This document shows positions 1-64,000 of a stretch of 64,000 bases of DNA, piece by piece (positions within the stretch are counted from its first letter, which is position 1; the number at the start of each line of letters is the position of its first letter). The notes beneath the pieces are model-generated. The model had not been told where the DNA came from. It did not search any database and saw nothing but the letters and a program-made list of their open reading frames with translations. The DNA is from an uncultured Anaerolineales bacterium (GTDB lineage Bacteria > Chloroflexota > Anaerolineae > CG2-30-64-16). Where the stretch lies: assembly GCA_964551735.1 (NCBI GenBank), contig CAZKEF010000014.1, forward strand, positions 54,820-118,819, in the 5' to 3' direction. Position numbers and translations under genes: made by a program.

Positions 1-122
1 CCAGCGCCGCGGCCACATCGGCCAGCTCGTGGTCGAGCGATACCGGCCTTTGAATGCGCGCCAGTTGCCCGGCGGCTTCAAGGACTTGAAGATAGGAGCG
101 TAGATCGTGAATTGCGGGCATG
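1..122 (-). CDS. Partial CDS (N-terminus only; rest lies beyond window start): UbiD-family decarboxylase-like
   Basis: Reverse strand translation MPAIHDLRSYLQVLEAAGQLARIQRPVSLDHELADVAAALA resembles the conserved UbiD N-terminus. A GAGGAAAC Shine-Dalgarno-like motif precedes the ATG at 120-122. Confidence 0.45.
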
Positions 123-325
123 GGTTTCCTCTAACCTGGAACTCAAGTATCCCACCCAGAAGACAGCATCACATGTCACCCTGAGCGGGTCTACAGTTCA
201 ACTCCCGTGACACGCCAAAGCCAGCGAAGGGTCTTGCTGGTCGCGCCGAGATCCTTCGCTGGGATTTCGCCGTAACGAACTTTGAGCAGTTAACCCGCTC
301 AGGATGACGTTATTCATGCCATCGC

Positions 326-1387
326 TCACGGCTTCCCAAATGCCTCAATCGCCTCGGCAATAACCGGCAGGCTGATCCGCCAGCGGTCCAGCGGCACGTT
401 CTCCGAGATCTGGATCTGCAAACGGCCGGTGTGGCCCGCGTCAGCCAGGATTTGGTCGGCCACGGCCCGGATTTCTGCGGGCGGCGCCAGGTGCACCGAT
501 GACGGGAAATTCAGCCACAGCCGCTTCTCGGGCCACATCGCGACCGCTTCGGCCACCGTCGTGTCGCAATCGGGTGTGGGCGTGAAGGAGTCCAGCCCGC
601 CCACCCGGCTGCGGGCGATATCCTTCCACAACGGCTTCAGCATCCCATCCATATGCGAAAAGACGGGGATTCCCCGGTCAGCCAGCATCGCGTCCAACTC
701 ATCATACAACCGCGCGCAGTATTTGCGGAAGCGCGCCGGACCGATGGCCGAGGCCGTGATGTTGTCCACCATGACGATGAACGGCGCCGGTGAGCGCCGG
801 GCGATCTCGAAGGTCTGCCGGGCGCGGCGCTCCAGCAGCTCCAGCGTGTGCTCGACATGCTCGGGCCAGTCGGCCAGATGATACGCCAGCGGCTCCAGCC
901 CCACCCATTCGATCCAGAGCTGCTGCCACGGCGTGCGCTCGATCTCGGTCTTGGGGATGCCGTCGTCGCCCAGCTCGGCGCAGTCGCGGTAGTACTGATC
1001 GTAGTTGTCCAGGATGACCGCGTCCTCCAGGTAGCTCCACAGCCGCTCGTAATCCTCCCGCGTCTCGATGAAGTGCTTGCGCGCCACCGAGCTGTCGAAG
1101 GCCGGCTCGAAGGCGCGCAGCTCGGTCAGCTCGCCGGCCGGCGTGTGGATGACGTTGCGCTCCCACTTCGCGCCGCCCTCGAAGAAGATCTCGCTCTCGC
1201 GGCGGCAGTGCGGCGTCTCAGCACGGAAGATCGAGCAGAAGCGGATGCGCCCGATGTTGCCGCGGCCGAGCACTGCGCGCACTTCGTCGTAGGGCAGCAG
1301 GATCTCGTACATGGCAAAGGGCACGCGGTCGTGCTCGCGGCCCTGGATAACGGCGAGCATCCGCTGGCGCATGGTCATGCTGTACAA
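326..1387 (-). CDS. URO-D-like (uroporphyrinogen decarboxylase / MtaA-CmuA methyltransferase superfamily) protein, paralog 1
   Basis: 353-aa ORF with the URO-D/TIM-barrel family pattern shared with 5 other ORFs in the window. Carries HMDG instead of the H-x-C motif. Confidence 0.65.
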   Translation of the reverse strand: MYSMTMRQRMLAVIQGREHDRVPFAMYEILLPYDEVRAVLGRGNIGRIRFCSIFRAETPHCRRESEIFFEGGAKWERNVIHTPAGELTELRAFEPAFDSSVARKHFIETREDYERLWSYLEDAVILDNYDQYYRDCAELGDDGIPKTEIERTPWQQLWIEWVGLEPLAYHLADWPEHVEHTLELLERRARQTFEIARRSPAPFIVMVDNITASAIGPARFRKYCARLYDELDAMLADRGIPVFSHMDGMLKPLWKDIARSRVGGLDSFTPTPDCDTTVAEAVAMWPEKRLWLNFPSSVHLAPPAEIRAVADQILADAGHTGRLQIQISENVPLDRWRISLPVIAEAIEAFGKP

Positions 1388-1414
1388 GGTAGTGCGTTCT
1401 CCTCTGGCAAGAGT

Positions 1415-1482
1415 CCTGGAATCGAGGCTTCAGCCGGTTATGTGCTCCGCCCAGAGAGACCGGCTAAAGCCTCGATTCCGGA
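1415..1482. repeat. REP-like palindromic interspersed element, family A (core GAATCGAGGCTTYAGCCGG ... CCGGCTRAAGCCTCGATTC)
   Basis: Near-identical copies at 11695-11757, 11782-11847, 12880-12948 and 28835-28897, plus a half-copy at 41929-41956. Confidence 0.7.
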
Positions 1483-2678
1483 TGATTTCCGGCCGCTTCG
1501 TTCAGTTCCGCCACCAGCCGCGCCAGCGCCGCCCCGCCGATGCCCCGTGCCGCGGCCGCCTGGCTGATCGGCTCCCAGAACGGCACGGGGCTGTCCGCAC
1601 ACGGGATGCCGTAACGCTCGAAGACTGCCCGCGTCCCCGGCCAGGCCTCGGCCACGAACACCGTGGACATGGTGGGCGTCACCTCTCCCCCTGCCCCCTC
1701 TCCTGCCAGGCGAGGGAGTACCGCTCCGCCCCCTTCCCTCGCAGGGAAGGGGGATGGGGGGTTAGGTCCCAACACCCGCGTCGCATTCCCGCCCAGGATG
1801 TCCGCCCGCACATCGTCCGGTAGCCCCAGCGCAGCGATCTCCGCCAGGAACGGCCGGAAGTCGGGCTCGGCCTGGCTTCGGGGGTAGAGCCGCAGCGGGT
1901 AGTCGGAGGCGTAGAGCAGCTTGCGGTGATCCACGCAGCGCAGCGCCACGTCGAAGATCTCGTGCGTGCGGTATTGCAGCGGCGACGCGGCGGTGTCGTA
2001 CCACACGTTGCGCAGCGTCCGCCGCACCTCCGGCATCAGCTCGTAGAAGAAGAGCCCACCGCCCCAGTGCGCCAGGATCAGCCGCAGCTCCGGGTAGCGG
2101 CTCGCCAGGCGATAATAATCGCGCAGCGGCGTCGTGGCCTTGCCCGGATAGAAGCCGCCGACCTCCTCGTTGGTGTGCAGGTTGATCGGGATCTCGTAGC
2201 CGATGCACGCCTCGGCCAGGCGCAGAAACGCGGGATCGTCCAGGCGGTAGCCCTGGCCGTAGGGGCCGAGCTCGCCCACGCCGACCATGCCGCCGTCCAG
2301 GCAGCGGGCGAGCTCGTCCAGCGCGGCCTGGCCGGCCAGCGGCTGGAGGATGGCGAACGCGCTCACCCGGTCCGGCCAGCGGCGGATGATTTCGAGCGCT
2401 TCGCTGTTGCGCGCCGCGCAGCCCTCGTGCGACCGGCGATACTCGCCCATCAGCACGACGCGATCCACGCCGGCCGCGTCCATGTGCGCGATCATGCACT
2501 CGGCCGTGGCCCAGCCCTGGAGGCTCTGCCCGCCGGGCCGGGGCGCCAGCATCTGGCCCCAGAACGGCTCGGCCGCGATGAACGCGTCCAGGTCGGCCGC
2601 CAGCGACGGCGGGGTGTAGTGGACGTGTGCGTCAATCAGCATGGTGCCCCTCCACCGGTTCGTCCGGCGCTGATGCAC
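1464..2678 (-). CDS. Amidohydrolase-2 family metal-dependent hydrolase with C-terminal DUF1858-like extension; ORF contains two interspersed palindromic elements
   Basis: The N-terminus has IDAHVH, then the family motifs HTNE, ILAHWGG and YASDYP. The C-terminal ~70 aa FERYGIPCADSPVPFWEPIS resembles DUF1858. A ~110-nt GC-rich palindromic element (1681-1790) is translated in-frame, and the stop codon TAG lies inside a REP-like element (1415-1482). Confidence 0.6.
   Translation of the reverse strand: MHQRRTNRWRGTMLIDAHVHYTPPSLAADLDAFIAAEPFWGQMLAPRPGGQSLQGWATAECMIAHMDAAGVDRVVLMGEYRRSHEGCAARNSEALEIIRRWPDRVSAFAILQPLAGQAALDELARCLDGGMVGVGELGPYGQGYRLDDPAFLRLAEACIGYEIPINLHTNEEVGGFYPGKATTPLRDYYRLASRYPELRLILAHWGGGLFFYELMPEVRRTLRNVWYDTAASPLQYRTHEIFDVALRCVDHRKLLYASDYPLRLYPRSQAEPDFRPFLAEIAALGLPDDVRADILGGNATRVLGPNPPSPFPAREGGGAVLPRLAGEGAGGEVTPTMSTVFVAEAWPGTRAVFERYGIPCADSPVPFWEPISQAAAARGIGGAALARLVAELNEAAGNHPESRL
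1681..1790. repeat. GC-rich double-hairpin element, family E, in-frame inside a CDS
   Basis: ~85% identical to 3878-3990. Contains palindromes CCCTTCCCTCGCAGGGAAGGGG and CTCTCCTGCCAGGCGAGGGAG. Confidence 0.65.
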
Positions 2679-3162
2679 GGGCGCGCGTAACCTTGCGCAG
2701 CGCGACAGCCAGCGAGTCGCCGGGCTGGATGTCCACGTCGGCCAGGATGCGCGTCACGTAGGCTTCGATCTCGTTGAAGCCGCTGGCGCGGGCCACTGAC
2801 ACCCGATGGTTGCCATCGGAGACAAAGTAGACGCTGCCCACCTGAAAGACCTCGATGGGCGGCACCCCGATGAACTCGGCCATGGTCACATCAATCCGCA
2901 CCCAGCGATCCCGATCCACCGCGCCGCGCGGGTGGAAATGCCGCGTGAAATCCTGCGACCGGCCCGTGCTGCCCACGATCCGGTCGAGTGGGATGGACTG
3001 CGGCTGAGGCAGGCGCAACCGGCCGTAGTCGCGCAACGCGGCCATCAGGGTGTTGAACGGCAGCAGGTCGGCCGGCCGGCCCGTCAGGCGCGCGCAGAGA
3101 TCCTCGCGGATCGCTGCCCAGCGAGCTTTGAAAAACAATTGCCGGCCGACGTAAAAGCTCAC
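2632..3162 (-). CDS. Hypothetical protein with ParB/sulfiredoxin-like domain
   Basis: Motif IEVFQVGSVYFVSDGNHRVSVARASG resembles the ParB/Srx DGxHR..A core. Start codon uncertain. Confidence 0.4.
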   Translation of the reverse strand: MSFYVGRQLFFKARWAAIREDLCARLTGRPADLLPFNTLMAALRDYGRLRLPQPQSIPLDRIVGSTGRSQDFTRHFHPRGAVDRDRWVRIDVTMAEFIGVPPIEVFQVGSVYFVSDGNHRVSVARASGFNEIEAYVTRILADVDIQPGDSLAVALRKVTRARASAPDEPVEGHHAD

Positions 3163-3180
3163 TTTGCTCCTGCCTGCATC

Positions 3181-4412
3181 TCACCCAAAAACGGTGCGCA
3201 TCCGCTCGCAGTAATACTGCACATTCTCCCACCGGGCATCTGGCGGGATGCGGTGGTCGGGGCAGGGGATGTAGCCGCCCAGGTCCACCAGTGGCCGGAG
3301 CCGTTCGATCTCGGCGTCAATCGCCGCGTAGTCGTAGGCAAAGACCTTCTTGTCCATGCCACCCACGCCCCGCAGCGCCCGGCCGTACTGCGCCCGCCAC
3401 GGCGCGATGCTGGCGTGCCAGGTGCCGACCTCGATGGGAAACATGGTGTTCACGCCGTTCTCCAGCCAGATCGGCAGCAGCTTATCAATCATACCGTCGC
3501 AGTCCAGCGACACGATGCCGATGCCGTGGTCGTTCAGCAGCCGCGTGATCCGCCGGTAGTGCGGGCCGACCAGCCTGGCAAACAAGCGCGGGTTCACCAG
3601 CGGGCCGTTCTTGAAGCAGATGTCCTCCCAGAAGTGACCGTAGTCGAAGGGGATGCCCGTTGCCAGCACCGCAGTCGTGCCTTGATAGCTCAGCTCGGCC
3701 ACGGTCTCGATCATCTCCTCCAGCAGGGCGGGATCATCCGCGGTCAGATAGCTTAACCCCACCACGCCCAGCCAGTTGCGGATGACGCCGAAGAGGCTGC
3801 CGCACCACAGGCCGCGTGGGAACGAGGGCTCCTCGGCCAGCAGGACCTCCCGGCCGCCCCCGTCGAAGCGCAGGGACCTCACCCCCCTGCCCGCCCTGCG
3901 GGCGTCTCCTGCGAGGAGAGGGGGAATCTGCTCCCCTTCCCTGGCAGGGAGGGGGCTGGGGGGTAGGTGAACCCTTGCGCGCCCTAACCGGCTTTCGGTG
4001 TACCGCAGCCGCGGCCGGAAGATGCGCTCCCACTCGACACGCCCCTTCAGCAGGTGGTCAATCTCCGCCGGGATCGAGACGACGTCATCCTTCTCCAGCA
4101 CGATGGCGCCATCCCTGTCGAGCACGTGCCGCGCGCCATCAGGCAGCTCGGCGACCACGCGGCGGCGGAAGGCGGGCTGCAAGCCCAGGTACGGGCCGAA
4201 GACGCCGCCCCAGCCGAAATCAAAGCCCAGGCGCTCACACAGGGCGCGATCATAGGCGTTGTTATCGTACCAGCCGGCGGCCAGGGTCTTGCTGATGTGC
4301 CCCTCGGCCGCCCACTTCTCCAGCGTCTCGTCCCAGTAGCCGAAATGGACGATCGGCAGCCGGTCGTAGGGCTGATAGTTCAGGATCGCCAACGTCTGCT
4401 CGCGGTTGTTCA
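3181..4412 (-). CDS. URO-D-like family protein, paralog 2, with in-frame palindromic element insertion
   Basis: The likely true start is the internal ATG giving MNNREQTLAILNYQPYDRLPIVHF, a typical URO-D-like N-terminus. The N- and C-terminal halves are family-like, separated by an in-frame GC-rich palindromic element (3878-3990) encoding PPSPLPAREGEQIPPLLAGDARRAGRG. Confidence 0.6.
3878..3990. repeat. GC-rich double-hairpin element, family E, in-frame inside URO-D paralog 2
   Basis: Paired with 1681-1790. Same orientation and same reading frame (PPSP[FL]PAREG). Confidence 0.65.
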
Positions 4413-5975
4413 TCGTATGCTCTCGCTGCTTGCAGTCATCCTGCCCTTGTCTGCGGCAGCGGCGTTGGCGCGAGCCGCGGTCACGTCCGCTGCCATCTGC
4501 TCGACCGTCTTCACGTGCAAACGCGCAGCGCCACGGTAGTCGCGCGTTCGAACTCGCGTGCCATTGCGCTCGGCCTCCGCCAGGCCCGCGGCGGCCTGGG
4601 AAATCTCGGCGGCGTATTGCGGAAGCCATTGGGCCTCTGCGACCAACATCTCATCGGTCATTTGCCAAACCTCCTCCGGGTTGCACACCGCGCCGACCAG
4701 GGGATCGTGTAACATGGCCTGCTTGAGCAGCAGCACATCACCCCGCACCGCGGCCTCCATGCCCATCTCCTGAACGCGCACGCTGGCTGCGCAGGTGGCC
4801 GCACACGCCAGAGGCAAAGCGCCCACCACCGGCATGTTGATGCCGGTCCTGTCCACATAGCCAGGAATCTCGACCACGCACCCGTCAGGCAGGTTGGTGA
4901 TGTGGCCACGGTTGATCACATTGAAATGGCCTCGGTAGATGCGACCGGTCTCCAAGGCCTCGATAATGTAGGAGCCGTGCTCCTCGCTCCGATTGGCTGG
5001 GGTGATCGCGGGCGGCTCCTCGGCCAGCCACTGTGGGAAGTCGGTCTCGAACCAGTGCCGTCCCTCGGAACACACGCGCAGATAGCCGCCGGATTCGCCA
5101 TTGATCCAACTCGAAAGATCGATCCATTGCCCGATCTCTTCCGGCCGCTTCCGGTACCACGGCAGGTATTCGCTCAAGTGGCCGTTAGATTCGGTGCTGT
5201 AGTAGCCGAAGCGTCGCAGGACGTCCACGCGCACCTTCTCGCTCTGCCGGTACTCCGGGTGGCGCCCGAAAAGCTCGGGCAGAAGCGGGATCATGTCCCG
5301 CCCGCGCCATTCCGCTTTGACGAACCAGGTCTGGTGGTTGATGCCGGCGGCGACGACGTCAACCTCGCGGCGGTGCATTTCGTAGTCCGGCGGGATGAGG
5401 CCCTGCTCCTTCGCCCACATCTCCACGCAGCGCGTGATCTGCCAATGCGCGCCCTGCACGCCGTGACACAGCCCCACCGTGGGCACGCCACCGTACCGAT
5501 TGCAGGCCCATGTGTTCATCGCCATCGGGTTCGAGTAATTCAGGAGGAGCGCTCCCGGCTTGGCAACTTCGCGCATATCCCGACAGATGTCGAGCAGCGC
5601 CGGAATGGTGCGCTGCGCATAGAACAGGCCACCAGCACAGATCGTGTCGCCGACGCATTGATCCACCCCGTACTTGAGCGGAATGTCTATGTCGAACTGG
5701 AAGGCCTCCAACCCTCCCTGGCGGATCGTGCAAATCACGTAATCGGCGTCCGCGATGGCCGAGCGGCGCTCCAGCGTGCTGATGATCGTTGCCGGCAGCC
5801 CGTTCGCTCGGATGTCACGTTCGCAAAGCTGGGTTACCATGTCCAGGTTGGCCTGGGAAATGTCCATCAGGGCAAAGGCAGTGTCGGCCAACTCCGGCAC
5901 TGCGAGGATATCACGCATCAAGCGGCGCGTGAAACCGATGGATCCTGCGCCGATCATCGCGATCTTGATGGGCAT
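4410..5975 (-). CDS. Glycoside hydrolase family 4 (NAD/Mn-dependent alpha-glucosidase/alpha-galactosidase type)
   Basis: N-terminal Rossmann motif MPIKIAMIGAGSIGF, 521 aa, and the conserved GH4 core (CHGVQG, NHQTWF). Confidence 0.8.
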   Translation of the reverse strand: MPIKIAMIGAGSIGFTRRLMRDILAVPELADTAFALMDISQANLDMVTQLCERDIRANGLPATIISTLERRSAIADADYVICTIRQGGLEAFQFDIDIPLKYGVDQCVGDTICAGGLFYAQRTIPALLDICRDMREVAKPGALLLNYSNPMAMNTWACNRYGGVPTVGLCHGVQGAHWQITRCVEMWAKEQGLIPPDYEMHRREVDVVAAGINHQTWFVKAEWRGRDMIPLLPELFGRHPEYRQSEKVRVDVLRRFGYYSTESNGHLSEYLPWYRKRPEEIGQWIDLSSWINGESGGYLRVCSEGRHWFETDFPQWLAEEPPAITPANRSEEHGSYIIEALETGRIYRGHFNVINRGHITNLPDGCVVEIPGYVDRTGINMPVVGALPLACAATCAASVRVQEMGMEAAVRGDVLLLKQAMLHDPLVGAVCNPEEVWQMTDEMLVAEAQWLPQYAAEISQAAAGLAEAERNGTRVRTRDYRGAARLHVKTVEQMAADVTAARANAAAADKGRMTASSESIR

Positions 5976-5981
5976 CTGAGT

Positions 5982-7064
5982 TTACTCCTGATATGACCCC
6001 AGCCGCTTCGCCATTTCGACAATCGCGCGAAAAGCGGCCAGGCTGACGCTGGAGGGCACCGAATGATCGGACGAGAAGATGTAGCCGCCCGATTCCTTGA
6101 GCGCCGGCACGAGGCGCTCCATCTCAGGCCGGACGAGCGCCGGATCATCCCACAGCACGGCGTTGATCCCGCCGTGCAGCACCAGATCCTTGCCGAACTC
6201 CCGCTTCAGCGCCAGCGGGTCCATCCCGGCTTTCACTTCCAGCGGATTGAGCGCATCGAGCCCCATCGAGACCAGCTCCGGGACGAACGGGCGGATGTCG
6301 CCGCACGAGTGTAGGTGCGCCTTGATCCCCTTGGCGTGCGCCCAATCAATCGCCCGCTGGTGGAACGGCTTGAGCACCTGCCGGTACTTGCGCAACGAGA
6401 AAAACTGGTGTCCCTTATAGCCCATGTCATCCCACCAGAAGACGCTGTCGAAGCGATACCCCGCGTCCCACACGCGGTCCCAGAGCGCCAGGCTGGTCTC
6501 CAGCATCGTCTCGAAAACATCCATCAGCCAGGCGGGATCTTCGACCAGGTTCATCAGCACGCGCTCCGTGCCCAGCGTCCAGGAATGGGTGACGTCGAAC
6601 CCGAACCAGAGGGCCGCCTGCAGCCAATCCCCGCGCGCCTGCCAGATCGGATAGTTCGCGGCCAGGTACGCCCAATCAATGCGATCAGGGCTGGTCGTGA
6701 TGCGCTTCTTGGCCACCTCCCAGCTCGCCCGATCCACGATGGTGAAATCGAGGAACTCCGGTGTGGAAGCCTCATGCTTCCACTCGCGCATGGTCACGCC
6801 CCAATCGCTGGTGTAGATCCTGTACTCGTCCGTTTCTTCCAGCGTCCGTTTTTCATACTGCGGCGAGCCGTCCACGAAGAGCAGGTTGACGCGGTCAATA
6901 TCGAAGTAATCCTCGAAGTCAACCCCCTCGGGCAGCCCTTCGCCGCGCCAACGCTCAATCGTGGCATGCCACGGCACGTCGGTGATGGGGACGCGGTCCG
7001 CCGCGCGGTGCTCGAACATGCGCGTGAAGCGCTCTTTGGTTGTGAGTTTGGGTTGAATCATCAT
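5982..7064 (-). CDS. URO-D-like family protein, paralog 3 (H-x-C motif present: HLHSCGD)
   Basis: 360-aa ORF, family-like throughout, with an HSC motif. Confidence 0.65.
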   Translation of the reverse strand: MMIQPKLTTKERFTRMFEHRAADRVPITDVPWHATIERWRGEGLPEGVDFEDYFDIDRVNLLFVDGSPQYEKRTLEETDEYRIYTSDWGVTMREWKHEASTPEFLDFTIVDRASWEVAKKRITTSPDRIDWAYLAANYPIWQARGDWLQAALWFGFDVTHSWTLGTERVLMNLVEDPAWLMDVFETMLETSLALWDRVWDAGYRFDSVFWWDDMGYKGHQFFSLRKYRQVLKPFHQRAIDWAHAKGIKAHLHSCGDIRPFVPELVSMGLDALNPLEVKAGMDPLALKREFGKDLVLHGGINAVLWDDPALVRPEMERLVPALKESGGYIFSSDHSVPSSVSLAAFRAIVEMAKRLGSYQE

Positions 7065-8323
7065 GACAGGCCGACCACCCGTCCCTCGCGCCGCGCCTGC
7101 TCGGCTGCAAACACCATCAGGTGCGTCTCCAGCGACTCGGCCGGGCCGGAGAGGATCAGCGACGGGTCGCCCGTGCGCAGCGCGCCGACGAAGTGCGTCA
7201 TCAGCGCCAGGTCTCCGCCGCCGTGGCCGCTCAGAATCGAGCCATCGCTGGCGGTCTCCGCGTCGATCCGTTCCGTCGTGTCGGTCATGAAGTCGTACAC
7301 CTCGATGAACCGCCCGTTGCCGTAGAGCTCCCCGCGCGTCCCGAAGATCCGCGTCTCGCGGTCGCGCTGGCGGTTGAAGGCGGTCATGGTGAAAGAGGCC
7401 GTCGCGCCGCCTTCGAACTGCATGGCGACCACCTGGTGGTCCACCACGTCGTTGTCGCAGGCGTAGACGCAGCGGCCGTACGGCCCCGTGCGCAGCGCGG
7501 CCAGCAGCCCCGCCTCGCTCACGTCCGGCGTCAGCACGTTGAGCGGCCAGCCGGTGATGCCGCGCCGCAGGCCGGTCAGGTAGATGCGCGGCGCCGAGTA
7601 GGGACAGGATGTCTCAACGGCGCAGTCCAGGCAGCGGTCGGCCGCGCCGGCGGGCCGGTTTTCGGGCCGGAAGTGCAGCAGGCTGCCGAAGGAGGAGACG
7701 AGCGTGCAGGGCCGGCCCATGATGTGCCGGAGCCAATCCAGGTCGTGGCACGATTTCGCCAGCAGCATGGAGGACGACTCGGCCTCGTTGCGCCAGTTGC
7801 CGCGCACGAAGGAGTGCGCCTGGTGCCAGAAGCCCACCGGCTCCAGGTGCTGGATGCTGGCGATCTCGCCCAGCCGGCCGGAGTCCACGATCGCCTTGAC
7901 CTTCTTGGTGTAGGCCGTGTAGCGCAGCACGTGACACACCGCGAACATGGCCCCGCTGGCCTGCGCCGCGGCGGCGATCTGCCGGCACTCGGCCGCGGTC
8001 GGCGCCATCGGCTTCTCCAGCAGGATATGGTAGCCGCGCTCCGCGAAAGCGACCGCCGGCTCGGTGTGCAGCGCATCGGGCGTGGCGATGATGACCGCAT
8101 CGGCGAAGCGGGGCTGCGCAGCGGCCTCCCGCCAGTCGGCGTAAACGTTACCGGCCGGGATGCCGTGGCGGGCAGCCAGCGCCGCGCGGTAATGCTCGCG
8201 CGGCTCGGCCACGCCCACCACCTGCGCCTGGTCGGGATGCCAGTGCGCGTACTCGGCGTAGTTGGCCCCGCGGCTGCCGGCGCCAATGATGAGCAATTTG
8301 ATCGGTGACATCAAGATACACTC
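7061..8323 (-). CDS. Gfo/Idh/MocA-family NAD(P)-dependent oxidoreductase (in-frame with upstream GT1, no intervening stop)
   Basis: The internal start MSPIKLLIIGAGSRGANYAEY is preceded by GAAGGAGTG. Gfo/Idh/MocA N-terminal Rossmann fold, and the C-terminal domain is family-like. Confidence 0.65.
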   Translation of the reverse strand, partial: ECILMSPIKLLIIGAGSRGANYAEYAHWHPDQAQVVGVAEPREHYRAALAARHGIPAGNVYADWREAAAQPRFADAVIIATPDALHTEPAVAFAERGYHILLEKPMAPTAAECRQIAAAAQASGAMFAVCHVLRYTAYTKKVKAIVDSGRLGEIASIQHLEPVGFWHQAHSFVRGNWRNEAESSSMLLAKSCHDLDWLRHIMGRPCTLVSSFGSLLHFRPENRPAGAADRCLDCAVETSCPYSAPRIYLTGLRRGITGWPLNVLTPDVSEAGLLAALRTGPYGRCVYACDNDVVDHQVVAMQFEGGATASFTMTAFNRQRDRETRIFGTRGELYGNGRFIEVYDFMTDTTERIDAETASDGSILSGHGGGDLALMTHFVGALRTGDPSLILSGPAESLETHLMVFAAEQARREGRVVGLS

Positions 8324-9598
8324 CTTCTGCAGGCTAGTTTCCACCCGCGCCACCACCGCCACGGCACGGGCGATGCCATCCTCAGCCCGAATCTTGCGCC
8401 CCAAATCGGCCGCGCGCCGGCGCATCTCCGCATCGGTCACGGCCCGGTGAATCGCGGCCGCCAGCCGCTCGGCCGTGAGCTGCTTGCGCGGGATCGGCGC
8501 CGGCCCGACCCCCAGGTCGGCCACGCGGCGGCCCCAGAACGGCTGATCCCCGAAGAAGGGCACGACGACGGACGGCACACCCGCTCGCAGCCCGGCCGCT
8601 GTGGTGCCCGCGCCGCCGTGATGCACCACGGCCGCCATGCGCGGGAAGAGCCAGGCGAAGGGCGCGGTTTCCAGCATGAAGACGGAATCCGGCAGGTCAG
8701 CCACCTGCAAGCCGCCCCAGCCGGCCAGCACCACCGCCCGCTCCCCCGTTTGCCGCAGCGCGTGCACGATCAGGCCGGCGGTTTGGGCCGGGTTGCTGAT
8801 GCTCATGCTGCCGAAGCCGATGTAGACGGGCGGCGGGCCGGACTGCAAAAACGCTGCCAGGGTCGGCGGCGGCGTCCAATCTTCCCCCGCATCCAGGAAC
8901 CAGTAGCCGGTGACGTGTACCTCTGGTCCCCCGTCGTCCGGCGGCGGGATCACGGCCGGGCTGAAGCCGTAGAGCACCGGATGCCGGCAGAAGCGCTCGC
9001 CCCGGAACGGCCCGGCCAGGGGCGACGGCGGCAGTCCCAGCACCTTCTGGCGCACCAGGCGGTCGGCGGCCCGAAACGGCTGCCACATCATCTGCCGCGC
9101 CAGGTGATAGGAAGGACGGTTGAGGGCCCCGCCCAGCCAGGACGGCAGCCCCGGCAGCAGGAAGCTGGGATAGGCGCGGGTCGGCGTGAAGGGGATGTAG
9201 TGCGCCTGGATGAACGCCAGGTCCAGCTTCTCGGCCAGCGCGTAGCCCACGAACAGCCCGCCGACGCCGGCCAGCACCGCGTCCATACCGCGGCAGGCCG
9301 CCAGCCCGCCCTCGGCCAACTCCACCGCGCCCCGCTCCGCCTCCCGCGCCATGCGCGCCAGGATGGCGGCGAAGTTGCCCCGCTCCAGCAGTGCGCTCAT
9401 CTCCTGGCCTTGGGCGACCTGCTGCGAGTCGCCCACAATCGGCCAGAACTCGACCCCGTGCGCCGCGGCCAGGCCGGCGAAGTTGCCGTGCGTCACCAGT
9501 CGCACGGCATGGCCGGCCGCAGCCAACCCCTTGCCCAGCGCCAGATACGGCTCGACGTCGCCGCGGCTGCCCGGCGCAACGATTGCGATACGCATTAT
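8324..9598 (-). CDS. GT1-family UDP-glycosyltransferase (MGT/OleD-like)
   Basis: MRIAIVAPGSRGDVEPYLALGKGLAAAGHAVRLVTH is an N-terminal GT1 motif, and the C-terminal half carries the PSPG-like UDP-sugar motif (HHGGAGTTAAGLRAGVPSVVVPFFGDQPFW). The ORF track joins it to the downstream oxidoreductase as one 907-aa ORF. Confidence 0.65.
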
Positions 9599-9599
9599 G

Positions 9600-11666
9600 T
9601 CACCCTCGCCCTGCAAACAGCGCCAGCAGCGCCGGACCGCGCACGAAGACCGGGATGCGCGCCAGCGGCGCGTCGGCGGTGATGGTGACGCCGCCCACCT
9701 GCGCCGCGCCCGTCCAGGCATCGTACCACACCGCCCCCGCCGCCGCATCATCGTAGGGGCGGGGTTCCCCTGCCCTGGCTGCATCGGCGGTCTGCGGCCG
9801 CGGGCAGGGAGACCCCGCCCCTACGAGCGCCGGCAGGTAGACCGAGCGGCCGGTCGCGCCCTGCCGCAAGACCGGCGCCACCAGCACATCCGGCCCGAAC
9901 ATGAACTGATCCTCGACCTCGTAGCAGGCCGGATCATCGGGGAAGTCGAAGAAGAGCGGCCGCATGGGCGGCGCGCCGGTCGCTGCAGCAGTCGCCATCT
10001 GCGCCAGGATATACGGCTTCAGGCGCTCCCGCAAGAACAACAGGTCGCGGATGATAGCGTAGGCCTCGTCGCCGAACGACCAGGCCTCGTTGGGGCCGCC
10101 GGCGTCCCACCCCACCGTCGGCTGGCGCATCCCGTGCAGCCGGAAGAGCGGGCAGAAGACGCCGTACTGGAACCAGCGCACGATCAGCTCGCGGAAGATC
10201 GGATCGGCCGGATCGCCGCCGTGGAAGCCGCCGATATCGGTCGTCCACCACGGGATGCCGCTGAGGCCGATGTTCAGCCCGGCGCGTACCTGGGCCCGCA
10301 GCGCCTCGAAGGTGGAGGGGATGTCGCCCGACCAGACCGCCGCGCCGTAGCGCTGGCTGCCGGCCCATGCGGAACGGCAGAGGGTCACGACGTCCGCCTC
10401 CCCCTCGGCCTTCATGCCTTCCCAGAACGCCTGCTGGTGCAGCAGCGGGTAGAGGCCGGCCACCTCCAGCCCGTTGCCCAGGTGATAGCGCAGGTTCTCG
10501 TGGTCGGGCGGATAGACCTCCGGCTCGCACGCGTCCAGCCACCAGACCCTGACGCCGTGGCGATAGTAGCCCTCGCGCACGCGCTCCCAGATGAAGCGCC
10601 GCGCCTCCGGGTGGGTGGCGTCGTAGTAGCGCAGGTGCACCGGGCCGTTCGCACCCACATCGGTGAACGCCATGTGGCTGGGCTGGCCGCGCTCGGCGCG
10701 CACCAGCAGGCCACGGCGGTCCATCTCCTCGTAGGTCTCAGCGGCCGGGTTCACTGCGGGCCACACGGACACCATCAGCTTGACCCCCAGGTCGTCCAGC
10801 TCACGCACCATCGCCGCCGGATTGGGCCAGGCGGCCGGATCGAAGCGCCACTCGCCCATGCGGGTCCAATGGAAGAAGTCGGCCACAATCACGTCCAGCG
10901 GCAGGCCGCGGCGGTGATACTCGCGCGCCACGGCGAGCAGTTCCTCCTGGCTGCGGTAACGCAGCTTGCACTGCCAGAAACCGACCGCCCACTCGGGTAG
11001 CACAGGCGCGTGGCCGGTCGCGTCAGCGTAGTGGGTCATGATCTCGGCGCAGGAGCCGGCCGTGACCCAATAATCCAACTGGCGGCTCGCCTCGGCAACC
11101 CAGCGCGTGCCGTTGCAGCCCAGTTCCACCCGGCCGACCGCGGGGTTGTGCCACAGGAAGCCGTAGCCGCGGCTGGAGACCAGGAAGGGGATGCTGACCT
11201 CGGTGTTGCGGTGCCACAGATCCACTACGCAGCCCTTCTGATCCAACAGGCCGTGCTGGTGCTGGCCCAGGCCGTAGAAGCGCTCCCCGACGGCGGGCTG
11301 GAACTCGGCCGAGATGTGGTACAGGTCGCTGCTGGCCGGCTTGAACCCGCGCGCCGGCGGCCGGATGAAGCGCGGCGTTGGCTCGGCCAGCAGCAGCGCG
11401 CCGGTGGCCGTATCGGTAAAGCTGATCTGCCCCTCGACGGTCACGTCGGCGCGCAGCCGGCCAACCCGAATAGTGGCAATCTCCGCCCCGACCGTGATCT
11501 CGGCCGCGACCGGCGCAGGCGCCAGCAGCGCGCCCGGCAGCTCATCGCATACTTCGATGCCCTGGGTGGCGCGCACGCGCAAGCTATCGGCGCCCCACGG
11601 CTCGATGCGCACCGTCTCATGTCCGCCCCGCCACAGGAGGGCGTTTGGTTCGTGTGTAAATGACAT
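9600..11666 (-). CDS. Glycoside hydrolase family 31 (alpha-glucosidase/alpha-xylosidase, YicI-like)
   Basis: GH31 catalytic region WWLDACEPE and a conserved N-terminus MSFTHEPNALLW. The C-terminal region contains an in-frame ~70-nt perfect hairpin element (9752-9825). Start chosen at the internal ATG (11664-11666) just downstream of a REP-like element. Confidence 0.75.
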   Translation of the reverse strand: MSFTHEPNALLWRGGHETVRIEPWGADSLRVRATQGIEVCDELPGALLAPAPVAAEITVGAEIATIRVGRLRADVTVEGQISFTDTATGALLLAEPTPRFIRPPARGFKPASSDLYHISAEFQPAVGERFYGLGQHQHGLLDQKGCVVDLWHRNTEVSIPFLVSSRGYGFLWHNPAVGRVELGCNGTRWVAEASRQLDYWVTAGSCAEIMTHYADATGHAPVLPEWAVGFWQCKLRYRSQEELLAVAREYHRRGLPLDVIVADFFHWTRMGEWRFDPAAWPNPAAMVRELDDLGVKLMVSVWPAVNPAAETYEEMDRRGLLVRAERGQPSHMAFTDVGANGPVHLRYYDATHPEARRFIWERVREGYYRHGVRVWWLDACEPEVYPPDHENLRYHLGNGLEVAGLYPLLHQQAFWEGMKAEGEADVVTLCRSAWAGSQRYGAAVWSGDIPSTFEALRAQVRAGLNIGLSGIPWWTTDIGGFHGGDPADPIFRELIVRWFQYGVFCPLFRLHGMRQPTVGWDAGGPNEAWSFGDEAYAIIRDLLFLRERLKPYILAQMATAAATGAPPMRPLFFDFPDDPACYEVEDQFMFGPDVLVAPVLRQGATGRSVYLPALVGAGSPCPRPQTADAARAGEPRPYDDAAAGAVWYDAWTGAAQVGGVTITADAPLARIPVFVRGPALLALFAGRG
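9752..9825. repeat. ~24-bp-stem perfect hairpin element inside the GH31 C-terminal coding region; its 5' end GTAGGGGCGGG matches family C
   Basis: CGTAGGGGCGGGGTTCCCCTGCCC ... GGGCAGGGAGACCCCGCCCCTACG seen directly. Confidence 0.55.
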
Positions 11667-11694
11667 AGGATTACCCGAGATAGGATCATGCTCT

Positions 11695-11847
11695 GGCATC
11701 GAGACTTTAGCCGGTTTGTTGCTCAACGCGAGTGACCGGCTGAAGCCTCCATTCCATCGGATCGCGATGTTGCAGGATTCCTGGATTCGAGGCTTTAGCC
11801 GATTGGACTCGCAACTCAGAGAGACCGGCTGAAGCCTCGAATCCGGG
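11695..11847. repeat. Two tandem family-A REP-like elements immediately upstream of the GH31 start
   Basis: Direct comparison with the other family-A copies. Confidence 0.7.
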
Positions 11848-12981
11848 CTATCTCGTCTCCAGCGCCGCGCGAATCATCGCAAAATACCCCGCATCCGGCA
11901 CGTAATCCGGCACCGAGTTGCCCGTGCCCAGGGCATAGCCGCCGCGGCCGGCCGTGCGTTCCAGCATGGCGCGGGCGCGGGCGTAGACCTGGTCGGGCTC
12001 GGCCCGACAGACGAAGTCCACATCGATCCCGCCGATAATGGCGAAGCGGTCATGGTAGCGTTCATAGGCCTCTTCAACCGGCAGGATGGTGTCCTCGTAA
12101 GAATGGCGGGCATCAATGCCAATGTCGGCCATGTCACCCAGGATGCGCTCGAAGTGCCCGCACGAGTGCAGGATCACTGGCTTGCCGGCCGCGTGGATGG
12201 CCGCGACGATGCGCTTGTGCCACGGGAAGACGTACTGGCGCATCTGACGCGGGGAGAGCATGGTCTGCGTCTTGAAGCCCCAGTCGTCGTTGTCAATGCA
12301 CGCGCCCACGGCGGGATGCGCCGCGGCGATCTCATAGTAGCGCACCAACGTCTCGCCCACGGCCTCGAAGACGCACTCGACCAGGTCCGGGTCGTCGGCC
12401 AGCAGCAGGCAGAGCTTCTCGAAACCCATGATCTCAGTCACATTCTCCAGCACGCCGCCCGGCCCGTAGGCGATCAGCTTCATCCCGTCCGGCATTACCC
12501 CAGCCAGCGCGTCGAAAATACCATAGTCGGCCGCCTCGACATCCGGCCAGCGGTAGGCCTCGTAAGAGGGCCAATCCACGATCAGCCCGCCGGCGTTGAG
12601 CGACACCGTGCGGCCGGTGAAATCGCGGCCGGTGGGGAAATCGAAGCCCGGCACGCGCACGTTGCTGAAATCATAACCGGCGCGGTAATAGGCCTGCAAG
12701 ACCCGGCGCTCGGTGCGATACGGGCTGTCGGGAATGGAAGCCAGCGGCGCCAGCCGCTCGTGCAGCCGGTCGTTGAGGAAGAACTCGAACAGGGTAGGCC
12801 GCGCAGGGACCTCCCGGCGCAGGACGGCCAGCAGGTTGTTGAAATCAGGCCTGGGGGCCGGCAAATCGTACCAGTCATCCTGGAGTCGAGGCTTTAGCCG
12901 ATCTGTCTCCTCAAGGGAAGCAACCGGCTGAAGCCTCGATTCCGGATATTCTGCTGACACACTGGAAACCCCATCAATCAT
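11848..12981 (-). CDS. URO-D-like family protein, paralog 4 (H-x-C: ILHSCGH); N-terminal region reads through a REP-like element
   Basis: GGAGGGG SD 6 nt upstream of the ATG at 12979-12981 (MIDGVSS). Residues PESRLQPVASLEETDRLKPRLQ are encoded by REP element 12880-12948. A downstream in-frame TTG is an alternative start. Confidence 0.6.
   Translation of the reverse strand: MIDGVSSVSAEYPESRLQPVASLEETDRLKPRLQDDWYDLPAPRPDFNNLLAVLRREVPARPTLFEFFLNDRLHERLAPLASIPDSPYRTERRVLQAYYRAGYDFSNVRVPGFDFPTGRDFTGRTVSLNAGGLIVDWPSYEAYRWPDVEAADYGIFDALAGVMPDGMKLIAYGPGGVLENVTEIMGFEKLCLLLADDPDLVECVFEAVGETLVRYYEIAAAHPAVGACIDNDDWGFKTQTMLSPRQMRQYVFPWHKRIVAAIHAAGKPVILHSCGHFERILGDMADIGIDARHSYEDTILPVEEAYERYHDRFAIIGGIDVDFVCRAEPDQVYARARAMLERTAGRGGYALGTGNSVPDYVPDAGYFAMIRAALETR
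12880..12948. repeat. Family-A REP-like element, in-frame within the 5' end of URO-D paralog 4
   Basis: Sequence identity to the other copies. Translated as PESRLQPVASLEETDRLKPRLQ. Confidence 0.65.
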
Positions 12982-14161
12982 GGTAACCCCTCCATGCGCG
13001 GGCAGTCTCATACATCGCCGCCAAGTTGACGGCCGGGGTGCGCGGGGCCAGGTTGTTGGCTTCGCGCAGCACGAACCGCCCGCCCTCGCAAACGCCCGAA
13101 CCCAAGATGCGCGCCGTCTCGGCCCGCACGTCCTCCGGCGATCCATCACGCAGGATCATCACCGTCGGGCCGCCGTGGATCGTCACGTCCGGCCCCAGCT
13201 CGCGGCGGAGGCGGCCGTGATCCACCGGGAAGCCGGTCTCGAAGTCGTTGACGCCCAACTCATCCTTCAACCAACGGAAGTGCCGGGTCGCGTCGCCGCA
13301 CAGGTGGATCTTAACCTGCTCTGCGGTCGTAATACCCGCCTTCAGCTTGCGGTAGACGGGCAACATGAACTCACGCGCCATCTTGACCGAGATCAGTTGC
13401 AGGGCGTCATCGGCGAACCACATAGTATCCGGCGGATCCGGCAGCCCGAAGAAGCGGGCATGGGCGCGCACGCGAGCAATGGTGACTTCGGTGAGGAAGT
13501 CGAGCAGCGTGCGCGCATAGTCCGGGTCCTCGTAGAAGTCAGTGAACAACTCATGACCGCGCAGAGATACAGCCAGCGTCAGCGGGCCGCCGCTCCACCA
13601 GCCGAACGGGTCAACCTGCACCGGCCAACCGCGATACTCCGGCTCACGACGCAACCGCTCCTGCCACCGTTCGAGCATCTCGTGCGCCCGCCGGTACCAG
13701 CCCCTTCGACTTCGCTCAGGACAAGCGCCGGTCAGTGGATCGGGCAGGCCCGCGTCGAACAGCGCGTTCTTGCGATCGCCGGCCAAGATGGGTGGCGTAT
13801 CGGGCACCTGGCCCGGCAGAAAAAGCACCGGTGCGCCCAGATACGCGGCCTCGTCGAAGTTTTGCAGGTCAATCCGCACCAGCCACGCCTCTCGGTTCGG
13901 CGGCATCCCGACCGGATCATCGCAGAAGGGCGCGATGTGCTCGGCCCGCCAGGCCGCCGCGCGTAACTGGAAGTCCAGCATCGTATCGGCGTCCGTGCAA
14001 TAGCGCTCCCAGTCCACCGCACCGCCGGGGTTCACCGCATCGTTGTAGATGAAGAACTGCGTGGCCGTGCCCAGCGCGACCGGCGGCCGGATCGGCGCCC
14101 TCGCGTTGAACGCGTCCCAAACGGCCTGGGCTTCGGCGTTGTGTTCTTCACTGGAAGTCAT
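12974..14161 (-). CDS. URO-D-like family protein, paralog 5 (H-x-C: KIHLCGD, distal Cys SGVCEGG)
   Basis: Start MTSSEEH is preceded by GGAGCATCC. Family-like throughout. Confidence 0.65.
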   Translation of the reverse strand: MTSSEEHNAEAQAVWDAFNARAPIRPPVALGTATQFFIYNDAVNPGGAVDWERYCTDADTMLDFQLRAAAWRAEHIAPFCDDPVGMPPNREAWLVRIDLQNFDEAAYLGAPVLFLPGQVPDTPPILAGDRKNALFDAGLPDPLTGACPERSRRGWYRRAHEMLERWQERLRREPEYRGWPVQVDPFGWWSGGPLTLAVSLRGHELFTDFYEDPDYARTLLDFLTEVTIARVRAHARFFGLPDPPDTMWFADDALQLISVKMAREFMLPVYRKLKAGITTAEQVKIHLCGDATRHFRWLKDELGVNDFETGFPVDHGRLRRELGPDVTIHGGPTVMILRDGSPEDVRAETARILGSGVCEGGRFVLREANNLAPRTPAVNLAAMYETARAWRGYHD

Positions 14162-14275
14162 GGATGCTCCGTGGTGCGTATTGCGTATTACGTACTGCAC
14201 GCTGGCCCGATCTCCCTCGTCCCCCGTGTGTCATCGGTCGTCAGTCATCCGTCGTCGGTCGTCATTCGTCGTCCG

Positions 14276-15370
14276 TCACTCCCCCAACAACCCCTCCGCC
14301 CGAAACGCCTCAACGCACGCTGCGGCCTGCTCAGGGGTCAGGAAGCCGTCGTCACCGGTCAGGCAGAAGACGAAGCCCCTGCCGCCCAGCTCGCGCGCGA
14401 TGGTGAGCGCGCCCTCGGGCGACACGAAGAGCTGGCACAGCTTACCGCCGTCGCGAATGCGCTTCAGCAGCGGCAGCCACTCCTCCGGCGGCGGCGCGCC
14501 GTCGCCGGGGATCCACTGGATGCCCCGCAGCCGCTCGATGGTCAGCAGCATGTCCAGGTGTTTGATCTCGCCCTTGCCGTCCAGGTGGTAGAACGCATAG
14601 TCCAACGCATCACAGCACGCGGTCAGGTCCGGCAGGATCAGCCGCTCGAACATGCGCGGGGAAATCATGTAGGAGAAATCGCTTTGCAGCATGTAGCACG
14701 TGCCCGGCGCCCACAGCGGGCTCCAGCAGGAGGTGCCGCGGTTAGTAGCGGCTACCAGGCGGTGGAACTCATCGTAGTAGCGCAGCCAAAGCGGCGTGAT
14801 CTGCCGCGCCAGGCGGTCCACTTCATCCGGCGCGTCGTATAGATCGAGCAGGAGCTGCTGCGTGTCGCGCAGCGAGGCCAGGATGTCCAGGTTACCGCCC
14901 AGGTCGGTATGGCCGATCACCACGCGATTCCCCCAACGCTCGACTGCGGCGCGCGTGACCGCGGCGACGCGCTCCCACCAGGGGTTCTCCAGCGTGAACG
15001 CCAGGTTCGTCTCGGCCAGCGACGTGATGCCGCTGGGGTAGAACCATGTAGTGCCCTCGGATGCGCCAACGGGTGAGCCGAGAAACGCGGCGATGACGCC
15101 CGGCCCGAAGTTGGGCCACCACTTGGGGAACGCGTCGCCGGCCCACAGCAGCGCATCCATCTCCGCGGCGTAGTGGTCAATCACCGCTTCGGCCGACATG
15201 CTCAGCGGGAACCCGGTGATGTGATCCCACCAGGCACCGCCGCGATCCCGCCGTCGAGCCATGGCCTCGATCACGACCAGCGGCCGATCCAGTTCACCCT
15301 GCCACCAGGCGTTCCAATTGCGTGCGTTGCGAGCCCAATCCTCGTCATTGAATTGCAGGTAATGTTTCAT
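14276..15370 (-). CDS. URO-D-like family protein, paralog 6 (no H-x-C; YHLDG)
   Basis: 364-aa ORF, family-like. Repeat family C element lies in its 5' region (15387-15440). Confidence 0.6.
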   Translation of the reverse strand: MKHYLQFNDEDWARNARNWNAWWQGELDRPLVVIEAMARRRDRGGAWWDHITGFPLSMSAEAVIDHYAAEMDALLWAGDAFPKWWPNFGPGVIAAFLGSPVGASEGTTWFYPSGITSLAETNLAFTLENPWWERVAAVTRAAVERWGNRVVIGHTDLGGNLDILASLRDTQQLLLDLYDAPDEVDRLARQITPLWLRYYDEFHRLVAATNRGTSCWSPLWAPGTCYMLQSDFSYMISPRMFERLILPDLTACCDALDYAFYHLDGKGEIKHLDMLLTIERLRGIQWIPGDGAPPPEEWLPLLKRIRDGGKLCQLFVSPEGALTIARELGGRGFVFCLTGDDGFLTPEQAAACVEAFRAEGLLGE

Positions 15371-15386
15371 CTTGTCAACTCATATG

Positions 15387-15440
15387 TGGTAGGGGCGGGT
15401 CTTGCACGATTAACGCCAATCCGCCTTACCCGGCTGCAGG
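15387..15440. repeat. Family-C interspersed element (TAGGGGCGGGTTTCTGCGCGTTAAC ... CCGCCTTACYCGG)
   Basis: Copies at 24851-24908, 40468-40520 and 54770-54822, all immediately adjacent to gene ends. Confidence 0.6.
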
Positions 15441-15484
15441 ACCATCGCCATAAAAGCTCACTGTTGATGCAGAGCATTCCGTCC

Positions 15485-16498
15485 CTACCCCAACGCTGCT
15501 GGCGCAGGTCCGGAGGTCTCACCCAGCGTGAAACCCGGCGCCAGCAGGATCCCCTCGCTGCTGGACGTGCCTGCCAGGATAGCAAGTAGCATTTCAGCTG
15601 CACGGCGAGATAACTCTTCGGGGCGAACGTCCACGAATGTCGGGTGGAATGGCACGAGATTGCCGATGTTCGACTGGTCATGGCACACGATCGAAAGGTC
15701 GGCCGGGATGCGGCGGCCTGCCGCGGCCGCGGCCTGTGCTGCCCCCCACGCGGCCAGATCGTTCCACACGATCACGCCGGTGGTTTCGGGATGTTCTTGC
15801 AACAAGGCTGCGATGGCCTGCCGCCCTCCCTCCGTAGAAAGGCCACACGGCCAGACCACCGGCGCCAGGCCGTGCGCTGCACAACTGGCGCGATACCCGG
15901 CCAACATGCGCGCGCCGAAGCCGAACTCCGGGTCGTCCTGGTGCAGGCAGGCGACGTGACGGTGGCCCAACCCCACGAGGTGCGCCACGCTCTGCGCCAT
16001 CGCCGCCAGGATGTCAACGTCCACATACGCCAGGCCCGTGTTATCAGCGGTTTGGCCGATCAGCACGAACGGCAAGCCCGCGGCCTGCAAGGCTGCAATG
16101 CGAGGATCCTGTCGGCGCACCTGCATCAGGATGACGCCATCCAGCAGGCCGCTGTGAAAAAACGACGCCAGGCCATCGCCGGCGCGATCGGGCTGGGTCA
16201 GCAGCACGAACGCATAACCCGCCTGGCTGACCGCATTGGCCGCGGCCGAGATGGACCGCATCTCATAGCCGGCGATCTGAGGTGCGTACAACGGATAGAC
16301 AAAGCCGATGGCCCGCGAGCTGCCGGCCGCCAGGCGCTGGGCGATGGGGTTGGGATGGAAGTTAAGTTCAGCGATCGCCTGCTCGATGCGCAGTCGAGTC
16401 TCGGCCGCCACCGGCCGCTTGCCGCTGAGCGCGTGGGATACCGTGCTCTTGGTGACGCCCGCGCGGGCTGCGACATCGGCGATGGTGGCTCGTGCCAT
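15485..16498 (-). CDS. LacI-family transcriptional regulator
   Basis: N-terminal HTH MARATIADVAARAGVTKSTVSHALSG plus a periplasmic-binding-protein-like effector domain. GGGGAAAG SD before the ATG at 16496-16498. Confidence 0.85.
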   Translation of the reverse strand: MARATIADVAARAGVTKSTVSHALSGKRPVAAETRLRIEQAIAELNFHPNPIAQRLAAGSSRAIGFVYPLYAPQIAGYEMRSISAAANAVSQAGYAFVLLTQPDRAGDGLASFFHSGLLDGVILMQVRRQDPRIAALQAAGLPFVLIGQTADNTGLAYVDVDILAAMAQSVAHLVGLGHRHVACLHQDDPEFGFGARMLAGYRASCAAHGLAPVVWPCGLSTEGGRQAIAALLQEHPETTGVIVWNDLAAWGAAQAAAAAGRRIPADLSIVCHDQSNIGNLVPFHPTFVDVRPEELSRRAAEMLLAILAGTSSSEGILLAPGFTLGETSGPAPAALG

Positions 16499-16628
16499 CA
16501 GCTTTCCCCTATACTCAAAACTACCCGAACATGCCGGGCACTGACGGAGTGCCCGACGCGTTGCAGATGCAACCTTCTCCTGTGGATTGTGGCATATATG
16601 AACGGAGAGAATACCAAGTTGGTCTGCG

Positions 16629-16661
16629 CAAACCGGTTTGAGGATAACACAAACCGGTTTG
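16629..16661. promoter_or_regulatory. Two tandem perfect 12-bp palindromes CAAACCGGTTTG (16629-16640 and 16650-16661), candidate LacI-family operators
   Basis: Seen directly in the sequence. The sites are 21 bp apart centre to centre, in the divergent intergenic region between the lacI-like gene and the FabH-like gene. Confidence 0.45.
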
Positions 16662-16796
16662 ACTGTCAAGCGGCAAAAGTGCCTTTTTCCCCAATCCTCA
16701 GGACAGCGCCGAAATGGCGCGCAGAGCGCAACTCTCGCCTACGCCAGGTGTTGTGCCTGCTAAACCGACGTTAACTGTCATAAGGAAGGAAAACCC

Positions 16797-18080
16797 ATGA
16801 ACGAGACACCACGAGACGGAGGATCAGGCCCCCAGCCTATGTCATCGTTCTTCATGCGCTCTGGGGTCCAGGTGGATACGATCCCCATCGGCCCCGGTGT
16901 GCCAATTGGCATCGAGCGCGTCACACATCCTGGCATCGCGATCGGCGGCGCGTATGGCGCATGGGGCGCGGCATATGATAATGCAACGTTGCCAGCGCTG
17001 GTGGAGAAACACCTGGGCCAACCACTGCGGGACGACGAAAGGCTCAACCTGGCCGAGCTAGGGTTCCTCTCACGCCACCACGTGCCGGAGCTGGCAAACG
17101 AAGAACACGTAGCACTGGAAATGGAAGCAGGGACGCGCTACCTGACCGAAGCATGTCGCGCCAGCGGTTGGGACCCGGCTGAGGTGGATGGAGTGCTCCT
17201 GGGCATCACCACACCGGTCGTTCCAGACTTTACGGAGCGTATCGCGGCCAGGGCAGGCATTCCGGAGCGCGCGCTCAAAGTCACCATCCACAAAGCATGC
17301 GACGGCGCTGTGGCCGGCTTGAACCTGGCCCTGAACCCGGAACTAGTGAACGGCAATCTACCCGGCGACAACCTGGCGCAACTTCTGAACGGAAAGAAGG
17401 TGTTGGTGGGCGGCATCGAGGGTCTGAGCCGCGTAATGAAGGCGACCTTCGACCGGCAGGCGCTGCAACTATTCGGTACCGGCGCAGGGGTCTTTGGTGT
17501 CATACCGGGCCGGACTATGCGCTTCCTGGCGGGCGGCGCCCACGAAGCTTACGATGAAGAGGGCATGCTGCAAGTGCGAATGGCCTATCCGCATGCCGGC
17601 CGGCGGAGCCAGGGTGAGTCACTGATCGAGGTGACGCAGACTGGCGCACACAGTTACCGCGTGGCCGGCTTGATGCACGAACCCGCCACCGATTCCGACG
17701 CGGTGATCATGGCCGGACCGATGGGCATGGTCAAGCTGTTCGTGCGGAACGGTGTATCGGCGGTGCGCAGCGTCTATCGGGCGTACCAGGAGCGGTTGGG
17801 CCGTCTATCCATGCCGGGAAAGGAGCTGGCGGTCGCCATCGTGCACCACGCCAACTACAAGATCAACCAGCTCAAGGCGAAACAACTGGAGAAGGAAGGC
17901 ATCAACCTGCCGATGCCCTGGCTGTTGAGCGATTTCGGCAACGTCAGCGCGGCCTCAGCGATGATCGCGTTCCTGCGCAAGCTGCGCGACCTGGCGCCGG
18001 GCGACCACGTGCTGTTCGATGGCTTTGGGGCCGGCACATACTATGACGTGTTGGCGGTTGAGATGGGCGCAGGGGCATGA
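16797..18080 (+). CDS. FabH-like 3-oxoacyl-ACP synthase III family (thiolase fold) protein
   Basis: Catalytic triad context HKACDGAVAGL (Cys), HHANYKIN (His) and FGNVSAAS (Asn), plus the C-terminal GFGAGTYY. AGGAAGGAAA SD before the ATG. Confidence 0.7.
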   Translation: MNETPRDGGSGPQPMSSFFMRSGVQVDTIPIGPGVPIGIERVTHPGIAIGGAYGAWGAAYDNATLPALVEKHLGQPLRDDERLNLAELGFLSRHHVPELANEEHVALEMEAGTRYLTEACRASGWDPAEVDGVLLGITTPVVPDFTERIAARAGIPERALKVTIHKACDGAVAGLNLALNPELVNGNLPGDNLAQLLNGKKVLVGGIEGLSRVMKATFDRQALQLFGTGAGVFGVIPGRTMRFLAGGAHEAYDEEGMLQVRMAYPHAGRRSQGESLIEVTQTGAHSYRVAGLMHEPATDSDAVIMAGPMGMVKLFVRNGVSAVRSVYRAYQERLGRLSMPGKELAVAIVHHANYKINQLKAKQLEKEGINLPMPWLLSDFGNVSAASAMIAFLRKLRDLAPGDHVLFDGFGAGTYYDVLAVEMGAGA

Positions 18081-18094
18081 GCGTGTTGTTAGCA

Positions 18095-18146
18095 ACGACT
18101 TCAGTCAGCCGATAGCTGCAAGGCGACTGAAGTCGCTACTACGAGC
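18095..18146. repeat. Family-B palindromic element (AACGACTTCAGTCR ... CGACTGAAGTCGCTACTACGA)
   Basis: Second copy at 40399-40450. Confidence 0.6.
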
Positions 18147-18158
18147 AAACGTCTTCCC

Positions 18159-20135
18159 TCACCCTCGCCCTGATTGCGCGGCAGCCCCGATCAACACATC
18201 CAACCCCAGGGCCGCCAGCCGCTCCGGCGTCGGGACACCATCCGCTGTCCACCCCATGCGCGCATACCACGTCTGCCGGGCCTGACAAAAGGCTTCTTCG
18301 GTGATCGCAGCGCCGGCCAGCGGGCCTTCGGTGAACGCCTGCATCACCCGGTTGGGCAGCCGGTCGTCCGCGGCGGTCAGCCCTTCGCGCAGGTTGAAGA
18401 CCCGGGACAGTTGCTGGGCCCGCTCACCCACGGCCAGGATATCAGCCAGCCCGTACTCGTGGCCAGTCACGCCGCTGATCGCTTGGGCCAGGTGGGCGTA
18501 GTCGTAAGGGTAAAACATGCACGTAATGGCGCAGTCCTGGAAGTGCTGCCAGTTGACCTCGTGATAGAACAACTCCATCTTCTCCGGACCCAGCGGCTGC
18601 AGCTCTGAGGGTGAGGCGCTGTTGGCCGGCAGCGGCCCGACGGAATACACCGCGTTGACACGCGCCAGACTCTCGCCGGGGCTGCTGTAACTGGTGTCAT
18701 GAATGTTCATCATGTGGTCGGCGCCCACGGGCGCGACCGCGTAGCCGACGCCCAGGGCGTGCTTCAGCCGCGGCTCGTGCATGGGCAGCTCCTGGCCCTT
18801 CACCTCCACGGTGTATGCCTCGGCCCCGCCGCCGATCCACGCCGCCAGACGCCGCGTGCCTTCGGCCATCGGCGCGCCGAAACCGCGGCGGTGGGCGATC
18901 AGGTCCACGGCCTCCACCAGGGCCGCGGCATCGCCCCAGCGCGGCAGGAAGCCGCCGGTGCGCTCCGCGGTCAGCAGGCCGCGCTCGACGCACTCCATGA
19001 CAAACGCGATGGTCATGCCGGTGCTGATGGTGTCCAGCCCCCACCGCGCGCACAGTTCGTTGGCCTTGCACACCGCCACCAGGTCATCCACGCCGCACGC
19101 GCTGCCCAGGCCGCCCAACGTCTCATACTCCGGCCCGCCGTAGACTGGCTCGATGCGTTCCACGGCCGGCGTGGGCGTACGCAGGCCACTCTCGGTCCAC
19201 GCCGCCAGGTGTTCCGGCGTGGCCTCAGCATCATATGCCACAACCTGCTTGCACGAAATGGGGCAGACCTGGCACGAGTCGCGGCCGGTCAGGATCGTGG
19301 TGTGCATCGTTTTGCCGCTGATGGCCGCAGCGCCCGAGAAGCTGGCATCCTGGAAATTGCGGGTGGGCAGGCCGCCAACCCGGTTCAAATAGGTGACGCT
19401 GCCGGGGGTGCCCATCTGCACAGCCCAACCGGAAAGCTCCTTGTAGTTGTCGCCGAGCCATTTGGACACCGGTAGCACACGCTTGCGGTCGGCCACCGGC
19501 ACGTTGCGCGTGCCGCGCACCGCCACCGCCTTCAACCGCTTGCTGCCCATCACCGCGCCCAGGCCGTTGCGGCCGGCCGCCCGGTTGACATCGTGCATCA
19601 CCGCAGCATAGCGCACCCCGTTTTCGCCCGCCACGCCGCACTGAGCCACCCGAATCTTCGCGTCCCCCAGCTCGTCTCGGATGGTCCGCTCGACGTACGC
19701 GGTATCTCGACCCCACAGATAATTGGCGGGCCGAATGGCAACCTCGCCATCGCGGATCCACAGATACACCGGCGCGGCCGCGCGGCCATGCACCACCAGG
19801 GCATCAAAGCCGGTCCGCTTGAATTCGTGGCCCCACCACCCGCCAGCCTCCGAGCTGCCCAGGCCACCGGTGAGCGGGCTCTTGCCGCCCACGCCGTGGC
19901 GGCCGCTGCCGGGCAGGTTGGTCCCTTGCATGACGCCCGGCGCGAAGATCAGCAGGTTATCCGGCCCCAGCGGGTCGGCCCCGGCCGGCAGATCGCGCAA
20001 CAGCAGATACGCGACCAGGCCGCGGCCCCCCACCAACTTGAGATACAGATCATCGGGCGGCGTCTCCACCCAGGTCTTGCCGCTTGTGAGATCGACATGC
20101 AGGATCTTGCCCCACGTACCACCAACCATCATCAT
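18159..20135 (-). CDS. Aldehyde:ferredoxin oxidoreductase (tungsten/molybdopterin AOR family)
   Basis: 658 aa with the AOR N-terminal domain GKILHVDLTSGK, the Cys ligands for the 4Fe-4S cluster and the pterin-binding C-terminal domain. Confidence 0.8.
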   Translation of the reverse strand: MMMVGGTWGKILHVDLTSGKTWVETPPDDLYLKLVGGRGLVAYLLLRDLPAGADPLGPDNLLIFAPGVMQGTNLPGSGRHGVGGKSPLTGGLGSSEAGGWWGHEFKRTGFDALVVHGRAAAPVYLWIRDGEVAIRPANYLWGRDTAYVERTIRDELGDAKIRVAQCGVAGENGVRYAAVMHDVNRAAGRNGLGAVMGSKRLKAVAVRGTRNVPVADRKRVLPVSKWLGDNYKELSGWAVQMGTPGSVTYLNRVGGLPTRNFQDASFSGAAAISGKTMHTTILTGRDSCQVCPISCKQVVAYDAEATPEHLAAWTESGLRTPTPAVERIEPVYGGPEYETLGGLGSACGVDDLVAVCKANELCARWGLDTISTGMTIAFVMECVERGLLTAERTGGFLPRWGDAAALVEAVDLIAHRRGFGAPMAEGTRRLAAWIGGGAEAYTVEVKGQELPMHEPRLKHALGVGYAVAPVGADHMMNIHDTSYSSPGESLARVNAVYSVGPLPANSASPSELQPLGPEKMELFYHEVNWQHFQDCAITCMFYPYDYAHLAQAISGVTGHEYGLADILAVGERAQQLSRVFNLREGLTAADDRLPNRVMQAFTEGPLAGAAITEEAFCQARQTWYARMGWTADGVPTPERLAALGLDVLIGAAAQSGRG

Positions 20136-20155
20136 CGATAGCCTCCCTATCAGGA

Positions 20156-20374
20156 TTAACCCCCGCCGACCGCGGGCAACAGCTCAATCACATCATCATC
20201 TTGCAGCGCTGTCTCCCAACTGGCCAGGCGGCCATTGACCAGGATCATCACACCCGTGCGCAACGACAGGCGCAGCATGCCCACCGCCTCCGCCACGGTG
20301 CGCGCGCCATCCACCGCGGCGGAGGTGACAGCCGGAGCCGGTATCAAGGCATGGCTCTTGACGACAACAGACAT
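20156..20374 (-). CDS. MoaD/ThiS-family sulfur carrier protein (C-terminal GG)
   Basis: Small ORF MSVVVKSHALIP...LLPAVGGG ending in Gly-Gly, directly downstream of the AOR gene. Confidence 0.55.
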   Translation of the reverse strand: MSVVVKSHALIPAPAVTSAAVDGARTVAEAVGMLRLSLRTGVMILVNGRLASWETALQDDDVIELLPAVGGG

Positions 20375-20574
20375 GATTGAAATCCCAGAACAAGGTCTTT
20401 GCACATTGAGAGAACGAACAAATGCTAAGTCTACACCGTCTCACGCACAGGCGCAAACTCTGGCCCCGGCCGGGGCCGATGGGCTCTCTTTGTATCCACC
20501 CCCAAGCCGTTCGCGCATGGGCACGACTTATGCTATACTATCCCCTCGATCACCGGTTCCAACTGGAGGCACCC

Positions 20575-21132
20575 ATGAACATCTTCAACCGTGTGTTGGT
20601 CGTTTTGCTGCTGATCCTGTTGCTGGCCCTGGCGGTGCTGATCGCCATCCTGCCCATCCAGACCGTGCAGGCGGTCGAGGCCGCCATGCGCAACTTCGGC
20701 GCCTTTCTGGCCAACACTGAGACATCGCACCTCTGGCTGTTCGTCATTGCGCGTGTCGCACTGGTGCTGATTGCCCTGGCCGTCATCCTGCCGCTGCTGT
20801 GGGGCGAACTGAAACCGCGGCGGCCCAAGGCGGTCCACGTGCTCACCGAGACGGGCAGCAAAGCCAGCGTCACCACCGACTCAGTGGCCCGGCGGCTAAC
20901 GTGGCATATTGACCAGTTGGCTGACGTCATCTCGGTGACACCCGATGTGACGGCCAGCGGCAAGGCGGTCAACGTCGTGTTGAACCTGGAGACCCAACCG
21001 GAGATTGACGTGCCGATGAAGACCGATGAGGTGGTGCGCGTGGCTCGCGAGGTGATCGTGGAGCGCATGGGCCTTCAACTCGGCAAGGTTGATGTCCGCA
21101 TCAAACATGCGCCCTATCAGGATATTGCGTGA
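20575..21132 (+). CDS. AmaP-like membrane protein (N-terminal TM segments plus Asp23/Gls24-like domain)
   Basis: GGAGG SD before the ATG. Hydrophobic N-terminus MNIFNRVLVVLLLILLLALAVL, then a C-terminal Asp23-like region. Confidence 0.5.
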   Translation: MNIFNRVLVVLLLILLLALAVLIAILPIQTVQAVEAAMRNFGAFLANTETSHLWLFVIARVALVLIALAVILPLLWGELKPRRPKAVHVLTETGSKASVTTDSVARRLTWHIDQLADVISVTPDVTASGKAVNVVLNLETQPEIDVPMKTDEVVRVAREVIVERMGLQLGKVDVRIKHAPYQDIA

Positions 21133-21728
21133 GCACAGCGCTCAATCCATCTCAGCCATCCAGTGACGCAACACCGGCCCCTCAGTCCCCTGAGGCAGTG
21201 GGCCCGGCGCCTCAGGGGACCGCGTTACGCGCCCTGCTGGAAAGCTTGCTCTTCGTCGCGCCCGTGCCCACGCCGGTCGAACGGCTGGCCCAAGTGATCG
21301 GCCTGACAACCGAGCAGATCGAGGCTGCGTTGGCTGACCTGACGGCCGCCTACCTCGCTGAAGATCGCGGGCTCCGGCTGCTGCGCAAAGCGGATCGCGT
21401 CCACCTGACCACCGCGCCCCAGGCCAGCGCGCACATCGAGCGTTTTCTGGGGCTAGATCTGAGCAGCAGGCTCTCCAACGCTGCGCTGGAAACGCTGGCC
21501 GTCATCGCCTACCGGCAGCCGTTGACGCGCGCCCAAATCGAGGCGGTACGCGGGGTCAACTGCGACGGCGTCCTGCGCACCCTCCTGGCCCGCGAACTTA
21601 TCGAACCTGTGGGCCGGTTGGAGCAGGCAGGCAGGCCGATCCTGTACGGCACGACCGTCCAATTCCTCCACTACTTCGGCCTGGAAAGCCTGGAGCGCCT
21701 CCCCCCACTGCCCGCCAGCGAAAGCTGA
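21129..21728 (+). CDS. scpB: Segregation and condensation protein B
   Basis: ScpB winged-helix repeats: LLESLLFVAPVPTPVERLAQVIGLT and ALETLAVIAYRQPLTRAQIEAVRGVNCDGVLRTLLARELIE. Confidence 0.8.
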   Translation: MSTALNPSQPSSDATPAPQSPEAVGPAPQGTALRALLESLLFVAPVPTPVERLAQVIGLTTEQIEAALADLTAAYLAEDRGLRLLRKADRVHLTTAPQASAHIERFLGLDLSSRLSNAALETLAVIAYRQPLTRAQIEAVRGVNCDGVLRTLLARELIEPVGRLEQAGRPILYGTTVQFLHYFGLESLERLPPLPASES

Positions 21729-21775
21729 AAGGTAACACGCCCTTAAACGTAAAACGCGCTACTTACCTTTCAGCC
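21723..21775 (+). terminator. Perfect 12-bp stem hairpin (GCTGAAAGGTAA...TTACCTTTCAGC) starting at the scpB stop codon
   Basis: Inverted repeat seen directly. No downstream U-run. Confidence 0.4.
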
Positions 21776-21844
21776 GTTGTGCGCTAAGCTACTCATGAGA
21801 TCATGAGCCCGGGCTCCGAATCGGGCTCCGCACAGGAGCACCTT

Positions 21845-22612
21845 ATGTCCGAAAATCTGTGGGCACTGCGTGAACAACGGAAATTGAGCGTTGCAATGCT
21901 GGCCGGCCGAGCCGGCCTGCCTATCGGCCTGATCATGGAATACGAATCGGGCCAGCGCAGCATTGACGTGCGACATATCGCGCGGTTGGCACGCGCGTTG
22001 TATGTCGAAGAAACCGCGATCCGCCTGCACTCCGACCCGCGACCGGGCTCAGGCCCCTTGGAGCGGGCGTCGCGTCGCGCAGACGAGCGGCCCTCTCGGC
22101 CGACGGGTGAAACGGCGGAGGCTGCGCCCCCCGCGCAGCGCGAGCGGCCCGCACGCCCCCCCCGGCCTGCCCAGGCCCCGCGGCCACCCTTACCAGCTCG
22201 ACCGAGCCAGATCGCACATCTACAAGACCTGCTGCAGCGGTTGGGACGCAGCCAGGCCGAGCTCGAGGCGCAACTGGGCCAACCGCTCGCTGAGCTGGAT
22301 CGCCTCAGCGCCAGCAGGGCACTGGTCGCGCTGCAAACCGAACTCCGCGAAGGCGCCACACCGAACAGGCATCGCGCCTATCTGCCCGAAGCGGTAGACC
22401 AGTTCGAGCACAAGTACCTGGCGGCCGCGCAAGGGTCCGGCGCTACCCTGCGCTTCAACCTGTTCGACGGCACAACCCTCAGCGGCCAGGTGAGCGGCTA
22501 CGGCCCCTACAGCATAACCGTCCGCCAGTCCGACGGCAGCGAGACTACACTGAACAAGCTAGCGCTGGTCAGCTACACGCGTCCGCCGGGCAGCGAGGAG
22601 CCAACCCCATGA
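21845..22612 (+). CDS. HTH (XRE-like) domain protein with Pro-rich linker and C-terminal Sm/Hfq-like domain
   Basis: N-terminus LREQRKLSVAMLAGRAGLPIGLIMEYESGQRS is HTH-like. The C-terminus LRFNLFDGTTLSGQVSGYGPYSITVRQSDGSETTLNKLALVSY matches the Hfq Sm1/Sm2 pattern. AGGAG SD present. Confidence 0.5.
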   Translation: MSENLWALREQRKLSVAMLAGRAGLPIGLIMEYESGQRSIDVRHIARLARALYVEETAIRLHSDPRPGSGPLERASRRADERPSRPTGETAEAAPPAQRERPARPPRPAQAPRPPLPARPSQIAHLQDLLQRLGRSQAELEAQLGQPLAELDRLSASRALVALQTELREGATPNRHRAYLPEAVDQFEHKYLAAAQGSGATLRFNLFDGTTLSGQVSGYGPYSITVRQSDGSETTLNKLALVSYTRPPGSEEPTP

Positions 22613-23052
22613 GCCTGGGCGACATGCTGCGCGTGCTGCGCGCCAAGCGCGGCGGTATCACACCGCTTGACATCGAGGCTGCCCTGCCCGACCTGCCCAA
22701 AGGCATTTATCGGCAGATAGAGCAGCGCTACCGCGCGGTCGGCGACGACGCGTCCATCCGCCTGCTGGCCGATTTCTACGGCGTGCGGTTCGAAGATCTG
22801 CGTTGGCGGTTGGACTGGCCGCGCAAGGCGTTGAGCCGCGCGCTGGTCCATGCGCAGCAAAACGATCTGCCCATCACCCTACACCTGTGGGACGGCCGGA
22901 CAGTCACGGGGAAAGTCATCTGGTGGGACCTGGGCGCCGCGGCGCTGACCACCGATGAGGGCGAAATCGTGGTGCAGCGGCATGCTGCGGAGCAGTGGGA
23001 GCCGCGCGCGCCGGAAGCAAGCGATGACACGGGCGAGCTAGAGGCGGAATGA
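22609..23052 (+). CDS. Paralogous HTH-like plus Sm/Hfq-like domain protein (ATGA overlap with upstream gene)
   Basis: C-terminus ITLHLWDGRTVTGKVIWWDLGAAALTTDEGEIVVQRHAAEQW has the same Sm-like pattern. 4-nt start/stop overlap. Confidence 0.45.
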   Translation: MSLGDMLRVLRAKRGGITPLDIEAALPDLPKGIYRQIEQRYRAVGDDASIRLLADFYGVRFEDLRWRLDWPRKALSRALVHAQQNDLPITLHLWDGRTVTGKVIWWDLGAAALTTDEGEIVVQRHAAEQWEPRAPEASDDTGELEAE

Positions 23053-23116
23053 GAGCGGGCGGCTGTTGCACGATTGCGAAGCCGCCCGCGGATGCGATGA
23101 CCCTTGCATTATCCGA

Positions 23117-23581
23117 CTAGGGCACCATCGCATCACCCTCGATCCCAGCCACCAAACGCGCCCGCATCGCCTCTGGAATGCGCCGTACCTGGCCGCGCGC
23201 ATCCACCGAGATGTGGCGCGTGCTCCCGCTGACCAGCAATTCGCCATCGGCCGCGCGGCGCACCTCATAGCCAAAATTCATGCCCCGGCTGAGCAGCCCG
23301 GTCAGGCAGGTGGCGACGATCACCTCATCGTCGTAACGCGCCGGACGGTGATAGCGCGCCGCCACCTCCGCCACGGCCAGCGAGACCCCTTCAGCCTCCA
23401 TCTGGCTGTAAGGATAGCCGATAGCGCGCGTGAACGCGCTGCGTCCCTCCTCGAACCACGTAATGTAGGCCGCGTGATGCACCACCCCCATTTGGTCGGT
23501 CTCGAAGAAACGGACACGGAAACGGGTTTCGACGACCAGGTTGTTGTCCGCGTCGCGGTATAGGTGTGCTGGTTCGATCAT
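23117..23581 (-). CDS. Acyl-CoA thioesterase, 4HBT/YbgC family (hotdog fold)
   Basis: RVRFFETDQMGVVHHAAYITWFEEGR is the hotdog thioesterase signature. Confidence 0.75.
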   Translation of the reverse strand: MIEPAHLYRDADNNLVVETRFRVRFFETDQMGVVHHAAYITWFEEGRSAFTRAIGYPYSQMEAEGVSLAVAEVAARYHRPARYDDEVIVATCLTGLLSRGMNFGYEVRRAADGELLVSGSTRHISVDARGQVRRIPEAMRARLVAGIEGDAMVP

Positions 23582-23691
23582 GGCGCCAGGCTCCAGGGTG
23601 GGTTGTGAATTGCATACGCCTTTTCCGCACTTATGGTATTATATTCATCTGATAATCGCAACATCAACCTAATGCGAGGATAGCAGCCGTC

Positions 23692-24852
23692 ATGAATGCC
23701 ATCGTCCTGTCCCCCCATTTTCCGACCAACTTCTACAATTTCGCCGTGGCACTGCGCCGGGCTGGGGTCAACACCCTGGGTATCGCGGATGAGCAATACG
23801 ACAGCCTGCGGCCCGAGCTGCGCGCTGCGCTGTCGGAGTACTACCGCGTGACCAACATGGAGGACTACGACCAGCTTTTCCGCGCGGTCGCGTATTTCAG
23901 CTTCAAGCACGGCAAGATTGACCGCTTCGAGTCGCACAACGAGTATTGGCTGACCACCGAGGCGCGCATCCGCACTGACTTCAACATCCCCGGCATCAGG
24001 ACCGACCAGATCGCCTTCATGAAGCACAAGTCGCTGATGAAGGCGAAGTTCATCGAGGCCGGCGTGCCGGTGGCCCGCGGCCGTGTGGTCCGCTCCTGGG
24101 ACGAGGCGCACGCGCTGCTCGCTGAGACAGGCTATCCCGTGGTGGCCAAGCCGGACAGCGGCGTGGGGGCGGCGCATACTTACCGCATTGACAACGACGC
24201 CGCGCTGGCTCACTTCTTCGCCACCAAGCCGCCGATCGACTACATCATGGAAGAATTCATCCGGGGCGTGATCTATTCATTCGATGGGCTGGCCGGGCAC
24301 GACAGCGAACCGATCTTTTGGACCTCCCACGTGTTCGCCCAGGGGATCATGGAGACGGTGAACGAGGATCACGACCTCCACTACTACTCGCTGCGCCAAC
24401 TGCCGGCCGACCTGGAAGATGCCGGCAAGCGCACCGTGCGGGCGTTCGGCGTGCGTGCACGCTTCTTCCACATCGAGTTCTTCCGCACCCCTGATGGCCG
24501 CATCGTGGCGCTGGAGGTGAACATGCGGCCGCCAGGTGGCTTGAGCATGGACATGTTCAACTACGCCAACGATGCCGACCTGTACCAGGAATGGGCCAAC
24601 CTGATCGCAGGCCAACCCGTGCGCACGGAATACGGCCGGCCCTACCACGTGGCGTTTGCGGGCCGCAAGCAGCACAAGGCCTACCGCCACACCCACGAAG
24701 AGGTCTTGGCCACCCTTGGCGGCATCGTAGCGCACCACGAACCCATGAGCCCCATCTTCGGCCCGGTGATGGGTCACTATGCCTACCTGCTGCGCTCGCC
24801 CGACGAAGGGACGATCCGGGACGCGATCGGGTATGTGTTGGAGTTGGCGTAG
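23692..24852 (+). CDS. ATP-grasp domain protein (carboxylate-amine ligase-like)
   Basis: ATP-grasp core GYPVVAKPDSGVGAAHTY plus a C-terminal ligase-like region. Confidence 0.65.
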   Translation: MNAIVLSPHFPTNFYNFAVALRRAGVNTLGIADEQYDSLRPELRAALSEYYRVTNMEDYDQLFRAVAYFSFKHGKIDRFESHNEYWLTTEARIRTDFNIPGIRTDQIAFMKHKSLMKAKFIEAGVPVARGRVVRSWDEAHALLAETGYPVVAKPDSGVGAAHTYRIDNDAALAHFFATKPPIDYIMEEFIRGVIYSFDGLAGHDSEPIFWTSHVFAQGIMETVNEDHDLHYYSLRQLPADLEDAGKRTVRAFGVRARFFHIEFFRTPDGRIVALEVNMRPPGGLSMDMFNYANDADLYQEWANLIAGQPVRTEYGRPYHVAFAGRKQHKAYRHTHEEVLATLGGIVAHHEPMSPIFGPVMGHYAYLLRSPDEGTIRDAIGYVLELA

Positions 24853-24976
24853 GGGGTAGGGGCGGGTTTTGCCCGGTTAACGCAAGCTCGCCTTACTCGG
24901 CAGCAGCATGATGGCGACAAATTCCCCGTTGACGCGGAGAAATCCGCCCCTACAACTGGTTTTGAACACACTCAAA

Positions 24977-26260
24977 TCAGAACGGCCGCGGGGCACTCCC
25001 GGCCAGATATCCATAACGCGCCTTGAACTCATCGAGGGACAGCCTGGTCTGCATCGCCATGCGGGCCAGCAACAGCGGATCCTGTGCGTGCTGCGGCTTC
25101 AGCCGAATCATGAACCGGTAAGCCGATTGGTAAGTAAAGGAGTCAATATTCACCAGGCGCACCTCGGTGCGGCCCGTCTGCCCGTCCATCATCCGGTCGG
25201 CCGCCAGCGGCACCACCTGGTTGCCCTGCAGCGTGATGGTCGCGTTGCTACCGCCACCCAGCAAAAAGCTGACCGCCGCCTCGCCCAGACTACGGGTGTA
25301 GTCGATGTCGTAGGCGATGGGCGCGGCGCACCTCAGCTCATAACCCAACTCCTTGTCAACGATCTTGGCCTGGACCCCCAGCGCATCCAGATCGGCCTTG
25401 ACCGATCGCTTCAGGATGTCTGCAAAGTTCACTTCGGCCAACCGCACGTGGCCGTGCTCGTCCCGCTCGATCCGCTCCAGCGTTTGCAGATCATCGTGGC
25501 GCAGATACTCCAGGATGCCCTCGGCCACCAGAGCGACCCCGTAAGGCTTGCCCTCGCTCAACCGGCGGATCAGCGACGTGACCAAGATATCCACCACCTC
25601 TTGCAGGCGGATCTCGGCTCCCCGCCACTCTTCGGGGATAATGGTGAGCGTGGCGCCTGAGCTCTTACCGATGCCCAGCGCGAGGTGCCCCGCCTTGCGC
25701 CCCATGGTCACCACCAGGAACCAATGCTGGCCGGTGAGCGCATCCTCCATGAAGTTCATCACCATGCGGGTGCCCAACTCGCGCGCGGTCTCAAAGCCGA
25801 AGGTGGGGATGCCTTCGGGCAGGGGCAAGTCGTTGTCAATAGTCTTAGGGACGTGGACGTAGCGCATTGCCAGGCCCATCTTCTCCTGAGCATAGCTCAC
25901 CACGCGATGGAGCGAGAACGCAGTATCGTCCCCGCCGATGCCAACAAGCAGCGAGATGCCTGCCTCGGTGAGCGCACACACGCAGTTGCGCAGCACCTCG
26001 GTGCTGCGGGTGGGGTTGGCCCGCGAGGTGCGGAGGATCGAACCGCCGTCCAGGTGGATGCGGCTGACATCAGCGATAGTCAGATCCTTGCTCACCAGCT
26101 TACCTTGCATCAGGTGCTTGAACCCATCGTAAATGCCGACCACCCCAAGGCCATTGTTGATCGCTTCGATGGTTGCTGAATGGATAACGCCGTTGATACC
26201 TGGAGCGGGGCCACCACCCACCAAGATGCCAAGGCGGTTAGTCCCTGTTTCGCCTACCAT
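24977..26260 (-). CDS. 6-phosphofructokinase (PfkA family; possibly PPi-dependent)
   Basis: LGILVGGGPAPGINGVI and GIGGDDT PFK motifs. GGAAGGAGAG SD before the ATG at 26258-26260. Confidence 0.8.
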   Translation of the reverse strand: MVGETGTNRLGILVGGGPAPGINGVIHSATIEAINNGLGVVGIYDGFKHLMQGKLVSKDLTIADVSRIHLDGGSILRTSRANPTRSTEVLRNCVCALTEAGISLLVGIGGDDTAFSLHRVVSYAQEKMGLAMRYVHVPKTIDNDLPLPEGIPTFGFETARELGTRMVMNFMEDALTGQHWFLVVTMGRKAGHLALGIGKSSGATLTIIPEEWRGAEIRLQEVVDILVTSLIRRLSEGKPYGVALVAEGILEYLRHDDLQTLERIERDEHGHVRLAEVNFADILKRSVKADLDALGVQAKIVDKELGYELRCAAPIAYDIDYTRSLGEAAVSFLLGGGSNATITLQGNQVVPLAADRMMDGQTGRTEVRLVNIDSFTYQSAYRFMIRLKPQHAQDPLLLARMAMQTRLSLDEFKARYGYLAGSAPRPF

Positions 26261-26592
26261 AAGAGTCTCTCCTTCCCGACGCATCGCCTGCGCGGCACAT
26301 GTATGTGGACATGAACACCTGTGGATTTTAGCGCAAAAACCCGCGCTGTGCCAGAATGCTTCTATCGCGCAAAACCCGGATCTCGCTTTTTCCCAAAACC
26401 GCCGTTTCCGTGTAAACTATCCACATCTGGCATCCTCTCAACAAGCCGGGGGACGCCGGTCTGCGGTCGACGTAAGCTTGCGCAGAGGGGGCCTGCGCTT
26501 CTCGTCGCCCCTTTTTGGCGAGAAGATACCACATCGGGCATCCGATGATATTCCAGCATCCAACACCTAACATCCAGACAAAGGAGTCACCC

Positions 26593-27453
26593 ATGAGCGA
26601 ACAACGCAGAAAAGTCACCCTCCCGGTCCTCTTTGACAAAATGGCAAAGGGCATCCCCCTCACCATGATCACCTGCTACGACTACCCCATGGCCCACCTG
26701 GTAGAACAAGCAGGGATTGACATCGTGCTTGTCGGTGACAGCCTGGGCATGACCATGCTGGGCTTCGACTCGACCCTGCCCGTCACCATGAACGACATGA
26801 TCCGCCATGCGGCTGCAGTGCGCCGCGGCACGCCCAACGGTTGGCTCATCGGGGATATGCCCTACATGAGCTACCAAGCCTCCGACGAGTCGGCCGTGCT
26901 GAACGCGGGCCGCTTCATGGCCGAGGCCGCATGCGACGGCATCAAGCTGGAGGGCGGCCAGGAGGTCTGCTCCCGCGTGCGCGCCATCGTCGCCGCCGGC
27001 ATCCCCGTGATGGGCCATCTGGGGCTCACCCCGCAGAGCGTGTCCAGCCTCGGCGGCTTTCGCCTGCAAGGGAAAAGCGCCAAGCAGGCCAAGAAGATCG
27101 TGGACGACGCCAAGGCGCTTGAGGAAGCCGGCGCGATGGCGATCCTGCTGGAGCTGGTGCCCGACCAGGTGTGCGGCCTGATCACCGAACGGGCCAAGGT
27201 GCCCATCATCAGCCTGGGCAGCGGGCCAAATGCCCACGGCCAACTCTTGATCTTCCATGACATGTTCGGCCTCTATCCGCGCTTCACGCCGAAGATGGCG
27301 AAGCAGTACGCGAACGCGGGCAAAGCCATCGGCGACGGCCTGAAGCAATACGTGGCCGAGGTCACCGGCAGGGTCTTCCCCGAGCCGGAGCGGTATTTCG
27401 GGATCAAGGAAGAGGAGTACGCGGAGTTGCGGCGGCTGGTGGAGCAAGGCTAA
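26593..27453 (+). CDS. panB: 3-methyl-2-oxobutanoate hydroxymethyltransferase
   Basis: LTMITCYDYPMAHLVEQAGIDIVLVGDSLGMTMLG is the PanB signature. AAAGGAG SD. Confidence 0.85.
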   Translation: MSEQRRKVTLPVLFDKMAKGIPLTMITCYDYPMAHLVEQAGIDIVLVGDSLGMTMLGFDSTLPVTMNDMIRHAAAVRRGTPNGWLIGDMPYMSYQASDESAVLNAGRFMAEAACDGIKLEGGQEVCSRVRAIVAAGIPVMGHLGLTPQSVSSLGGFRLQGKSAKQAKKIVDDAKALEEAGAMAILLELVPDQVCGLITERAKVPIISLGSGPNAHGQLLIFHDMFGLYPRFTPKMAKQYANAGKAIGDGLKQYVAEVTGRVFPEPERYFGIKEEEYAELRRLVEQG

Positions 27454-27465
27454 GATTGAGGTTAA

Positions 27466-27499
27466 GGTCAAGGCTAAGGCTGAGCCTTAGCCTTGACCT
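27466..27499 (+). terminator. Perfect 15-bp stem hairpin GGTCAAGGCTAAGGC-tgag-GCCTTAGCCTTGACC after panB
   Basis: Seen directly, 12 nt after the panB stop. No U-run. Confidence 0.45.
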
Positions 27500-27523
27500 C
27501 GAAATCGAAGAGGAGTGAGAAAC

Positions 27524-28804
27524 ATGACCACAAGAGACGACCTGCGCGCACGCCTGCGCATCCCCTATGACCGGCTGGACGCGATCAACGCGGTGCTGCT
27601 GGACCCGGACACGCGCGTGGTCAACGATCTACTAGACGTTGTCACCAAATATGGCACGCCGGAGCAGATCAACGCCAAGGCAGCCAAGGCGCGCGACTTC
27701 GACACCCTGATGACCCGGTTGGCCGAGCACGACTGCCGCTACCTGGATGACCTGATCTGGCTGCAAGGGCAGCGGGACGCTCGCGCGTTCATCAGCGAGG
27801 CCGAGTATCGCCGCATGGTGCTGGGCGACAAGGCCGAGGGGATGACTTTCAAGGATGAGTTCGCGGTCACGCTGGAGATCAGCGCTGCGCAGTATTTCCC
27901 CTGGATCATCGAGCAGGCCAGACAGGCCGTCGCCAACCGCGAGCTGATGCCCGGCCGCTTTATTCGCGTGCGCAAGATGCGCGAGTCGGAGGCGGACTGC
28001 GGCGACATGCTGGCGGTCGCGGCCGCGATGCAGATCATGGGCGCGTCCTACGTCGAGACGCTGGACACCAAAGGCACCGACGGCTCCAACGTGCACCTGG
28101 GCGGACCGGACACCATCACCGGCTATTTCGGCGGCATCGGCCAGCCCAACGAATATGTGCTGAAGTGGGTGGACGAATTCCTGTACTACTTCACTACCTA
28201 CGGCACGCCGCAAGTGCTCAACATCAACCCCGGCACGGTGCTGGCCGGCTATCTGCTCCACAAGCTGGGCATCAACAACGAGTTCAAGATCAGCGTCTAC
28301 ATGGGCAACGACAACCCCTACGCTGCGCTGTGGACCCTGCTGGCCGCCAAGTTGTTCTCCCGCGATGACGGCTCCAGCCCGCTGATCGGCTTTAACTGGA
28401 GCAACTCGGTCAAAAACGAGACCATCGAGATCACCGCGCAGTTCCGCAAAGCGCTGGGCTTTGAAGATGTGGTGCGCTTCGAACACCACATCACCGAAAC
28501 CTACAAACACATCGTGCGCCAGCCGTACAACCGGCGGGCCGAACTAGTGGCGCTGGCCGACCACGTGCCCAACATCTCGGCGAAGCACGAGGGCGGCGAC
28601 CCGGACGTCGAGGTGACGCGGGATCACCCGTCAGACATCCTGGAATACTTTCGCGCCCAGGACGAGATCGAAGCGGCCGGCGACATGCCGCTGCTGCTGC
28701 GGAATTACCTGGACAAACACGAGGCGCTCAACCGCACCGCCCGCGCGCTGACCGAACACGGCCTGAGCTTCATCGCCGCGCCGAAATTGCACCATCGTGG
28801 GTGA
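27524..28804 (+). CDS. Conserved hypothetical protein (no confident family assignment)
   Basis: 427-aa ORF with protein-like composition. GAGGAGTG SD 7 nt before the ATG at 27524. Confidence 0.4.
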   Translation: MTTRDDLRARLRIPYDRLDAINAVLLDPDTRVVNDLLDVVTKYGTPEQINAKAAKARDFDTLMTRLAEHDCRYLDDLIWLQGQRDARAFISEAEYRRMVLGDKAEGMTFKDEFAVTLEISAAQYFPWIIEQARQAVANRELMPGRFIRVRKMRESEADCGDMLAVAAAMQIMGASYVETLDTKGTDGSNVHLGGPDTITGYFGGIGQPNEYVLKWVDEFLYYFTTYGTPQVLNINPGTVLAGYLLHKLGINNEFKISVYMGNDNPYAALWTLLAAKLFSRDDGSSPLIGFNWSNSVKNETIEITAQFRKALGFEDVVRFEHHITETYKHIVRQPYNRRAELVALADHVPNISAKHEGGDPDVEVTRDHPSDILEYFRAQDEIEAAGDMPLLLRNYLDKHEALNRTARALTEHGLSFIAAPKLHHRG

Positions 28805-28834
28805 TGGGAGACTAACGATCTGGGCTTTGCGGTC

Positions 28835-28897
28835 CAGAATCGAGGCTTCAGCCGGTCTTTCAGGGCAACCCAAGCAGCCGGTTGAAGCCTCGACCCC
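28835..28897. repeat. Family-A REP-like element in a convergent intergenic region
   Basis: Sequence identity to the other copies. Confidence 0.65.
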
Positions 28898-28923
28898 CGA
28901 GCGCTATTGCCCCGCAACAACTG

Positions 28924-29958
28924 CTACGGCGCGACCGGCGGCGACCAGCCGCGCGTGGTCCAGGCGTGGGGGATGCCGCGGGCGTCCAGCGCGGCCTCGT
29001 AATCCTTCAAGTTAGCGGCCATCACCACATCCACCCCGGTGCGGATGATGCCATCCGTGGCGTTCATTTCAGCCAGCGCCATCGCCATCCCCTTTTCCGC
29101 CATCAGCTTGATGGTCTGCACCGACAGATAGCCCATGTCGTACTCACGCTGCGCGATGGTGGCGTCAATCACCCCTTCCTTGATGCCGTTGATGGTATCG
29201 GCGTTGGCGTCGAAGCAGACCACTTTGATCCGACCAGCGGCCCGCGCCTCCTTGATCGCCGTGGCCCAGGCCGAGCCGTTGTAGGCGTAGACGCCGAACG
29301 CGCCCGCCAGGTCCGGGTGGGCCGAGATCAGCGAGTTCGCCATCGCCAGCGCCGCGGCCGGATCCGCCTGGTCGTTCAGCGGCGGCAGGGGCACGATGCC
29401 TGTGCCGCCCACCGCATTCAGGAACCCCTCTGTGCGCTGGAGCGCGTTCAGCGCCGTGTCTGAGCCGCGCACGATGCCCACCTTACCGCCCGCGGGCAGC
29501 AGCCGGGCCAGCGTCTCGCCGGCCAGCCGGCCGGCCGCATAATTGTCGGTGCCAATGTAAACGCGGGAGACGCTACCTTCAACCGGCGGCGTGTCCAGGG
29601 TGATCACGATGATCCCGGCAGCCACAGCCTGGCGCATCAACCGCTCCAACGCCCCAGGGTCCGAGGGCGCAATCGCTATGCCGGTCACGCCTTGTGCGAT
29701 GTAGGTCTCCAGGGTCTGGATTTGAGCGGCCACATCCTCTTTGGGCGGCACAAACACGACAGTCTCCACACCCAACTCCCGCCCGGCCGCGATCACCCCC
29801 TGTTGCACGTTCGACCAGTACGGATTCACTGACTTGCCGATCACGACGACCTTGAGGGGATCTGGCGGCCCGCCGGATTGCCCCACCGGCACGCAGCCGG
29901 CCAGCGCCAACGCCACCAGCGCCACCAGAACCCTGTTGAACCACGCGTTCTTGATCAT
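28924..29958 (-). CDS. Sugar ABC transporter substrate-binding lipoprotein (CUT2/ribose-binding-like periplasmic binding protein)
   Basis: Signal peptide with lipobox LALAGC, then a type I PBP fold pattern. Confidence 0.7.
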
Positions 29959-30099
29959 GTCGCCTCCAGGCAGGAATATACCTCACAGGACCGAAATGAT
30001 GCAAGCAACCCAAGCCGGGACGATAACTTGAAGTTGCAGGGAGGACCTTGCTTGCGGTCGGCGGTCAGCGGTTAGCATTTCGGGCCGGCCCGCGCCCGA

Positions 30100-30128
30100 T
30101 TGCCTTTCACCGCTTGACCGACTATAAT
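30100..30128 (+). promoter_or_regulatory. Sigma70-like promoter: TTGCCT, 17-bp spacer, TATAAT, ending 7 nt before the response-regulator ATG (leaderless transcript likely)
   Basis: Hexamers and spacing seen directly. No SD between the -10 element and the ATG at 30136. Confidence 0.45.
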
Positions 30129-30135
30129 ATCGCTC

Positions 30136-31182
30136 ATGACAACCATCCGCGTCCTCCTGGCCGACGACCACGCGGTCGTGCGGTCGGGCATCCGCAACGC
30201 GCTGAACGACCTGCCGGGCCTGGTGGTGGTGGGCGAGGTGGGCGACGGTCGCGCGTTGGGGAGCGCCCTGGAGACGCTGCGGCCCGACCTGCTGCTGATT
30301 GACGTGACCATGCCGGATTTCGAACCGGTCGCGGCCATCCGCCAGATCCGGGCGCGCCACCCCGCGCTGAAGATCCTGATCGTCAGCGCCTACGACGATG
30401 ACGCCTACGTCCAGGGCTTGCTGGGCGTGGGGGTCAACGGCTACCACCTGAAAGATCAGCCACTCAGCGACCTGCGCCTGGCCGTGCAGCGCGTCCTGGC
30501 CGGCGAACGTTGGATCTCCAGCTCGCTCATCAGCAAGCTGCTTCACACTGCTGACGTGCCCGCGGCGGCCGCCTCGCTCACCAGCCGCCAACGCGAGCTC
30601 CTGCGCCTCCTGGTACAGGGTTATGACAATCAAAGCCTGGGCCGCGAGACCGGCCTCAGCGTCAAAACCATCGAAAACCACCTGACGCGCCTGTACCGTC
30701 AACTCAACGTGCAGAGCCGGCTGGAGGCGGTTCACTTTGCCAGCCAGCATCCTGATCTGCTGAGCCCAGTCCAGCCCGCGGCCGAAGGCAACCTAGCAGA
30801 TTTCCTGCCCCAGGGCCGGTTCACCGTGCTGCTGGTAGATGACAACCCGCGCTATCGCAGCCAGTTACAGCGCATGGTCAGCCGGACCAGCCCGCAGGCA
30901 GTGATTCACGAAGCCGGCAACACGGCCGAGGCCCTCCGGCTAGTCGAGCAGACGCAGCCCCAGCTTGTGCTGGTGGACGTGCTCCTGGGAGATGAAGACG
31001 GCATCCGCTGCGCCCGGCGCATCAAGGCGCTGCGGCCTCAAGCACGCATCATGCTGATCAGCGCGTATCCCGACCGGGAGTTCCGCCGCCTGGGCATGGA
31101 GGCTGGCGCCGCGGCTTTCCTGGACAAAAAAGACCTGGACGCGGCCACCGTGCGCCAGATGATCGAGGACATGCTGGCATGA
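30136..31182 (+). CDS. Response regulator with REC, LuxR-type HTH and a second REC domain
   Basis: REC1 has LLADDH, LLIDV and YHLK. The HTH is LTSRQRELLRLLVQGYDNQSLGRETGLSVKTIENHL. REC2 has LLVDDN, LVLVDV and FLDKK. Confidence 0.8.
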   Translation: MTTIRVLLADDHAVVRSGIRNALNDLPGLVVVGEVGDGRALGSALETLRPDLLLIDVTMPDFEPVAAIRQIRARHPALKILIVSAYDDDAYVQGLLGVGVNGYHLKDQPLSDLRLAVQRVLAGERWISSSLISKLLHTADVPAAAASLTSRQRELLRLLVQGYDNQSLGRETGLSVKTIENHLTRLYRQLNVQSRLEAVHFASQHPDLLSPVQPAAEGNLADFLPQGRFTVLLVDDNPRYRSQLQRMVSRTSPQAVIHEAGNTAEALRLVEQTQPQLVLVDVLLGDEDGIRCARRIKALRPQARIMLISAYPDREFRRLGMEAGAAAFLDKKDLDAATVRQMIEDMLA

Positions 31183-32183
31183 AACAGGTGCTTGAAACCA
31201 CCAGACCTGGCCGCACGGGGGGCGCTAAACCGGAAAGGCCCTGGAAACGCCTGGTGAGTGAGCAGCTCTTCATTTCTGTCACCCTCTGCCTGATCGTCTT
31301 CGCCTTTCTTAGCCTCAACACGGCCACCTTCCTCAGCCGCAACAACATGGCCAGCCTGGCCCGGAACTTCTCATGGTTGGCGATCGTAGCGTTCGGCCAG
31401 AGCCTGGTGATCATTATCGGTGGGATTGACCTTTCAGTGGGCGCGACCATGGCACTGGCCGGGCTGGCCGCAGCCCAGGGGATGCAATGGGGGCTGCCCA
31501 TACCGCTCGCCATCTTGCTGGGGCTGCTGGTGGGCGGCGTGATGGGCTGGATCAACGGGATGCTGATCGCGCGCATCCGCCTGCCCGCCTTCATCGCCAC
31601 CCTGGGCACCATGAGCATCGCGCGCGGCGGCGCTTTCGGTCTCACCCAGGGTTGGTCCATCACCAACCTGCCGGAGACATTCCTGCGCCTGGGCCAGGCC
31701 GATGTGACCCTGGGGCCGCTGTCCCTCTCAATGCCTTTCGTGATTGCCCTACTGATCGCGCTCCTGGTCTGGCTGTTGCTGCGCCACACCGTCCTCGGCG
31801 CCGACATCTACGCCATGAGCAGCGGCGAGCGTGCGCTCCGGGCCACGGGCGTCAATGTGGTGCGGTTGAAGGTGGTTGTCTACACCCTATGTGGGTTGCT
31901 GGCGGCCATCGGCGGGCTGCTGATCACGGCACGGCTGGGCGTAGCGGCCCCCGCCGCAGCGGTTGGCTACGAAGTGGACGTCGTCGCGGCCGCGGTCATC
32001 GGCGGCACCAGCCTCTTTGGCGGGGTCGGCAGCACCATGGGCGTGCTGTTGGGCGCAGCCATCATCCAGATGTTGAACAACGGGCTGGTGCTGCTGGGCC
32101 TCCCCACCTATTGGCAAACCGCGGCCATCGGCGCCATGATCCTGATGAGCATCCTGCTGGACTATTGGCGCAGGCGGCAATAA
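31179..32183 (+). CDS. Sugar ABC transporter permease (RbsC/branched-sugar permease family)
   Basis: Multiple TM segments and the family pattern GGIDLSVGATMALAG. ATGA overlap with the response-regulator gene. Confidence 0.8.
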   Translation: MKQVLETTRPGRTGGAKPERPWKRLVSEQLFISVTLCLIVFAFLSLNTATFLSRNNMASLARNFSWLAIVAFGQSLVIIIGGIDLSVGATMALAGLAAAQGMQWGLPIPLAILLGLLVGGVMGWINGMLIARIRLPAFIATLGTMSIARGGAFGLTQGWSITNLPETFLRLGQADVTLGPLSLSMPFVIALLIALLVWLLLRHTVLGADIYAMSSGERALRATGVNVVRLKVVVYTLCGLLAAIGGLLITARLGVAAPAAAVGYEVDVVAAAVIGGTSLFGGVGSTMGVLLGAAIIQMLNNGLVLLGLPTYWQTAAIGAMILMSILLDYWRRRQ

Positions 32184-32195
32184 GGGGCGTCACGC

Positions 32196-33785
32196 ATGGA
32201 ACCGTTGCTGCGAGCCGTCAGCCTCTCCCTCACACTAGGCACGCTGCCGGCGCTCCGCCAGGTGAGCCTGGAGATTTTCCCCGGCGAAGTCGTCGGGCTG
32301 GCGGGCCAGAGCGGCGCCGGCAAGACCGCGCTCGCCATGCTGTTAGCCGGCGCCTATACGCCCACCGCGGGCGAGCTCTACCTGGCCGGCCGGCGGCTGC
32401 GTCCCCCTTTCCGTGCACGGAGCCTGGGCATCGAGGTGATCCACCAGCAGCCCGAAATGGCCGAGGGGTTGGACATCAGCCGCAACCTCTTTTTGGGCAG
32501 CGAGCTCGGCTGGCCGAAGGGAGCCGGCCGCTGGCTCAGGGTTCTGCAGCGCCGCCGGATGGACGAAGAGGCGGCGCACATCCTGGCGCGCCTGGGCATG
32601 TCGTGCCCCTTCCTACACGAGCGGGTGGCAAACCTGTCAAGCGAGCAACGCCAGTTGATCGCCATCGCCCGCGCGCTGACGCGGCCGGCACGGCTTGTCA
32701 TCATTGATGACCCCAGCTTGCTGCTCGGTTATCCCGCCCAACAAAGACTGCTGGGGCTCATCCGCGAGTGGCAACAACAGGGCACAGCCGTGTTCTTTGC
32801 CAGCGACAATGTGGACCTGCTCATGGCCGTGACCGACCGCATCCTGGTGCTGCGCCACGGCCGCTGTGAGGTTGAATTCCGCACCGACGCGGCCACCCGT
32901 GAGAGCATTCTCAGCGCTACGGTCGGCGCAGCCGATCAGCAACAGCTCACCCCCATCATCTGGGCGCTGGACAGTTATTACCGGGCGCGCGAACAGGCCG
33001 AAAAGCTGCACCAGCGGCAGGCGTTGTTGAAGCACGAGTTGAGCGCTGACGGCGAAGTGGATCGCCAACTCATTGACCACCTGGCCGATCAGATCACCGC
33101 GCTGGATCGCGCCAACCTCGCGCTGCAAGACGCACAGCGGCGGCTGCTGACCGAGTTGGAGCAAGAGCGCAAGCAGTTAGCGCGCGAGATTCATGACCAG
33201 GTGATCCAAGATCTGCTCGGAGTCGGCTACCAACTGGAAGAGCTGGAAGCCGAGGCGGGCGCGACCCCGGTGCTGCGCGCGGAGCTGCAAACCGTGCGTG
33301 ACAGCGTGCGCGAACTGGTGGGCGACCTCCGGCACATCTGCGGCGCGCTGCGGCCGCCGACGATTGACAGCCTGGGCCTGGGCTCGGCGCTGCAATCCTA
33401 CGCGCACGAGTGGCGCAGGCGAACCGGCATCGAGCTGACCCTCAACCTGGACCCCAACCTGGGACGCCTGCCCGAAGCTACCGAGCTCTCCATCTTCCGC
33501 ATCGTGCAAGAAGGGCTCAACAACGTGCGCAAACACGCCGCCGCGACGACGGTGACGATCAGCCTGGCGCATACCTCCCCCCGGCGGCTGATGCTGACCA
33601 TCGCGGATGACGGCCGCGGGCTAGGGGCAGACTTCGACCTGGCTGACCTTTCCACCCAGGGACATTACGGTGTGTTGGGCGTCACCGAGCGGGTGGCGCT
33701 GCTGGGCGGGCAGTGGCGTATCCACAATCGCCCCGAAGGCGGGACGTTGATCCAGGTGGAGATCCCACACCCGCGCGTGAGTTAG
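32196..33785 (+). CDS. Fusion protein: ABC-type nucleotide-binding domain (degenerate motifs), coiled coil, then HisKA_3/HATPase_c sensor histidine kinase
   Basis: Walker A GQSGAGKT and Q-loop HQQ are present. The signature is LSSEQ rather than LSGGQ, Walker B is IIDDP rather than DE, and the H-loop His is missing (FASDN). The kinase half has H-box LAREIHDQ, N-box QEGLNNVRKHA, G1 ADDGRGL and G2 GVLGVTERVALLGG. Confidence 0.75.
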   Translation: MEPLLRAVSLSLTLGTLPALRQVSLEIFPGEVVGLAGQSGAGKTALAMLLAGAYTPTAGELYLAGRRLRPPFRARSLGIEVIHQQPEMAEGLDISRNLFLGSELGWPKGAGRWLRVLQRRRMDEEAAHILARLGMSCPFLHERVANLSSEQRQLIAIARALTRPARLVIIDDPSLLLGYPAQQRLLGLIREWQQQGTAVFFASDNVDLLMAVTDRILVLRHGRCEVEFRTDAATRESILSATVGAADQQQLTPIIWALDSYYRAREQAEKLHQRQALLKHELSADGEVDRQLIDHLADQITALDRANLALQDAQRRLLTELEQERKQLAREIHDQVIQDLLGVGYQLEELEAEAGATPVLRAELQTVRDSVRELVGDLRHICGALRPPTIDSLGLGSALQSYAHEWRRRTGIELTLNLDPNLGRLPEATELSIFRIVQEGLNNVRKHAAATTVTISLAHTSPRRLMLTIADDGRGLGADFDLADLSTQGHYGVLGVTERVALLGGQWRIHNRPEGGTLIQVEIPHPRVS

Positions 33786-33817
33786 GGGATTTCCCCCAGT
33801 GCGGAGGGGGGAAATCC
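33786..33817 (+). terminator. Hairpin GGGATTTCCCCC-agtgcgga-GGGGGGAAATCC immediately after the NBD-HK stop
   Basis: Seen directly. Confidence 0.45.
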
Positions 33818-34011
33818 GATACTGCTGGCGCCATTTACCTGTATCCAAACGGGGTTAGCTGTGGTATACTGGCATTTGTCGTTTATTTCACCCCAATGAC
33901 AACATCGCAGTAAGAACACATGGAGGTGCGCTGCTGACTCAAAACTGCACAGAACATTCCCCACACATTCCATTCACGCATTCCGTTCACTTACCCAAAG
34001 GGAGGATCACA

Positions 34012-36201
34012 GTGAGAACCAATCTGTCACGTTTCATCATGATCGTCGTCGCCCTGGCGATGATCGCCGCATTCCTGACTGGCTGCCCCAGCCCTGCGAC
34101 CCCAGCCCCGGCAACGACCGGCGGCCAGACCGAGGCAGGCAAGGTGCCGGTAGGCATCGTGCTGCCGACCAAGGACGAACCCCGCTGGATCCAGGACCAG
34201 ACCCGCTTCCAGGATGCACTGAAGGCCGCGGGCTACGACGTCCAGATCCTGTTCAGCCAGGGCGATTCCGCCAAAGAGAAGGCCAACGTCGAGGCGCTGA
34301 TCAGCCAGGGCATCCAGGTCTTGGTCATCTGCCCGCATGATGGCACAGCGGCGGCGGCCGCCGCGGATGCTGCCCGCGCTGCGGGCGTGAAGGTCATCTC
34401 CTACGACCGCTTGATCCGCGACACCGACGCGGTAGACTACTACGTCACCTTCGACTCGGTCGCGGTCGGCGAGGCCTGGGGCCAGTACCTGGCCGACATG
34501 GCCGGCGCCACCAAGGGCAACAACCTCTACCTCTACGCCGGCGCGGCTTCCGACAACAACGCCTTCCTCTTCTTCGAGGGTGCCTGGAACAAGCTGCAGC
34601 CCAAGATCGCCGACGGCACCTTCGTCATCAAGAACTCCAGTGAAGCCGTCGCCCTGCAAGGCAAGGCCACGCTGACCCGCGACGAGATGGCCAAGATCAT
34701 CGGCCAGGTCACCACCAACTGGGATTTCGCCGTCGCCAAGAACCTCGCCGAGGCTAACCTCACCGCGGCCAAGCCCGAGGATAAGGGTACCGTCTTCATC
34801 GCCGCGCCCAACGACGGCACCGCCCGCTCCATTGCCGATGCCTTCGCCGCCGACAAGGAAGTCACCAAGTACTACATCACCGGCCAGGACGCCGAGAAAG
34901 CCTCCGTCCAATACATCATTGACGGCAAGCAGTCCATGACCGTCCTCAAGGACGTCCGCACCCTGGTCAGCGACGCCATCACCGCGGCCGTCGCCTACCT
35001 CAAGGGCGGCACGCCTGAGAAGACCACCACCTACAACAACGGCAAGATTGACGTGCCAGCCAAACCGTCCGCCATCGTCACCGTCACCCAGGACAACGTC
35101 AAGGCCGCCATCGTTGACTCCGGCTACTACCCGGCCAGCGACTTCCCGACCCTGGGCGCGGCCGCCCCTGCCCCGACCGGCAAGGTGCCGGTAGGCATCG
35201 TGCTGCCGACCAAGGACGAACCCCGCTGGATCCAGGACCAGACCCGCTTCCAGGATGCACTGAAGGCCGCGGGCTACGACGTCCAGATCCTGTTCAGCCA
35301 GGGCGATTCCGCCAAAGAGAAGGCCAACGTCGAGGCGCTGATCAGCCAGGGCATCCAGGTCTTGGTCATCTGCCCGCATGATGGCACAGCGGCGGCGGCC
35401 GCCGCGGATGCTGCCCGCGCTGCGGGCGTGAAGGTCATCTCCTACGACCGCTTGATCCGCGACACCGACGCGGTAGACTACTACGTCACCTTCGACTCGG
35501 TCGCGGTCGGCGAGGCCTGGGGCCAGTACCTGGCCGACATGGCCGGCGCCACCAAGGGCAACAACCTCTACCTCTACGCCGGCGCGGCTTCCGACAACAA
35601 CGCCTTCCTCTTCTTCGAGGGTGCCTGGAACAAGCTGCAGCCCAAGATCGCCGACGGCACCTTCGTCATCAAGAACTCCAGTGAAGCCGTCGCCCTGCAA
35701 GGCAAGGCCACGCTGACCCGCGACGAGATGGCCAAGATCATCGGCCAGGTCACCACCAACTGGGATTTCGCCGTCGCCAAGAACCTCGCCGAGGCTAACC
35801 TCACCGCGGCCAAGCCCGAGGATAAGGGTACCGTCTTCATCGCCGCGCCCAACGACGGCACCGCCCGCTCCATTGCCGATGCCTTCGCCGCCGACAAGGA
35901 AGTCACCAAGTACTACATCACCGGCCAGGACGCCGAGAAAGCCTCCGTCCAATACATCATTGACGGCAAGCAGTCCATGACCGTCCTCAAGGACGTCCGC
36001 ACCCTGGTCAGCGACGCCATCACCGCGGCCGTCGCCTACCTCAAGGGCGGCACGCCTGAGAAGACCACCACCTACAACAACGGCAAGATTGACGTGCCAG
36101 CCAAACCGTCCGCCATCGTCACCGTCACCCAGGACAACGTCAAGGCCGCCATCGTTGACTCCGGCTACTACCCGGCCAGCGACTTCCCGACCCTGAAGTA
36201 A
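34012..36201 (+). CDS. Sugar ABC substrate-binding lipoprotein with two identical tandem SBP domains (perfect 1041-bp in-frame duplication)
   Basis: GTG start after AAGGGAGG. Signal peptide with lipobox LTGC. Residues ~44-390 and ~391-729 are identical, matching nucleotides 34138-35155 and 35179-36196. Confidence 0.7.
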   Translation: MRTNLSRFIMIVVALAMIAAFLTGCPSPATPAPATTGGQTEAGKVPVGIVLPTKDEPRWIQDQTRFQDALKAAGYDVQILFSQGDSAKEKANVEALISQGIQVLVICPHDGTAAAAAADAARAAGVKVISYDRLIRDTDAVDYYVTFDSVAVGEAWGQYLADMAGATKGNNLYLYAGAASDNNAFLFFEGAWNKLQPKIADGTFVIKNSSEAVALQGKATLTRDEMAKIIGQVTTNWDFAVAKNLAEANLTAAKPEDKGTVFIAAPNDGTARSIADAFAADKEVTKYYITGQDAEKASVQYIIDGKQSMTVLKDVRTLVSDAITAAVAYLKGGTPEKTTTYNNGKIDVPAKPSAIVTVTQDNVKAAIVDSGYYPASDFPTLGAAAPAPTGKVPVGIVLPTKDEPRWIQDQTRFQDALKAAGYDVQILFSQGDSAKEKANVEALISQGIQVLVICPHDGTAAAAAADAARAAGVKVISYDRLIRDTDAVDYYVTFDSVAVGEAWGQYLADMAGATKGNNLYLYAGAASDNNAFLFFEGAWNKLQPKIADGTFVIKNSSEAVALQGKATLTRDEMAKIIGQVTTNWDFAVAKNLAEANLTAAKPEDKGTVFIAAPNDGTARSIADAFAADKEVTKYYITGQDAEKASVQYIIDGKQSMTVLKDVRTLVSDAITAAVAYLKGGTPEKTTTYNNGKIDVPAKPSAIVTVTQDNVKAAIVDSGYYPASDFPTLK
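34138..36196 (+). repeat. Perfect tandem direct repeat, 2 x 1018 bp joined by a 23-bp linker (period 1041 bp = 347 codons)
   Basis: Identical ORF-track entries 34533-34868 and 35574-35909, and identical nucleotide lines offset by 1041 bp. Confidence 0.85.
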
Positions 36202-36300
36202 GCGCCTGTAGCCAGTTCAGCCAGGAATAGTGATGGTGATGCAAGCCATCACTATTCCTGTGTCTTCTCGCCATTTCCTACTTCACCAGGAGATCTTGCC

Positions 36301-38862
36301 ATGCCAAACCAGCCTCCCATCTTGGAGATGAAGCACATTAGCAAATCTTTCCCCGGCGTGAAAGCGTTGAACGACGTGACCTTTCAAGTCGCCGCGGGTG
36401 AGATTCACTGCCTGGTCGGCGAAAATGGCGCCGGTAAGTCTACACTCATGAAGGTGCTGAGCGGTGTCTACCCCTATGGCATGTACACGGGTGATATCCT
36501 CTTCAACGGGGAAGTGCAGAAGTTTTCCGGCATCAGCGACAGTGAGAGGGTCGGCATTGCCATCATCTATCAGGAGCTGGCGCTGGTCCCTGAGATGACG
36601 GTCTATGAGAACATCTTCCTCGGCAATGAGATCCGAAAAGGCCTGACCATTGATTGGAACGAAACCATCAAGCGGGCGACGGAAGCACTCAAAAAGGTCA
36701 GGCTTGATGTCAACCCCGAGACCAAAGTCAAACATCTGGGCGTGGGCAAGCAGCAACTAATCGAAATTGCCAAGGCGCTGAGCAAGGATGTGAAACTGCT
36801 CATCCTGGATGAGCCGACTGCGGCACTGAACGAGGATGACAGCGAGAACCTGTTGAACCTGATCCGCGAGCTCAAAGGGCACGGCGTCTCGTGCGTCATG
36901 ATTTCGCACAAACTGAAAGAGGTTATCGCCATTGCAGATACGGTCACCGTTCTACGCGATGGCCAGACCATCTGTACGCTGGATGCCCACAAGGGCGAGG
37001 TGTCGGAACATGTGTTGATCAAACACATGGTTGGCCGCGAAATCAACAACATCTATCCGACCAGGCAGCGCAATCCGTTCAAAGCCACTGGGGGCGCCGT
37101 CGAAGCGGCGAAAGCGGCCGGGGTGAAGGTCATTTCGTATGATCGCCTGATCACCAACACCAAAGTCGTGGACTATTTTGTGACCTTTGACAGCATTGCG
37201 GTCGGCGTGCAACAGGCGCGCTACCTGGTTGACCGTGCACAGGGCAAGGGCAACCCGTTGTACCTCTATGCCGGCGCCCCGTCAGACAACAACGCCTTCC
37301 TGTTCCTCCAGGGCGCGTGGGGCGTGTTGCAGCCCAAGATTGCGGATGGCACGTTCGTCATCAAGAATTCGAGCCAGGCCAGTAAGCTCCAGGCAAACGT
37401 CGCGCTGACGCGTGACCAGGCCAGCGCGATCTTCGGACAGATCACCACCAACTGGGATCGCCATACTGCCCACAACCTGGCGCAGTTCAACCTGGCCGGC
37501 GTCACGGCGGCTGATAAGGGCAACGTCTTTGTTCTTGCGCCCAACGATAACACCGCGCGGGCAATCGGCGACGTATTCGCTGCCGATCCGGACGTCAAGA
37601 GCTACGTGATCACCGGTATGGATGCCGAGGAGGCCTCCCTCCCTTACATCCTCGAAGGCAAGCAGTCCATGACCGTTTTCAAGGATGTCCGCACACTGGT
37701 GCAGGCCGCGGTTGACGCGGCGGTCGCCCTGCTTAAGGGTCAGGCGCCCGCGACCAATGGCGTCTTCAACAACGGCGCCATGGACGTCCCGGCATTGCAG
37801 TCTCCGGTCATCGCCGTGGACCAGACGAACGCGAAAGCCATGCTGGTTGACTCTGGTTATTACAAAGTCAGCGATGCGGCCGGCGCGGCCCAGAAGTCCG
37901 CTGTCGCAGGCAACGTTGCCATCGGGGTCGTCCTCCCGACCGCCGACGAGCCGCGCTGGCTCCAGGATCGGGCCCGTTTCCAGGCCGCGTTCAAAGCAGC
38001 CGGGTACAATGCCGAAATCCTGTTTAGCCAGGGCAATGCCGCCAAGGAGAAAGAGAACATCGAGACGCTGGTGGCGAAGGGTATCAAAGTCCTTATCATC
38101 TGTCCGCAGGGCGGCGGCGAAGTGGTGCTCGAGGTCAAGAACTGGAACGCCTACGACCCCGCCGTGGGCCGGGAGATCCTCAAGGATGTAAACTTCAACG
38201 TCAAGAAGGGCGAGATCGTCGGCTTTGCGGGCCTGATGGGGTCCGGCCGCACCGAGCTGGCCTTGAGCCTGTTCGGGAATCCGAAAAACTATCGGACCCG
38301 GGGCGAGATTTACATCCAGGGCACGAAGCAGCACTTCACCCATCCGCACGAGGCTATCGCCGCGGGCATCGCGTATGCGACCGAGGACCGCAAGGCGGCT
38401 GGCCTGATCCTGATCCAGGATGTGAAACAAAACACCACGTTGGCGAACTTGCAGGAGATCGCCCGGCGTGGCGTCGTGGACGGCAATGCCGAGATCAAGG
38501 TGGCGGAAGAATACCGGAGCTCCCTTAACATCAAGACGCCGTCCATCGTGCAAAAGGTGGGCAACCTGAGCGGCGGCAACCAGCAAAAGGTCCAGATTGC
38601 GAAGTGGCTGTTCGTGAAGCCCGACCTGCTCATCCTGGACGAGCCGACGCGCGGCATTGATGTCGGCGCCAAGTATGAGATTTACACCATCATGACCCGG
38701 CTGGTGGAGCAGGGCATGAGCATCATCATGATCTCGTCCGAGTTGCCCGAGGTCCTGGGCATGAGCGATCGCGTGTATATCGTCTCGGCCGGTCGGATCA
38801 CCGGCGAGCTGCCGATCGAGGAAGCGACGCAAGAGAAGATCATGCAACTGGCCACAAGTTAA
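36301..38862 (+). CDS. CUT2-type sugar ABC ATPase (two NBDs, RbsA/XylG-like) with a ~340-aa circularly permuted SBP-like domain inserted between NBD1 and NBD2
   Basis: NBD1 (aa 1-261) and NBD2 (aa ~593-853) are complete: Walker A GENGAGKST and GLMGSGRTEL, signatures LGVGKQQ and LSGGNQQ, Walker B LILDEPT twice. The segment between them (GVKVISYDRLITNTKVVDYFVTFD ... KVLIICPQGG) is ~70% identical to the upstream SBP and is ordered C-half then N-half. Confidence 0.7.
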   Translation: MPNQPPILEMKHISKSFPGVKALNDVTFQVAAGEIHCLVGENGAGKSTLMKVLSGVYPYGMYTGDILFNGEVQKFSGISDSERVGIAIIYQELALVPEMTVYENIFLGNEIRKGLTIDWNETIKRATEALKKVRLDVNPETKVKHLGVGKQQLIEIAKALSKDVKLLILDEPTAALNEDDSENLLNLIRELKGHGVSCVMISHKLKEVIAIADTVTVLRDGQTICTLDAHKGEVSEHVLIKHMVGREINNIYPTRQRNPFKATGGAVEAAKAAGVKVISYDRLITNTKVVDYFVTFDSIAVGVQQARYLVDRAQGKGNPLYLYAGAPSDNNAFLFLQGAWGVLQPKIADGTFVIKNSSQASKLQANVALTRDQASAIFGQITTNWDRHTAHNLAQFNLAGVTAADKGNVFVLAPNDNTARAIGDVFAADPDVKSYVITGMDAEEASLPYILEGKQSMTVFKDVRTLVQAAVDAAVALLKGQAPATNGVFNNGAMDVPALQSPVIAVDQTNAKAMLVDSGYYKVSDAAGAAQKSAVAGNVAIGVVLPTADEPRWLQDRARFQAAFKAAGYNAEILFSQGNAAKEKENIETLVAKGIKVLIICPQGGGEVVLEVKNWNAYDPAVGREILKDVNFNVKKGEIVGFAGLMGSGRTELALSLFGNPKNYRTRGEIYIQGTKQHFTHPHEAIAAGIAYATEDRKAAGLILIQDVKQNTTLANLQEIARRGVVDGNAEIKVAEEYRSSLNIKTPSIVQKVGNLSGGNQQKVQIAKWLFVKPDLLILDEPTRGIDVGAKYEIYTIMTRLVEQGMSIIMISSELPEVLGMSDRVYIVSAGRITGELPIEEATQEKIMQLATS

Positions 38863-38934
38863 GCAGGAACAAGCTCACAGCGGGTGGCGCGATTATCGGC
38901 CCCCGGCAGAATTCATGTTACCAGGAGGATTCCG

Positions 38935-40170
38935 ATGAGTTCACAGCAAGCTAGTCCGGCCCAGGCCAAGGGCGGCACGGCTCAAATGTCGTTCATGCAG
39001 AACCTGCAGAAAATGATCCAGTCGAACATCCGCGACTACGGCATGTATATCGCCCTGGTCGTGATCATGTTGTTCTTCACCTGGCGGACGGACGGCCTGT
39101 TCCTTACGTCGCGGAACATCTCTAACCTGCTGGATCAGACAGGTTACATCGCCGTCATCGCGGTCGGCATGACGCTGGTCATCGTCATCCGGCACATTGA
39201 CCTGTCGGTCGGCTTTCTTTCCGGATTCCTCGCCGCAATAGCGGCTATCCTCATGAAATCCTTTGGCGTGCCCGCCTTTCTCGTCATCCCGCTGGCGTTG
39301 GCGCTCGGCATCGCGGCAGGCGCCTTAACTGCCTTCATGGTGGCGCAACTGGGCATCCCGGCCTTTGTCGCAACCCTGGGCGGGTGGCTGGTCTACCGCG
39401 GGCTCCTGCTGCTCGTCCTGGCGGGCACGGGCACGATCATCATTGACAGTAAGTTCTTCAACGACATCGGTAATGGCTACATTCCCGATATTCCCGGCCT
39501 CAATTTCCTGCCGGAAGTGCATAAGCTGACGCTGATCCTCGGGTTGCTGGCCATCGTCCTGTTCATCTTCAGCCAGATCAACAGCCGCCGCCAGAAGGCC
39601 GCGTACAACTTCGAAGTGCTGCCGATGAACCTGTTCATCCTGAAGCTGGTCTTCCTGGCGGCCGTGCTCGGCGCTGTGACCTGGATCCTGGCGGGCTACA
39701 ACGGCCTCTCCTGGACGGTTGTGATTATGTTGATCGTAGTCGGCATCTATCACTTCATCACCACACAGACCGTGCTGGGCCGGCACATCTATGCGATCGG
39801 CGGCAACCCCGAGGCGGCCCAGTTGAGCGGCATCAACGTTAGGAAGATGACCTACCTGGTTTTCGCCTCGATGGGCATGCTGGCTGCCTTGGGCGGGATC
39901 ATGTTCGCCTCCCGCCTGCGCTCCGCCACGCCGCAAGCCGGCACCCTGTTGGAATTGGATGCCATCGCGGCCGCCTTCATCGGCGGTGCATCCCCTGCCG
40001 GCGGCATCGGCACGATCTTGGGCTCGCTGATCGGCGCGCTGGTCTACATGTCGCTGACCAACGGCATGAACCTGATGGGCACGGATATCGCCCTCCAGTA
40101 CGTCGTCCGCGGCTTGGTGCTGGTGCTGGCGGTAATCTTCGATGTGACGACGCGGCGCGGCAGCAGGTAG
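38935..40170 (+). CDS. Sugar ABC transporter permease (RbsC/XylH/MglC family)
   Basis: AGGAGG SD before the ATG. Ten predicted TM segments and the family pattern. Confidence 0.8.
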   Translation: MSSQQASPAQAKGGTAQMSFMQNLQKMIQSNIRDYGMYIALVVIMLFFTWRTDGLFLTSRNISNLLDQTGYIAVIAVGMTLVIVIRHIDLSVGFLSGFLAAIAAILMKSFGVPAFLVIPLALALGIAAGALTAFMVAQLGIPAFVATLGGWLVYRGLLLLVLAGTGTIIIDSKFFNDIGNGYIPDIPGLNFLPEVHKLTLILGLLAIVLFIFSQINSRRQKAAYNFEVLPMNLFILKLVFLAAVLGAVTWILAGYNGLSWTVVIMLIVVGIYHFITTQTVLGRHIYAIGGNPEAAQLSGINVRKMTYLVFASMGMLAALGGIMFASRLRSATPQAGTLLELDAIAAAFIGGASPAGGIGTILGSLIGALVYMSLTNGMNLMGTDIALQYVVRGLVLVLAVIFDVTTRRGSR

Positions 40171-40299
40171 GCATTCACACCATCGGATAAACCAAGCGAG
40201 GCGGTCTTATCGGCCGCCTCGCTGCGCGTAACGAGGCATCGCCACATAGGTGGATTCAGACCAGTGTCCATGTCGCGGGCGACACAAGCGGAGATGAAA

Positions 40300-40520
40300 A
40301 TGCAACGATCCGCGTTCATCCGCGCTCGTCCGCGTCCGATTTTTGGGTTAGTTTTTCATGCCGCGGGCGACGCCGAGGCTGGTGAGAATGTTCGTAATAA
40401 CGACTTCAGTCGTTCGCCGCGGGCCACGGCGACTGAAGTCGCTACTACGAACCGATCCGTTTTCAGGGCAGGGGCGGGTTTTCTGCGCGCTCATCGGTGG
40501 TCTGCCGTTGCCCCCAACTA
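40300..40520. repeat. Repeat nest in a 390-nt convergent intergenic region: family-D 30-mer (40308-40340; second copy 41879-41913), family B (40399-40450), family C (40468-40520)
   Basis: Direct sequence comparison. Confidence 0.55.
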
Positions 40521-40562
40521 TGCGGGTAACCAGGGTGCGTGGTATTGCCGGCAACCCCGCCC

Positions 40563-41753
40563 CTACTTCACCCACAACTCCCGCTGCGGCTCGCCCAGGT
40601 AGGCCGCGCCGTCCTCCGTCACCAGCACATCCTCCTCCAGGCCGATGTAGCCGTATCCCGGCACGGCCAGCCCAGGCTCCACGGTGTAGACGTGCCCCGC
40701 CTCCAGCAGGCGTTTGGGGGTGTCGCCGTAGCGCTCCCAGAGGGGGCCCAGCAGCGGGCCGCCGTCGTGGGCGTTGCGGCCCAAGCCGTGGCCGGTGGCG
40801 TATTTGTACTCTGGGTAGCCCGCGCCTGTGACCACGCCCCGCGCGGCCGCGTCCACTTCCAGGCCGGTCACGCCCGGCCGCATGGTCGCCACGGCCGCTT
40901 CGACCGCAGCTCGCACTGTGGCGAACCCGCGGCGCACCGGCTCCGGCGGCGCAGCCTCGCCCGACCGCAGCAGGTATACCACCCGCTGGATGTCGGAGCA
41001 ATACGCATCTTGCCGTACACCGAAATCCATGTGGACGATATGGCCCGGCGCCAGCACGATATCGCCCGGTGCACCGTGCCCCACTGCCGAATCCGGCCCC
41101 GAGTTCACCGCGGGGCAGCCGTCATCGTCCCACGCCGCGGCCACGCCCAACTCGGCCATCTGCCGGTGCATGAAGTCGCCCACCTGCCGCTCGGTGACGC
41201 CGGGACGGATGAAGTTGAAGGCCGCCTCATAGATGCGCACCGTCGTCGCCACCGCGGCGCGGATCGCAGCTACCTCGGCCGGTGTCTTGCGCGACCGCAG
41301 CGCGGCGATGATCCCCTCGGCCGAGATCAGCCGGTCGGCGTAGGGTGTGCCGGCCAGGTAACCCTGCAAGAGCTGATGCATCCCGTGAGTAAGACCATCC
41401 GCGTAAACGTCGTCTGTAGAAGTGTTAATCGCTATTTGCGCCGGGTCAAGTTGGGTCAGAACCTCCAGCAATGCTGGACGGATCGCCTCATCATAGGGGA
41501 TGACCATGTCATAGAGCCCTTTGCCCCGCACCGCGTCCGCTTCATAGCGACCGACGATGGCGATGCGCTGGCCGCGGGCCGTGAACATCAGGGCGCTCTG
41601 CCAGGTCAAGGTCTCCGGGCCGAAGATCAACGGCAGCACGGGGTCGGCCTGGGCAGAGGTTTCGCGCACAAACGTCAGCCAGGCGTCAACACCGGCTTTG
41701 TGCAGGATGCCGTTGGCTTGTTGCGCCTTTTCGTGGGTGATGGAAGATGTCAC
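40563..41753 (-). CDS. M24-family metallopeptidase (Xaa-Pro aminopeptidase/creatinase-like)
   Basis: Creatinase-like N-terminal domain plus a pita-bread C-terminal domain with metal ligands in HVYTVEPGLAV and GLEEDVLVTEDG. Confidence 0.7.
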   Translation of the reverse strand: MTSSITHEKAQQANGILHKAGVDAWLTFVRETSAQADPVLPLIFGPETLTWQSALMFTARGQRIAIVGRYEADAVRGKGLYDMVIPYDEAIRPALLEVLTQLDPAQIAINTSTDDVYADGLTHGMHQLLQGYLAGTPYADRLISAEGIIAALRSRKTPAEVAAIRAAVATTVRIYEAAFNFIRPGVTERQVGDFMHRQMAELGVAAAWDDDGCPAVNSGPDSAVGHGAPGDIVLAPGHIVHMDFGVRQDAYCSDIQRVVYLLRSGEAAPPEPVRRGFATVRAAVEAAVATMRPGVTGLEVDAAARGVVTGAGYPEYKYATGHGLGRNAHDGGPLLGPLWERYGDTPKRLLEAGHVYTVEPGLAVPGYGYIGLEEDVLVTEDGAAYLGEPQRELWVK

Positions 41754-41994
41754 GGGTTGCCTCCTGGGAGCAAATGTTGTACGATAGGCGTCGTAAATTG
41801 CTATGCCAGTATATCACAGGTGCTTGATCCATTCTGGATTCAATGCCCGCCTGCAATCCCGTCCAAAGACGAAACTGGGTATCCGCATTCATCCGCGCTC
41901 GTCCGCGTCCAATGCCTGGCGCAGCGCGTGTGACCGGCTGAAGCCTCGTTTTCACATCAACGAGAATGATACCGGTAGCCGATGAGTATCGCTT

Positions 41995-43581
41995 ATGACA
42001 ACACAAACCCATTCTGGTTGCCGGGGCCTGCCGGCCGCCTTTTGGCTGCTCCTGGCCTTCTGGATCCTCGTGCTGGCCGTGGCCGGCGCGGCGACCTATG
42101 GCCTGCTGGCGCTGTACAACAGTGACCGGATCGCGGGCGGCGTCACTGCGCTGGGCCGCGACTTGGGCGGGCGCACCCCTGCGCAGGCAGCGGCGATCCT
42201 GAACGAAACATGGCAGACCCGCCGGATCGGCCTGGATGCGGACGAGCAGGCATGGACCCTGGCCCCTACGCAACTTGGCATGATGCTCGATGCCGAGGCC
42301 ATGGCCCAGGCCGCGTACGCACAAGGCCGCTCGCTGGCCACGGGGCAGGAGGTGCTGCTGACCGGCCGGCGGCTGCTGGCGACCACGAACCTACTGCCGC
42401 TGGCCGTGCCGTCCACTGAGGTGCCGGTCGCCTGGCGCTTTGACCGGGACGCGGCCGCGGCCACCCTGCGCACCCTGGCCGGCCAGGTTGAAGTCCCCGT
42501 GCAGGACGCGGGCGTGCGGGTGACCGCAGGACGCGTGGAAACCACGCCCTCCGCCACCGGCCGCGCGCTGAACATCGCGGCCATGCTGGCAACACTGGAG
42601 ACCTACCCGTGGGAGCGATTAGCCGGAGACCAGGGGGATGCCCAGGCGCGCTTCGAGCTGCCCATCGTCGACCAACCGCCCGCGATCAGCGACGTCAGCG
42701 CGCTGGTGGCCGAAGTACAGCCCCTGCTGGCCAAACCCATCACCTTGCGCATGTACGATGCGATCCGAGACGAGCACACGACCCTGACTGCATCGCCGGA
42801 AGCGTTGGGCGAATGGCTGTCGTTCGCCATCTCCGGCACCGTGGCGTCTGGGCAGACGCTGACGTGGACCGTGAACGAGGAGGCGGTGGCCGCGTTCGTG
42901 CGCGGCCAGAACGAAGCGTTGCCCGACGATAATTATGTCAATGCTCGCATCGCCGTCCCCGCCCTGGTTGAGGCGTTCAAGAACCGCCAGGCCGAAGTGC
43001 GCCTGCTGATGAGCCACGGCGAGCGGGAGCACATCGTCAAGGCTGGGGAGACACTGTCCAGCATCGCGTTCGACTACGGCATGCCCTACCCCTGGATCCA
43101 GGCAGTGAATCAGGGTGTGGGCGATGCGCTGTTCGTGGGCGACCGGCTGCGCATCCCCTCACCGGACGTGCTGCTGCCGTTGCCGGTGGTGGAAGGGAAG
43201 CGGATCGTCGTCAGCCTGAAGGGGCAACGGGTGCTGGTGTACGAAAACGGCCAGCTCAAGTGGGACTGGCCCGCCAGCACCGGCATGGCCGAGAGCCCCA
43301 CATCGCCCGGCGTGTTCCAGGTGCAATCCCACGAGGAGCTGGCGTACGCTGCCAACTGGGACTTGTACATGCCGTGGTTCATGGGCATCTACCGGCCGGT
43401 GCCGGGGCAGGAATTCATGAACGGCTTCCATGGCTTTCCCAGCCGTGACCGCCGGCAGTTCCTTTGGGAGCGCAACCTGGGCGGCCCCATCACCTATGGC
43501 TGCATCCTGATCAGCACCACCAACGCCAAGCTGCTGTACGACTGGGCCGAGGCAGGCGTGGTAGTGGAGATTCGGGAGTGA
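41995..43581 (+). CDS. L,D-transpeptidase (YkuD/ErfK family) with N-terminal TM anchor and LysM domain
   Basis: LysM HIVKAGETLSSIAFDYGMPYPWIQAVN. Catalytic region FHGFP...GGPITYGCILIS. Confidence 0.75.
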   Translation: MTTQTHSGCRGLPAAFWLLLAFWILVLAVAGAATYGLLALYNSDRIAGGVTALGRDLGGRTPAQAAAILNETWQTRRIGLDADEQAWTLAPTQLGMMLDAEAMAQAAYAQGRSLATGQEVLLTGRRLLATTNLLPLAVPSTEVPVAWRFDRDAAAATLRTLAGQVEVPVQDAGVRVTAGRVETTPSATGRALNIAAMLATLETYPWERLAGDQGDAQARFELPIVDQPPAISDVSALVAEVQPLLAKPITLRMYDAIRDEHTTLTASPEALGEWLSFAISGTVASGQTLTWTVNEEAVAAFVRGQNEALPDDNYVNARIAVPALVEAFKNRQAEVRLLMSHGEREHIVKAGETLSSIAFDYGMPYPWIQAVNQGVGDALFVGDRLRIPSPDVLLPLPVVEGKRIVVSLKGQRVLVYENGQLKWDWPASTGMAESPTSPGVFQVQSHEELAYAANWDLYMPWFMGIYRPVPGQEFMNGFHGFPSRDRRQFLWERNLGGPITYGCILISTTNAKLLYDWAEAGVVVEIRE

Positions 43582-43605
43582 ATTTGGCAGGGGAGAGGGG
43601 GAGGA

Positions 43606-43638
43606 GGGGAGACAAGGGGATTGTCTCCTTGTCTCCCC
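43606..43638. terminator. Bidirectional hairpin GGGGAGACAAGG-loop-CCTTGTCTCCCC between convergent genes
   Basis: 12-bp perfect stem seen directly. Confidence 0.5.
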
Positions 43639-43647
43639 ATCTCCTTG

Positions 43648-44499
43648 TCACCCAGTCACCACCGCGATCCCCAACAGCCCCGCGCCCGTGTGCACCGACA
43701 AACCTGCGCTCATCTCGGCGATGATGATCTCAGCGGGACACGGAAGCACAGCCCGCACCTGGGCGGCGAAGGCCTGTGCTTCCTCCGGCACGTTGACGTG
43801 CAGCACGGCCATCCGGCTGATGGGCCGGTCGGCGACCGCCTCGCCGGTCAGCTCGATGACCCGTGCCAACGCCTTGCCGCGTGTTCGGACCTTTTCCAGC
43901 AGGTCGAGCTTGCCATCCCGCAACGTGAGCACCGGCTTGATGCTCAGCAGGTTGCCGAAACCCGCGGCCAGGTGCCCCACCCGGCCGCTCATGGCGAGGT
44001 ACTTCAACGTGGCCAGCGCGCCGTAGATGTGCGCGCGGGCGCCCACATCCTGCGCCGCAGCCACAACTTCCGCGACCGACGCGCCCTGGCGCACTGCTTC
44101 CACCGCGGCCATGGCCATGAACCCCTGCGCCATGGATACGCTCTGGGTATCAACCACCTCGATCTGCCGGCCGGGCAGCAGCTCCTTGGCGGTCACTGCG
44201 GCCTGGTAGGTGGCGCTGATGGCCGAGCTGACACAGAGGCAGATGACCGCATCTGCGCCCTCAGCAAATTCGGCCTCATATGCCTGCAAGAACTGGCCGG
44301 GGCTGGGCGCCGAGGTGGTCGGCAGCTTGCCCTCCCGGTCAATGCGCGCAAACAGCCGCGCGTCGTCGATGTCCACCCCGGTCGCCAGCACCTCCTCGCC
44401 GAAGTGAACGTTGATGGGTACCTGCCGAATACCGTAACGAGCTGCTGTTTCACCGGGCAAACTGGCATCAGTATCAGTGATGATCGCAATAGGCGCCAT
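43648..44499 (-). CDS. DegV-family fatty-acid-binding protein
   Basis: IAIITDTDASLPGE is the DegV N-terminus. 283 aa. Confidence 0.8.
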   Translation of the reverse strand: MAPIAIITDTDASLPGETAARYGIRQVPINVHFGEEVLATGVDIDDARLFARIDREGKLPTTSAPSPGQFLQAYEAEFAEGADAVICLCVSSAISATYQAAVTAKELLPGRQIEVVDTQSVSMAQGFMAMAAVEAVRQGASVAEVVAAAQDVGARAHIYGALATLKYLAMSGRVGHLAAGFGNLLSIKPVLTLRDGKLDLLEKVRTRGKALARVIELTGEAVADRPISRMAVLHVNVPEEAQAFAAQVRAVLPCPAEIIIAEMSAGLSVHTGAGLLGIAVVTG

Positions 44500-44708
44500 G
44501 AGTCCTCCTGTAAATCAAGAATTTGTGGTATAATCGCCCTGTGGCAAATTCATGCGCAAATTATAGCACACACTGGCCCCCAAACGGAACCTTAGGGCTG
44601 GCCCAGCGTCCAAGGAGAGAGCAGACGTCGCAGTTGGGCACAAAGCACCCGAGGAGCTGCGTGAACCAAGGTAAGTTCCGGCGTCTGACATAGCGAAAGG
44701 AGATAGCC

Positions 44709-45671
44709 ATGACAACCCACAAACGAGTCTCTCGGGCAATCCTGCCCGGCGTGCTATTGATCCTGGCCCTGGCCTTTGCGGGCTGCGTCCCCGTGCCGGA
44801 ACAACCTGGCGCGTCGGCGCCCGCAGCCACCGAAACGCCGCTGCCCGCCACCGAGACCCCGGCGCCGCCCCTGGAGCTTCCCACACCAACGACCTGGCTG
44901 CCTGCGCAGAGCGCTATCGAGGCCCTGGCCAGGCAACTCAGCATCGAGCCGTCCCAGGTGCAGTTGGTGTCATCCGAGCCTGCCGAATGGCCCGATGGCT
45001 GCCTGGGCGTAAGCCAGCCCGGGATTATGTGCACCCAGGCCATTGTGCCCGGTTATCGCTTCATCATGCAGGCAAGTGGACAGCAATACGAGGTGCGCAC
45101 TGATCAAACCGGCGCCGCGGCCGTGGTCGTCCCAGCGAAGCAAGCGAAGCCCGGAGACCCACCGGCGGTGATGGCTGCCCGTACGGCAATGGCTGTGCAG
45201 CTCGGCCTGGAACTGGACATGGTGAAGGTGTGGACGGTGGAGCCAATGACCTGGCCGGACGCGTGTCTAGGCGTGCCCCAACCGGATGAGATGTGCGCAC
45301 AGGTGCTGACGCCGGGCTATCGTATCGTGATCGAGGTGAACGGCGTGCGGTACGTGCTCCACACCGACGAGACGGGCGCGCAGGTGCGCGCGGCGCCGGT
45401 AGCCACCGAGGAACCGGCTGTCATCACCATCCTGCGCGACCTCATTGCAGGCCAACTCGGCATCAGCGCCGATGGGGTGCAAGTGATCTCGATTGAAGCT
45501 GTGGAATGGCCGGACGCCTGCCTGGGCGTACAAAGGGCTGACATCGTTTGTGCGCAAGTGGTGACGGCGGGGTACAAGATCGTACTGATAGCTGAAGGCC
45601 AACGCTTCACGTATCACACCGATGCGCCAGGGAACAGCATCCTGTTGGTGGAGGAGATCGTGATCGAGTAG
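44709..45671 (+). CDS. Lipoprotein with three tandem ~85-aa repeat domains (conserved EWPDxCLGV...C.Q...PGYRI...Y..HTD)
   Basis: Lipobox LAFAGC and three internal repeats, each with a Cys pair. AAAGGAG SD. Confidence 0.55.
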   Translation: MTTHKRVSRAILPGVLLILALAFAGCVPVPEQPGASAPAATETPLPATETPAPPLELPTPTTWLPAQSAIEALARQLSIEPSQVQLVSSEPAEWPDGCLGVSQPGIMCTQAIVPGYRFIMQASGQQYEVRTDQTGAAAVVVPAKQAKPGDPPAVMAARTAMAVQLGLELDMVKVWTVEPMTWPDACLGVPQPDEMCAQVLTPGYRIVIEVNGVRYVLHTDETGAQVRAAPVATEEPAVITILRDLIAGQLGISADGVQVISIEAVEWPDACLGVQRADIVCAQVVTAGYKIVLIAEGQRFTYHTDAPGNSILLVEEIVIE

Positions 45672-45699
45672 TGGATCCGGTGAGGTGCGCGGGCGGGCA

Positions 45700-45972
45700 T
45701 CATTCCTTCCTGCCGAGCAACTCCTCCGCCTTTGCCACGTAACGCCGCGCGGTCTCCACGTCGCCGGCCAGCAAATAGCTGGCAGCCAGCCGCGCGGCGC
45801 CGCGCACCTCAGCCGAATGCGTGCCAGCCGAAAAGCGCTCGATGGCGGCACGCAGCAACTGCTTCTCCGTCTGCGTGCGCAAGCTGGGATCTGCCCGGAC
45901 AACGTCACCGTCGTCGGTGACATTATCGGGCAGGCCGCTGCGCTTGTGCCACATGGCCACATCTGACGTCAT
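45700..45972 (-). CDS. Small hypothetical protein (ATGA-coupled to upstream MFS gene)
   Basis: ORF MTSDVAMWHKRSG...AEELLGRKE. The longer 186-aa ORF overlaps the MFS gene and is unlikely to be real. Confidence 0.3.
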   Translation of the reverse strand: MTSDVAMWHKRSGLPDNVTDDGDVVRADPSLRTQTEKQLLRAAIERFSAGTHSAEVRGAARLAASYLLAGDVETARRYVAKAEELLGRKE

Positions 45973-47213
45973 GGGCGCTGCCTTTCCCGCCCGAAGAACA
46001 CCCAATACAAAAAGGTCGAAATCGTATAGAGCACGATGGTCAACATGAACGGCGGCCCGAAGCCATAGCGCACTTGCAGCATGCCGCTGACCGTGGGCGA
46101 GAAGGCCCAGCCGAAATTCCACGACATGCTCACCAGGCTGGCTACCGTGGCGCGGGCCGATGGCTCCACCCTTTCCATGACGAAGGTCTGGTAGACCGGC
46201 CCACTCATGTTCATCAGCGCCACGCGCACCAGGTAGGCCGCGGTGCTGAGCCAGAACCACGGTGCGAAGCCAAGCAGAATCAGGAACGGGATGGAGAGCG
46301 CCTGGGTGACGACCACCAGCCGGATCTTGCCCATGCGGTCGGCCAACGGCGGCGCCAGAAGCAGACCGATGCCCATCGAGAGTGAACCCCAGGCGAACAG
46401 CGTGCCGATCACCGGATCGGGCTGGCGGTAAACCTGGCGGAAGAAGACGTTCATGAACGGCATGATCAGCCCAGCGCCGATGGAAGTGACCAGCATCGGA
46501 AGCACCAGCTTGCTGAGCAGTGCGGGATGTTCGGATGCATACGACAGCGGCGCAAACGCCGAGCGCTCATCCTGGGCCAACCGCGGGGTGCGCAGCAAGG
46601 CCAACGGGATCAGAGCCACCGCGGCCACACTCGCAGTAACCAGCAACGAGCGCCCATAGGCTGCGCTGCTCACGGCGCTAAAGCCGCGCCCGGCCGCCAC
46701 CCAGGTCGGCAGATAGCCGCCCAGCCAGTTGCCCACCGACGCAGAAGCCATCTGTAGGCCCGACCCGAAGCTGAACAAATAGGTGCGCTCATGCTCGGTG
46801 CTGTTTTCCATCAAGAAGGGGCTCATGGTGACCGCGGCCAGGCTCTGCGCCACCCCAAAGACCATGTTCATGGCATACAACATCCCGGCGCCGGGCTGCG
46901 CCACCATGACGACTACGGCCAGGGCTGTAGATCCGCCCGAGACCAGCAACGAGCGTTTACGGCCCAACAGGTCGGCCAGATAGCCCATAGGTAGCGCAAC
47001 CACCAGTGAGGTCAGGCTGTTAGCCGTCACCAGCCGCCCTAATAGCGCCTCATCATAGCCCTGGCTGAGCACGAAGAAATTGAAGAGCAAGCGGAACACG
47101 CCCATTGCCGCGCCGGTCAACACCACGTTAACCAGATAGAGCCGGGCATTGGGGCTGAACGCGCGCAGGCGCGTGCCGTAAGCACGCAAGGCTCGAGCCA
47201 GACGCAGCCCCAT
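45969..47213 (-). CDS. MFS transporter
   Basis: 12 predicted TM segments and the MFS signature region GYLADLLGRKRSLL. Confidence 0.75.
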   Translation of the reverse strand: MGLRLARALRAYGTRLRAFSPNARLYLVNVVLTGAAMGVFRLLFNFFVLSQGYDEALLGRLVTANSLTSLVVALPMGYLADLLGRKRSLLVSGGSTALAVVVMVAQPGAGMLYAMNMVFGVAQSLAAVTMSPFLMENSTEHERTYLFSFGSGLQMASASVGNWLGGYLPTWVAAGRGFSAVSSAAYGRSLLVTASVAAVALIPLALLRTPRLAQDERSAFAPLSYASEHPALLSKLVLPMLVTSIGAGLIMPFMNVFFRQVYRQPDPVIGTLFAWGSLSMGIGLLLAPPLADRMGKIRLVVVTQALSIPFLILLGFAPWFWLSTAAYLVRVALMNMSGPVYQTFVMERVEPSARATVASLVSMSWNFGWAFSPTVSGMLQVRYGFGPPFMLTIVLYTISTFLYWVFFGRERQRP

Positions 47214-47917
47214 CAGGGTTGCTCCAAGGCCTTGACCGGGCCCGTGGGCCTACTGTCAGACCGCTCGGCCACCAACCGTTGACATAGACGCACACCCTCC
47301 ATCGCATCAATAGACCAGTGATCCGCACCCACAAAGCGACACACTTGTTCATCCACCTGGCCGCCCAACAGGATCGGGAGCTGCCGCCCATCCTCCGCCA
47401 TCATAGCCCTGAGCGCGGTAACCGTATCGCGCATGGTGGGGTACGCCGCGGCGATCAGCCCCGACATGCCGATGATATCCGGCAAGAACGCTCGGGCCTC
47501 GGCTACGAAGCGGGCCGGCGCCACATCCACGCCCAGGTCCAGCACGGTAAAGCCGTAACACTGCAACAACATCAACAACAGGTTTTTGCCCAGGTCGTGG
47601 ATGTCTCCTTGGACAGTGCCCAGCAGCACCCGGCCCGAAGTGTGACCCGAAAAGCGCGCCTCGACCGAAGGCATCACGATATCCATTACCTCGCGCAAGA
47701 TCTCTCCGGCCATGATCAGGCCGGAGAGGAAGTAGCGCCGCTGTGCGTACCGCTCACCCACGTCACGCATGCCGACCTGGCACTCCTCAATGATCTGCAA
47801 AGGGTCATCCCCGCGGTCCATGCGCGCCTGCACCATCGCGAGCACTTCCTGTTCGCGCAGATCGGCCAACGCCGCAGCCAGCTCAGCTGCACTTGCCACA
47901 TGTAGATTGTCCGCCAT
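47213..47917 (-). CDS. Corrinoid (cobalamin)-binding protein, MtaC/MtbC-like (B12-binding_2 cap plus B12-binding domain)
   Basis: DxHxxG motif GDIHDLGKN and the B12-binding Rossmann region. 1-nt overlap with the MFS gene. Confidence 0.75.
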   Translation of the reverse strand: MADNLHVASAAELAAALADLREQEVLAMVQARMDRGDDPLQIIEECQVGMRDVGERYAQRRYFLSGLIMAGEILREVMDIVMPSVEARFSGHTSGRVLLGTVQGDIHDLGKNLLLMLLQCYGFTVLDLGVDVAPARFVAEARAFLPDIIGMSGLIAAAYPTMRDTVTALRAMMAEDGRQLPILLGGQVDEQVCRFVGADHWSIDAMEGVRLCQRLVAERSDSRPTGPVKALEQP

Positions 47918-47952
47918 CGTTACTCCCATGCACCCGCCTGGTTGGCCGACCG

Positions 47953-48723
47953 CTACACCCCGACACGGGCGTTGAAGCGGAGGCGATCACCGGGCACAAT
48001 GAACCATCCCCAGCTCACCGGCCGGTCCTCGAAATCATAGAAGACGTGTTCGATGCAAAAGGCGGAGCGGCCTACCGGAACGGCAAGCAGCTTCGACTCT
48101 TCCTCGGTAACCACCGTGGTCTCAATGGTAAGATCCCCCCGCTTGAGCACGGTTTCCCCGTGGCCGTGAAACAGGCCCTGCAAGGTGGTGATGCCCATCT
48201 CCGCCTCAACGATGGGCTGTGTCGGATCGAAGATCAGATACTCGCGATGATACGCGACCGGTTGGCCGTCCCGCGATAACAGACGACGGATGGAGATCAC
48301 CTTATCGTCCATCGGCACACCCAGCCGCTGGCTGACACGCGCGGTTGCTGGCGTCGTGCGCACGGACAGGAAACGCACGACCGTGTTTTCATCGTTGAAG
48401 AGATCCTCCAACGCTTGCAGCCCGAAAGTGGCCCTGCCCAGCACCAGCGGCCGGACGAAGGTGCCGCGGCCGCGCGTCGCGGTCACCAGGCCCTCGTCCA
48501 GCAAGATGTTGATCGCCCGGCGCACGGTCATGGGGCTGACCTCGTACCGCTCGCATAACTGCGCCTCGGACGGCACGCGGTCACCGGGCCGGAGCTCACC
48601 GGATGCGATCTGCTGGCGCAGAATGTGGGCAAGTTGGTAATACGGCGGCTCGAAAGAGTTGCGGTCAATGTTGGCCCCCCGCGCCGATCGGGTGCGGGCA
48701 GCAGGCATCTGGGTTGTCACCAT
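47953..48723 (-). CDS. GntR-family (HutC/FarR subfamily) transcriptional regulator with UTRA effector domain
   Basis: HTH YYQLAHILRQQIASGELRPGDRVPSEAQLCERYEVSPMTVRRAINIL, then a UTRA-like C-terminus. GGAGACAG SD. Confidence 0.8.
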   Translation of the reverse strand: MVTTQMPAARTRSARGANIDRNSFEPPYYQLAHILRQQIASGELRPGDRVPSEAQLCERYEVSPMTVRRAINILLDEGLVTATRGRGTFVRPLVLGRATFGLQALEDLFNDENTVVRFLSVRTTPATARVSQRLGVPMDDKVISIRRLLSRDGQPVAYHREYLIFDPTQPIVEAEMGITTLQGLFHGHGETVLKRGDLTIETTVVTEEESKLLAVPVGRSAFCIEHVFYDFEDRPVSWGWFIVPGDRLRFNARVGV

Positions 48724-48813
48724 ACCGGATCTGTCTCCACGGGCGGCGCGCGCAGCGCGACCACCGGTCTGAACCATGGATTTCAGGGTAACATCATACC
48801 ACGATCTTTCGAT

Positions 48814-48842
48814 TTGACAAGTTCCCTAGGGTATTATATAAT
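48814..48842 (+). promoter_or_regulatory. Perfect-consensus sigma70 promoter TTGACA, 17-bp spacer, TATAAT; the spacer contains palindrome CCCTAGGG
   Basis: Seen directly in an unusually AT-rich patch, in the divergent region between the GntR gene and the MtrH-like gene. Confidence 0.5.
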
Positions 48843-49135
48843 TAACTCAATTCTCAGCCCTGCTGCGACCCACGGAGGTCTGATGTCCCCCCGACTCGCG
48901 CTGATTGACACCGGCCGCGGGGACATGACACATTACCGCGAGGTTGCGCGGCGCCTGGCCGAGCGCTGGGATCTGCGCTCCGAAGAGATCTCCGGCTCGA
49001 ACGCGCTGGTGCGCAAGATGCTATTGGGTCCCTGGGACGACGGCTTCGTGGTGATCCCGCCGGGCGAAGCTATCCGCTACTATCATTTCTTCCCGGCTGC
49101 CGTGGAAGAACCAGCACCCCCAAAGGAAGGGCACA

Positions 49136-49918
49136 ATGAGAATCATCGGCGAGAAAATCAACGGCACCCGCAAAGCGGTGAAACAGGCCGTACTCGACCG
49201 CAACGTCGAGTCCATCCAGAAGCTGGCCGCGGCCGGCTCGACTTGGATCGACGTCAACGCGGGCACTCCAACGGACCGCGAGCCGGACGACCTGGTCTGG
49301 CTCGTGCAGACGGTGCAGGCAGCGGTGACCAAACCACTCTGTCTGGACAGCGCGAACCCGGATGCGCTGGCGGCCGCGCTGCCCCACGTCAAGCAGGCAC
49401 CCCTGATCAACTCCATCAGCGGCGAGACGGCGCGGCTGACCGGCGTGTTGCCGCTGGCTGCGCAGGCCAAAGGCGGGGTCATCGCCCTGGCCATGGACGA
49501 CAAGGGCATCCCTGCGGACACCGAAGGCCGGCTGGCGATCGTGCGCCGGTTGATTGACGAGACGCGCACCGCGGGCATCCCCGATGAGCAGGTCTATGTG
49601 GACCCGTTGGTGATGACCATCGGCGCCAGCGGCAACGCGGCGCGTGTGGCATTGGCCACGGTGCGCGCGGTCGAAGCCGAGTATCCCAAGGTCCACTTCA
49701 CCTCGGGCCTCAGCAACATCTCCTTCGGCCTGCCGGTGCGCACGCTGATCAACCGAGCATTCCTGACGTTGATGTTGGAGGCCGGCCTGGACACGGCTAT
49801 CCTCGACCCGCTGGACCGGGAGCTGCGCAAAGCGCTGCTGGCCGCCGAGGCCACGCTCGGCATTGACAGGCATTGCCTAAACTACACCCGCGCGTACCGC
49901 GCTGGGCTGTTGGAATAA
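49136..49918 (+). CDS. Methyltetrahydrofolate:corrinoid methyltransferase-like pterin-binding protein (MtrH/AcsE family)
   Basis: N-terminus MRIIGEKINGTRKAVKQAV...WIDVNAG is typical of MtrH/AcsE. AAGGAAGGG SD. Confidence 0.7.
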   Translation: MRIIGEKINGTRKAVKQAVLDRNVESIQKLAAAGSTWIDVNAGTPTDREPDDLVWLVQTVQAAVTKPLCLDSANPDALAAALPHVKQAPLINSISGETARLTGVLPLAAQAKGGVIALAMDDKGIPADTEGRLAIVRRLIDETRTAGIPDEQVYVDPLVMTIGASGNAARVALATVRAVEAEYPKVHFTSGLSNISFGLPVRTLINRAFLTLMLEAGLDTAILDPLDRELRKALLAAEATLGIDRHCLNYTRAYRAGLLE

Positions 49919-50145
49919 GACTGGCCCGGCGACTGGAAATCACGGCTACCTTCGCCAAGTCCACCTGCATGGACTGACAATCAGTTGGCGCAGGCCGACT
50001 TCGCAAGGGTGGCCGCGGTTTCAGCCGCCGAGACCCCATCACAAGGGAGGATTTTCATATCGGAGCAACTGAGCAACGCCATCGCCGAAATGGACGAGGA
50101 GGGCGCACTGGCGATGGCCTGGATAAAGGCAAACCCACTCACCCG

Positions 50146-50850
50146 CTACGCCACCCCCGAAGCCACCCCCAGCGCGCCCGATGGGAATGTGAACGCCCAC
50201 CAGGACAGCGCGTACGGCAAGTTTTGCTTACGGACATAATGTGACACCACCAGCAGTGCCATGATGAACCACCATAGGGCGAAGCCCCAGGTCATCAGAA
50301 TGCCCAATTTCGCCAGCGGCGCAAAAGCCTGCGGGTCAACTCCCAGCACCGGGGCAGCCTCAAACAACTGCTGCAGCTTGGACAGATCTACCGCCAAGAT
50401 CGCGGGCGGCGCGATGCCGATGAAGAAGGTGGCGGCGAACCTGCTCATAGGCAGCTCCTCGAAAATGTACCGGTGATAGACGGCCGCGCCCACGAATAGG
50501 AACAGGAAGAATCCCACCCCCAGGCCGATCATAGACAGGCCGAAAATCCACTCCGCCTGGTCCGGGAAGATATGGGCCAACTCAAACCCGGCGATCGGGA
50601 TCAGCAGCTTGGAGACTGGCGGGATATACCAGCCGAAGTTCGCGTGGCCGATCTTGATCCCCTCGTGCCGGTAGATGCGCTCCACGATCACGCAGCCCAT
50701 GCCGAAGATGCTCACTGTGCTGATCAGCCACAGCCAGAAGGCGATCTGATGCGACACCCCCGGCGCGAAGAATAGATCCGGGTATTTGATCAGATCCAGC
50801 GCGATGATAATCAACGAGATCGGCATCGTGGGAAAAAAAACTGGCCGCAA
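50146..50850 (-). CDS. Integral membrane transporter, C-terminal portion (TDT/TehA-like); N-terminal segment separated by an in-frame TGA next to an A8/T8 tract
   Basis: Hydrophobic 234-aa ORF. In the same frame, ~50 hydrophobic codons upstream (VIPLALSFIPAPIVRLVAGMFTVIAAAMFLAFL) end at a TGA five codons before the annotated start. The homopolymer lies at 50829-50836. Confidence 0.4.
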   Translation of the reverse strand: MRPVFFPTMPISLIIIALDLIKYPDLFFAPGVSHQIAFWLWLISTVSIFGMGCVIVERIYRHEGIKIGHANFGWYIPPVSKLLIPIAGFELAHIFPDQAEWIFGLSMIGLGVGFFLFLFVGAAVYHRYIFEELPMSRFAATFFIGIAPPAILAVDLSKLQQLFEAAPVLGVDPQAFAPLAKLGILMTWGFALWWFIMALLVVSHYVRKQNLPYALSWWAFTFPSGALGVASGVA

Positions 50851-51253
50851 CCGGGTGGTTCAGGTCGCCCTGAACCGCAGCCCAATGCTTGATGAGGCGC
50901 CACGTCCACGGCGTAAAAATGCCAGAAACATTGCCGCGGCGATCACCGTGAACATGCCGGCAACCAGCCTGACGATCGGCGCAGGGATGAATGAAAGCGC
51001 CAACGGGATCACCGCAATACATCCTTCGAGGCATGATCTCCGCCTGGTTTACCGCCATACTTATGAAACAAGGAGAAGACCGATGTCCGCACACGGACCC
51101 AACCTGATCCGACGTTTCCCCCTGGCCGCGTTCTTCATCCTGGCCTATGCGTTCAGTTGGGGCCTTTCCCTCTTCACCGCGCCGGGCGCGCTGCCTTCAT
51201 GGTGAAGGCCGGCCCTCTCTTAGGGTATCATGCGCCGGTTGACTTCCATGTAG

Positions 51254-52395
51254 ATGCTTCTGAGCTTTGCTTTGCTGTTGGCTGCGCCAAACCAGGCCGC
51301 GACCACGGACGCGGTGCCAGCCCACTCATGCAGCACTTTCCTGCTGCAAGCCGGTGAGGCGTTCTATGTGGGTCACAATCTGGATGATGACTACAACGTA
51401 CCGGGCACAGTGGTGGTTAACCCGGCCGGCGTGCGCAAGGAGAGCCTGAGTTGGGAGGATGACCTCTACGCCGCCTTTGGCAAGAGCCGCCGCGCGCCGC
51501 GCGTCCGTTGGGTAGCCCAATATGGCTCGATCACCTACAACACGCAGGGCCGCGATTTCATTGACGGCGGGATGAACGAGGCCGGACTGTACGTGGGCGA
51601 GATGACCCTGCGCAGTACGATCCGGCCGCCTCAGGGCAAGCTGCCCAGGATCGAACCGCGGTTGTGGATGCAATACTTGCTGGACAACTTCACCAGCGTG
51701 GATGAGGTCATCACCAGCCTCGAAACCGTTGCGGTCGGCGGGCCGACCACCTGGCACTTCTTCGTCGCTGACCGGCTGGGCGAGACCGCGGCCAGCAAAT
51801 ACTGGAGGGCCAGGTCGTGATCCGGGGCGGCGCAGCGATGCCGGTCAAGGCACTCTGTAACGCGCCCTACGAGGTGGAGTTGGCGAAGCTGACGCAGTTC
51901 GAGGGCTTTGGCGGACACATGCCGTTGGACATGGCAGACAAGGACCCGCAAGCCGATCGCCGCTTCGCCTGGGCTGCGGCGCTGCTGGCCGCCCACTCGG
52001 CCACCGGGGCGCCGGAGCCGGCCGCCTGCGCGTTCGACATCCTGGACGAGCTGGACCTAGGCAACAACCAGTGGCAGGTAGTCTACGATCTCACTCACGG
52101 GAGGATGTATTTCCGTACGGCGCAAGCGCGCCAGGTGCGCCAGGTGGACTTTGCAGCCTTCGACTTCGCCTGTCCCGCGCCGGCGATGATGCTGGACATT
52201 CAGCGCGACCTGGCGGGCGATGTCGCGGACGCGTTCGAACCGTACAGTGAGACGAGCAACCGTGCGTTCATCCGCCGCGCCCTCGCGCCGCTCGACCTGG
52301 GGGTGCCAGCGCCGCTGGCCCAGGCGTTCAAGAGGCTATGGGAGAAACGTCTGTACAATCATACGCACGGCTTCATCTGCACGGTTGAGAAATAA
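51254..52395 (+). pseudogene. Choloylglycine hydrolase/linear amide C-N hydrolase (Ntn hydrolase) family gene split by a frameshift near 51790-51820
   Basis: Signal peptide followed by nucleophile Cys (AHSCSTFLL). Two adjacent ORFs, 51254-51820 and 51817-52395, in different frames together span a family-sized protein. Confidence 0.55.
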
Positions 52396-52417
52396 CCCCC
52401 ATCAAAAGAACCCTTTG

Positions 52418-52446
52418 TTGATCGCTGGGTCAGACCATGTTACAAT
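52418..52446 (+). promoter_or_regulatory. Candidate promoter TTGATC, 17-bp spacer, TACAAT upstream of the Ldh_2 gene
   Basis: Hexamers and spacing seen directly. Confidence 0.35.
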
Positions 52447-52531
52447 GACGCCCTCTTTGACGACTAAAGGATCATCGCCATCTGAGATCAGTTTGCGTCG
52501 CACGACGAGATACTGCTGAGGAAGCCACACC

Positions 52532-53614
52532 ATGAACCCATCAGATCCCTATTTCAAAGTCAACATCGAAGACCTGACCGCTTTCTGCCTGGCTGCGTTG
52601 CGCAAAGTTGGAGTCAACGAAACGGATGCCCAACTGACCGCGGACGCCCTGGTGACCACCGACACGTTGGGCACGTTCACCCATGGCACTCGCCAACTGC
52701 GCGGCCTGATCAAGAACGTGCTCGATGGCCGTCTCGATCCGGCAGCGGCCGAAACAGTGGCCTCGGAAGGGCCGGCCTGGGCCATCTTAGATGCGAATTA
52801 TGCCATGCCGCCTGCGGTGGCCTGTCGCGCCATGCGCCTTGCCATGACGAAAGCGCGGGCCTGCGGCCTGGGTTACGTCGGGGTGCGCCGCACCAGCCAC
52901 TTCGGGGCCGCAGGCTACTACGCGCGCCTGGCCGCGGCCGAGGACATGCTGGGCCTGGCGGTGTGCAATGTGGACCCGGTGATGACTGTCACGGGCGCGG
53001 CCGGCAAGGTCATCGGCACCAATCCCATCGCGTGGGCCGCGCCAGCCGACGAGGAGCAAATGGTATACCTGGACATCGCTACCAGCCGCGTGGCAGCCAC
53101 CAAGGTATTCGCCGCCAAAGCCCTGGGCAAGTCGGTGCCCGACACCTGGCTGATTGATGCCGAGGGCCGGCCCACCACCGATCCCAGCCGCTTTCCGGAG
53201 GAAGGCGCGCTGTTGCCGTTGGCCGATTACAAAGGCTACGGCCTGGCGGTGCTGGTGGAGGTGCTCGGTGGCGTGCTGACCGGCGCTGCATTGTTAAGCG
53301 GCGTCGTGAGCTGGGCCGGCGCGTCGCTGGAACGGGTGAACCAGGGGCACGCGTTCATTGCACTGGACATCGCCGCCATGATGCCGGTGGCCGAGTTCAA
53401 GCAGCGCATGGACGCAGTGGTGCGCGAGCTACGCGCGGCGCCTAAGGCAGCCGGCCACGACCGGGTCTTCGTGCCGGGCGAGAAGGAGTGGGAGCATCGC
53501 GCCCTGGCCCTGGCAAACGGCATCCCACTGCCGCCCGACGTCGCCGCCGGCCTGCGAGGCCTGGGCCAGGATGTCGGCCTCGCGCCCGAGGATTTTGGGT
53601 TGAAGCTGGGGTAA
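52532..53614 (+). CDS. Ldh_2-family malate/L-lactate/sulfolactate-type dehydrogenase
   Basis: Family pattern throughout, e.g. GTFTHGTRQLRG and RTSHFGAAGYY. Confidence 0.75.
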   Translation: MNPSDPYFKVNIEDLTAFCLAALRKVGVNETDAQLTADALVTTDTLGTFTHGTRQLRGLIKNVLDGRLDPAAAETVASEGPAWAILDANYAMPPAVACRAMRLAMTKARACGLGYVGVRRTSHFGAAGYYARLAAAEDMLGLAVCNVDPVMTVTGAAGKVIGTNPIAWAAPADEEQMVYLDIATSRVAATKVFAAKALGKSVPDTWLIDAEGRPTTDPSRFPEEGALLPLADYKGYGLAVLVEVLGGVLTGAALLSGVVSWAGASLERVNQGHAFIALDIAAMMPVAEFKQRMDAVVRELRAAPKAAGHDRVFVPGEKEWEHRALALANGIPLPPDVAAGLRGLGQDVGLAPEDFGLKLG

Positions 53615-53687
53615 TCCTCAACGTGAGAAGGCCCCGCAGGGCCTGACGTCAAGCGGCTGCGGCCGCTTCTCACTTTCAGGCAGGGGT

Positions 53688-54770
53688 GTGCAATCCCTGA
53701 GCCATGAGAACTGCAGGAAGCTTGAAGGAGAGCTAGAATTGGCTACTGAAATTCGCGTCCCTTACGACACACTGGTCGCCACCATCGACCGCACATTGGC
53801 CGCCGAAGGGGTGCCAGAACACGTCCGCCGCATCGAGGCGGCGCTGACAGCCGAGGCCGACCTGTTGGGTGTGCCATCCCACGGGATCCGTATGCTGCCC
53901 CTGATCGTGCAAGGGCTGCGCGATGGTCGTGCTAATGGGGACCCACAGTTGGCATTGACGCGCGACGACCAGGCGGTCTGCGTGTTAGACGGGGACCGCG
54001 GGCTGGGGCGGTACGTAGCGCACCAGGGGATGGAACAGGCCATCGCCCGTGCCCGGCGCTTCGGCGTGGGCCTTTGCGTGGCTCACCGGGTGACGCACTG
54101 GGGTCGCGCCCACGCCTACGCCTGCCAGGCTGCCCGTGCCGGGATGATCGGCATCTGCACCACCAACGCGATCCCCAACATGACCGGCTGGGGTTCTCGA
54201 CAACCGGTGGTGGGCAATAATCCGTTGGGCATCGGTGTACCGCGCGGCGAGGGCCTCGACCCGATGGTGCTGGACATGGCGATGAGCCAGGCTGCCGTAG
54301 GCAAGATCGGCACCTATCTGCGCGAAGGTAAGGCCGCGCCCGAAGGATGGGGCCTCGACGCATCCGGGCAGCCCACCAACGATCCATCGGCGATCCTGGC
54401 CTCGGGCCTGGTACTGCCCATGGGCGAGCACAAAGGGGCCGGGCTGGCGCTGATGATGGAGGTCTTCACCGGCGCGCTGGCCGGCGGATTCCTCAGCTAC
54501 GAGGTGGGCCAGGCAGACAGCACCGGGCTGGATCCCGAGGGCAGCAAGTTCCTACTGGCGATTGATGTCACGCGCTTCATTGACCCGGCGCGCTTCGCCC
54601 AACGCGTGGCCGACCTGCTGGGCTTTGTGGATCAAGGGGTAGGCGCGGATGGGGAGTTCCTCTACCCCGGGCAGCGCGGCTGGCAAACCCGCGACCGCAA
54701 CCTGGTCGAGGGCGTGCCGATCCACCCGCAAATCGTGGAGCAGTTGGCAAAGATCAATGTAACGCTTTAG
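53688..54770 (+). CDS. Ldh_2-family dehydrogenase, tandem paralog
   Basis: Family pattern GVPSHGIRMLP. An alternative TTG start at 53739 is preceded by GAAGGAGAG. Confidence 0.7.
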   Translation: MQSLSHENCRKLEGELELATEIRVPYDTLVATIDRTLAAEGVPEHVRRIEAALTAEADLLGVPSHGIRMLPLIVQGLRDGRANGDPQLALTRDDQAVCVLDGDRGLGRYVAHQGMEQAIARARRFGVGLCVAHRVTHWGRAHAYACQAARAGMIGICTTNAIPNMTGWGSRQPVVGNNPLGIGVPRGEGLDPMVLDMAMSQAAVGKIGTYLREGKAAPEGWGLDASGQPTNDPSAILASGLVLPMGEHKGAGLALMMEVFTGALAGGFLSYEVGQADSTGLDPEGSKFLLAIDVTRFIDPARFAQRVADLLGFVDQGVGADGEFLYPGQRGWQTRDRNLVEGVPIHPQIVEQLAKINVTL

Positions 54771-54882
54771 TAGGGGCGGGTTTCTGCGCGTTAACAGCGG
54801 ACAGCCGTTGCCGCACTGTCGTCAACAACAGGCAGGCGTGCATTAACCGCGGAAGACCCGCCCTATTGAATTGGAGGATTCA

Positions 54883-55872
54883 ATGAAACGCGTTCCCTTC
54901 GGCAGCACCGGCGAACTGGTGTCGGAGTTCTGCCTGGGCACCATGATGTTCGGCGCGCGGTGCGACGAAGCTGAATCCGATCGCATCTTGAGCGCGGCGC
55001 TGGCGCGTGGGGTCAACTTCGTGGACACCGCGGCCATGTATGCGGCGGGCGGCACCGAGGAGATCTTGGGCCGCCTGTTGCGCGGACGCCGGGATCAAGT
55101 CTTCCTCGCCACAAAAGTACATCGGGACCTGGAGCCGGACACCATCCGAACCAGCATCGAAGAGAGCCTGGCGCGGCTGCAGACGGACACTGTGGATCTT
55201 TATTTGCTGCACTGGCCGCTGCCGGGAATGCGTCCCGTGGAAATCATGCAAGCGCTGGACCAGGTGGTGCGCGCAGGCAAGGCGCGCTACGTGGGATGCT
55301 CCAACTTCCCGGCCTGGCTGCTGGCCCACTGCAACGCCATCGCGGCTGCGCACGGTTGGCCGCGGCTGATCAATAACCAGGTGGCCTACAACCTGTTCGA
55401 GCGGGGCATCGAGGTGGAGATCTTGCCCCAGGCCGTGGCCGAGGAAATCGCCATCACCGCGTATCGCCCCTTGGCCGAAGGGGTGCTGGCGGGACGCTAC
55501 CAGGTGGGCGGGCCGTTCCCGTCCGGTGCGCGCGGGGAGAGCAGCGGACCGGTCATTACCTGGCTGGCGCAGCACGGGGCCAGCATCCAGCGGTTCAACC
55601 GCTACGCGGCGGATTTGGGCGTGCCGCCCGCGGCCTTGGCGCTGGCGTGGCTGCGCTACAGCCCCGGCGTGATTTCCGTTATCGTCGGCGCCAGCCGGCT
55701 CGGCCAGTTGGACGACAGCTTCGTTGGCTTCGAGCTTGACCTGACTGAACAACAGTACCAGGAAGTGACCGCGCTCTTTGCCACCGAGGTGTGGGAGGAA
55801 GGCTTGCAGTTGTTCCCTGGCCGCAAATACAACTTCCCGCGGCTGCGGCGGAATCTGGGGCTGCTGAGTTAG
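54883..55872 (+). CDS. Aldo/keto reductase
   Basis: GGAGG SD. AKR motifs GTMMFG, VNFVDTAAMY and LHWP. Confidence 0.85.
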   Translation: MKRVPFGSTGELVSEFCLGTMMFGARCDEAESDRILSAALARGVNFVDTAAMYAAGGTEEILGRLLRGRRDQVFLATKVHRDLEPDTIRTSIEESLARLQTDTVDLYLLHWPLPGMRPVEIMQALDQVVRAGKARYVGCSNFPAWLLAHCNAIAAAHGWPRLINNQVAYNLFERGIEVEILPQAVAEEIAITAYRPLAEGVLAGRYQVGGPFPSGARGESSGPVITWLAQHGASIQRFNRYAADLGVPPAALALAWLRYSPGVISVIVGASRLGQLDDSFVGFELDLTEQQYQEVTALFATEVWEEGLQLFPGRKYNFPRLRRNLGLLS

Positions 55873-55915
55873 AACTCTGCTTCCGCCGGGTCTAAGACCC
55901 GGCGGAAGCAGAATG

Positions 55916-56941
55916 TCACTTTGGTAACCCCCGTAACACCTGATCCATCACCCACGTCGTCCGCGCGCCGGTTTCGCCCGTGCTGGGACAGGCGCCCTGG
56001 TCGGTCAGTGCATCCACCACCGTCTGGATCAACGGCTGCTGCACGTGGGCAGGGTTCTCGATGGCGAACGCCTGTGTCCCCTCCGCAGTGATCAGCGTGA
56101 TCGGCTCCGCGTCGAAGCTGGAGAACGCGATCCGGCCCCGGCTGCCTACGATCTCCGTCACATCCCGGTTGGCCGAGGCGGCGAAGCACCACGCGCCCGC
56201 GCCCGGCACGCCCGACGCGAACTCGAACGCGGCCGTCACCGTGTCCTCGGCCGGGTAGAAGCCGCCGAGGTTGGCCGCCTGGCCGCTGACGCGGCGGATG
56301 GGGCCCAGCACATAGTCCAGGAAATCCAGGGTGTGCGAGCCCATATCCACGAAGCGGCCGCCCCCGGAAATCTCCGGCAGCACGCGCCAGGGCAGGTTCG
56401 CCGGGTCAATGTCCTCCGGCTGCGGCTTCTGTTCCAGCAGCACCGTCACGAAGCGCACCTCGCCGATGGCGCCGGCCTCGATCAGCGCCTTAACTTTGAG
56501 GAAGCGCGGCATGGCACGGCGATAGTAGGCCACGAAGAGCGGCACGCCGGCCCCTCGGCACGCCGCGATCATCTCCTGGCATTCCCCGAAGTTCAGCGCC
56601 ATGGGCTTTTCCACGTAGACCGGCTTACCGGCCTGCGCGCACGCCAGCGTGTAGGCCTTGTGCGAGGACGGCGGGGTCGCGATGTAGACCGCCTCCACTT
56701 GGGGGTCGGCGATCAGGGCCGCCGCGTCGGCGTACCAGCGGGGGACGCCGTGGCGTCGTGCATAGTCCTCGGCCAACGCCGCGTCCCGGCGCATCACGGC
56801 CACCAGCGCGGAGTTGCGCGCCTTCTGAAAGCCTGGGCCGCTTTTCACCTCGGTCACGTTGCCGCAGCCGATCATGCCCCATCGGATGGTTCGCATGGCT
56901 CCTCCTCGTGATAATGTTGTATCAGCAACCCGATCGCTTCC
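55916..56941 (-). CDS. Gfo/Idh/MocA-family oxidoreductase
   Basis: GAGGAGGAG SD before MRTIRWGMIGCGNVTE. The EKP motif VYVEKPMA is present. Confidence 0.75.
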   Translation of the reverse strand, partial: GSDRVADTTLSRGGAMRTIRWGMIGCGNVTEVKSGPGFQKARNSALVAVMRRDAALAEDYARRHGVPRWYADAAALIADPQVEAVYIATPPSSHKAYTLACAQAGKPVYVEKPMALNFGECQEMIAACRGAGVPLFVAYYRRAMPRFLKVKALIEAGAIGEVRFVTVLLEQKPQPEDIDPANLPWRVLPEISGGGRFVDMGSHTLDFLDYVLGPIRRVSGQAANLGGFYPAEDTVTAAFEFASGVPGAGAWCFAASANRDVTEIVGSRGRIAFSSFDAEPITLITAEGTQAFAIENPAHVQQPLIQTVVDALTDQGACPSTGETGARTTWVMDQVLRGLPK

Positions 56942-58341
56942 GCCACCGAGCCGGCCCGGCCCGTGAAGGCCAGCGCCAACGCCAGCAGGCCCAGCAGCGT
57001 GTCCTCGGCGGACGGGCTGAGCCGGCTTCGTCCGGTCGCTTCGGGATGCGGGATGCCGAATCGGTCGCAGATCACCTGCCGCAGCACGTCCATCTTCAGC
57101 GCCAGCCCGCCGGAAAAGACCAGTCGCTCCCAGGCGGCCGCAGGCGACAGGCGCAGGGCGCACGTGTGATAGTTCTCGGCCATGTCCTGGAACGCGGCCC
57201 GGAACAGGTGGCCGACCGTCAGGTTGTCCTCCCGGATGTTGGCGATCTCGCCCCGATCCCCGCGCAGGCTGGCGAAGAAGGCCAGGTTGACTCGCAGCTC
57301 CGTAGGGCCGGTCGCCGCGGCCATGCGCGCAATGGCGCCCCACGGATCGCGCAGCTGCACTCCTTCGGCTTCGGCCAATTCGGTCAGCAGCGCCACCAGT
57401 GTGTTCAGCGCCCGGCCTGCGGGGATGTGAGTAATCAGATTGATGTAGCGGTTATCGAAGAACGGCCGGGTCTGGTAGTCCCCGCGGGCCAGCACCGGGC
57501 TGATCATGCTGGCCTGCGAGCCGGTGGAGATGTTGATGGAAAGCTCCCCCTCTTGCAGCAGCGCGCCGGCCAACGCGCACGCCTGGTCGCCCACGGGCGT
57601 ATAGCAGGGGATTGCGCGGCCGCCCATGTCCAGCCGCCCGACGATCTCGCCGGCCCGGCGGACGCGGGGCCAACGCAAGCGCTCGAACCCCCAGGCCGCC
57701 AGGATATCCTCGAACCAGATCAGCGTTGCCAGGTCCAACGGGCCATGCACCGACGCGTTGGTTGCCTCAACCCCCGGCTCCCCGCGCTCCCGGCACAGGC
57801 TGGCCAGCACGAAATCGGGCAGCGAGGCCGGGATCAGGCCGGGGGCCAGCCGCCCCTCCTCGGCTAGCCGGAAGAGGGCGCAGAATGGCAGGCCCGGGTG
57901 CAGTTCTCCCAGCCGCGCCCGCTGTTGAGCCGAGAGGCGCGCGGCCAACGCATCGAAGTAAGCTCCGCCGCCGGGCCGCGGCGCCAGGCTGCGCTGATCC
58001 CGCCAGGTGATGCAGTTGGAGACTGGTTGCCCGGCCGCGTCGGTCAGCACCAGCCCTTGCATCTGGCTGGTCATCACCAGGCCCGCGGCTTCCGGCGCGT
58101 GCGCCAGCAGGGTGTCAATGAGGCGGCGTGTGGCGCCCAGCACTGCGGCGGGGTCAATCTCGCAGTGCAGCGGCGGCAAGTTGGGCAGCGGGTCGGGGAA
58201 GGGAAGCCGGTGGATGGCATGCAGGCGCAGCCGATCCAGGTCCAGCACCGCGCCTTTGATGAAGGATGTGCCCAGGTCAAGGGCAAGGAATTGGGCGCCG
58301 CAAGAAGCCGGGTTTCTGAGTTCGCTGCTACGCGACAGCAT
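56872..58341 (-). CDS. FGGY-family carbohydrate kinase
   Basis: N-terminus LALDLGTSFIKGAVLD is an ASKHA phosphate-1 motif. C-terminus LVFSGGLALKMDVLRQVICDRFG. Confidence 0.6.
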   Translation of the reverse strand: MLSRSSELRNPASCGAQFLALDLGTSFIKGAVLDLDRLRLHAIHRLPFPDPLPNLPPLHCEIDPAAVLGATRRLIDTLLAHAPEAAGLVMTSQMQGLVLTDAAGQPVSNCITWRDQRSLAPRPGGGAYFDALAARLSAQQRARLGELHPGLPFCALFRLAEEGRLAPGLIPASLPDFVLASLCRERGEPGVEATNASVHGPLDLATLIWFEDILAAWGFERLRWPRVRRAGEIVGRLDMGGRAIPCYTPVGDQACALAGALLQEGELSINISTGSQASMISPVLARGDYQTRPFFDNRYINLITHIPAGRALNTLVALLTELAEAEGVQLRDPWGAIARMAAATGPTELRVNLAFFASLRGDRGEIANIREDNLTVGHLFRAAFQDMAENYHTCALRLSPAAAWERLVFSGGLALKMDVLRQVICDRFGIPHPEATGRSRLSPSAEDTLLGLLALALAFTGRAGSVAEAIGLLIQHYHEEEPCEPSDGA

Positions 58342-59092
58342 CCCGGACCGCTTTCAGCGCCGCGGCGGGGGCGCTCAGCAGGAAGCGGGCGTCGCTGCCC
58401 ATCACCACGAAACGGAAGCCCTGGCGCACGCGCAGCGCGGCCTGTTCGGGGCTGCCGATGTCAATGCCGGGGATCTTGCCCGTGTCTCGGCATGCCTGCA
58501 CCACGCGTTCGAGGGCGCGCGCGTGTTCGTTGTGTTGGGCGGCCTCGCGCGGGTGAAAACCCATCGAAAGCGCCAAGTCGGCCGGGCCCACCATGCAGCC
58601 GTCAATGCCGGGCACGGCCAGGATCGCTTCAGCTTGCGCCACCGCCTCGGCGCTTTCGATCTGCACCGCGACGAAGAGCTGGTCGTTGATCCAATCGGCG
58701 TAATCCGCGCCGTAGGCGACGGCGCGGCCCCAGCCGAAGGAGCGCGTGCCGACCGGCGGGTAGCGGCACGCGGCTGCGACCGCCTGCGCCTCTGCGACGG
58801 TGTCCACCATGGGCACCACGATGCCCAGCACCCCGGCGTCCAGCAGTTGAGCCATGAGGTGATACTGGTTGTTCAGCACCCGGGCCATGGGGGTCGCCGG
58901 CCCCGCGCAAATGGCCGTGAGGCCCGCGACCAGCGAATCGGCGCCCCAGGAGCCGTGCTGGCTGTCCAGCGAAACGAAATCGGCCCCACAATGGCTGAGG
59001 AACTCGGCCGCGACCGGCGAGCCGAGCTTGGCGGCGTAGCCCAGAGCGGGCTCGCCCCGGCGCATTTTTTGGAGGGCGGTGTTGATTTTCAT
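58328..59092 (-). CDS. HpcH/HpaI-family 2-keto-3-deoxy-acid aldolase
   Basis: Family pattern [14 protein letters not shown]...[27 protein letters not shown]. Confidence 0.75.
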
Positions 59093-60108
59093 TTCAGCAC
59101 TCCGGCCAGGCTCAGCTCGGCCGCGCGGTGGCAGGCGACGTAGTGGTTGGGCAGCAGTTCCGTCAGGCCCGGGGTCTCCTGCGTGCAGCGGTCCACCGCG
59201 TAACGGCAGCGCGGGTGAAAATAGCAGCCGGGCGGCGGGTTGGCGGGATCGGCCACACTGCCCTCCAACACGATGCGTTTGGCGCGCAGCCGCGGGTCGG
59301 GTTTGGGCACCGCCGACAGCAGCGCCTCGGTGTAGGGATGCTTGGGCGCGTAGAACAGGTCGTGCGTGGGAGCCATCTCCACCAGGCGGCCCACATACAT
59401 CACCGCGATGCGCTCGCTGATGTGCTTGACCACGCTCAGGTCGTGCGCCACGAAGAGGTAGGTCAGCCCCAGCCCTTCCTGGAGCTCCAGCAGCAGGTTC
59501 AAGATCTGCGCCTGCACCGACACATCCAGCGCGGAGACCGGCTCATCGGCCACCACGAGCCGCGGCCGCAGCGCCAGGGCGCGGGCGATGCCGATGCGCT
59601 GCCGCTGCCCGCCGCTGAACGCGTGGGGGAAGCGGCGCATGTACTCCGGCCGCATGCCTACCAGCTTCAGCAGTTCGGCCACGCGCTCGGTGCGCTCCTC
59701 ACGATCGGTCACGCCATTCACCAGCAGCGGCTCCCCCACGATGTCCAGCAGCGTCATGCGCGGGTTGAGGGACGAGAACGGGTCCTGGAAGATCATCTGC
59801 ATCTGGCGGCGCAGCGGTTTCAGCTCGCTCTGCGATAGGGCAGCCACGTCCACCACTTGCCCCCCCTCGGTGCGGAACAGGATTTGCCCCGCGGTGGGCT
59901 TGACCGCGCGCAGGATGCAGCGCGAAGTGGTCGTCTTGCCGCAGCCGCTCTCGCCCACCAGCGACAGCGTCTCGCCCTGGCGGATGAAGAACGACACGTC
60001 GTCCACCGCCCGCACCTGGCCGACCACTTTCTGCAGGAAGCCCTTGCGGATGGGGAAGAACTTCTGCAGGTTGCGGATCTCGAGAAGAAGGGAGTTTTCT
60101 TGCCTCAC
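59089..60108 (-). CDS. Oligopeptide/dipeptide ABC transporter ATP-binding protein (OppF/DppF-like)
   Basis: Walker [10 protein letters not shown], signature FSGGQRQR, Walker [12 protein letters not shown] and an Opp C-terminal extension. Confidence 0.8.
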
Positions 60109-60133
60109 GATAACTCCGTTTTATTAAGAATAC

Positions 60134-60442
60134 TCAAGCCGGTAAGGCACCTTGCGCCTCCAAGGCTTCGATTTCAGCCCAGATGTCGTCGTGAGAATAG
60201 GTGCGTTCGCCCCGATCTATACGCGCCCGGATGGTGCGTGCTGCACGAGCATCCTCCGCGTCGATCAGCGCGTCATCTACATATTTTTCCAGCGCGGCCC
60301 GCACCACATCCGCCATCCGTTCCCCGCGGAGGGCAGCAACCGCATGTACACGCTTGCGCAGATTCTCAGGCACCCGCACGACCACCTGCACACTTGCCAT
60401 TTGACCCGTATCCATAATTCCATCTCCTGTTACGTATAGCAT
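60134..60442 (-). CDS. Ribbon-helix-helix (CopG/Arc-like) domain protein
   Basis: VRVPENLRKRVHAVAALRGERMADVVRAALEKYV is an RHH motif. It lies between the oppD-like and oppF-like genes. Confidence 0.45.
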   Translation of the reverse strand: MLYVTGDGIMDTGQMASVQVVVRVPENLRKRVHAVAALRGERMADVVRAALEKYVDDALIDAEDARAARTIRARIDRGERTYSHDDIWAEIEALEAQGALPA

Positions 60443-60480
60443 TACAGCAAGCTATACATTACAGCCAATTGAGATTGCTG

Positions 60481-61500
60481 TCAAGCCCTATCGTACAAAA
60501 AGCAGCTTACTGCCCCGCCATCCCCCAGATCGCGCAACGCCGGCTCTGACGCCTCGCAGACCCCGCGGATGCGCTCAGGGCAGCGGGGATGGAAGGGGCA
60601 GCCAGCCGGCCGGTTGTAGGGATGCGGGATCGAGCCGGTGATGGTGTGCAGCTTGACGCGCGTCGCGCCTTCGATGCTGGGGATGGAGCGCAGCAACGCG
60701 CGGGTGTAGGGATGTTTCGGGTGATGGAAGATGGCGTCCACCGGGCCGACTTCGACGACACGCCCCAGGTACATCACCACCACGTTGTCGCACATCTCGG
60801 CCACCACCCCCAGGTTATGGGTGATCAGCATGATCGCCATGTCCCGCTGCTGTTGGAGGTCGCGCAGCAGATCAAGGATTTGGGCCTGGGTGGTGACATC
60901 TAACGCGGTGGTCGGTTCATCCGCGATGAGCAGCCGCGGATCGCACGACAGCGCCACCGCGATCATGGCGCGCTGGCGCAGGCCGCCCGAAAGTTGAAAC
61001 GCGTAGTCATCAATGCGGCGGTCCGGTTTGGGGATGCCCACCTGGTTCAACGACTCGACGGCGCGCTGCCGCGCTTCACGCTTGGAAACGCCCATGTGTA
61101 ACTGCACAGCTTCGATGATCTGGTTGCCGACGGTGTGCACCGGGCTGAAGGAAGTCATCGGCTCCTGGAACACCAGGCCGATCTCGCGGCCGCGCAACGC
61201 GCGCATCTCCGGGCCATCGGGGTGGAGCGTGGTCAAGTCTGTGGCTTTGCCCTGGGCATCGTGCCACAGGATTTGCCCCTCCACGATCCGCCCCGGCTCC
61301 TCGACGATGCGGAGGATCGAGCGTGCGGTGACGCTCTTGCCGCAGCCGGATTCGCCGACGATACCCAACGTCTCACCCTGGGCGATCGCAAACGAAGCGC
61401 CGTCTACAGCTTTGACGATGCCTTCATCCGGGTAGAAGTAGGTTTTCAGATCATGCACATCCAGTAACGGGGTGCGTTTGTCTTGTGTAGCCATATTCAC
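60481..61500 (-). CDS. Oligopeptide/dipeptide ABC transporter ATP-binding protein (OppD/DppD-like)
   Basis: Walker A GESGCGKSV, signature LSGGLRQR, Walker B LIADEPTTALD. Confidence 0.8.
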   Translation of the reverse strand: MNMATQDKRTPLLDVHDLKTYFYPDEGIVKAVDGASFAIAQGETLGIVGESGCGKSVTARSILRIVEEPGRIVEGQILWHDAQGKATDLTTLHPDGPEMRALRGREIGLVFQEPMTSFSPVHTVGNQIIEAVQLHMGVSKREARQRAVESLNQVGIPKPDRRIDDYAFQLSGGLRQRAMIAVALSCDPRLLIADEPTTALDVTTQAQILDLLRDLQQQRDMAIMLITHNLGVVAEMCDNVVVMYLGRVVEVGPVDAIFHHPKHPYTRALLRSIPSIEGATRVKLHTITGSIPHPYNRPAGCPFHPRCPERIRGVCEASEPALRDLGDGGAVSCFLYDRA

Positions 61501-61556
61501 TCACGCCGGACGCCGGGGCTTGCCCCGGTTCACGCAGCAAGCTGCGACGCCCGTTT

Positions 61557-62753
61557 TTATCCATACGGGTCGGCGGCGTCGCGCAGGCCGTCGCCGACAA
61601 AGTTGAAGGCCAGTACGGCAAAAACCACCGGGATCACCGGGATCAGCAGCCACGGCGAGATGGCCAGCGCCTGGATGTTCTGCGCCTGCTCCAGCAGCAC
61701 GCCCCACGAGATGGCGGGCGGCCGCAGGCCCAGCCCCAGGAAGCTGAGGGATGTCTCGCTGATGATCATCGCCGGGATCGCCAGCGTGGTGGCCGCGATG
61801 ATGTGGCTGAGGAAGGAAGGCACCATGTGACGGAAGATGATGCGCATCCGGCCGCAGCCGGCCAGCTCCGCGGCCGTGATGAAGTCCTCCTCGCGCAGCG
61901 TGAGGAAGCGGCCGCGCACCACGCGCGCCAACTCGGTCCAGCCCAGCAGCGAGATGATCAGCGTGATCGCCAGATATATCTGTTGCACCGTCCATTCGCG
62001 CGGCAGTGCAGCGGCCAGGCCCATCCACAGCGGGATAGTGGGGATCGAGCGCAAGATCTCGATCACACGCTGGATGACCGTATCTATCGTGCCGCTGAAA
62101 TAGCCGGAGATGCCGCCCAAGAGCACCCCCAGGAACAAGCTGATCGCGACCGCGGCCAGACCGATGACCAGCGACATCTGCGTGGCGAACATCAAGCGGG
62201 ACCATAGGTCGCGGCCGTTCAGGTCGGTGCCCAGGATGAAGAGGGTTTCCTCGGTTTTGGCGCCCTCCACCCCCAACAGGTGCACATCCATCGGTATGAA
62301 GCCCAGAAGCTTGTACGAGAAGCCCTTGACGAAGAAACGGACGTTGTATTGGGTGTTCAGGTCGGTCTTGTAGATACGCTTGAACGTCACCGGATCGCGC
62401 GCGCCGGAGACGGCGTAGACGTGGGGATCGAGCTTACCTTCCTTGAACCAATGGATCGGCTGCGGTGGCATCAGGCCGCGCTGCGCCTCCGAGAGCTCCG
62501 GGTCGGCGTAGGCCAGGAACGGCGCAAAGACCGCGATCAGGTAGAACAGGATGAGCACGACGGCGCTGATCATAGCGAGGCGGTGCTTACGGAAGCGCCA
62601 CCACATGAGCTGGCCCGCGGTGGCGACCGAGATGCGCTCCTCCGCCTCGGTCATCTGCTCTTCGGGGATCTCGACGAATTCGATGGCGCTGGCGTCACCG
62701 GGCAAATCCGTGGCGCGCTGCTGAATTCGTTGTTGCGGTTGCGGCTCGCTCAT
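61557..62753 (-). CDS. Peptide ABC transporter permease (OppC/DppC-like)
   Basis: TM-rich with the binding-protein-dependent permease EAA-like region. Start assumed at MSEPQPQ. Confidence 0.75.
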   Translation of the reverse strand: MSEPQPQQRIQQRATDLPGDASAIEFVEIPEEQMTEAEERISVATAGQLMWWRFRKHRLAMISAVVLILFYLIAVFAPFLAYADPELSEAQRGLMPPQPIHWFKEGKLDPHVYAVSGARDPVTFKRIYKTDLNTQYNVRFFVKGFSYKLLGFIPMDVHLLGVEGAKTEETLFILGTDLNGRDLWSRLMFATQMSLVIGLAAVAISLFLGVLLGGISGYFSGTIDTVIQRVIEILRSIPTIPLWMGLAAALPREWTVQQIYLAITLIISLLGWTELARVVRGRFLTLREEDFITAAELAGCGRMRIIFRHMVPSFLSHIIAATTLAIPAMIISETSLSFLGLGLRPPAISWGVLLEQAQNIQALAISPWLLIPVIPVVFAVLAFNFVGDGLRDAADPYG

Positions 62754-63742
62754 CAGCGTCTCTCCAGGCGAATGCGCGGATCCACCCACATCAGCAGCAG
62801 ATCGGAAATGAAGGTCCCCACCACGGTCAACACGCCCAGCAGCAGCACGATGGTGCCGGCCAGGAACATATCCTGGGCCACCAGCGCCTTCAGCAGCAGC
62901 GGGCCGACGGTGGGCAGGCTGAGCACCAACGAGACGATGATGCTGCCCGACACGATGTAGGGCAGCAGGTAGCCGATGGTGCTGATGAACGGGTTCAGGG
63001 CCACACGCACCGGGTACTTCATAATGACACGCATCTCCGATAGGCCGCGCGCGCGGGCGGTCATCACGTAGGGCTTGCGCAGTTCATCCAACAGGTTCGA
63101 CCGCATGATGCGGATCATCTGCGCGGTGCCGGAAAGCCCCAGGACGACGGCCGGGATCGGCAGGTGCGCCAGCATGTCCTTGAATTTGACCCAGCTCCAC
63201 GGCGCATCCGCCAGCTCGGCCGAGAAAAGCCCGCCAACGTTAGCGTTGAAGTAGCGGAAGCCGACGTAGAGCACCACTAACGCCAACATGAAACCGGGCA
63301 CCGCCAGGCCGATGAAGCCGATGAAGGTGAAGATGTAGTCGCCGATGGAGTAGCGCCTGACCGCGGAGTAGATGCCGATGGGCAGCGCCAGCGCCCAGGT
63401 GAAGATGACCGCAGCCAGGGAGACGACGATCGTCAGGGTCAGGCGGTCGCCGATCACGTCCTTGACGGGGCGGAGGTATTCCATGGCCATGCCGTAGTTG
63501 CCCCGGACCACCTGCCCGGCCCACTTCAAGTATTGGACATACATGGGCTGGTTCAAGCCGTACTGCTCACGCAGCGCGGCCACCTCGGCCTCGGACACTG
63601 TCGCGCCGCCCGCCGACATCGAGGCGATGTAGGTGGTGACGAAGTCGCCAGGGGGCAGTTGGATGATGGCGAAAGCCAGGATGCTGATGGCGACAATGGT
63701 CACCAGCGCCAGCACCGTGCGGCGTGCGATATAGGCCAGCAT
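62753..63742 (-). CDS. Peptide ABC transporter permease (OppB/DppB-like)
   Basis: GGGGAGG SD before MLAYIARRTV. Family N-terminus and the EAA region. Confidence 0.8.
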   Translation of the reverse strand: MLAYIARRTVLALVTIVAISILAFAIIQLPPGDFVTTYIASMSAGGATVSEAEVAALREQYGLNQPMYVQYLKWAGQVVRGNYGMAMEYLRPVKDVIGDRLTLTIVVSLAAVIFTWALALPIGIYSAVRRYSIGDYIFTFIGFIGLAVPGFMLALVVLYVGFRYFNANVGGLFSAELADAPWSWVKFKDMLAHLPIPAVVLGLSGTAQMIRIMRSNLLDELRKPYVMTARARGLSEMRVIMKYPVRVALNPFISTIGYLLPYIVSGSIIVSLVLSLPTVGPLLLKALVAQDMFLAGTIVLLLGVLTVVGTFISDLLLMWVDPRIRLERR

Positions 63743-63801
63743 GGCGCCTCCCCGTTTTTTGTTTGTGTTTCGGCAGGGTCTGCGACCCCGCCGAAACACA
63801 A

Positions 63802-64000
63802 AGAAGGTTTCTTAGCTCCTGAAGAAGAAGGTCGGCGGCAGCGAGCTGCCCGGCGTGCGGGCGTGCTGCGCGTTCACCTGCCGTTCAGGGACGTTGCCCA
63901 TGTTGTTCTTGACCACGCGCACACCCATGAAGGCGGGCGACTGGCCTACGGTGCCGATGCTCCACTGTTGCTCGCAGATGATGCGCCACAGCTCCTTGCC
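63802..64000 (-). CDS. Partial CDS: C-terminus of a family-5 (OppA-like) substrate-binding protein
   Basis: Reverse translation ends ...GNVPERQVNAQHARTPGSSLPPTFFFRS*. It sits upstream of oppBCDF on the same strand. Confidence 0.45.

What the first reader, a model, noticed from the sequence alone, without database searches (positions are those of the whole stretch)
21845..23052. Tandem pair of HTH-domain proteins carrying C-terminal Sm/Hfq-like domains
Both ORFs start with a helix-turn-helix-like segment and end with a ~45-aa segment matching the Hfq Sm1/Sm2 pattern. Compare LRFNLFDGTTLSGQVSGYGPYSITVRQSDGSETTLNKLALVSY and ITLHLWDGRTVTGKVIWWDLGAAALTTDEGEIVVQRH with Hfq [39 protein letters not shown]. 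The first has a long Pro/Arg-rich linker. The genes overlap by ATGA and follow scpB. Fusion of a DNA-binding HTH to an Sm fold is uncommon; it suggests an RNA- or nucleic-acid-binding regulator pair, possibly nucleoid-associated.
Basis: partly seen in the sequence, partly recalled or inferred. Interest (0 to 1): 0.55.

Follow-up and report, generated by a model that had tools for sequence, protein, structure and literature searches.

The report
Paired HTH–Hfq fusion proteins in Anaerolineae
Two overlapping genes each encode a DNA-binding helix-turn-helix domain fused to an Hfq-type (Sm) ring-forming domain; the pair is conserved across the Anaerolineae, is uncharacterised, and may be a ring complex that binds DNA at several points.

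Summary

A and B are paralogues in both domains. A also carries a basic Pro/Arg-rich linker and an uncharacterised three-helix domain. B is acidic.

The pair is adjacent in 76 of 77 Anaerolineae species genomes and in 65 of 66 metagenome loci. The overlap is 4 nt in 67 of 74 genome loci. scpB lies upstream in about two thirds.

Canonical Hfq RNA and DNA contact residues are only partly kept, and in a complementary way. A keeps F42→Y and K56. B keeps K56→R and H57. The rim arginines are lost in both.

Most likely (inferred, not shown) the Hfq domains build a ring, possibly mixed A/B, that displays several HTH domains. Databases already label B "Hfq-like", but I found no paper on it. This is a new variant of a known kind. 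Interest is about 0.6.

The parts
21845..22612 (+). Gene A: 255-aa XRE-HTH / basic linker / three-helix domain / Hfq-fold protein (pI 9.6)
   Evidence: ORF. An exact copy, P0121, and 287 homologues begin at the same start. AlphaFold2 mean pLDDT 83.8.
21845..22024 (+). A residues 1-60: XRE/Cro-C1 helix-turn-helix domain
22025..22198 (+). A residues 61-118: disordered, basic Pro/Arg-rich linker
   Evidence: pLDDT below 50 for residues 75-92. 26% Pro, net +4. Family median net charge +6, length 32-260 residues.
22199..22360 (+). A residues 119-172: conserved three-helix domain with no known relatives (motif R-x-S-Q-x-x-H-L ... G-K-P-L ... E-A-S-x-L-L-x-x-L-Q)
   Evidence: Helices 120-133, 137-144 and 153-171; 10-residue block pLDDT means 91-97. 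Residues R119, Q122, H125, G145 and P147 are invariant or nearly so. No Pfam or PDB match.
22361..22582 (+). A residues 173-246: invariant R-x-R-A-Y-L-P-E-x-V-D-x-F-E motif and Hfq-type Sm domain (helix 182-198, strands 201-245; Sm2 position reads N-K-L-A)
22609..23052 (+). Gene B: 147-aa diverged HTH / Hfq-fold protein with acidic tail (pI 5.1)
   Evidence: ORF. 593 homologues. AlphaFold2 pLDDT 87.4, pTM 0.75.
22609..22815 (+). B residues 1-69: five-helix diverged XRE-type HTH (invariant E-Q-R-Y-R after helix 3)
   Evidence: Five helices. HTH_31 in 29 of 56 members. hhalign against the A HTH 86%, E 5e-6. The window copy itself has no Pfam HTH hit.
22816..23007 (+). B residues 70-133: Hfq-type Sm domain (helix 72-84, strands 88-131; W-W-D-L-G-A motif and Sm2 motif Q-R-H-A, invariant)
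   Evidence: PDB profile hit to Caulobacter Hfq E 1.5e-5. Foldseek top 50 all Hfq. Hfq_1 in 53 of 56 members. hhalign 96.7%. Conservation.
23008..23052 (+). B residues 134-147 and stop: disordered acidic tail (net -6)
   Evidence: pLDDT below 50 for residues 138-147. Net negative tail in 50 of 76 orthologues.
22595..22612 (+). Translational-coupling junction: GAGGAG Shine-Dalgarno inside the end of A, then the ATGA stop/start overlap
   Evidence: Sequence. The 4-nt overlap is kept in 67 of 74 genome loci.
21805..21828 (+). Conserved 8-bp stem-loop in the 5' leader of A, directly upstream of the Shine-Dalgarno (21834-21838)
   Evidence: RNAalifold finds 8 pairs, 5 with compensatory changes in 14 species. 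98.2% of cells are paired, 0 of 500 shuffles reach this, and slid registers give 45% or less.
21749..21790 (+). Conserved intergenic boxes: GTAnAACGCGCTACT (21749-21763) and a -10-like T-A-n-n-n-T (21785-21790). Possibly a promoter or operator for A-B.
   Evidence: Invariant columns in a 14-species alignment. No function tested. The box occurs only once in the window.
21129..21728 (+). scpB, the upstream gene in the same orientation. This is frequent but not universal context, and it is not shown to be part of the system.
   Evidence: PF04079 E 1.3e-51. Upstream of A in 49 of 77 genome loci and in 33 of 38 informative metagenome loci.

Best explanation
**Shown.** A and B are paralogous two-domain proteins. 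Each has an N-terminal XRE/Cro-C1-type helix-turn-helix domain and a C-terminal Hfq-type Sm domain. A has gained a basic Pro/Arg-rich disordered linker and a three-helix domain of unknown function. B is compact and acidic, with an acidic tail. The two genes are translationally coupled. They form an almost invariant pair in a housekeeping context across orders of the class Anaerolineae, often in an amaP-like / scpB / A / B gene string.

**Inferred.** As in Hfq, the Sm domains assemble into a ring through beta4-beta5 pairing. The ring may well contain both A and B. It carries several HTH domains plus the basic linkers of A. The complex would then be a multivalent DNA-binding regulator or nucleoid-associated factor. 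DNA contact would come from the HTH domains and the linker rather than from the Hfq core. The Hfq ring would serve mainly as the oligomerisation platform, and possibly as a secondary site for RNA or single-stranded nucleic acid. The conserved stem-loop and sequence boxes in the leader of A are candidate sites for autoregulation.
For: **Architecture**
- Hfq fold in both proteins.
- Paralogy in both domains: HTH against HTH 86%, E 5e-6; Hfq against Hfq 96.5%, E 9.6e-10.

**Obligate pairing and coupling**
- A lies directly upstream of B in 76 of 77 species genomes.
- B follows A in 65 of 66 informative metagenome loci.
- The 4-nt overlap is kept in 67 of 74 loci, and the Shine-Dalgarno for B lies inside A.

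**Ring competence**
- B keeps an invariant Q-R-H-A at the Sm2 motif. This includes the His equivalent to Hfq H57.
- A keeps an invariant K-L-A.
- The Sm1 glycines are kept in both proteins.

**Complementarity between A and B**
- F42 equivalent: Tyr in A, Gly in B.
- H57 equivalent: Leu in A, His in B.
- A has pI 9.6 and B has pI 5.1.
- Helix alpha1 of A carries invariant E182, D185 and E188. Helix alpha1 of B starts with R72 (invariant) and K73 (70 of 76).

**The Hfq core is unlikely to be the main nucleic-acid surface**
- Rim arginines R16/R17/R19, distal Y25, Q8 and the E. coli Hfq core dsDNA contacts (N13, R16, R17, Q41; PMC7144919) are not conserved.
- The Hfq domains are roughly neutral.

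**Core-genome rather than mobile**
- Neighbours are housekeeping genes.
- No viral contigs carry the pair.
- PADLOC and PHROGs give only generic HTH hits.

**Candidate cis elements:**
Against: - Ring formation, and a mixed ring in particular, rests on analogy and on genetic coupling.
- Tight pairing and translational coupling also fit two separate homo-oligomers, or a regulator with its partner.
- The HTH of B is diverged, and the window copy has no Pfam hit. It may not bind DNA.
- The recognition helix of A is only moderately conserved across the class.
- The putative operator box is found once in the window and is conserved only in the nearer clade.
- The stem-loop covaries in sequence, which points to an RNA structure rather than a protein-specific DNA palindrome.
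- scpB linkage is absent in roughly a third of genomes. A link to chromosome organisation is therefore only guilt by association.
- Partial retention of K56/H57/F42 equivalents leaves RNA binding possible.
Confidence: 0.5

Rival explanations
1. They are the true Hfq RNA chaperones of Anaerolineae. Each forms a homohexamer that binds small RNAs and mRNAs on its proximal and distal faces. The HTH domains are accessories, for example tethering riboregulation to the nucleoid or to nascent transcripts.
For: - B keeps R-H at the K56-H57 positions. A keeps Tyr at F42 and Lys at K56.
- B has an acidic C-terminal tail. This resembles the auto-inhibitory acidic tips described for some Hfq proteins (my own knowledge).
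- A conserved RNA stem-loop sits in the pair's own leader.
Against: - Neither protein alone has the full uridine pocket. Q8 becomes Glu in A and Leu in B. F42 becomes Gly in B. H57 becomes Leu in A.
- Rim arginines and distal Y25 are lost in both proteins.
- The Hfq domains are neutral to slightly acidic.
- The fused N-terminal HTH would sit on the proximal side, where alpha1 lies (inference).
- The closest sequence models include the cyanobacterial Hfq_1 type. That protein acts through binding to PilB1, and a role in sRNA action has not been shown for it (PMC4390875).
Confidence: 0.2
2. They are conventional one-component transcription factors. The Hfq-like barrel acts as a sensor or effector-binding and dimerisation domain. 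This would be analogous to the Sm-like WYL domain of HTH-WYL regulators (PafBC, DriD, BrxR, CapW). The pair would control a small local regulon, such as its own operon, scpB or the neighbouring genes.
For: - The HTH of A is closest to small specific regulators: controller C proteins, DdrO, SinR and CapH.
- Conserved intergenic boxes lie upstream of A.
- HTH plus a small beta-barrel sensor is an established design. [quoted passage not shown]
Against: - No WYL or WCX signature was found. The barrel is specifically Hfq-type, with its N-terminal helix and Sm2 motif.
- An almost invariant paralogous pair with a 4-nt overlap across a whole class is unusual for a local regulator.
- The neighbourhood varies outside the A-B core.
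- The box is conserved only in one clade and is not repeated in the window.
Confidence: 0.2
3. The pair is a mobile or selfish XRE-type module (toxin-antitoxin, phage repressor pair, or defence-system regulator), and the Hfq likeness is incidental.
For: XRE HTH domains are typical of antitoxins, phage repressors and defence regulators. A gives weak HTH-only hits to capH, RmrA and control-protein models and to PHROG regulators.
Against: - Single conserved locus in a housekeeping context (ScpB, thioesterase, PFK, PanB).
- Every recovered locus is from Anaerolineae/Chloroflexota, and gene order is conserved across the class.
- No viral contig encodes B.
- B has no PADLOC or PHROG hit.
- High sequence conservation: 42-91% identity across orders.
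Confidence: 0.03
4. The Sm/Hfq resemblance is a chance or compositional match, and the C-terminal regions are unrelated beta-rich segments.
For: The window copies score below Pfam and NCBIfam thresholds for every Hfq model. Pairwise identity to Hfq is only 16-26%.
Against: - Family-level profile hits.
- Profile-profile probabilities of 94-97%.
- High-confidence AlphaFold2 models whose best PDB matches are exclusively Hfq.
- Invariant motifs at the Sm1 and Sm2 positions across 72-76 species.
Confidence: 0.02

Closest known systems
Bacterial Hfq (Pfam PF17209, TIGR02383), the homohexameric Sm-like RNA chaperone that is also nucleoid-associated in E. coli
   Same: - Same fold: an N-terminal helix followed by a five-strand bent barrel. 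It is the best structural match for both proteins.
- Sm1 glycines are kept.
- The Sm2 motif is recognisable: Q-R-H-A in B and N-K-L-A in A, against Y-K-H-A in Hfq.
- B has an acidic C-terminal tail.
- E. coli Hfq also binds dsDNA and compacts DNA (PMC7144919, PMC6235962).
   Different: - The domain is fused to an N-terminal XRE HTH. Canonical Hfq is a single-domain protein of 70-110 aa.
- There are two diverged paralogues in an obligate gene pair.
- Q8, the rim arginines, distal Y25 and the DNA-contact residues are not conserved.
- F42 and H57 equivalents are each kept in only one paralogue.
- The window copies score below the curated cutoffs.
Cyanobacterial Hfq-related proteins (Pfam PF21979 Hfq_1; NCBIfam NF047718; structures 3HFO and 3HFN)
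   Same: - Hfq_1 is the best-scoring Pfam model for B: 53 of 56 members hit it, and the window copy scores E 0.0011.
- The W-x-D-L motif is shared with short cyanobacterial-type proteins such as P0274.
- Both have a divergent proximal site.
- It is a precedent for an Hfq fold that works mainly through protein-protein contacts, in that case with PilB1 (PMC4390875).
   Different: The cyanobacterial proteins are single-domain, about 70 aa, with no HTH and no paralogous partner gene. No pilB linkage is seen here.
XRE/Cro-C1 family HTH regulators (Pfam PF01381), especially restriction-modification controller C proteins (C.AhdI, C.BclI), DdrO and SinR
   Different: Known XRE regulators dimerise or tetramerise through helical, cupin, peptidase or similar C-terminal domains. 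I found none described with an Hfq domain.
HTH-WYL regulators (PafBC, DriD, BrxR, CapW, SiwR)
   Same: The design is the same: an HTH DNA-binding domain covalently linked to a small Sm-like/SH3-like beta-barrel that can bind nucleic-acid ligands (PMC10693628; also my own knowledge). This is a functional analogy.
   Different: There is a different barrel family, with no WYL hit in Pfam, a different HTH class (XRE rather than winged-helix HTH), no WCX domain, and no defence or DNA-damage gene context.
Eukaryotic Sm/Lsm hetero-heptamers
   Same: Paralogous Sm-fold subunits that arose by duplication and are always found together, with complementary divergence of ring-face residues. This would be the analogy if A and B form a mixed ring.

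Membership tests
Hfq family (PF17209 / TIGR02383) | Sm fold with an N-terminal alpha-helix followed by five strongly bent beta-strands | tested here: met
Hfq family (PF17209 / TIGR02383) | Sequence score above the curated model cutoff | tested here: not met
   For the window copies: B scores PF17209 14.3 bits (cutoff 27) and TIGR02383 12.4 bits (cutoff 61.7). A has no PF17209 hit at E of 1 or less. At family level, 27 of 56 B and 2 of 36 A members hit PF17209 at E of 0.01 or less. Profile-level homology is nevertheless significant.
Hfq family (PF17209 / TIGR02383) | Sm2 motif [YF]-K-H-A and the proximal uridine-pocket residues Q8, F42, K56, H57 (E. coli numbering) | tested here: not met
   A has E188, Y222, K238 and L239 at these positions. 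B has L75, G109, R124 and H125. Each paralogue keeps only two of the four.
Hfq family (PF17209 / TIGR02383) | Arginine-rich rim (R16, R17, R19) and distal-face Y25 | tested here: not met
   In the window copies A has Q196, G197, G199 (family majority at 197 is Glu) and N205 (family majority Thr). B has Q83, Q84, D86 (84 is Glu and 86 is Gly in the family majority) and H92 (a variable position: Glu/His/Tyr).
Hfq family (PF17209 / TIGR02383) | Homohexameric ring | not testable with these tools
Hfq family (PF17209 / TIGR02383) | RNA chaperone activity with sRNA and mRNA binding | not testable with these tools
   This needs biochemistry or RIP-seq.
Hfq-related, cyanobacterial type (PF21979 Hfq_1 / NF047718) | Sequence score above the curated cutoff | tested here: inconclusive
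   The window B scores 19.5 bits against cutoff 27 (E 0.0011), and NF047718 17.6 bits against 52. The window A scores 12.8 bits. However, 53 of 56 B homologues hit Hfq_1 (best E 2.4e-7), and many carry a precomputed PF21979 assignment.
XRE / Cro-C1 HTH (PF01381 HTH_3) | Sequence score above the gathering threshold; five-helix lambda-repressor-like fold | tested here: met
XRE / Cro-C1 HTH (PF01381 HTH_3) | The same feature, for protein B | tested here: inconclusive
   The window B has no Pfam HTH hit, even with residues 1-75 searched alone at E up to 10. 29 of 56 homologues hit HTH_31 (best 5.6e-6). hhalign to the A HTH gives 86%. A five-helix fold is predicted. No fold search was run on this domain alone.
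WYL-domain transcription regulators | WYL domain (PF13280) next to an HTH | tested here: not met
   Neither protein, nor any of the 92 family members scanned, gave a WYL hit.
Type II toxin-antitoxin, phage repressor or defence regulator XRE modules | Mobile or patchy distribution with a partner toxin or defence gene | tested here: not met
   The locus is a conserved core-genome locus. There are no viral loci. PADLOC and PHROGs give only generic HTH hits.

The most novel reading that the evidence does not exclude
A and B co-assemble into a heteromeric Hfq-type ring, for example alternating A3B3. This would be the first bacterial counterpart of the eukaryotic hetero-oligomeric Sm rings. The ring would carry a crown of sequence-reading HTH domains and basic tails. 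It would physically couple DNA (nucleoid or promoters, possibly together with SMC-ScpAB) to RNA bound at composite A/B pockets. Each paralogue would contribute half of the ancestral uridine-binding residues.
Probability: 0.25. Interest if true: 0.85.

Novelty: new variant of a known kind. Interest (0 to 1): 0.6.

Why it matters
[quoted passage not shown] Here evolution has joined an Hfq-type ring domain to a classical DNA-reading HTH. It has then duplicated the fusion and kept both copies translationally coupled throughout the Anaerolineae, a class abundant in digesters, sediments and wastewater.

If the rings form, this is a new way to build a multivalent DNA-binding regulator, or a DNA-RNA coupling complex. 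If the ring is mixed, it is the first heteromeric Sm ring known in bacteria. It would also give a function to a core, class-wide gene pair that automated annotation currently splits into "XRE regulator" and "Hfq-like protein".

The frequent operon link with scpB offers a testable lead towards chromosome organisation.

Full report
**1. What is in the sequence**

The finding covers two ORFs on the + strand. ORF A runs 21845-22612 (255 aa). A longer reading from 21803 exists, but all homologues begin MSENLW/MAENLW, and an AGGAG Shine-Dalgarno lies 6 nt upstream of the ATG at 21845. ORF B runs 22609-23052 (147 aa).

The two overlap by ATGA at 22609-22612. A GAGGAG Shine-Dalgarno for B lies inside the last codons of A.

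Upstream on the same strand are ScpB (21129-21728; PF04079, E 1.3e-51) and an AmaP-like membrane protein whose stop overlaps the scpB start. Downstream are a convergent 4HBT thioesterase and an ATP-grasp gene. Further neighbours are housekeeping genes: aldehyde:ferredoxin oxidoreductase, a ThiS-like protein, PFK and PanB. GC content is about 62-68% around the locus, with no compositional break.

**2. Domain architecture of A**

- **Linker.** Residues 61-118 are a disordered, basic, proline-rich linker. pLDDT is below 50 over residues 75-92. The segment is 26% Pro with net charge +4. Across the family the median net charge is +6 and the length is 32-260 residues.
- **Middle domain.** Residues 119-172 form a confidently predicted three-helix domain. 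Positions R119, Q122, H125, G145 and P147 are invariant or nearly so. It matches nothing in Pfam or the PDB.
- **Sequence-level support.** The window copy is sub-threshold (Hfq_1 E 0.13). The family profile finds B. subtilis Hfq at E 0.015. A profile-profile comparison with a small canonical Hfq alignment gives 93.6% probability, E 2.2e-7.

**3. Domain architecture of B**

The AlphaFold2 model has pLDDT 87.4 and pTM 0.75. It shows five helices (residues 3-69) running directly into a helix (72-84) plus five strands (88-131), then a disordered acidic tail.

For the Hfq part:

- The family profile hits more than 30 solved Hfq sequences. The best is Caulobacter Hfq at E 1.5e-5.
- 53 of 56 homologues hit Pfam Hfq_1 and 27 of 56 hit Hfq.
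- The Foldseek top 50 are all Hfq.
- hhalign against canonical Hfq gives 96.7%, E 3.8e-10.

The N-terminal domain is a diverged XRE-type HTH. The window copy has no Pfam hit. However, 29 of 56 homologues hit HTH_31, and its profile aligns to the A HTH at 86% probability, E 5e-6.

The A and B Hfq domains align at 96.5%, E 9.6e-10. A and B are therefore paralogues with the same HTH-Hfq plan, and A carries an insertion of a linker plus a three-helix domain.

**4. Conservation**

- B has 593 and A has 287 homologue clusters at 90% identity. Those that carry an organism label are mostly Anaerolineae/Chloroflexota metagenome-assembled genomes, apart from one bin labelled Nitrososphaerales archaeon (P0024/P0226).
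- A scan of one genome per species found 77 loci. All are Anaerolineae or Chloroflexota, including Caldilineales, Ardenticatenaceae and Candidatus Amarolinea.
- A lies immediately upstream of B in 76 of these 77. The exception is cut by a contig end.
- The overlap is exactly 4 nt in 67 of 74 measurable pairs.
- Searching from A instead, 65 of 66 informative metagenome loci have B right after it.
- ScpB is upstream in 49 of 77 genome loci and in 33 of 38 informative metagenome loci. In several genomes it is only 7-45 bp away. It is absent within 5 kb in the most distant clade.
- Clustering of all neighbouring ORFs found no other gene as consistently linked as A and B are to each other.
- No viral contig encodes B. 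Defence and phage libraries give only generic HTH hits.

**5. Residue-level comparison with Hfq**

This uses E. coli numbering. The Caulobacter and Aquifex segments were copied. The alignments are, and conservation over 72-76 species is.

| E. coli Hfq position | Role | A | B |
|---|---|---|---|
| G29, G34 | Sm1 glycines | G209, G214 | G96, G101 |
| Q8 | proximal | E188 (invariant) | L75 |
| R16 / R17 / R19 | rim | Q196 / G197 (mostly E in the family) / G199 | Q83 / Q84 (mostly E in the family) / D86 (G or D in the family) |
| Y25 | distal | N205 (T in most of the family) | H92 (variable) |
| F42 | proximal | Y222 (97%) | G109 (97%) |
| K56 | proximal, Sm2 | K238 (100%) | R124 (100%) |
| H57 | proximal, Sm2 | L239 (100%) | H125 (100%) |

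The residues that contact dsDNA in the E. coli Hfq core structure (N13, R16, R17, Q41; PMC7144919) are not conserved in either protein.

So each paralogue keeps a different half of the proximal pocket. Charge is also complementary:

- A has pI 9.6 and B has pI 5.1.
- Helix alpha1 of A carries invariant E182, D185 and E188.
- Helix alpha1 of B begins with R72 (invariant) and K73 (70 of 76).
- B has a net-negative tail in 50 of 76 species.

**6. Mechanism: what is shown and what is inferred**

Shown:

- the architecture;
- the paralogy;
- the obligate, translationally coupled pairing;
- the core-genome status.

Inferred, by analogy with every characterised Hfq/Sm protein: the Sm domains oligomerise into a ring. 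Several features make a mixed A/B ring attractive:

- the nearly invariant 1:1 genetic coupling;
- the complementary residue losses;
- the opposite charges.

Canonical nucleic-acid contact residues of the Hfq core are largely lost, and the cores are near neutral. I therefore think nucleic-acid contact comes mainly from the HTH domains and the basic linker of A. This would give a multivalent DNA-binding regulator or nucleoid-associated complex, with the ring as the scaffold.

The frequent operon position after scpB is compatible with a role in chromosome organisation, but this is only guilt by association.

Rival readings are scored in the report sections:

- a true RNA chaperone with HTH accessories;
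- a WYL-like one-component regulator;
- a mobile XRE module;
- chance similarity.

**7. Cis elements noticed**

In the nearer clade (14 species aligned), the scpB-A spacer contains three conserved elements:

- a box GTAnAACGCGCTACT at window 21749-21763;
- an invariant T-A-n-n-n-T, which resembles a -10 element, at 21785-21790;
- an 8-bp stem-loop directly 5' of the Shine-Dalgarno, at 21805-21828.

Five of the eight stem pairs show compensatory changes. In all, 98.2% of cells are paired, 0 of 500 shuffles reach this, and slid registers give 45% or less.

The arm sequences change while pairing is kept. This points to an RNA (or DNA hairpin) structure rather than a fixed protein operator. Rfam has no match. 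The stem-loop could be an autoregulatory target or an mRNA-stabilising 5' hairpin. Neither possibility was tested.

**8. Comparison with what is known, and novelty**

- **Existing annotation.** Many B homologues are already labelled "sRNA-binding regulator protein Hfq" (JGI) or "Hfq-like protein" (NCBI), and some carry PF21979. A homologues are labelled only "XRE-family HTH", with a single exception.
- **Literature.** I found no paper that describes an HTH-Hfq fusion, or Hfq in Anaerolineae.
- **Other architectures.** A profile of the B Hfq domain retrieves only 41 cluster representatives among 1.84 billion. These are essentially the B family, plus a few short cyanobacterial-type and tandem Hfq proteins.
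- **Closest known kinds.** These are canonical Hfq, cyanobacterial Hfq_1 (which works via PilB1 binding; PMC4390875), XRE regulators and, as a functional analogy, HTH-WYL regulators.

Under strict membership criteria the window proteins fail the curated Hfq cutoffs and lack several defining residues. I therefore describe them as Hfq-fold homologues, not as Hfq. I rate this a new variant of a known kind.

**9. Verdict**

Function is unproven. Interest is 0.6: the architecture is unusual, class-wide and uncharacterised, and it makes a concrete hypothesis testable (a ring-scaffolded, possibly heteromeric DNA-binding Hfq complex). Part of it is already recognised by automated annotation, and the key mechanistic step, ring assembly, could not be tested here.

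Noticed in passing
window 21805-21828 (with the Shine-Dalgarno at 21834-21838 and the ATG at 21845): There is a conserved 8-bp stem-loop in the 5' leader of gene A, directly upstream of the ribosome-binding site. Five of its eight pairs show compensatory changes across 14 species. There is no Rfam match. It may be an autoregulatory or mRNA-stabilising element.
   Followed up: yes
window 21749-21763 and 21785-21790: Two conserved intergenic boxes lie after the scpB stop: GTAnAACGCGCTACT, and a -10-like T-A-n-n-n-T with invariant T, A and T. This suggests A-B has its own promoter or operator, in addition to read-through from scpB. The box is not repeated elsewhere in the window.
   Followed up: partly
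window 20575-21132 and 21129-21728: scpB is preceded by an AmaP-like membrane-anchor gene (NCBIfam AmaP E 1.8e-10, below cutoff) whose stop overlaps the scpB start. It is not preceded by scpA. The AmaP-like / ScpB order recurs in about 39 of 77 related genomes. The location of scpA was not looked for.
   Followed up: partly
window 22199-22360 (A residues 119-172): This highly conserved three-helix domain (R-x-S-Q-x-x-H-L...G-K-P-L...E-A-S-x-L-L-x-x-L-Q) has no Pfam or PDB relatives. It is a candidate new domain, specific to the A paralogue.
   Followed up: partly
L040, L041, L042 and L055 (Caldilineales-like loci), gene A: In these genomes A is 399-469 aa instead of about 250. The disordered linker between the HTH and the three-helix domain has expanded, to as much as about 260 residues.
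   Followed up: no
proteins P0264, P0266 and P0278: These are single-chain tandem Hfq proteins of 124-178 aa, with two canonical Y-K-H-A Sm domains in one polypeptide. They are another route to a pseudo-heteromeric Hfq ring, and probably correspond to the 176-position NCBIfam model PRK14091.
   Followed up: no
window 18159-20404 (- strand): An aldehyde:ferredoxin oxidoreductase (AFOR_N and AFOR_C domains, E 1e-74 to 1e-108) is preceded on the - strand by a small ThiS/MoaD-like protein that ends in Gly-Gly. This pair is divergent from the amaP-scpB-A-B string.
   Followed up: partly

Follow-up and report, generated by a model that had tools for sequence, protein, structure and literature searches.

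The window analyzed here, a 64,000-nucleotide stretch of DNA from an uncultured Anaerolineales bacterium, carries a compact four-gene locus. A gene for a substrate-binding lipoprotein (SBP) lies on the minus strand (28924 to 29958), and three genes follow on the plus strand: a REC-LuxR-REC response regulator (30136 to 31182), an RbsC-type permease (31179 to 32183), and a 529-amino-acid (aa) protein in which an ABC nucleotide-binding domain (NBD) is fused to a histidine kinase (32196 to 33785). All four open reading frames (ORFs) outlined by the original prediction exist. A ChvE/GguA/GguB-like monosaccharide ABC operon occupies 34012 to 40170 of the plus strand. Dozens of Anaerolineae genomes share the NBD-kinase design, for which our literature searches turned up neither a description nor a test.

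The NBD-kinase fusion and its conservation

A Pfam profile search of the 529-aa protein located three domains in the single polypeptide, as had been claimed: ABC_tran at aa 20 to 173 (89 bits against a cutoff of 25; E value, 5.6e-25), HisKA_3 at aa 324 to 388 (51 bits; cutoff, 24), and HATPase_c at aa 430 to 526 (39.2 bits; cutoff, 26.4). The protein is soluble, with no transmembrane (TM) segment predicted, and neither Pfam nor TM prediction revealed an input domain besides the NBD; an extracytoplasmic domain of the SBP-contacting LytS/LuxQ/TorS type is absent. Among the 120 best-matching database clusters, which share 65% identity or more over the full length, 118 have these three domains, and 42 near-full-length copies were found in independent metagenome-assembled genomes. 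Searching relatives for this architecture yielded a family that spans no fewer than 118 protein clusters and is present in 42 genomes at species level, every one of them from Anaerolineae-type Chloroflexota.

A fused ORF of this kind could in principle arise when an ATPase gene and a kinase gene are merged through a sequencing or assembly error. We found no point in favor of this reading and no sign of a misjoin between the two halves. Given that an uninterrupted ORF of 528 to 550 aa is present in at least 118 clusters, whose source assemblies come from NCBI, ENA, JGI, and Logan, and in the 42 genomes, and that invariant residues lie within the junction itself, such a join is for practical purposes ruled out.

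These invariant residues belong to a helical linker (32928 to 33155, plus strand; aa 245 to 320) that includes the junction motif LTPIIWALDSYY (aa 251 to 262; nucleotides 32946 to 32981), in which L251, T252, P253, W256, A257, L258, Y261, and Y262 are identical in all 48 aligned sequences. The predicted structure contains linker helices at 245 to 282 and 289 to 353, with low pLDDT values for the monomer. The junction motif also follows the NBD in variants that carry GAF-HisKA or MalT-TPR-LuxR outputs. The kinase core (33165 to 33773, plus strand) has the composition of the HisKA_3 class, with a histidine (H333, in HDQVIQ) followed by DxxxQ and an HATPase_c domain with N, G1, and G2 boxes; H333, D334, Q338, N443, D471, G473, and G475 are invariant in the same 48 sequences. 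The kinase half gave partial NCBIfam matches to MctS, UhpB, NarX, and LiaS-type kinases. Orthology to NarX or NarQ was rejected, as only the kinase core aligned and the scores (92 bits for NarX and 77 bits for NarQ) were far below the respective cutoffs of 578 and 553.

A conserved NBD with degenerate catalytic motifs

The NBD (32196 to 32924, plus strand; aa 1 to 243) is closest to NBD1 of RbsA, AraG, and XylG in NCBIfam (2.7e-40 for RbsA NBD1) and aligns only to RbsA residues 1 to 197. Its AlphaFold2 (AF2) model has pLDDT values of 80 to 94 and matches solved NBDs, including TTHA1159 and MalK, with a TM score of about 0.8 in Foldseek, so the window NBD, as modeled, has a normal NBD fold. With a profile score above the curated threshold, this fold, a GxxGxGK[ST] Walker A, and a Q-loop Gln, it belongs to PF00005. 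Every motif listed in the original prediction was found in the translation (GQSGAGKT, LSSEQ, IIDDP, the FFASDN segment without the H-loop His, and, in the kinase half, LAREIHDQ). The window NBD thus combines Walker A GQSGAGKT and Q-loop Q84 with signature LSSEQ, Walker B IIDD, D-loop SLLL, and SDN at the H-loop position, and it does not have the canonical catalytic set of Walker B Asp-Glu, H-loop His, D-loop SALD, and LSGGQ. CUT2 ATPases are proteins of about 500 aa in which a catalytically complete NBD is fused to a second one; the window protein differs in having a single NBD without the H-loop His.

Across the 43 family members used for motif-state statistics, the Walker A Lys is kept in all 43 NBDs and the Q-loop Gln in 42, whereas the H-loop His is found in none. 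The D-loop is degenerate throughout (xLL), and 41/43 members have Glu instead of the second signature Gly, a change that could hinder formation of an ATP-sandwich dimer. The claim that the catalytic Glu is replaced holds for the clade of the window (IIDD) but not for the whole family; since this position varies (Asp in 26, Glu in 16, and Asn in 1), the replacement is not universal, and some of the 16 members that retain Glu may hydrolyze ATP.

These motif states bear on whether the SBP, permease, and NBD-kinase could form an active low-rate importer that transports and signals at the same time, much as has been proposed for the SLC5-kinase CbrA. The parts list of an importer is complete, with two NBDs per kinase dimer, and where the catalytic Glu is not kept, Asp is still acidic. 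The uniform loss of the H-loop His, the degenerate D-loop, and the nearly uniform Gly-to-Glu change in the signature nevertheless argue against transport, as does the full-size importer for related sugars encoded next door, and we consider a working transceptor improbable.

The putative sensor permease and SBP and their distribution

The divergently encoded SBP (344 aa) is a Peripla_BP_4 protein with the lipobox LAGC in its translation, in agreement with its assignment as a CUT2-type lipoprotein. Its nearest solved structures are the sugar-binding proteins 2h3h, 2qvc, and 3c6q (E value of 5e-83 to 2h3h), and it matches XylFII (5xsj) with an E value of 9e-31. An orthologue (61 to 74% identical) adjoins the regulator gene in 14 loci. 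The permease (334 aa; about 10 hydrophobic segments) is a BPD_transp_2 protein that aligns to RbsC over its full length (1e-63, below the NCBIfam equivalog cutoff), confirming that it is RbsC-like; the locus thus has both the SBP and the permease type of a CUT2 transporter. Translational coupling had been proposed for the whole plus-strand operon. Overlap is confined to the regulator and the permease, whose ORF shares 4 nucleotides with the regulator stop codon (ATGA, 31179 to 31182); the permease stop codon and the kinase start are closely spaced, 12 nucleotides apart. In the window and 22 further loci, the permease gene immediately precedes the kinase gene, with a spacing of mostly 6 to 20 nucleotides.

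In all 23 of these sensor permeases, the EAA-like loop is altered in the same way. The window permease has SSGERALRATGV at aa 214 to 225 (31818 to 31853, plus strand), compared with GGNxEAAxLSGI in transporting paralogues, and YAMSSGERALRATGV in place of the longer CUT2 loop IYA(I/V)GGNxEAAxLSGI. The canonical loop is kept by the 20 transporting paralogues compared (7 neighboring paralogues and 13 GguB-like permeases), and the regulated permease downstream of the kinase has the canonical form. A family-specific change within such a conserved loop suggests a private docking interface.

This linkage also bears on the idea that the NBD is a soluble, ATP/ADP-dependent dimerization switch through which the kinase would register energy charge without a membrane partner, with the transporter linkage reflecting only the regulon. 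The strictly conserved P-loop beside degenerate hydrolytic residues would suit such a switch, as would the lack of a TM segment, and NBD-GAF-GAF-kinase and NBD-MalT-TPR-LuxR relatives have no adjacent permease, while NBD-GAF-kinase relatives have no transporter gene nearby, although all of these are on short contigs. However, the Q-loop Gln, which contacts coupling helices, is retained; more than half of the loci show tight operon coupling to a permease with a covarying loop; and every locus with context adjoins CUT2 ABC genes. In addition, the relative P0124 has lost Walker A altogether yet keeps the remaining architecture. We therefore assign this soluble switch a low probability.

Not every family member has a dedicated receptor set. 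In 11 deeper members (43 to 57% identical), no dedicated permease or SBP was found within 8 kb, and the loci consist only of the regulator, the kinase, and the downstream ChvE/Ggu-like operon; these deeper relatives adjoin the regulated transporter. Four further members follow the permease of a complete transporter, with the kinase gene directly after the permease gene in L022 and L044, and the L022 ATPase has a single NBD. Since about one-third of the family is without an adjoining permease or SBP of its own, a dedicated receptor is not universal, and the dedicated sensor complex is, by gene content, not the only layout.

These layouts speak for a reading in which the kinase monitors the neighboring working importer: its NBD would dock on that importer's permease or compete for it, or would pair with the ATPase, so that transport activity is reported much as in Bce-type flux sensing or Pst/PhoU/PhoR. 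The linked RbsC-type permease would then be a later add-on. An independent NBD-PAS-HisKA_3 family points the same way: encoded with a REC-GerE regulator on one side and a CUT2 operon on the other, it has an NBD that shares 69% identity with NBD1 of the neighboring ATPase. In contrast, the window and 22 other loci encode, immediately upstream, a permease of their own whose EAA-like loop is distinct and conserved, the regulated permease retains the canonical loop, and the window NBD is only 25 to 33% identical to the downstream ATPase. We consider activity sensing a less likely alternative. The NBD of the NBD-PAS kinase has specifically lost the H-loop His (replaced by Arg) and the D-loop, and by this sequence pattern, the independent family provides convergent support for a transporter-derived receptor.

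The regulator, its predicted operator, and the downstream operon

The regulator consists of REC1 (nucleotides 30151 to 30486), a GerE/LuxR helix-turn-helix (HTH) domain (30574 to 30741), and REC2 (30823 to 31170), the two Response_reg matches and GerE in Pfam bearing out the unusual extra receiver that had been noted. Its N-terminal REC with the D-D-D-T/S-K set and its GerE HTH are those of a NarL/FixJ regulator, the difference being the added C-terminal REC. Both receivers have complete sets of phospho-acceptor residues (DD, D, S, and K), which 90% or more of the 36 orthologues share, and the C-terminal REC is kept in 36/36. This regulator is the constant partner of the kinase: the two are linked in nearly all loci, and the regulator family is as abundant as the kinase family, on the same contigs.

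A promoter-like site precedes the regulator gene (30100 to 30135, plus strand; -35 TTGCCT at 30100 to 30105 and -10 TATAAT at 30123 to 30128). The ATG follows the -10 element by 7 nucleotides, implying a leaderless mRNA, and the relatives all carry TGnTATAAT 7 to 8 nucleotides before the regulator ATG. The regulator gene and the neighboring sugar ABC operon are both preceded by a recurrent palindrome, TAGGGGGAWWTCCCCTA; its core, GGGG[AT]2-4CCCC, has 46 occurrences where 6.2 would be expected, and 38 of the 46 copies lie in one or the other of these two promoter classes. In the window, the predicted operator (33783 to 33817, no strand assigned) comprises the palindrome TAGGGGATTTCCCCCAG (33783 to 33799), which overlaps the kinase stop codon, and the half-site GGGGGGAAATCC (33806 to 33817). 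The same element is found at this position, before the downstream ABC operon, in 17 loci including the window, whereas the window's own regulator promoter (29959 to 30135) contains no match to the palindrome that relatives have there. An extended -10 element, TGTGGTATACT, without a recognizable -35 follows at 33860 to 33870 (plus strand), and in the loci L002, L006, L009, and L019, TGnTATA(C/A/T)T and the palindrome are spaced similarly. No terminator-like site was found between the kinase and downstream SBP genes.

The downstream operon encodes, on the plus strand, a fused tandem double SBP (34012 to 36201), in which 1,017 bp are repeated exactly; an ATPase with an SBP-derived insert between its two NBDs (36301 to 38862); and a GguB-like permease (38884 to 40170). 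The double SBP and the insert had been missed previously. The description of this operon as paralogous to the sensor components is apt with respect to transporter families, but the identity is only about 27 to 33%. The operon is syntenic with the kinase in 15 loci (60 to 90% identity). Since the palindrome recurs before both operons, it supports the proposal, made in the original prediction, that the operon at 34012 to 40170 is the probable target of the regulator.

A candidate sensor complex and its relation to known systems

We cautiously favor the view that the products of the four genes form a sugar receptor that is derived from a transporter and coupled to a two-component system. The kinase lacks its own sensor domain but is joined to the NBD of a sugar-uptake pump and encoded beside a matching permease, SBP, and regulator, so that sugar sensing by way of a disabled pump is its most likely function. 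The lipoprotein SBP would bind an extracellular monosaccharide, perhaps of the glucose/xylose type by homology, and the loaded SBP would dock on a homodimer of the RbsC-type permease. The soluble kinase, dimerizing through its DHp domain, would supply the two NBDs of this permease dimer. These NBDs may still bind ATP but would have lost its hydrolysis; with the H-loop His, the D-loop, and, here, the catalytic Glu gone, their SBP-driven closing and opening would be read out rather than drive transport. Passing first LTPIIWALDSYY and then the helical linker, the movement would reach the HisKA_3 DHp and switch the kinase/phosphatase balance. The phosphorylated regulator, in which REC2 presumably also functions, is predicted to bind TAGGGGGAWWTCCCCTA and activate the adjacent ChvE/GguAB-like operon and, in most relatives, its own operon as well. 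The lack of TM segments or other inputs, the upstream permease with its altered loop, the loss of the His in 43/43 NBDs, and the palindrome all support the dedicated sensor transporter originally envisaged, with docking and signal transfer as its presumptive steps. Several observations count against this reading: the members that have no dedicated permease or SBP, the catalytic Glu kept in 16 of 43 NBDs, the signature Glu, the missing Walker A of P0124, the window's regulator promoter with no palindrome, and the NBD-GAF-kinase relatives on short contigs with no transporter gene close by.

Among the closest parallels is XylFII-LytS-YesN, a three-component system with which Clostridium beijerinckii senses xylose (PDB 5XSJ; reviewed in PMC8050422). 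There, too, a homologous SBP from this Pfam family works with a two-component system, which turns on the operon of a CUT2 sugar ABC transporter. LytS, however, is embedded in the membrane and contacts the SBP through an extracytoplasmic domain of its own, whereas the window kinase is soluble and an ABC permease and fused NBD stand between SBP and kinase; the regulators also differ (AraC type versus NarL type with a second REC).

Other systems share single elements of this design. In Bce systems, the transporter and kinase are separate polypeptides in contact through membrane helices of an FtsX-type permease. The antimicrobial-peptide modules BceAB-BceRS (PMC9169098, PMC3023708) resemble the window in that the kinase is unable to sense alone and the ABC transporter is the true sensor, but their signaling requires ATP hydrolysis (flux sensing), and the transporter is an exporter-type resistance pump without an SBP. 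A Bce-type module, with an FtsX-type permease that has a large extracellular domain and a separate intramembrane-sensing kinase with two TM helices, was rejected for the window, which has a BPD_transp_2 permease and a kinase that has no TM segment and is fused to the NBD. In PstSCAB-PhoU-PhoR, as proposed for the window, the state of an SBP-dependent importer is relayed from the NBD side to a cytoplasmic kinase domain; there, the relay is noncovalent and PhoU bridged, the transporter is fully active, and PhoR is membrane anchored. A structure of the Pst transporter is available (PMC12976172). MalK, a working ATPase, directly controls the LuxR-family activator MalT according to transporter activity, binding it reversibly via a C-terminal regulatory domain, with no kinase involved; the relative P0149 has an NBD, MalT-like TPR, and LuxR HTH in one protein.

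In UhpC-UhpB-UhpA, a transporter homologue has become a receptor whose signal passes via a HisKA_3 kinase to a NarL-type regulator and induces a transporter. The kinase half of the window protein has UhpB among its best NCBIfam matches, but UhpC is a major facilitator superfamily (MFS) protein, UhpB has its own membrane domain, and neither fusion nor ABC parts are involved. The SLC5-STAC-histidine kinases CbrA and CrbS do have a transporter module covalently fused to the kinase as input (PMC7096432, PMC5715377); there, the fused part is the membrane domain of a secondary transporter, whereas in the window it is the cytoplasmic motor domain of a primary, ABC-type transporter whose membrane part is a separate subunit. 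Finally, the SBP, permease, and NBD are homologous to those of RbsABC-type CUT2 importers, from which the window differs in its single-NBD, kinase-bearing ATPase without H-loop His and D-loop and in the changed EAA-like loop of its permease.

Architecture and distribution of the NBD-kinase

The four genes originally predicted at the sensor locus were all present in the ORF list, namely, an SBP gene (28924-29958, - strand; Pfam Peripla_BP_4), a regulator gene (30136-31182, +; two Response_reg domains plus GerE), a permease gene (31179-32183, +; BPD_transp_2), and a 529-aa kinase gene (32196-33785, +) with ABC_tran (aa 20-173, 89 bits), HisKA_3 (aa 324-388), and HATPase_c (aa 430-526) domains. 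The proposed translational coupling applied to only part of this operon, since the regulator and permease genes share an ATGA overlap, whereas 12 nt separate the permease stop from the kinase start. In NCBIfam alignments, the N-terminal half of the kinase resembled the first nucleotide-binding domain (NBD1) of CUT2 sugar ATPases (RbsA residues 1-197, 2.7e-40; also AraG, XylG, and YtfR), and the C-terminal half resembled kinases of the MctS, UhpB, NarX, and LiaS type. Since all of these matches fell far below the equivalog cutoffs, no curated family covers the whole kinase. No part of the protein is hydrophobic enough to form a segment (the 19-aa Kyte-Doolittle score peaks at 1.17), which leaves the NBD as the sole possible input domain.

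When 5.8 billion proteins were searched, the best 120 clusters matched the kinase over its full length at 65-100% identity; the same three Pfam domains were listed for 118 of them, and those with a named source derive from Anaerolineae MAGs. A scan of species-representative genomes recovered 45 loci, 42 of which carry near-full-length copies (43-77% identity), with the kinase-bearing genomes labeled Anaerolineales, Caldilineae/Caldilineaceae, Thermoflexia, Leptolinea, Anaerolinea, or Chloroflexota and, in one case, Desulfobacterales. Clustering at 50% shrinks the family to a handful of representatives, so it is compact and lineage restricted. Its members are named in databases only as "ATP-binding cassette domain-containing protein" or "signal transduction histidine kinase." Given this recurrence of the full-length fusion in both clusters and genomes, the NBD and kinase form one real polypeptide, as had been proposed; together with the conserved junction, it excludes an assembly or frameshift artifact, to which we assign essentially no probability. 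Representatives of 820-860 aa that were suspected to be NBD-SBP-NBD ATPases proved to be ordinary ATPase-permease fusions or NBD-PAS kinases.

An AlphaFold2 model of the kinase built from 48 family members placed the NBD confidently (aa 1-243, pLDDT 80-94), followed by two long helices (aa 245-282 and 289-353), the second of which continues into the H-box, DHp helix 2 (aa 358-385), and a standard CA domain. The long helices were modeled with low confidence, as expected of a dimeric coiled coil modeled as a monomer. Foldseek searches of the PDB matched the NBD alone (TTHA1159, the MacB NBD, and MalK; TM of about 0.8), and none of the matches listed spanned both the NBD and kinase halves. Conservation of the linker peaks directly C-terminal of the NBD, at LTPIIWALDSYY, where L251, T252, P253, W256, A257, L258, Y261, and Y262 are invariant in all 48 sequences.

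Motif states were tallied over 43 family members. The Walker A Lys and Walker B Asp are present in every one and the Q-loop Gln in 42, while the second Gly of the signature is replaced by Glu in 41 and the D-loop reads xLL. The catalytic position following the Walker B Asp is Asp in 26, Glu in 16, and Asn in 1, and the H-loop His is missing from all 43 (Asp or Asn in 38). These states suggest selection on nucleotide binding and on the permease-facing Q-loop rather than on the residues for hydrolysis and inter-NBD communication. The original prediction that the NBD binds ATP but hydrolyzes it poorly is reasonable; as the Glu-to-Asp change is confined to the window's clade, the H-loop is its main basis. 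A slow yet real importer-kinase "transceptor" is improbable in our estimation; retention of the Glu in some members speaks for it, and absence of the H-loop His from all 43 speaks against it. We regard a soluble nucleotide-dependent switch as similarly improbable; the strict conservation of the P-loop speaks for it, and the retained, permease-facing Q-loop Gln speaks against it.

Gene neighborhoods and the sensor permease

Neighborhoods were read within +/-8 kb of the kinase. Nearly every locus of sufficient length links the kinase to a 348-aa REC-GerE-REC regulator, and the regulator family matches the kinase in abundance, on the same contigs. Among 36 regulator orthologues, at least 90% retain the acidic pair, phospho-acceptor Asp, Ser/Thr, and Lys in both receivers. 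The second receiver (window 30823-31170) has the full phospho-acceptor set, and the domain itself is conserved in all 36 orthologues examined; it could serve as a phosphate sink or second input, with a dimerization switch as a further possible role.

Three layouts were distinguished. In layout A (22 loci plus the window; kinases 58-77% identical), the regulator gene comes first, followed by the permease and then the kinase, usually with 6-20 nt between the last two. An orthologue of the window SBP adjoins in 14 of these loci, and L012, L013, and L015 carry an extra SBP-like gene between permease and kinase. Layout B (11 loci; kinases 43-57% identical) has a divergent, adjacent regulator and neither permease nor SBP upstream, with a ChvE/GguAB-like operon after the kinase. 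In layout C (L022, L025, L041, and L044), the kinase ends or just trails a complete SBP-ATPase-permease operon. For the window, we consider it unlikely that the kinase senses on or through the regulated transporter; this reading is likelier for layouts B and C. In L022 (3074-9632), the order is divergent regulator, SBP, CUT2-type ATPase with a single NBD (255 aa), permease, and NBD-kinase, and a mixed pair formed by the ATPase and kinase NBDs on one permease dimer is a possibility there.

In permeases of the RbsC/GguB type, the cytoplasmic loop with the strongest conservation corresponds to the EAA coupling loop. It reads IYA(I/V)GGNxEA(A/T)xLSGI in all seven neighboring transporting paralogues and in 13 GguB-like permeases; in 23/23 permeases encoded directly upstream of an NBD-kinase, the loop is x-S-(G/S)-E-(R/Q)-A-L-x-x-S-G-V (SSGERALRATGV, aa 214-225, in the window sensor permease). 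Such consistent, family-specific recoding of a loop that ordinarily touches the NBD would be expected if the sensor permeases paired with another NBD and were shielded from canonical ATPases.

We lean, with modest confidence, toward a model in which the window encodes a transporter-derived receptor composed of an SBP, a permease dimer, and an NBD-kinase dimer that would drive the neighboring importer. The architecture is clear-cut, conserved, and mechanistically suggestive; for its functional steps, we infer that the SBP would trigger an NBD rearrangement, which would be relayed to the DHp domain by the junction motif and the helical linker, and that the REC-LuxR-REC regulator would then switch on the neighboring monosaccharide importer. 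This receptor model forecasts that signaling would be lost upon K43A, Q84A, or junction W256A/Y261A substitution or upon changing the permease loop to GGNPEAAQLSGI.

Related NBD fusions and comparison with known systems

Variants of the NBD were sought by an exhaustive search of representatives combined with Pfam and junction alignment. The degenerate NBD and the junction motif TPxxWAxxSY are also fused to GAF-HisKA-HATPase_c in the representative protein P0168, to GAF-GAF-HisKA-HATPase_c in P0210 (L049 1865-4588), whose 5.5-kb contig contains no transporter genes, and to a MalT-type TPR plus LuxR HTH in P0149, a one-component regulator that is in effect a one-chain MalK-MalT analogue. NBD-PAS-PAS-HisKA_3 kinases (P0144, P0160, P0162, and P0280-P0285) form a separate family and are an independent invention. 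In L051 (98-3351) and L053 (141-9188), kinases of this type are flanked by a REC-GerE regulator on one side and a CUT2 ABC operon on the other, the order in L053 being regulator, NBD-PAS-kinase, SBP, ATPase, permease, permease.

The L053 kinase NBD is 69% identical to NBD1 of the adjoining ATPase and nearly identical across Walker A and the Q-loop, but its H-loop His is replaced by Arg and its D-loop has changed from SALS to QVLP. Since a recent, independent NBD copy has lost the same catalytic elements, the comparison argues that fused NBDs are selected to dock and bind nucleotide rather than to hydrolyze it. It also makes docking on the regulated transporter a live alternative for members without a private permease.

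Taking the variants and the window together, a crippled NBD plus TPxxWAxxSY could be a portable input module, with the window as a dedicated, nontransporting receptor, a joint reading that we offer as a serious possibility just short of probable. The module would plug cytoplasmic signaling proteins into ABC permeases, its observed outputs being HisKA_3 kinases, GAF-HisKA kinases, and a MalT-TPR-LuxR regulator, alongside the independently invented NBD-PAS kinases. The window receptor would then comprise the SBP, the NBD-kinase, and the private permease, and the recoded coupling loop would keep it separate from the paralogous importer. Were this so, it would be the first case in which the conformational cycle of an ABC system is covalently tied to two-component phosphorylation.

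Functionally, the window system resembles transporter-coupled two-component systems (Bce, Pst/PhoU/PhoR, and UhpC/UhpB), SBP-dependent kinases (XylFII-LytS), and transporter-kinase fusions (CbrA/CrbS), but it fails the defining features of each. Its permease is not FtsX-type as in Bce, its kinase lacks both a membrane or periplasmic domain and the SLC5 domain of CbrA/CrbS, and its ATPase part is not the two-NBD protein usual for CUT2. Full-text literature searches found no description of an NBD-kinase fusion, and the architecture appears to be a variant of transporter-coupled two-component sensing not previously described in the literature searched.

How information passes from transporter to kinase is an active, mechanistically unsettled question in the Bce, Pst/PhoU/PhoR, DctA/DcuS, and UhpC/UhpB systems. 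To our knowledge, the partners in these systems are always separate proteins whose contact is hard to define. In contrast, the ABC motor domain and kinase are here a single chain with an invariant junction, so NBD closure and kinase output would be mechanically coupled at a defined stoichiometry, for which we propose two permeases, two NBD-kinases, and an SBP. If confirmed, the system would offer a tractable structural model for readout of the ABC cycle and a new route, running from the SBP through the permease and NBD to the kinase, that present surveys of SBP signaling do not list; a review of the subject mentions neither ATPase nor NBD components (PMC8050422). It would also provide a modular, orthogonal sugar sensor, with a private coupling loop and defined operator, usable in synthetic biology. 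Anaerolineae are abundant, little-studied sugar fermenters, and confirmation would explain the regulation of their sugar uptake.

Candidate operator, putative target operon, and ligand

In the window, the palindrome TAGGGGATTTCCCCCAG (33783-33799) overlaps the kinase stop codon and is trailed by the half-site GGGGGGAAATCC (33806-33817) and, ~50 bp further along, by an extended -10 element without a -35, TGTGGTATACT (33860-33870). This arrangement recurs 3' of the kinase gene in 16 other layout A and B loci. The palindrome also lies 72 or 94-111 bp 5' of the regulator start in 18 layout A loci, where it precedes a TGnTATAAT box. Because this box is only 7-8 nt before the ATG, leaderless transcripts are implied, and the regulator operon mRNA appears to be leaderless. 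In the window (30123-30138) and 17 of 18 aligned relatives, a TATAAT box (TGnTATAAT in the relatives) ends 7-8 nt before the regulator ATG.

Across the 673 kb of loci and window, we counted 46 copies of the exact core GGGG[AT]2-4CCCC, whereas 6.2 were expected (maximum of 11 in 30 Markov shuffles), and 38 of the 46 copies fall in two promoter classes, 5' of the regulator and 5' of the neighboring ABC operon. A looser motif (AGGGG-N2-5-CCCCT, 1 mismatch) showed no enrichment (85 versus 84 in shuffles), so the operator argument depends on the strict A/T-spacer core and its positional conservation. Further core matches in the window lie at 9761 and at 665, the latter being inside a long ORF without TA flanks and treated as chance. 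We rejected the palindrome as an intrinsic terminator, since its stem is just 4-5 bp, a T run is absent, and a terminator scan was negative; the same motif in divergent promoter regions 5' of the regulator gene also contradicts this reading. An Rfam scan of window 28000-41000 found no known RNA family.

The conserved palindrome at conserved positions lends comparative support, short of proof, to the original prediction that the regulator controls the downstream ABC operon (34012-40170, +). No palindrome was found in the window's own regulator promoter (-35 at 30100, -10 at 30123-30128, ATG at 30136), so autoregulation of the regulator operon may have been lost in this genome. Additional TAGGGG(A/T)nCCCCTA copies lie downstream of the regulated ABC operon or before other SBP genes (L001 11397, L003 7975, L004 15242, and L018 11492), and the regulon may include further sugar-uptake operons.

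In 15 loci, the kinase is accompanied by a syntenic counterpart (60-90% identity) of the window's ChvE/GguAB-like operon. In L005, L007, L014, L017, L021, and L040, this operon is replaced by a divergently transcribed Rbs-like operon, whose permease shares ~50% identity with the sensor permease in most of the six and ~38% in L007. The regulated operon is of the ChvE/GguA/GguB-like, multiple-monosaccharide type, with scores just below the NCBIfam cutoffs. The nearest solved relatives of the sensor SBP are the sugar-binding structures 2h3h/2qvc/3c6q (E 5e-83), which represent the glucose/xylose-binding protein of Thermotoga maritima. Homology (9e-31) further links the sensor SBP to XylFII (5xsj), the dedicated signaling SBP of the LytS system (PMC8050422). 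Given this SBP homology and the nature of the target operon, the signal is likely a monosaccharide.

Two oddities of the regulated operon were also recorded. Its GguA-like ATPase (window 36301-38862; 853 aa) carries an in-frame, SBP-derived segment between NBD1 and NBD2 (about nt 37066-38115) that corresponds to residues 125-377 and then 42-111 of the neighboring ChvE-like SBP (63-64% identical), i.e., a circularly permuted binding-protein domain resembling a slice over a tandem SBP-SBP gene junction. The same in-frame insert is present in L001 (7360-9918), L004 (11135-13693), and L035 (8002-10559), and its occurrence in three independent MAGs rules out a misassembly; one possibility is that it binds sugar in the cytoplasm as a regulatory domain (trans-inhibition). 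The ChvE-like SBP itself (window 34012-36201) is a 729-aa lipoprotein with two tandem SBP domains, in which 1,017 bp are repeated at 100% identity (34138-35154 and 35179-36195). Fused double SBPs of ~730 aa also occur in L006, L027, L028, L033, L036, and L038. The halves are 87-99% identical within a genome, exceeding the likeness of orthologues between genomes, a pattern suggestive of concerted evolution via gene conversion or perhaps, for the window, of an effect of assembly.

Follow-up and report, generated by a model that had tools for sequence, protein, structure and literature searches.

A tandem sugar-binding lipoprotein probably homogenized by gene conversion, and a circularly permuted copy of its domain within the adjacent GguA-type ATPase

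Introduction

The closest described relative of the locus studied here is the ChvE-GguA-GguB importer of the CUT2 family, an ABC system for multiple monosaccharides, in which a binding protein, a two-domain ATPase and a permease are encoded in that order. The same gene order is found in the window (the whole 64-kb stretch of DNA that was analyzed), and the best NCBIfam matches of the three products are the same trio. The window differs in two respects: its binding protein is doubled within one polypeptide and predicted to be lipid anchored, and a binding-protein domain of 345 aa interrupts its ATPase. The nearest solved relative of a single domain of the window protein is Caur_1924 of Chloroflexus aurantiacus (PDB entry 4RXU), reportedly crystallized with glucose.

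Tandem binding domains are also a feature of GlnPQ-type amino acid ABC importers. These importers (PMC8025302; Fulyani et al. 2013, cited in PMC4245157) carry two extracytoplasmic binding domains per polypeptide, with a short linker between them and a tether to the membrane, in hosts without a periplasm; the domains belong to class II (type F), form one chain with the permease, and have unequal specificities and affinities. The window protein shares the arrangement of tandem binding domains in one polypeptide but lacks the fusion to a transmembrane domain, as the binding-protein gene ends at 36201 and the permease is encoded separately at 38884-40170. Its domains are also unlike those of GlnPQ in being of the type I sugar-binding kind, in residing on a separate lipoprotein, and in being identical. 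Because they are identical, and apparently kept so by conversion, they point to dosage rather than to the wider substrate range of GlnPQ.

Concerted evolution of tandem repeats by gene conversion is well established for rRNA operons and the enterobacterial tuf genes. The window gene resembles these cases in its within-genome similarity, which extends to synonymous sites, in the mosaic tracts of its relatives, and in the location of residual differences at the edges. It differs in that the repeats are two whole domains within one reading frame, homogenized across the sampled Anaerolineae-type lineages.

Two further precedents concern the ATPase. One is circular permutation by duplication (PMC3320104). 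The ATPase insert fits it in its order (second part, linker, first part) and in comprising exactly one period, as out-of-register excision of one period from a tandem duplicate would yield; here, however, the tandem intermediate persists as a functional adjacent gene, and the permuted unit has moved into another protein instead of being trimmed in place. In addition, trans-inhibition of ABC importers is mediated by ligand-binding regulatory domains of the ATPase (MetN C2 and those of ModC and MalK), which are small and appended at the C terminus (PMC4245157). To judge by sequence, the insert would resemble them as an extra cytoplasmic ATPase domain that is related to, or binds, the transported substrate and could plausibly block closure of the nucleotide-binding domains. 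Those domains have other folds and are C terminal, whereas the window ATPase has a complete Venus-flytrap between the two nucleotide-binding domains of one chain. A full-text literature search returned no relevant account of an ABC ATPase that contains a binding-protein domain, of circular permutation in a binding protein, or of tandem binding domains that evolve in concert.

Results and discussion

A two-domain lipoprotein gene with an exact internal repeat

The binding-protein gene comprises the following features.

34012..36201, plus strand: gene for a ChvE/XylF-type sugar-binding protein of 729 aa with two tandem binding domains, predicted to be lipid anchored (open reading frame, Pfam, NCBIfam, PDB match)
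34012..34086, plus strand: signal peptide with lipobox LTGC, Cys25 (translation; same leader layout in homologues)
After the signal peptide, up to 34137, plus strand: Pro/Ala/Thr-rich tether (translation)
34138..35154, plus strand: first copy of the binding domain, 339 codons (unbroken identity at period 1041)
35155..35178, plus strand: interdomain linker GAAAPAPT (unlike either repeat flank; similar to the linkers of loci L081 to L086, with 20 of 24 bases shared with locus L087)
35179..36195, plus strand: binding-domain copy 2, 100% identical to copy 1

The reading frame opens with GTG, with GGGAGG 6 nt upstream. Its leader (...AAFLTGC, with Cys as residue 25) fits the lipoprotein pattern [LVI][ASTVI][GAS]C, and homologues carry LTAC, LSAC, LAAC or FGC at the lipobox position; on the strength of this motif, the protein would be lipidated. 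Pfam Peripla_BP_4 (PF13407) matches in two stretches (E = 2e-89; 299.9 bits against a cutoff of 35.1), the better of which spans profile positions 1-257 of 258, as expected of the type I periplasmic binding protein fold. The NCBIfam equivalog ChvE (NF040907) scores 499.4 bits against a cutoff of 460; as this value is summed over both domains, a single domain would score below the cutoff. One domain alone matches PDB entry 4RXU with E = 4e-169.

Positions 34138-35154 are identical to 35179-36195 over 1,017 bp, with a period of 1,041 bp (347 codons). All 978 repeated 40-mers in the 64-kb window lie at offset 1041, and the same scan detected no inverted 40-mer repeats, so a chance origin is excluded. 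The 24-bp junction resembles neither the 24 bp 5' of copy 1 nor the 24 bp 3' of copy 2. The gene thus consists of two identical 339-codon cores and a dedicated linker, not a pristine 1,041-bp duplication. These results agree with the initial annotation on the presence of one lipoprotein (LTGC) with two complete type I binding-protein domains, which the open reading frame, lipobox and two Peripla_BP_4 matches bear out, and on the period of 347 codons. The repeat that it placed at 34138-35155 and 35179-36196 is real, but at 1,018 bp was overstated by one base, as 35155 (G) and 36196 (A) differ; likewise, the linker encodes GAAAPAPT as described but measures 24 bp and not 23. The exact identity of the copies, and their number of two, are those of the assembler's sequence.

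Copies are more alike within genes than between genomes

Homologues were taken as the 120 best matches to the query, which itself holds two identical domains. Among these, 116 proteins have two domains and 4 have three; with the window protein, 117 of 121 have two. They derive from many independent assemblies, and the relatives are labeled Anaerolineales, Thermoflexales, Caldilineales or Chloroflexi. The single-domain form, present in Chloroflexales (L001), in L002 and in PDB entry 4RXU, is the ancestral state.

Within a protein, the first and second domains (d1 and d2) share a median of 97.8% amino acid identity, ranging from 77% to 100% among relatives; identity is 100% in 20 of 121 proteins (19 homologues and the window protein) and at least 95% in 89 of 121. 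Between proteins, the median for d1 is 81.4%. The same holds for nucleotides (87 to 100% between copies of one gene versus 72 to 84% between genomes) and for third codon positions (78 to 100% versus 48 to 72%). In a neighbor-joining tree without bootstrap support, the domains of the same protein form an exclusive clade in 47 of 64 proteins. As judged from these alignments, the copies in one gene almost always resemble each other more than they resemble their orthologues, also at synonymous sites, which is the pattern of concerted evolution.

The distribution of differences along the gene is also informative. In L084, a tract of ∼250 nt without a single difference between copies is flanked by regions with 10 to 18 differences per 50 nt; the copies of L081, L082 and L085 differ at few positions, most of them at domain edges. 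Ala/Pro-rich linkers are similar across the five related loci that were read, and the two linkers of the three-domain L085 are identical. L087, which is collinear with the window at 86 to 91% nucleotide identity, has two copies (d1 and d2 identical at 986 of 1,018 positions, 96.9%). The similar linkers, including that of L087, together with the difference-free tract of L084, fit a single origin followed by mosaic conversion.

From the two-domain rule, the shared linkers and the greater identity within genes than between genomes, we infer that the identity in the window reflects recurrent gene conversion in an old duplication. We propose that the two-domain form had a single ancient origin in the Anaerolineae-side Chloroflexota and has been retained since. 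The 1-kb domain-coding repeats (two, sometimes three) would recombine, with non-reciprocal gene conversion repeatedly overwriting one copy with the other; unequal crossing-over probably also acts and would produce three-domain forms. The last conversion in the source genome would have spanned the whole 1,017-bp core, leaving the copies identical. A second chvE-gguAB operon that might serve as conversion donor was not found within the 64-kb window. The resulting protein may present the GguB permease with two equivalent sugar-binding domains that share one lipid anchor, and the doubling would raise the receptor dose locally in a cell that lacks a periplasm; sugar binding by either domain and docking of both on the permease are predictions from homology. 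Taken as a whole, an old tandem ChvE-type lipoprotein homogenized by conversion, with a permuted segment from the same gene inside GguA, is in our judgment a highly probable explanation of the locus.

The initial annotation had instead read 100% identity as the mark of either a very recent duplication or an assembly artifact, and had proposed comparison with orthologous loci. That comparison yields two copies and a matching linker in the collinear L087, and, with all 120 best homologues multidomain, linkers shared and copies evolving in concert, this choice of two readings finds no support. A very recent de novo tandem duplication confined to the source lineage would account for 100% nucleotide identity, but a fresh junction should consist of the unit's own ends, whereas the 24-bp Ala/Pro linker resembles neither flank and instead resembles the linkers of relatives only 72 to 84% identical in nucleotides. 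Moreover, none of the 120 best homologues is single domain, and the permuted copy in the ATPase has 62 to 64% amino acid identity to the domain, which implies that the tandem form was already ancient; a recent duplication is therefore very improbable. Even less credible is an engineered or chimeric construct in which a NotI-encoded Ala-Ala-Ala linker joins two copies. The linker does contain GCGGCCGC, encoding AAA. As an engineering mark, however, this site was rejected, since the window, at 65% G+C, holds 29 NotI sites and the matching L087 linker lacks it; the same architecture also recurs in metagenomes of soils, sediments and reactors, drawn from several data sources.

More weight belongs to the possibility that an assembler or polisher smoothed or miscounted the repeat, such that a few sites differ between the true copies (like the 3% in L087) or the copies number three. 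The exact 1,017-bp repeat exceeds short-read length, short-read assemblers may collapse the bubbles that near-identical repeats create and may settle loop multiplicity by guesswork, and relatives include both less similar copies (down to 77% in amino acids) and three-domain forms. Nevertheless, the 19 homologues with 100% identical copies come from different sources, and the copy differences of other homologues are reproduced exactly between independent assemblies: P0143 and P0144, from different sources, agree at 100% in d1 and in d2, while d1 and d2 are only 89.5% identical. High copy identity is likewise seen in L087 (97%) and L085 (98 to 100%), whose contig names suggest long-read assemblies, probably so for L087. 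A single copy is contradicted by the junction sequence, which demands at least two. We consider smoothing or miscounting unlikely, and retain homogenization by gene conversion as the preferred reading. For annotation and assembly, identical 1-kb intragenic repeats in such binding-protein genes are then expected biology and not error; for protein evolution, the gene family offers a case of sustained concerted evolution between whole domains within one reading frame.

A circularly permuted period of the binding protein within the ATPase

The ATPase gene and the parts of its insert are as follows.

36301..38862, plus strand: GguA-type ABC ATPase of 853 aa with two nucleotide-binding domains and an inserted binding-protein domain (Pfam, NCBIfam, alignment)
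37075..38109, plus strand: in-frame insertion, ∼345 aa, residues ∼259-603, corresponding to a single period of the tandem binding protein in circularly permuted order
37084..37863, plus strand: insert part A, residues 262-521, equivalent to binding-domain residues ∼71-336, from helix 3 to the C-terminal DSGYY (tblastn, motif extraction)
37864..37920, plus strand: relic of the binding-protein tail and interdomain linker, KVSDAAGAAQKSAVAGNVA, the least conserved and least confidently modeled stretch
37921..38109, plus strand: insert part B, residues 541-603, equivalent to binding-domain residues ∼5-67, from IGVVLPT to ICPQ (tblastn, motif extraction)

Pfam detects two ABC_tran domains together with Peripla_BP_4 and Peripla_BP_1 in the 853-aa protein, and NCBIfam assigns residues 7-258 to GguA and 265-524 to ChvE. 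No family matches better than GguA, and insert-less orthologues share 73 to 82% identity with the nucleotide-binding parts; the score for the GguA equivalog (NF040905) is 745.9 bits, below the cutoff of 810, with the profile broken after position 252 by the 345-aa insert. Alignment with the 507- to 529-aa insert-less orthologues of L082 to L084 gives clean insertion boundaries. Within the insert, Peripla_BP_4 profile positions 67-257 precede positions 3-66, and the length of ∼345 aa compares with the 347-codon period of the repeat. Nucleotide similarity to the binding-protein gene is still apparent, with 74% identity between 37245-37458 and 34512-34725. At the junction of the two parts, other inserts retain "KASDFTG...", comparable to PASDFTGLEGGAAAPA in the tandem protein, and the relic follows the pattern "xASDFTG...". 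The swapped order of parts, the one-period length and the retained junction relic together identify the insert as a circular permutant. The tandem gene would have supplied a segment one period long, with both ends in mid-domain, that now lies in frame between the GguA nucleotide-binding domains.

In the insert region, an AlphaFold2 model has block-mean pLDDT values mostly of 80 to 96, lower near residues 380-400 and at the edges and <50 in the relic linker at residues 523-536; its best fold match in the PDB is 4RXU. Column conservation is 0.51 for the relic linker, 0.85 to 0.87 for the rest of the insert and 0.87 for the nucleotide-binding domains. Of 157 residues near-invariant in binding proteins, the insert retains 119; two otherwise universal residues are altered in the window insert (Q250 to M and Y102 to F).

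Insert-bearing ATPases form at least 120 clusters at 90% identity but collapse to a single representative at 50% identity in a set of 1.84 billion proteins. The inserts constitute one clade in a neighbor-joining tree without bootstrap support. On a tree of the nucleotide-binding domains alone (likewise neighbor joining without bootstrap), their distribution is patchy, with ∼9 state changes, and one simple insertion event is therefore inadequate. Since the tandem intermediate survives beside the permuted product, the permutation-by-duplication route is directly testable.

A pattern scan of genome contigs based on the ATPase alignment contributed little: 78 of 80 loci encoded conventional sugar ATPases of other phyla, as the back-translated patterns were generic Walker-type motifs, and the "matches" of ∼2.6 kb consisted of a binding-protein gene and a plain ATPase without insertion. 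Only L001, L002 and L028 were usable, as outgroups.

Possible role of the insert

The conservation of binding-protein residues and the signs of purifying selection suggest, indirectly, that the insert may act as a sugar sensor. The permuted domain, being cytoplasmic, would most likely sense internal sugar and modulate closure of the ATPase, in the manner of trans-inhibition. We put forward only tentatively, as somewhat short of an even chance, the full proposal: that GguA contains a complete, permuted, still sugar-binding Venus-flytrap domain, derived from the neighboring tandem gene, that serves as a cytoplasmic sugar gauge throttling the importer, and that three stages of permutation by duplication (single, tandem, and permuted and inserted) survive in related genomes. 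If true, three such stages side by side would be a rare natural case, and the sugar gauge would be a structurally novel means of trans-inhibition. The presence of a whole binding-protein domain in an ATPase subunit suggests an undescribed coupling of internal sugar level to import.

The insert might instead be a tolerated passenger, structurally neutral and without ligand-dependent function. The ends of the permuted domain adjoin in one lobe and would allow passive accommodation, insert-less orthologues with as much as 93% identity across the nucleotide-binding domains are presumably functional, and constraint is looser at some universal residues, as 73% of inserts have Q250, 70% have Y102 and 56% have N140. 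Against this, the insert is as conserved as the nucleotide-binding domains while the relic linker is free to vary; it keeps 37 of the residues whose conservation extends to ChvE homologues of only 35% identity; and frameshifted or decayed inserts were not seen among the 120 clusters listed. A passenger is thus possible but rather unlikely. For the sensor that we favor, the insert-less orthologues provide natural controls of the role of the insert in transport.

Other elements of the locus

Two further elements complete the locus.

36222..36260, plus strand: hairpin with a 16-bp stem between the binding-protein and ATPase genes (terminator-like scan; RNA fold of -37.5 kcal/mol, z = -4.3)
38884..40170, plus strand: GguB-type permease (Pfam BPD_transp_2; NCBIfam GguB over residues 48-425)

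Rfam and tRNA scans detected no RNA genes in the window. The permease matches the GguB equivalog (NF040906) over profile positions 1-374 of 375 with 416.1 bits against a cutoff of 450, a close relative just below the cutoff, and translation may in fact begin downstream of the GTG at 38884. The hairpin, by its sequence and position, is probably a partial terminator or an mRNA stabilizer that would favor an excess of binding protein.

Conserved tandem architecture of the binding protein

The repeat lies in the gene for a tandem sugar-binding lipoprotein, which is followed in its operon by genes assigned through Pfam and NCBIfam to a GguA-type ATPase and a GguB-type permease:

34012-36201, + strand: tandem binding-protein gene, an ORF of 729 aa with a GTG start and a GGGAGG ribosome-binding site upstream
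35155-35178, + strand: inter-domain junction, 24 bp, GGCGCGGCCGCCCCTGCCCCGACC, encoding GAAAPAPT
36222-36260: stable hairpin (16-bp stem) in the spacer separating the binding-protein and ATPase genes
36301-38862, + strand: GguA-type ATPase, the next operon gene after the binding protein
38884-40170, + strand: GguB-type permease, after the ATPase

The initial annotation, made from the sequence alone, described a single lipoprotein with two binding-protein domains, and this is borne out: the one 729-aa ORF carries a lipobox (LTGC, with Cys at residue 25) and two Peripla_BP_4 domains (Pfam), termed d1 and d2 here. Its top NCBIfam family is ChvE, and a single domain aligns to 4RXU, a binding protein of Chloroflexus aurantiacus with a solved structure, at an E value of 4e-169. 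Within the window, 34138-35154 is exactly identical to 35179-36195 (1017 bp, with a period of 1041 bp), and all 978 repeated 40-mers share the offset of 1041, making this the sole long repeat of the 64-kb window. The period of 347 codons agrees with the initial annotation, whose repeat ends ran one base over (G at 35155 versus A at 36196) and whose 23-bp linker measures 24 bp, with GAAAPAPT itself unchanged. The junction matches neither the 24 bp 5' of copy 1 nor the 24 bp 3' of copy 2; the gene thus comprises two identical cores and a dedicated linker rather than a 1041-bp unit duplicated without change. An antisense ORF of 641 aa (34027-35952, − strand) spans both copies, and an antisense ORF of 111 aa is duplicated at 34533-34868 and 35574-35909; rather than genes, these most likely reflect the scarcity of stop codons normally seen in an antisense frame when coding DNA is rich in G+C.

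A search of 5.8 billion proteins, covering NCBI, JGI, ENA, and Logan assemblies, listed 120 homologs at 73-89% identity, the named members of which carry the labels Anaerolineales, Thermoflexales, or Caldilineales. Among these best 120 homologs listed, 116 have two binding domains, 4 have three, and none has a single domain. Linkers are recognizably alike in the five related loci read at the DNA level (e.g., ...GLEGGAAAPA..., GIEGGAAIP, GLDEAGAAPAITGK, and GLDAAAAPAPAAAKGT). The window protein itself occurs in the NCBI portion of the collection, encoded together with the ATPase on one 144,319-bp contig. Comparison with orthologous loci, as proposed in the initial annotation, was possible with L087, an ENA contig from a relative rather than the same organism that was reached via the 90%-cluster representative of the window protein; how this contig is named, along with frameshifts in its genes, suggests that long reads went into the assembly. 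Over window positions 34001-40171, L087 is collinear at 86% nucleotide identity, and it has two domain copies (period 1042; 986/1018 positions identical between copies), joined by a linker sharing 20 of 24 bases with that of the window.

In the Chloroflexales genome L001, and also in L002, the gene encodes one domain and is accompanied by a plain ATPase, and 4RXU is likewise single-domain; from these sequences, the single-domain protein looks like the ancestral state. The L002 contig (6988-9595; 56% G+C) is binned as Spirochaetaceae, and its chvE product shares 77% of amino acids with the window domain, with an insert-less gguA at 66-71% identity; either horizontal transfer out of Chloroflexota or misbinning of the contig accounts for this.

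Homogenization of the two domains

Across 121 proteins (the 120 homologs and that of the window), d1 and d2 of the same protein have a median amino acid identity of 97.8%, reaching 100% in 20 proteins and at least 95% in 89, the window included, compared to a median of 81.4% for d1 versus d1 across proteins. At the nucleotide level, copies inside a gene are 87-100% identical (third codon positions, 78-100%), versus 72-84% between genomes (third positions, 48-72%). Given this high third-position identity inside genes, copy similarity does not stem from selection on the protein. In a neighbor-joining tree, 47 of 64 proteins have their domains grouped in a clade of their own; by nearest-neighbor comparison in the same alignment, domains closest to another protein come mostly from near-identical strain pairs. 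In such pairs d1 matches d1 and d2 matches d2, so the position-specific differences are genuine and reproduced across independent assemblies. One related locus, L084, contains a difference-free tract of ∼250 nt flanked by 10 to 18 differences per 50 nt, while the few copy differences in L081, L082, and L085 lie mostly near the domain edges. Read from sequence comparison, these patterns are the hallmarks of concerted evolution through gene conversion, and the window probably represents the state right after a conversion spanning the whole core.

The perfect identity had originally been ascribed to either a very recent duplication or an assembly artefact. The conserved linker contradicts a recent de novo duplication, and an artefact derived from a single copy is contradicted by the junction sequence together with the universality of the multidomain architecture. 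An engineered construct might be suspected from the NotI site in the linker; however, the window contains 29 NotI sites, and the site is missing from L087. Assembly may still have smoothed a few true copy differences, or the copy number may be three rather than two, but the repeat is a real, conserved architecture undergoing homogenization.

Three-domain binding proteins (P0121, P0122, P0123, and P0125; 1006-1080 aa) probably arose by unequal crossing-over in the array. In the three-domain gene of L085 (5001-8222), two copies match at 100% of nucleotides and the third at 98%, a pattern consistent with this route; both of its linkers are identical. The closest known analog of the doubled binding protein is GlnPQ (PMC8025302), in which the tandem domains, of a different structural class, form one polypeptide with the permease and do not share the same specificity. 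In contrast, the window domains are identical, which points to a role in dosage.

A permuted binding domain within the ATPase

A repeat search of the window also retrieved a third, partial copy inside the ATPase gene (37245-37458; 74% identical). The window ATPase comprises 853 aa versus the usual ∼507 aa, and alignment to insert-less orthologs, encoded after the tandem binding-protein genes in L082-L084, gave a single clean in-frame insertion of ∼345 aa. It occupies the linker between both nucleotide-binding domains (...YPTRQRNP[FKATGG...ICPQ]GGGEVVLEV...). The order within the insert is swapped, with Pfam profile positions 67-257 preceding 3-66, and NCBIfam ChvE positions 70-322 correspond to ATPase residues 265-524. 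Judged by this order, the insert represents the binding domain in circularly permuted form. Its two parts are separated by a 19-aa relic of the binding-protein C-terminal tail and inter-domain linker (e.g., DSGYY-KASDFTGASNASTPSASLA-VGIVLPT in the insert of P0010 versus DSGYY-PASDFTGLEGGAAAPAAGKLA-VGIVLPT in the L081 tandem protein), and its length equals one repeat period, mid-domain to mid-domain. Such a segment is what an out-of-register copy of one period of a tandem gene would produce. This corresponds to "permutation by duplication" (PMC3320104), with the tandem intermediate here persisting in the adjoining gene.

Insert-bearing ATPases form at least 120 clusters at 90% identity (805-870 aa, most 844-861; 74-100% identity). 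Only 1 protein among 1.84 billion representatives at 50% identity has the full architecture, which makes this a compact family. The inserts group into a single clade in a tree without support values. In a neighbor-joining tree of nucleotide-binding-domain columns only, likewise without support values, insert presence requires ∼9 state changes, and P0050 (with insert) and P0422 (without) are 93% identical in these columns. Repeated loss, cassette transfer by homologous recombination, or paralog conversion could account for this patchy spread. In L086 (7396-8199 of a 1.76-Mb contig), the tandem binding-protein gene precedes a 267-aa ATPase gene with one nucleotide-binding domain, which may reflect a frameshift error or else a genuine truncation.

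Column conservation in the insert (0.85-0.87) matches that in the nucleotide-binding domains (0.87), whereas the relic linker varies freely (0.51). At least 90% of inserts retain 119 of the 157 residues near-invariant in binding proteins, and 37 of these 119 are also common to ChvE homologs only 35% identical (e.g., in domain numbering, W17, Y89-D90-R91, D139, N141, W195, D226, D251, Q265, and K271-D272). Relaxation is seen at a few otherwise universal positions; the window insert has M in place of Q250 and F in place of Y102. An AlphaFold2 model built with 47 homologs has a mean pLDDT of 79 for the ATPase. Within the insert, most block means fall at 80-96, with lower values around residues 380-400 and toward the edges; the relic linker is disordered in the model. 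The best solved-structure match to this model is 4RXU (TM-score of 0.74, normalized to the target), and structure comparison against the PDB found no entry combining both folds.

Because the ATPase lacks a signal sequence, the insert domain is cytoplasmic. Our best inference is that it is a putative built-in sensor of internal sugar, which would hinder closure of the nucleotide-binding domains. MetN, ModC, and MalK carry C-terminal regulatory domains (PMC4245157) that are functionally analogous to this proposed role and structurally unrelated. The insert constitutes a new variant of ABC-importer architecture; a literature search in an incomplete library, and therefore weak evidence, returned no paper describing either it or concerted evolution of these domains.

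Operon surroundings

The hairpin at 36222-36260 (RNA fold of −37.5 kcal/mol; z = −4.3 versus shuffles) is conserved in part in L087 and probably serves to stabilize the mRNA or to terminate transcription in part. Upstream of the operon lies a conserved sensor module (28924-33785):

28924-29958, − strand: lipoprotein-like Peripla_BP_4 binding protein
30136-31182: response regulator with domain order REC-GerE-REC
31179-32183: single BPD_transp_2 permease
32196-33785: ABC nucleotide-binding domain fused to HisKA_3 and HATPase_c (histidine kinase)

The tandem binding-protein operon has these genes alongside it in L082, L083, L084, L085, and L087. From its domain content, the module resembles a sugar sensor built on the plan of an ABC importer and coupled directly to a histidine kinase.
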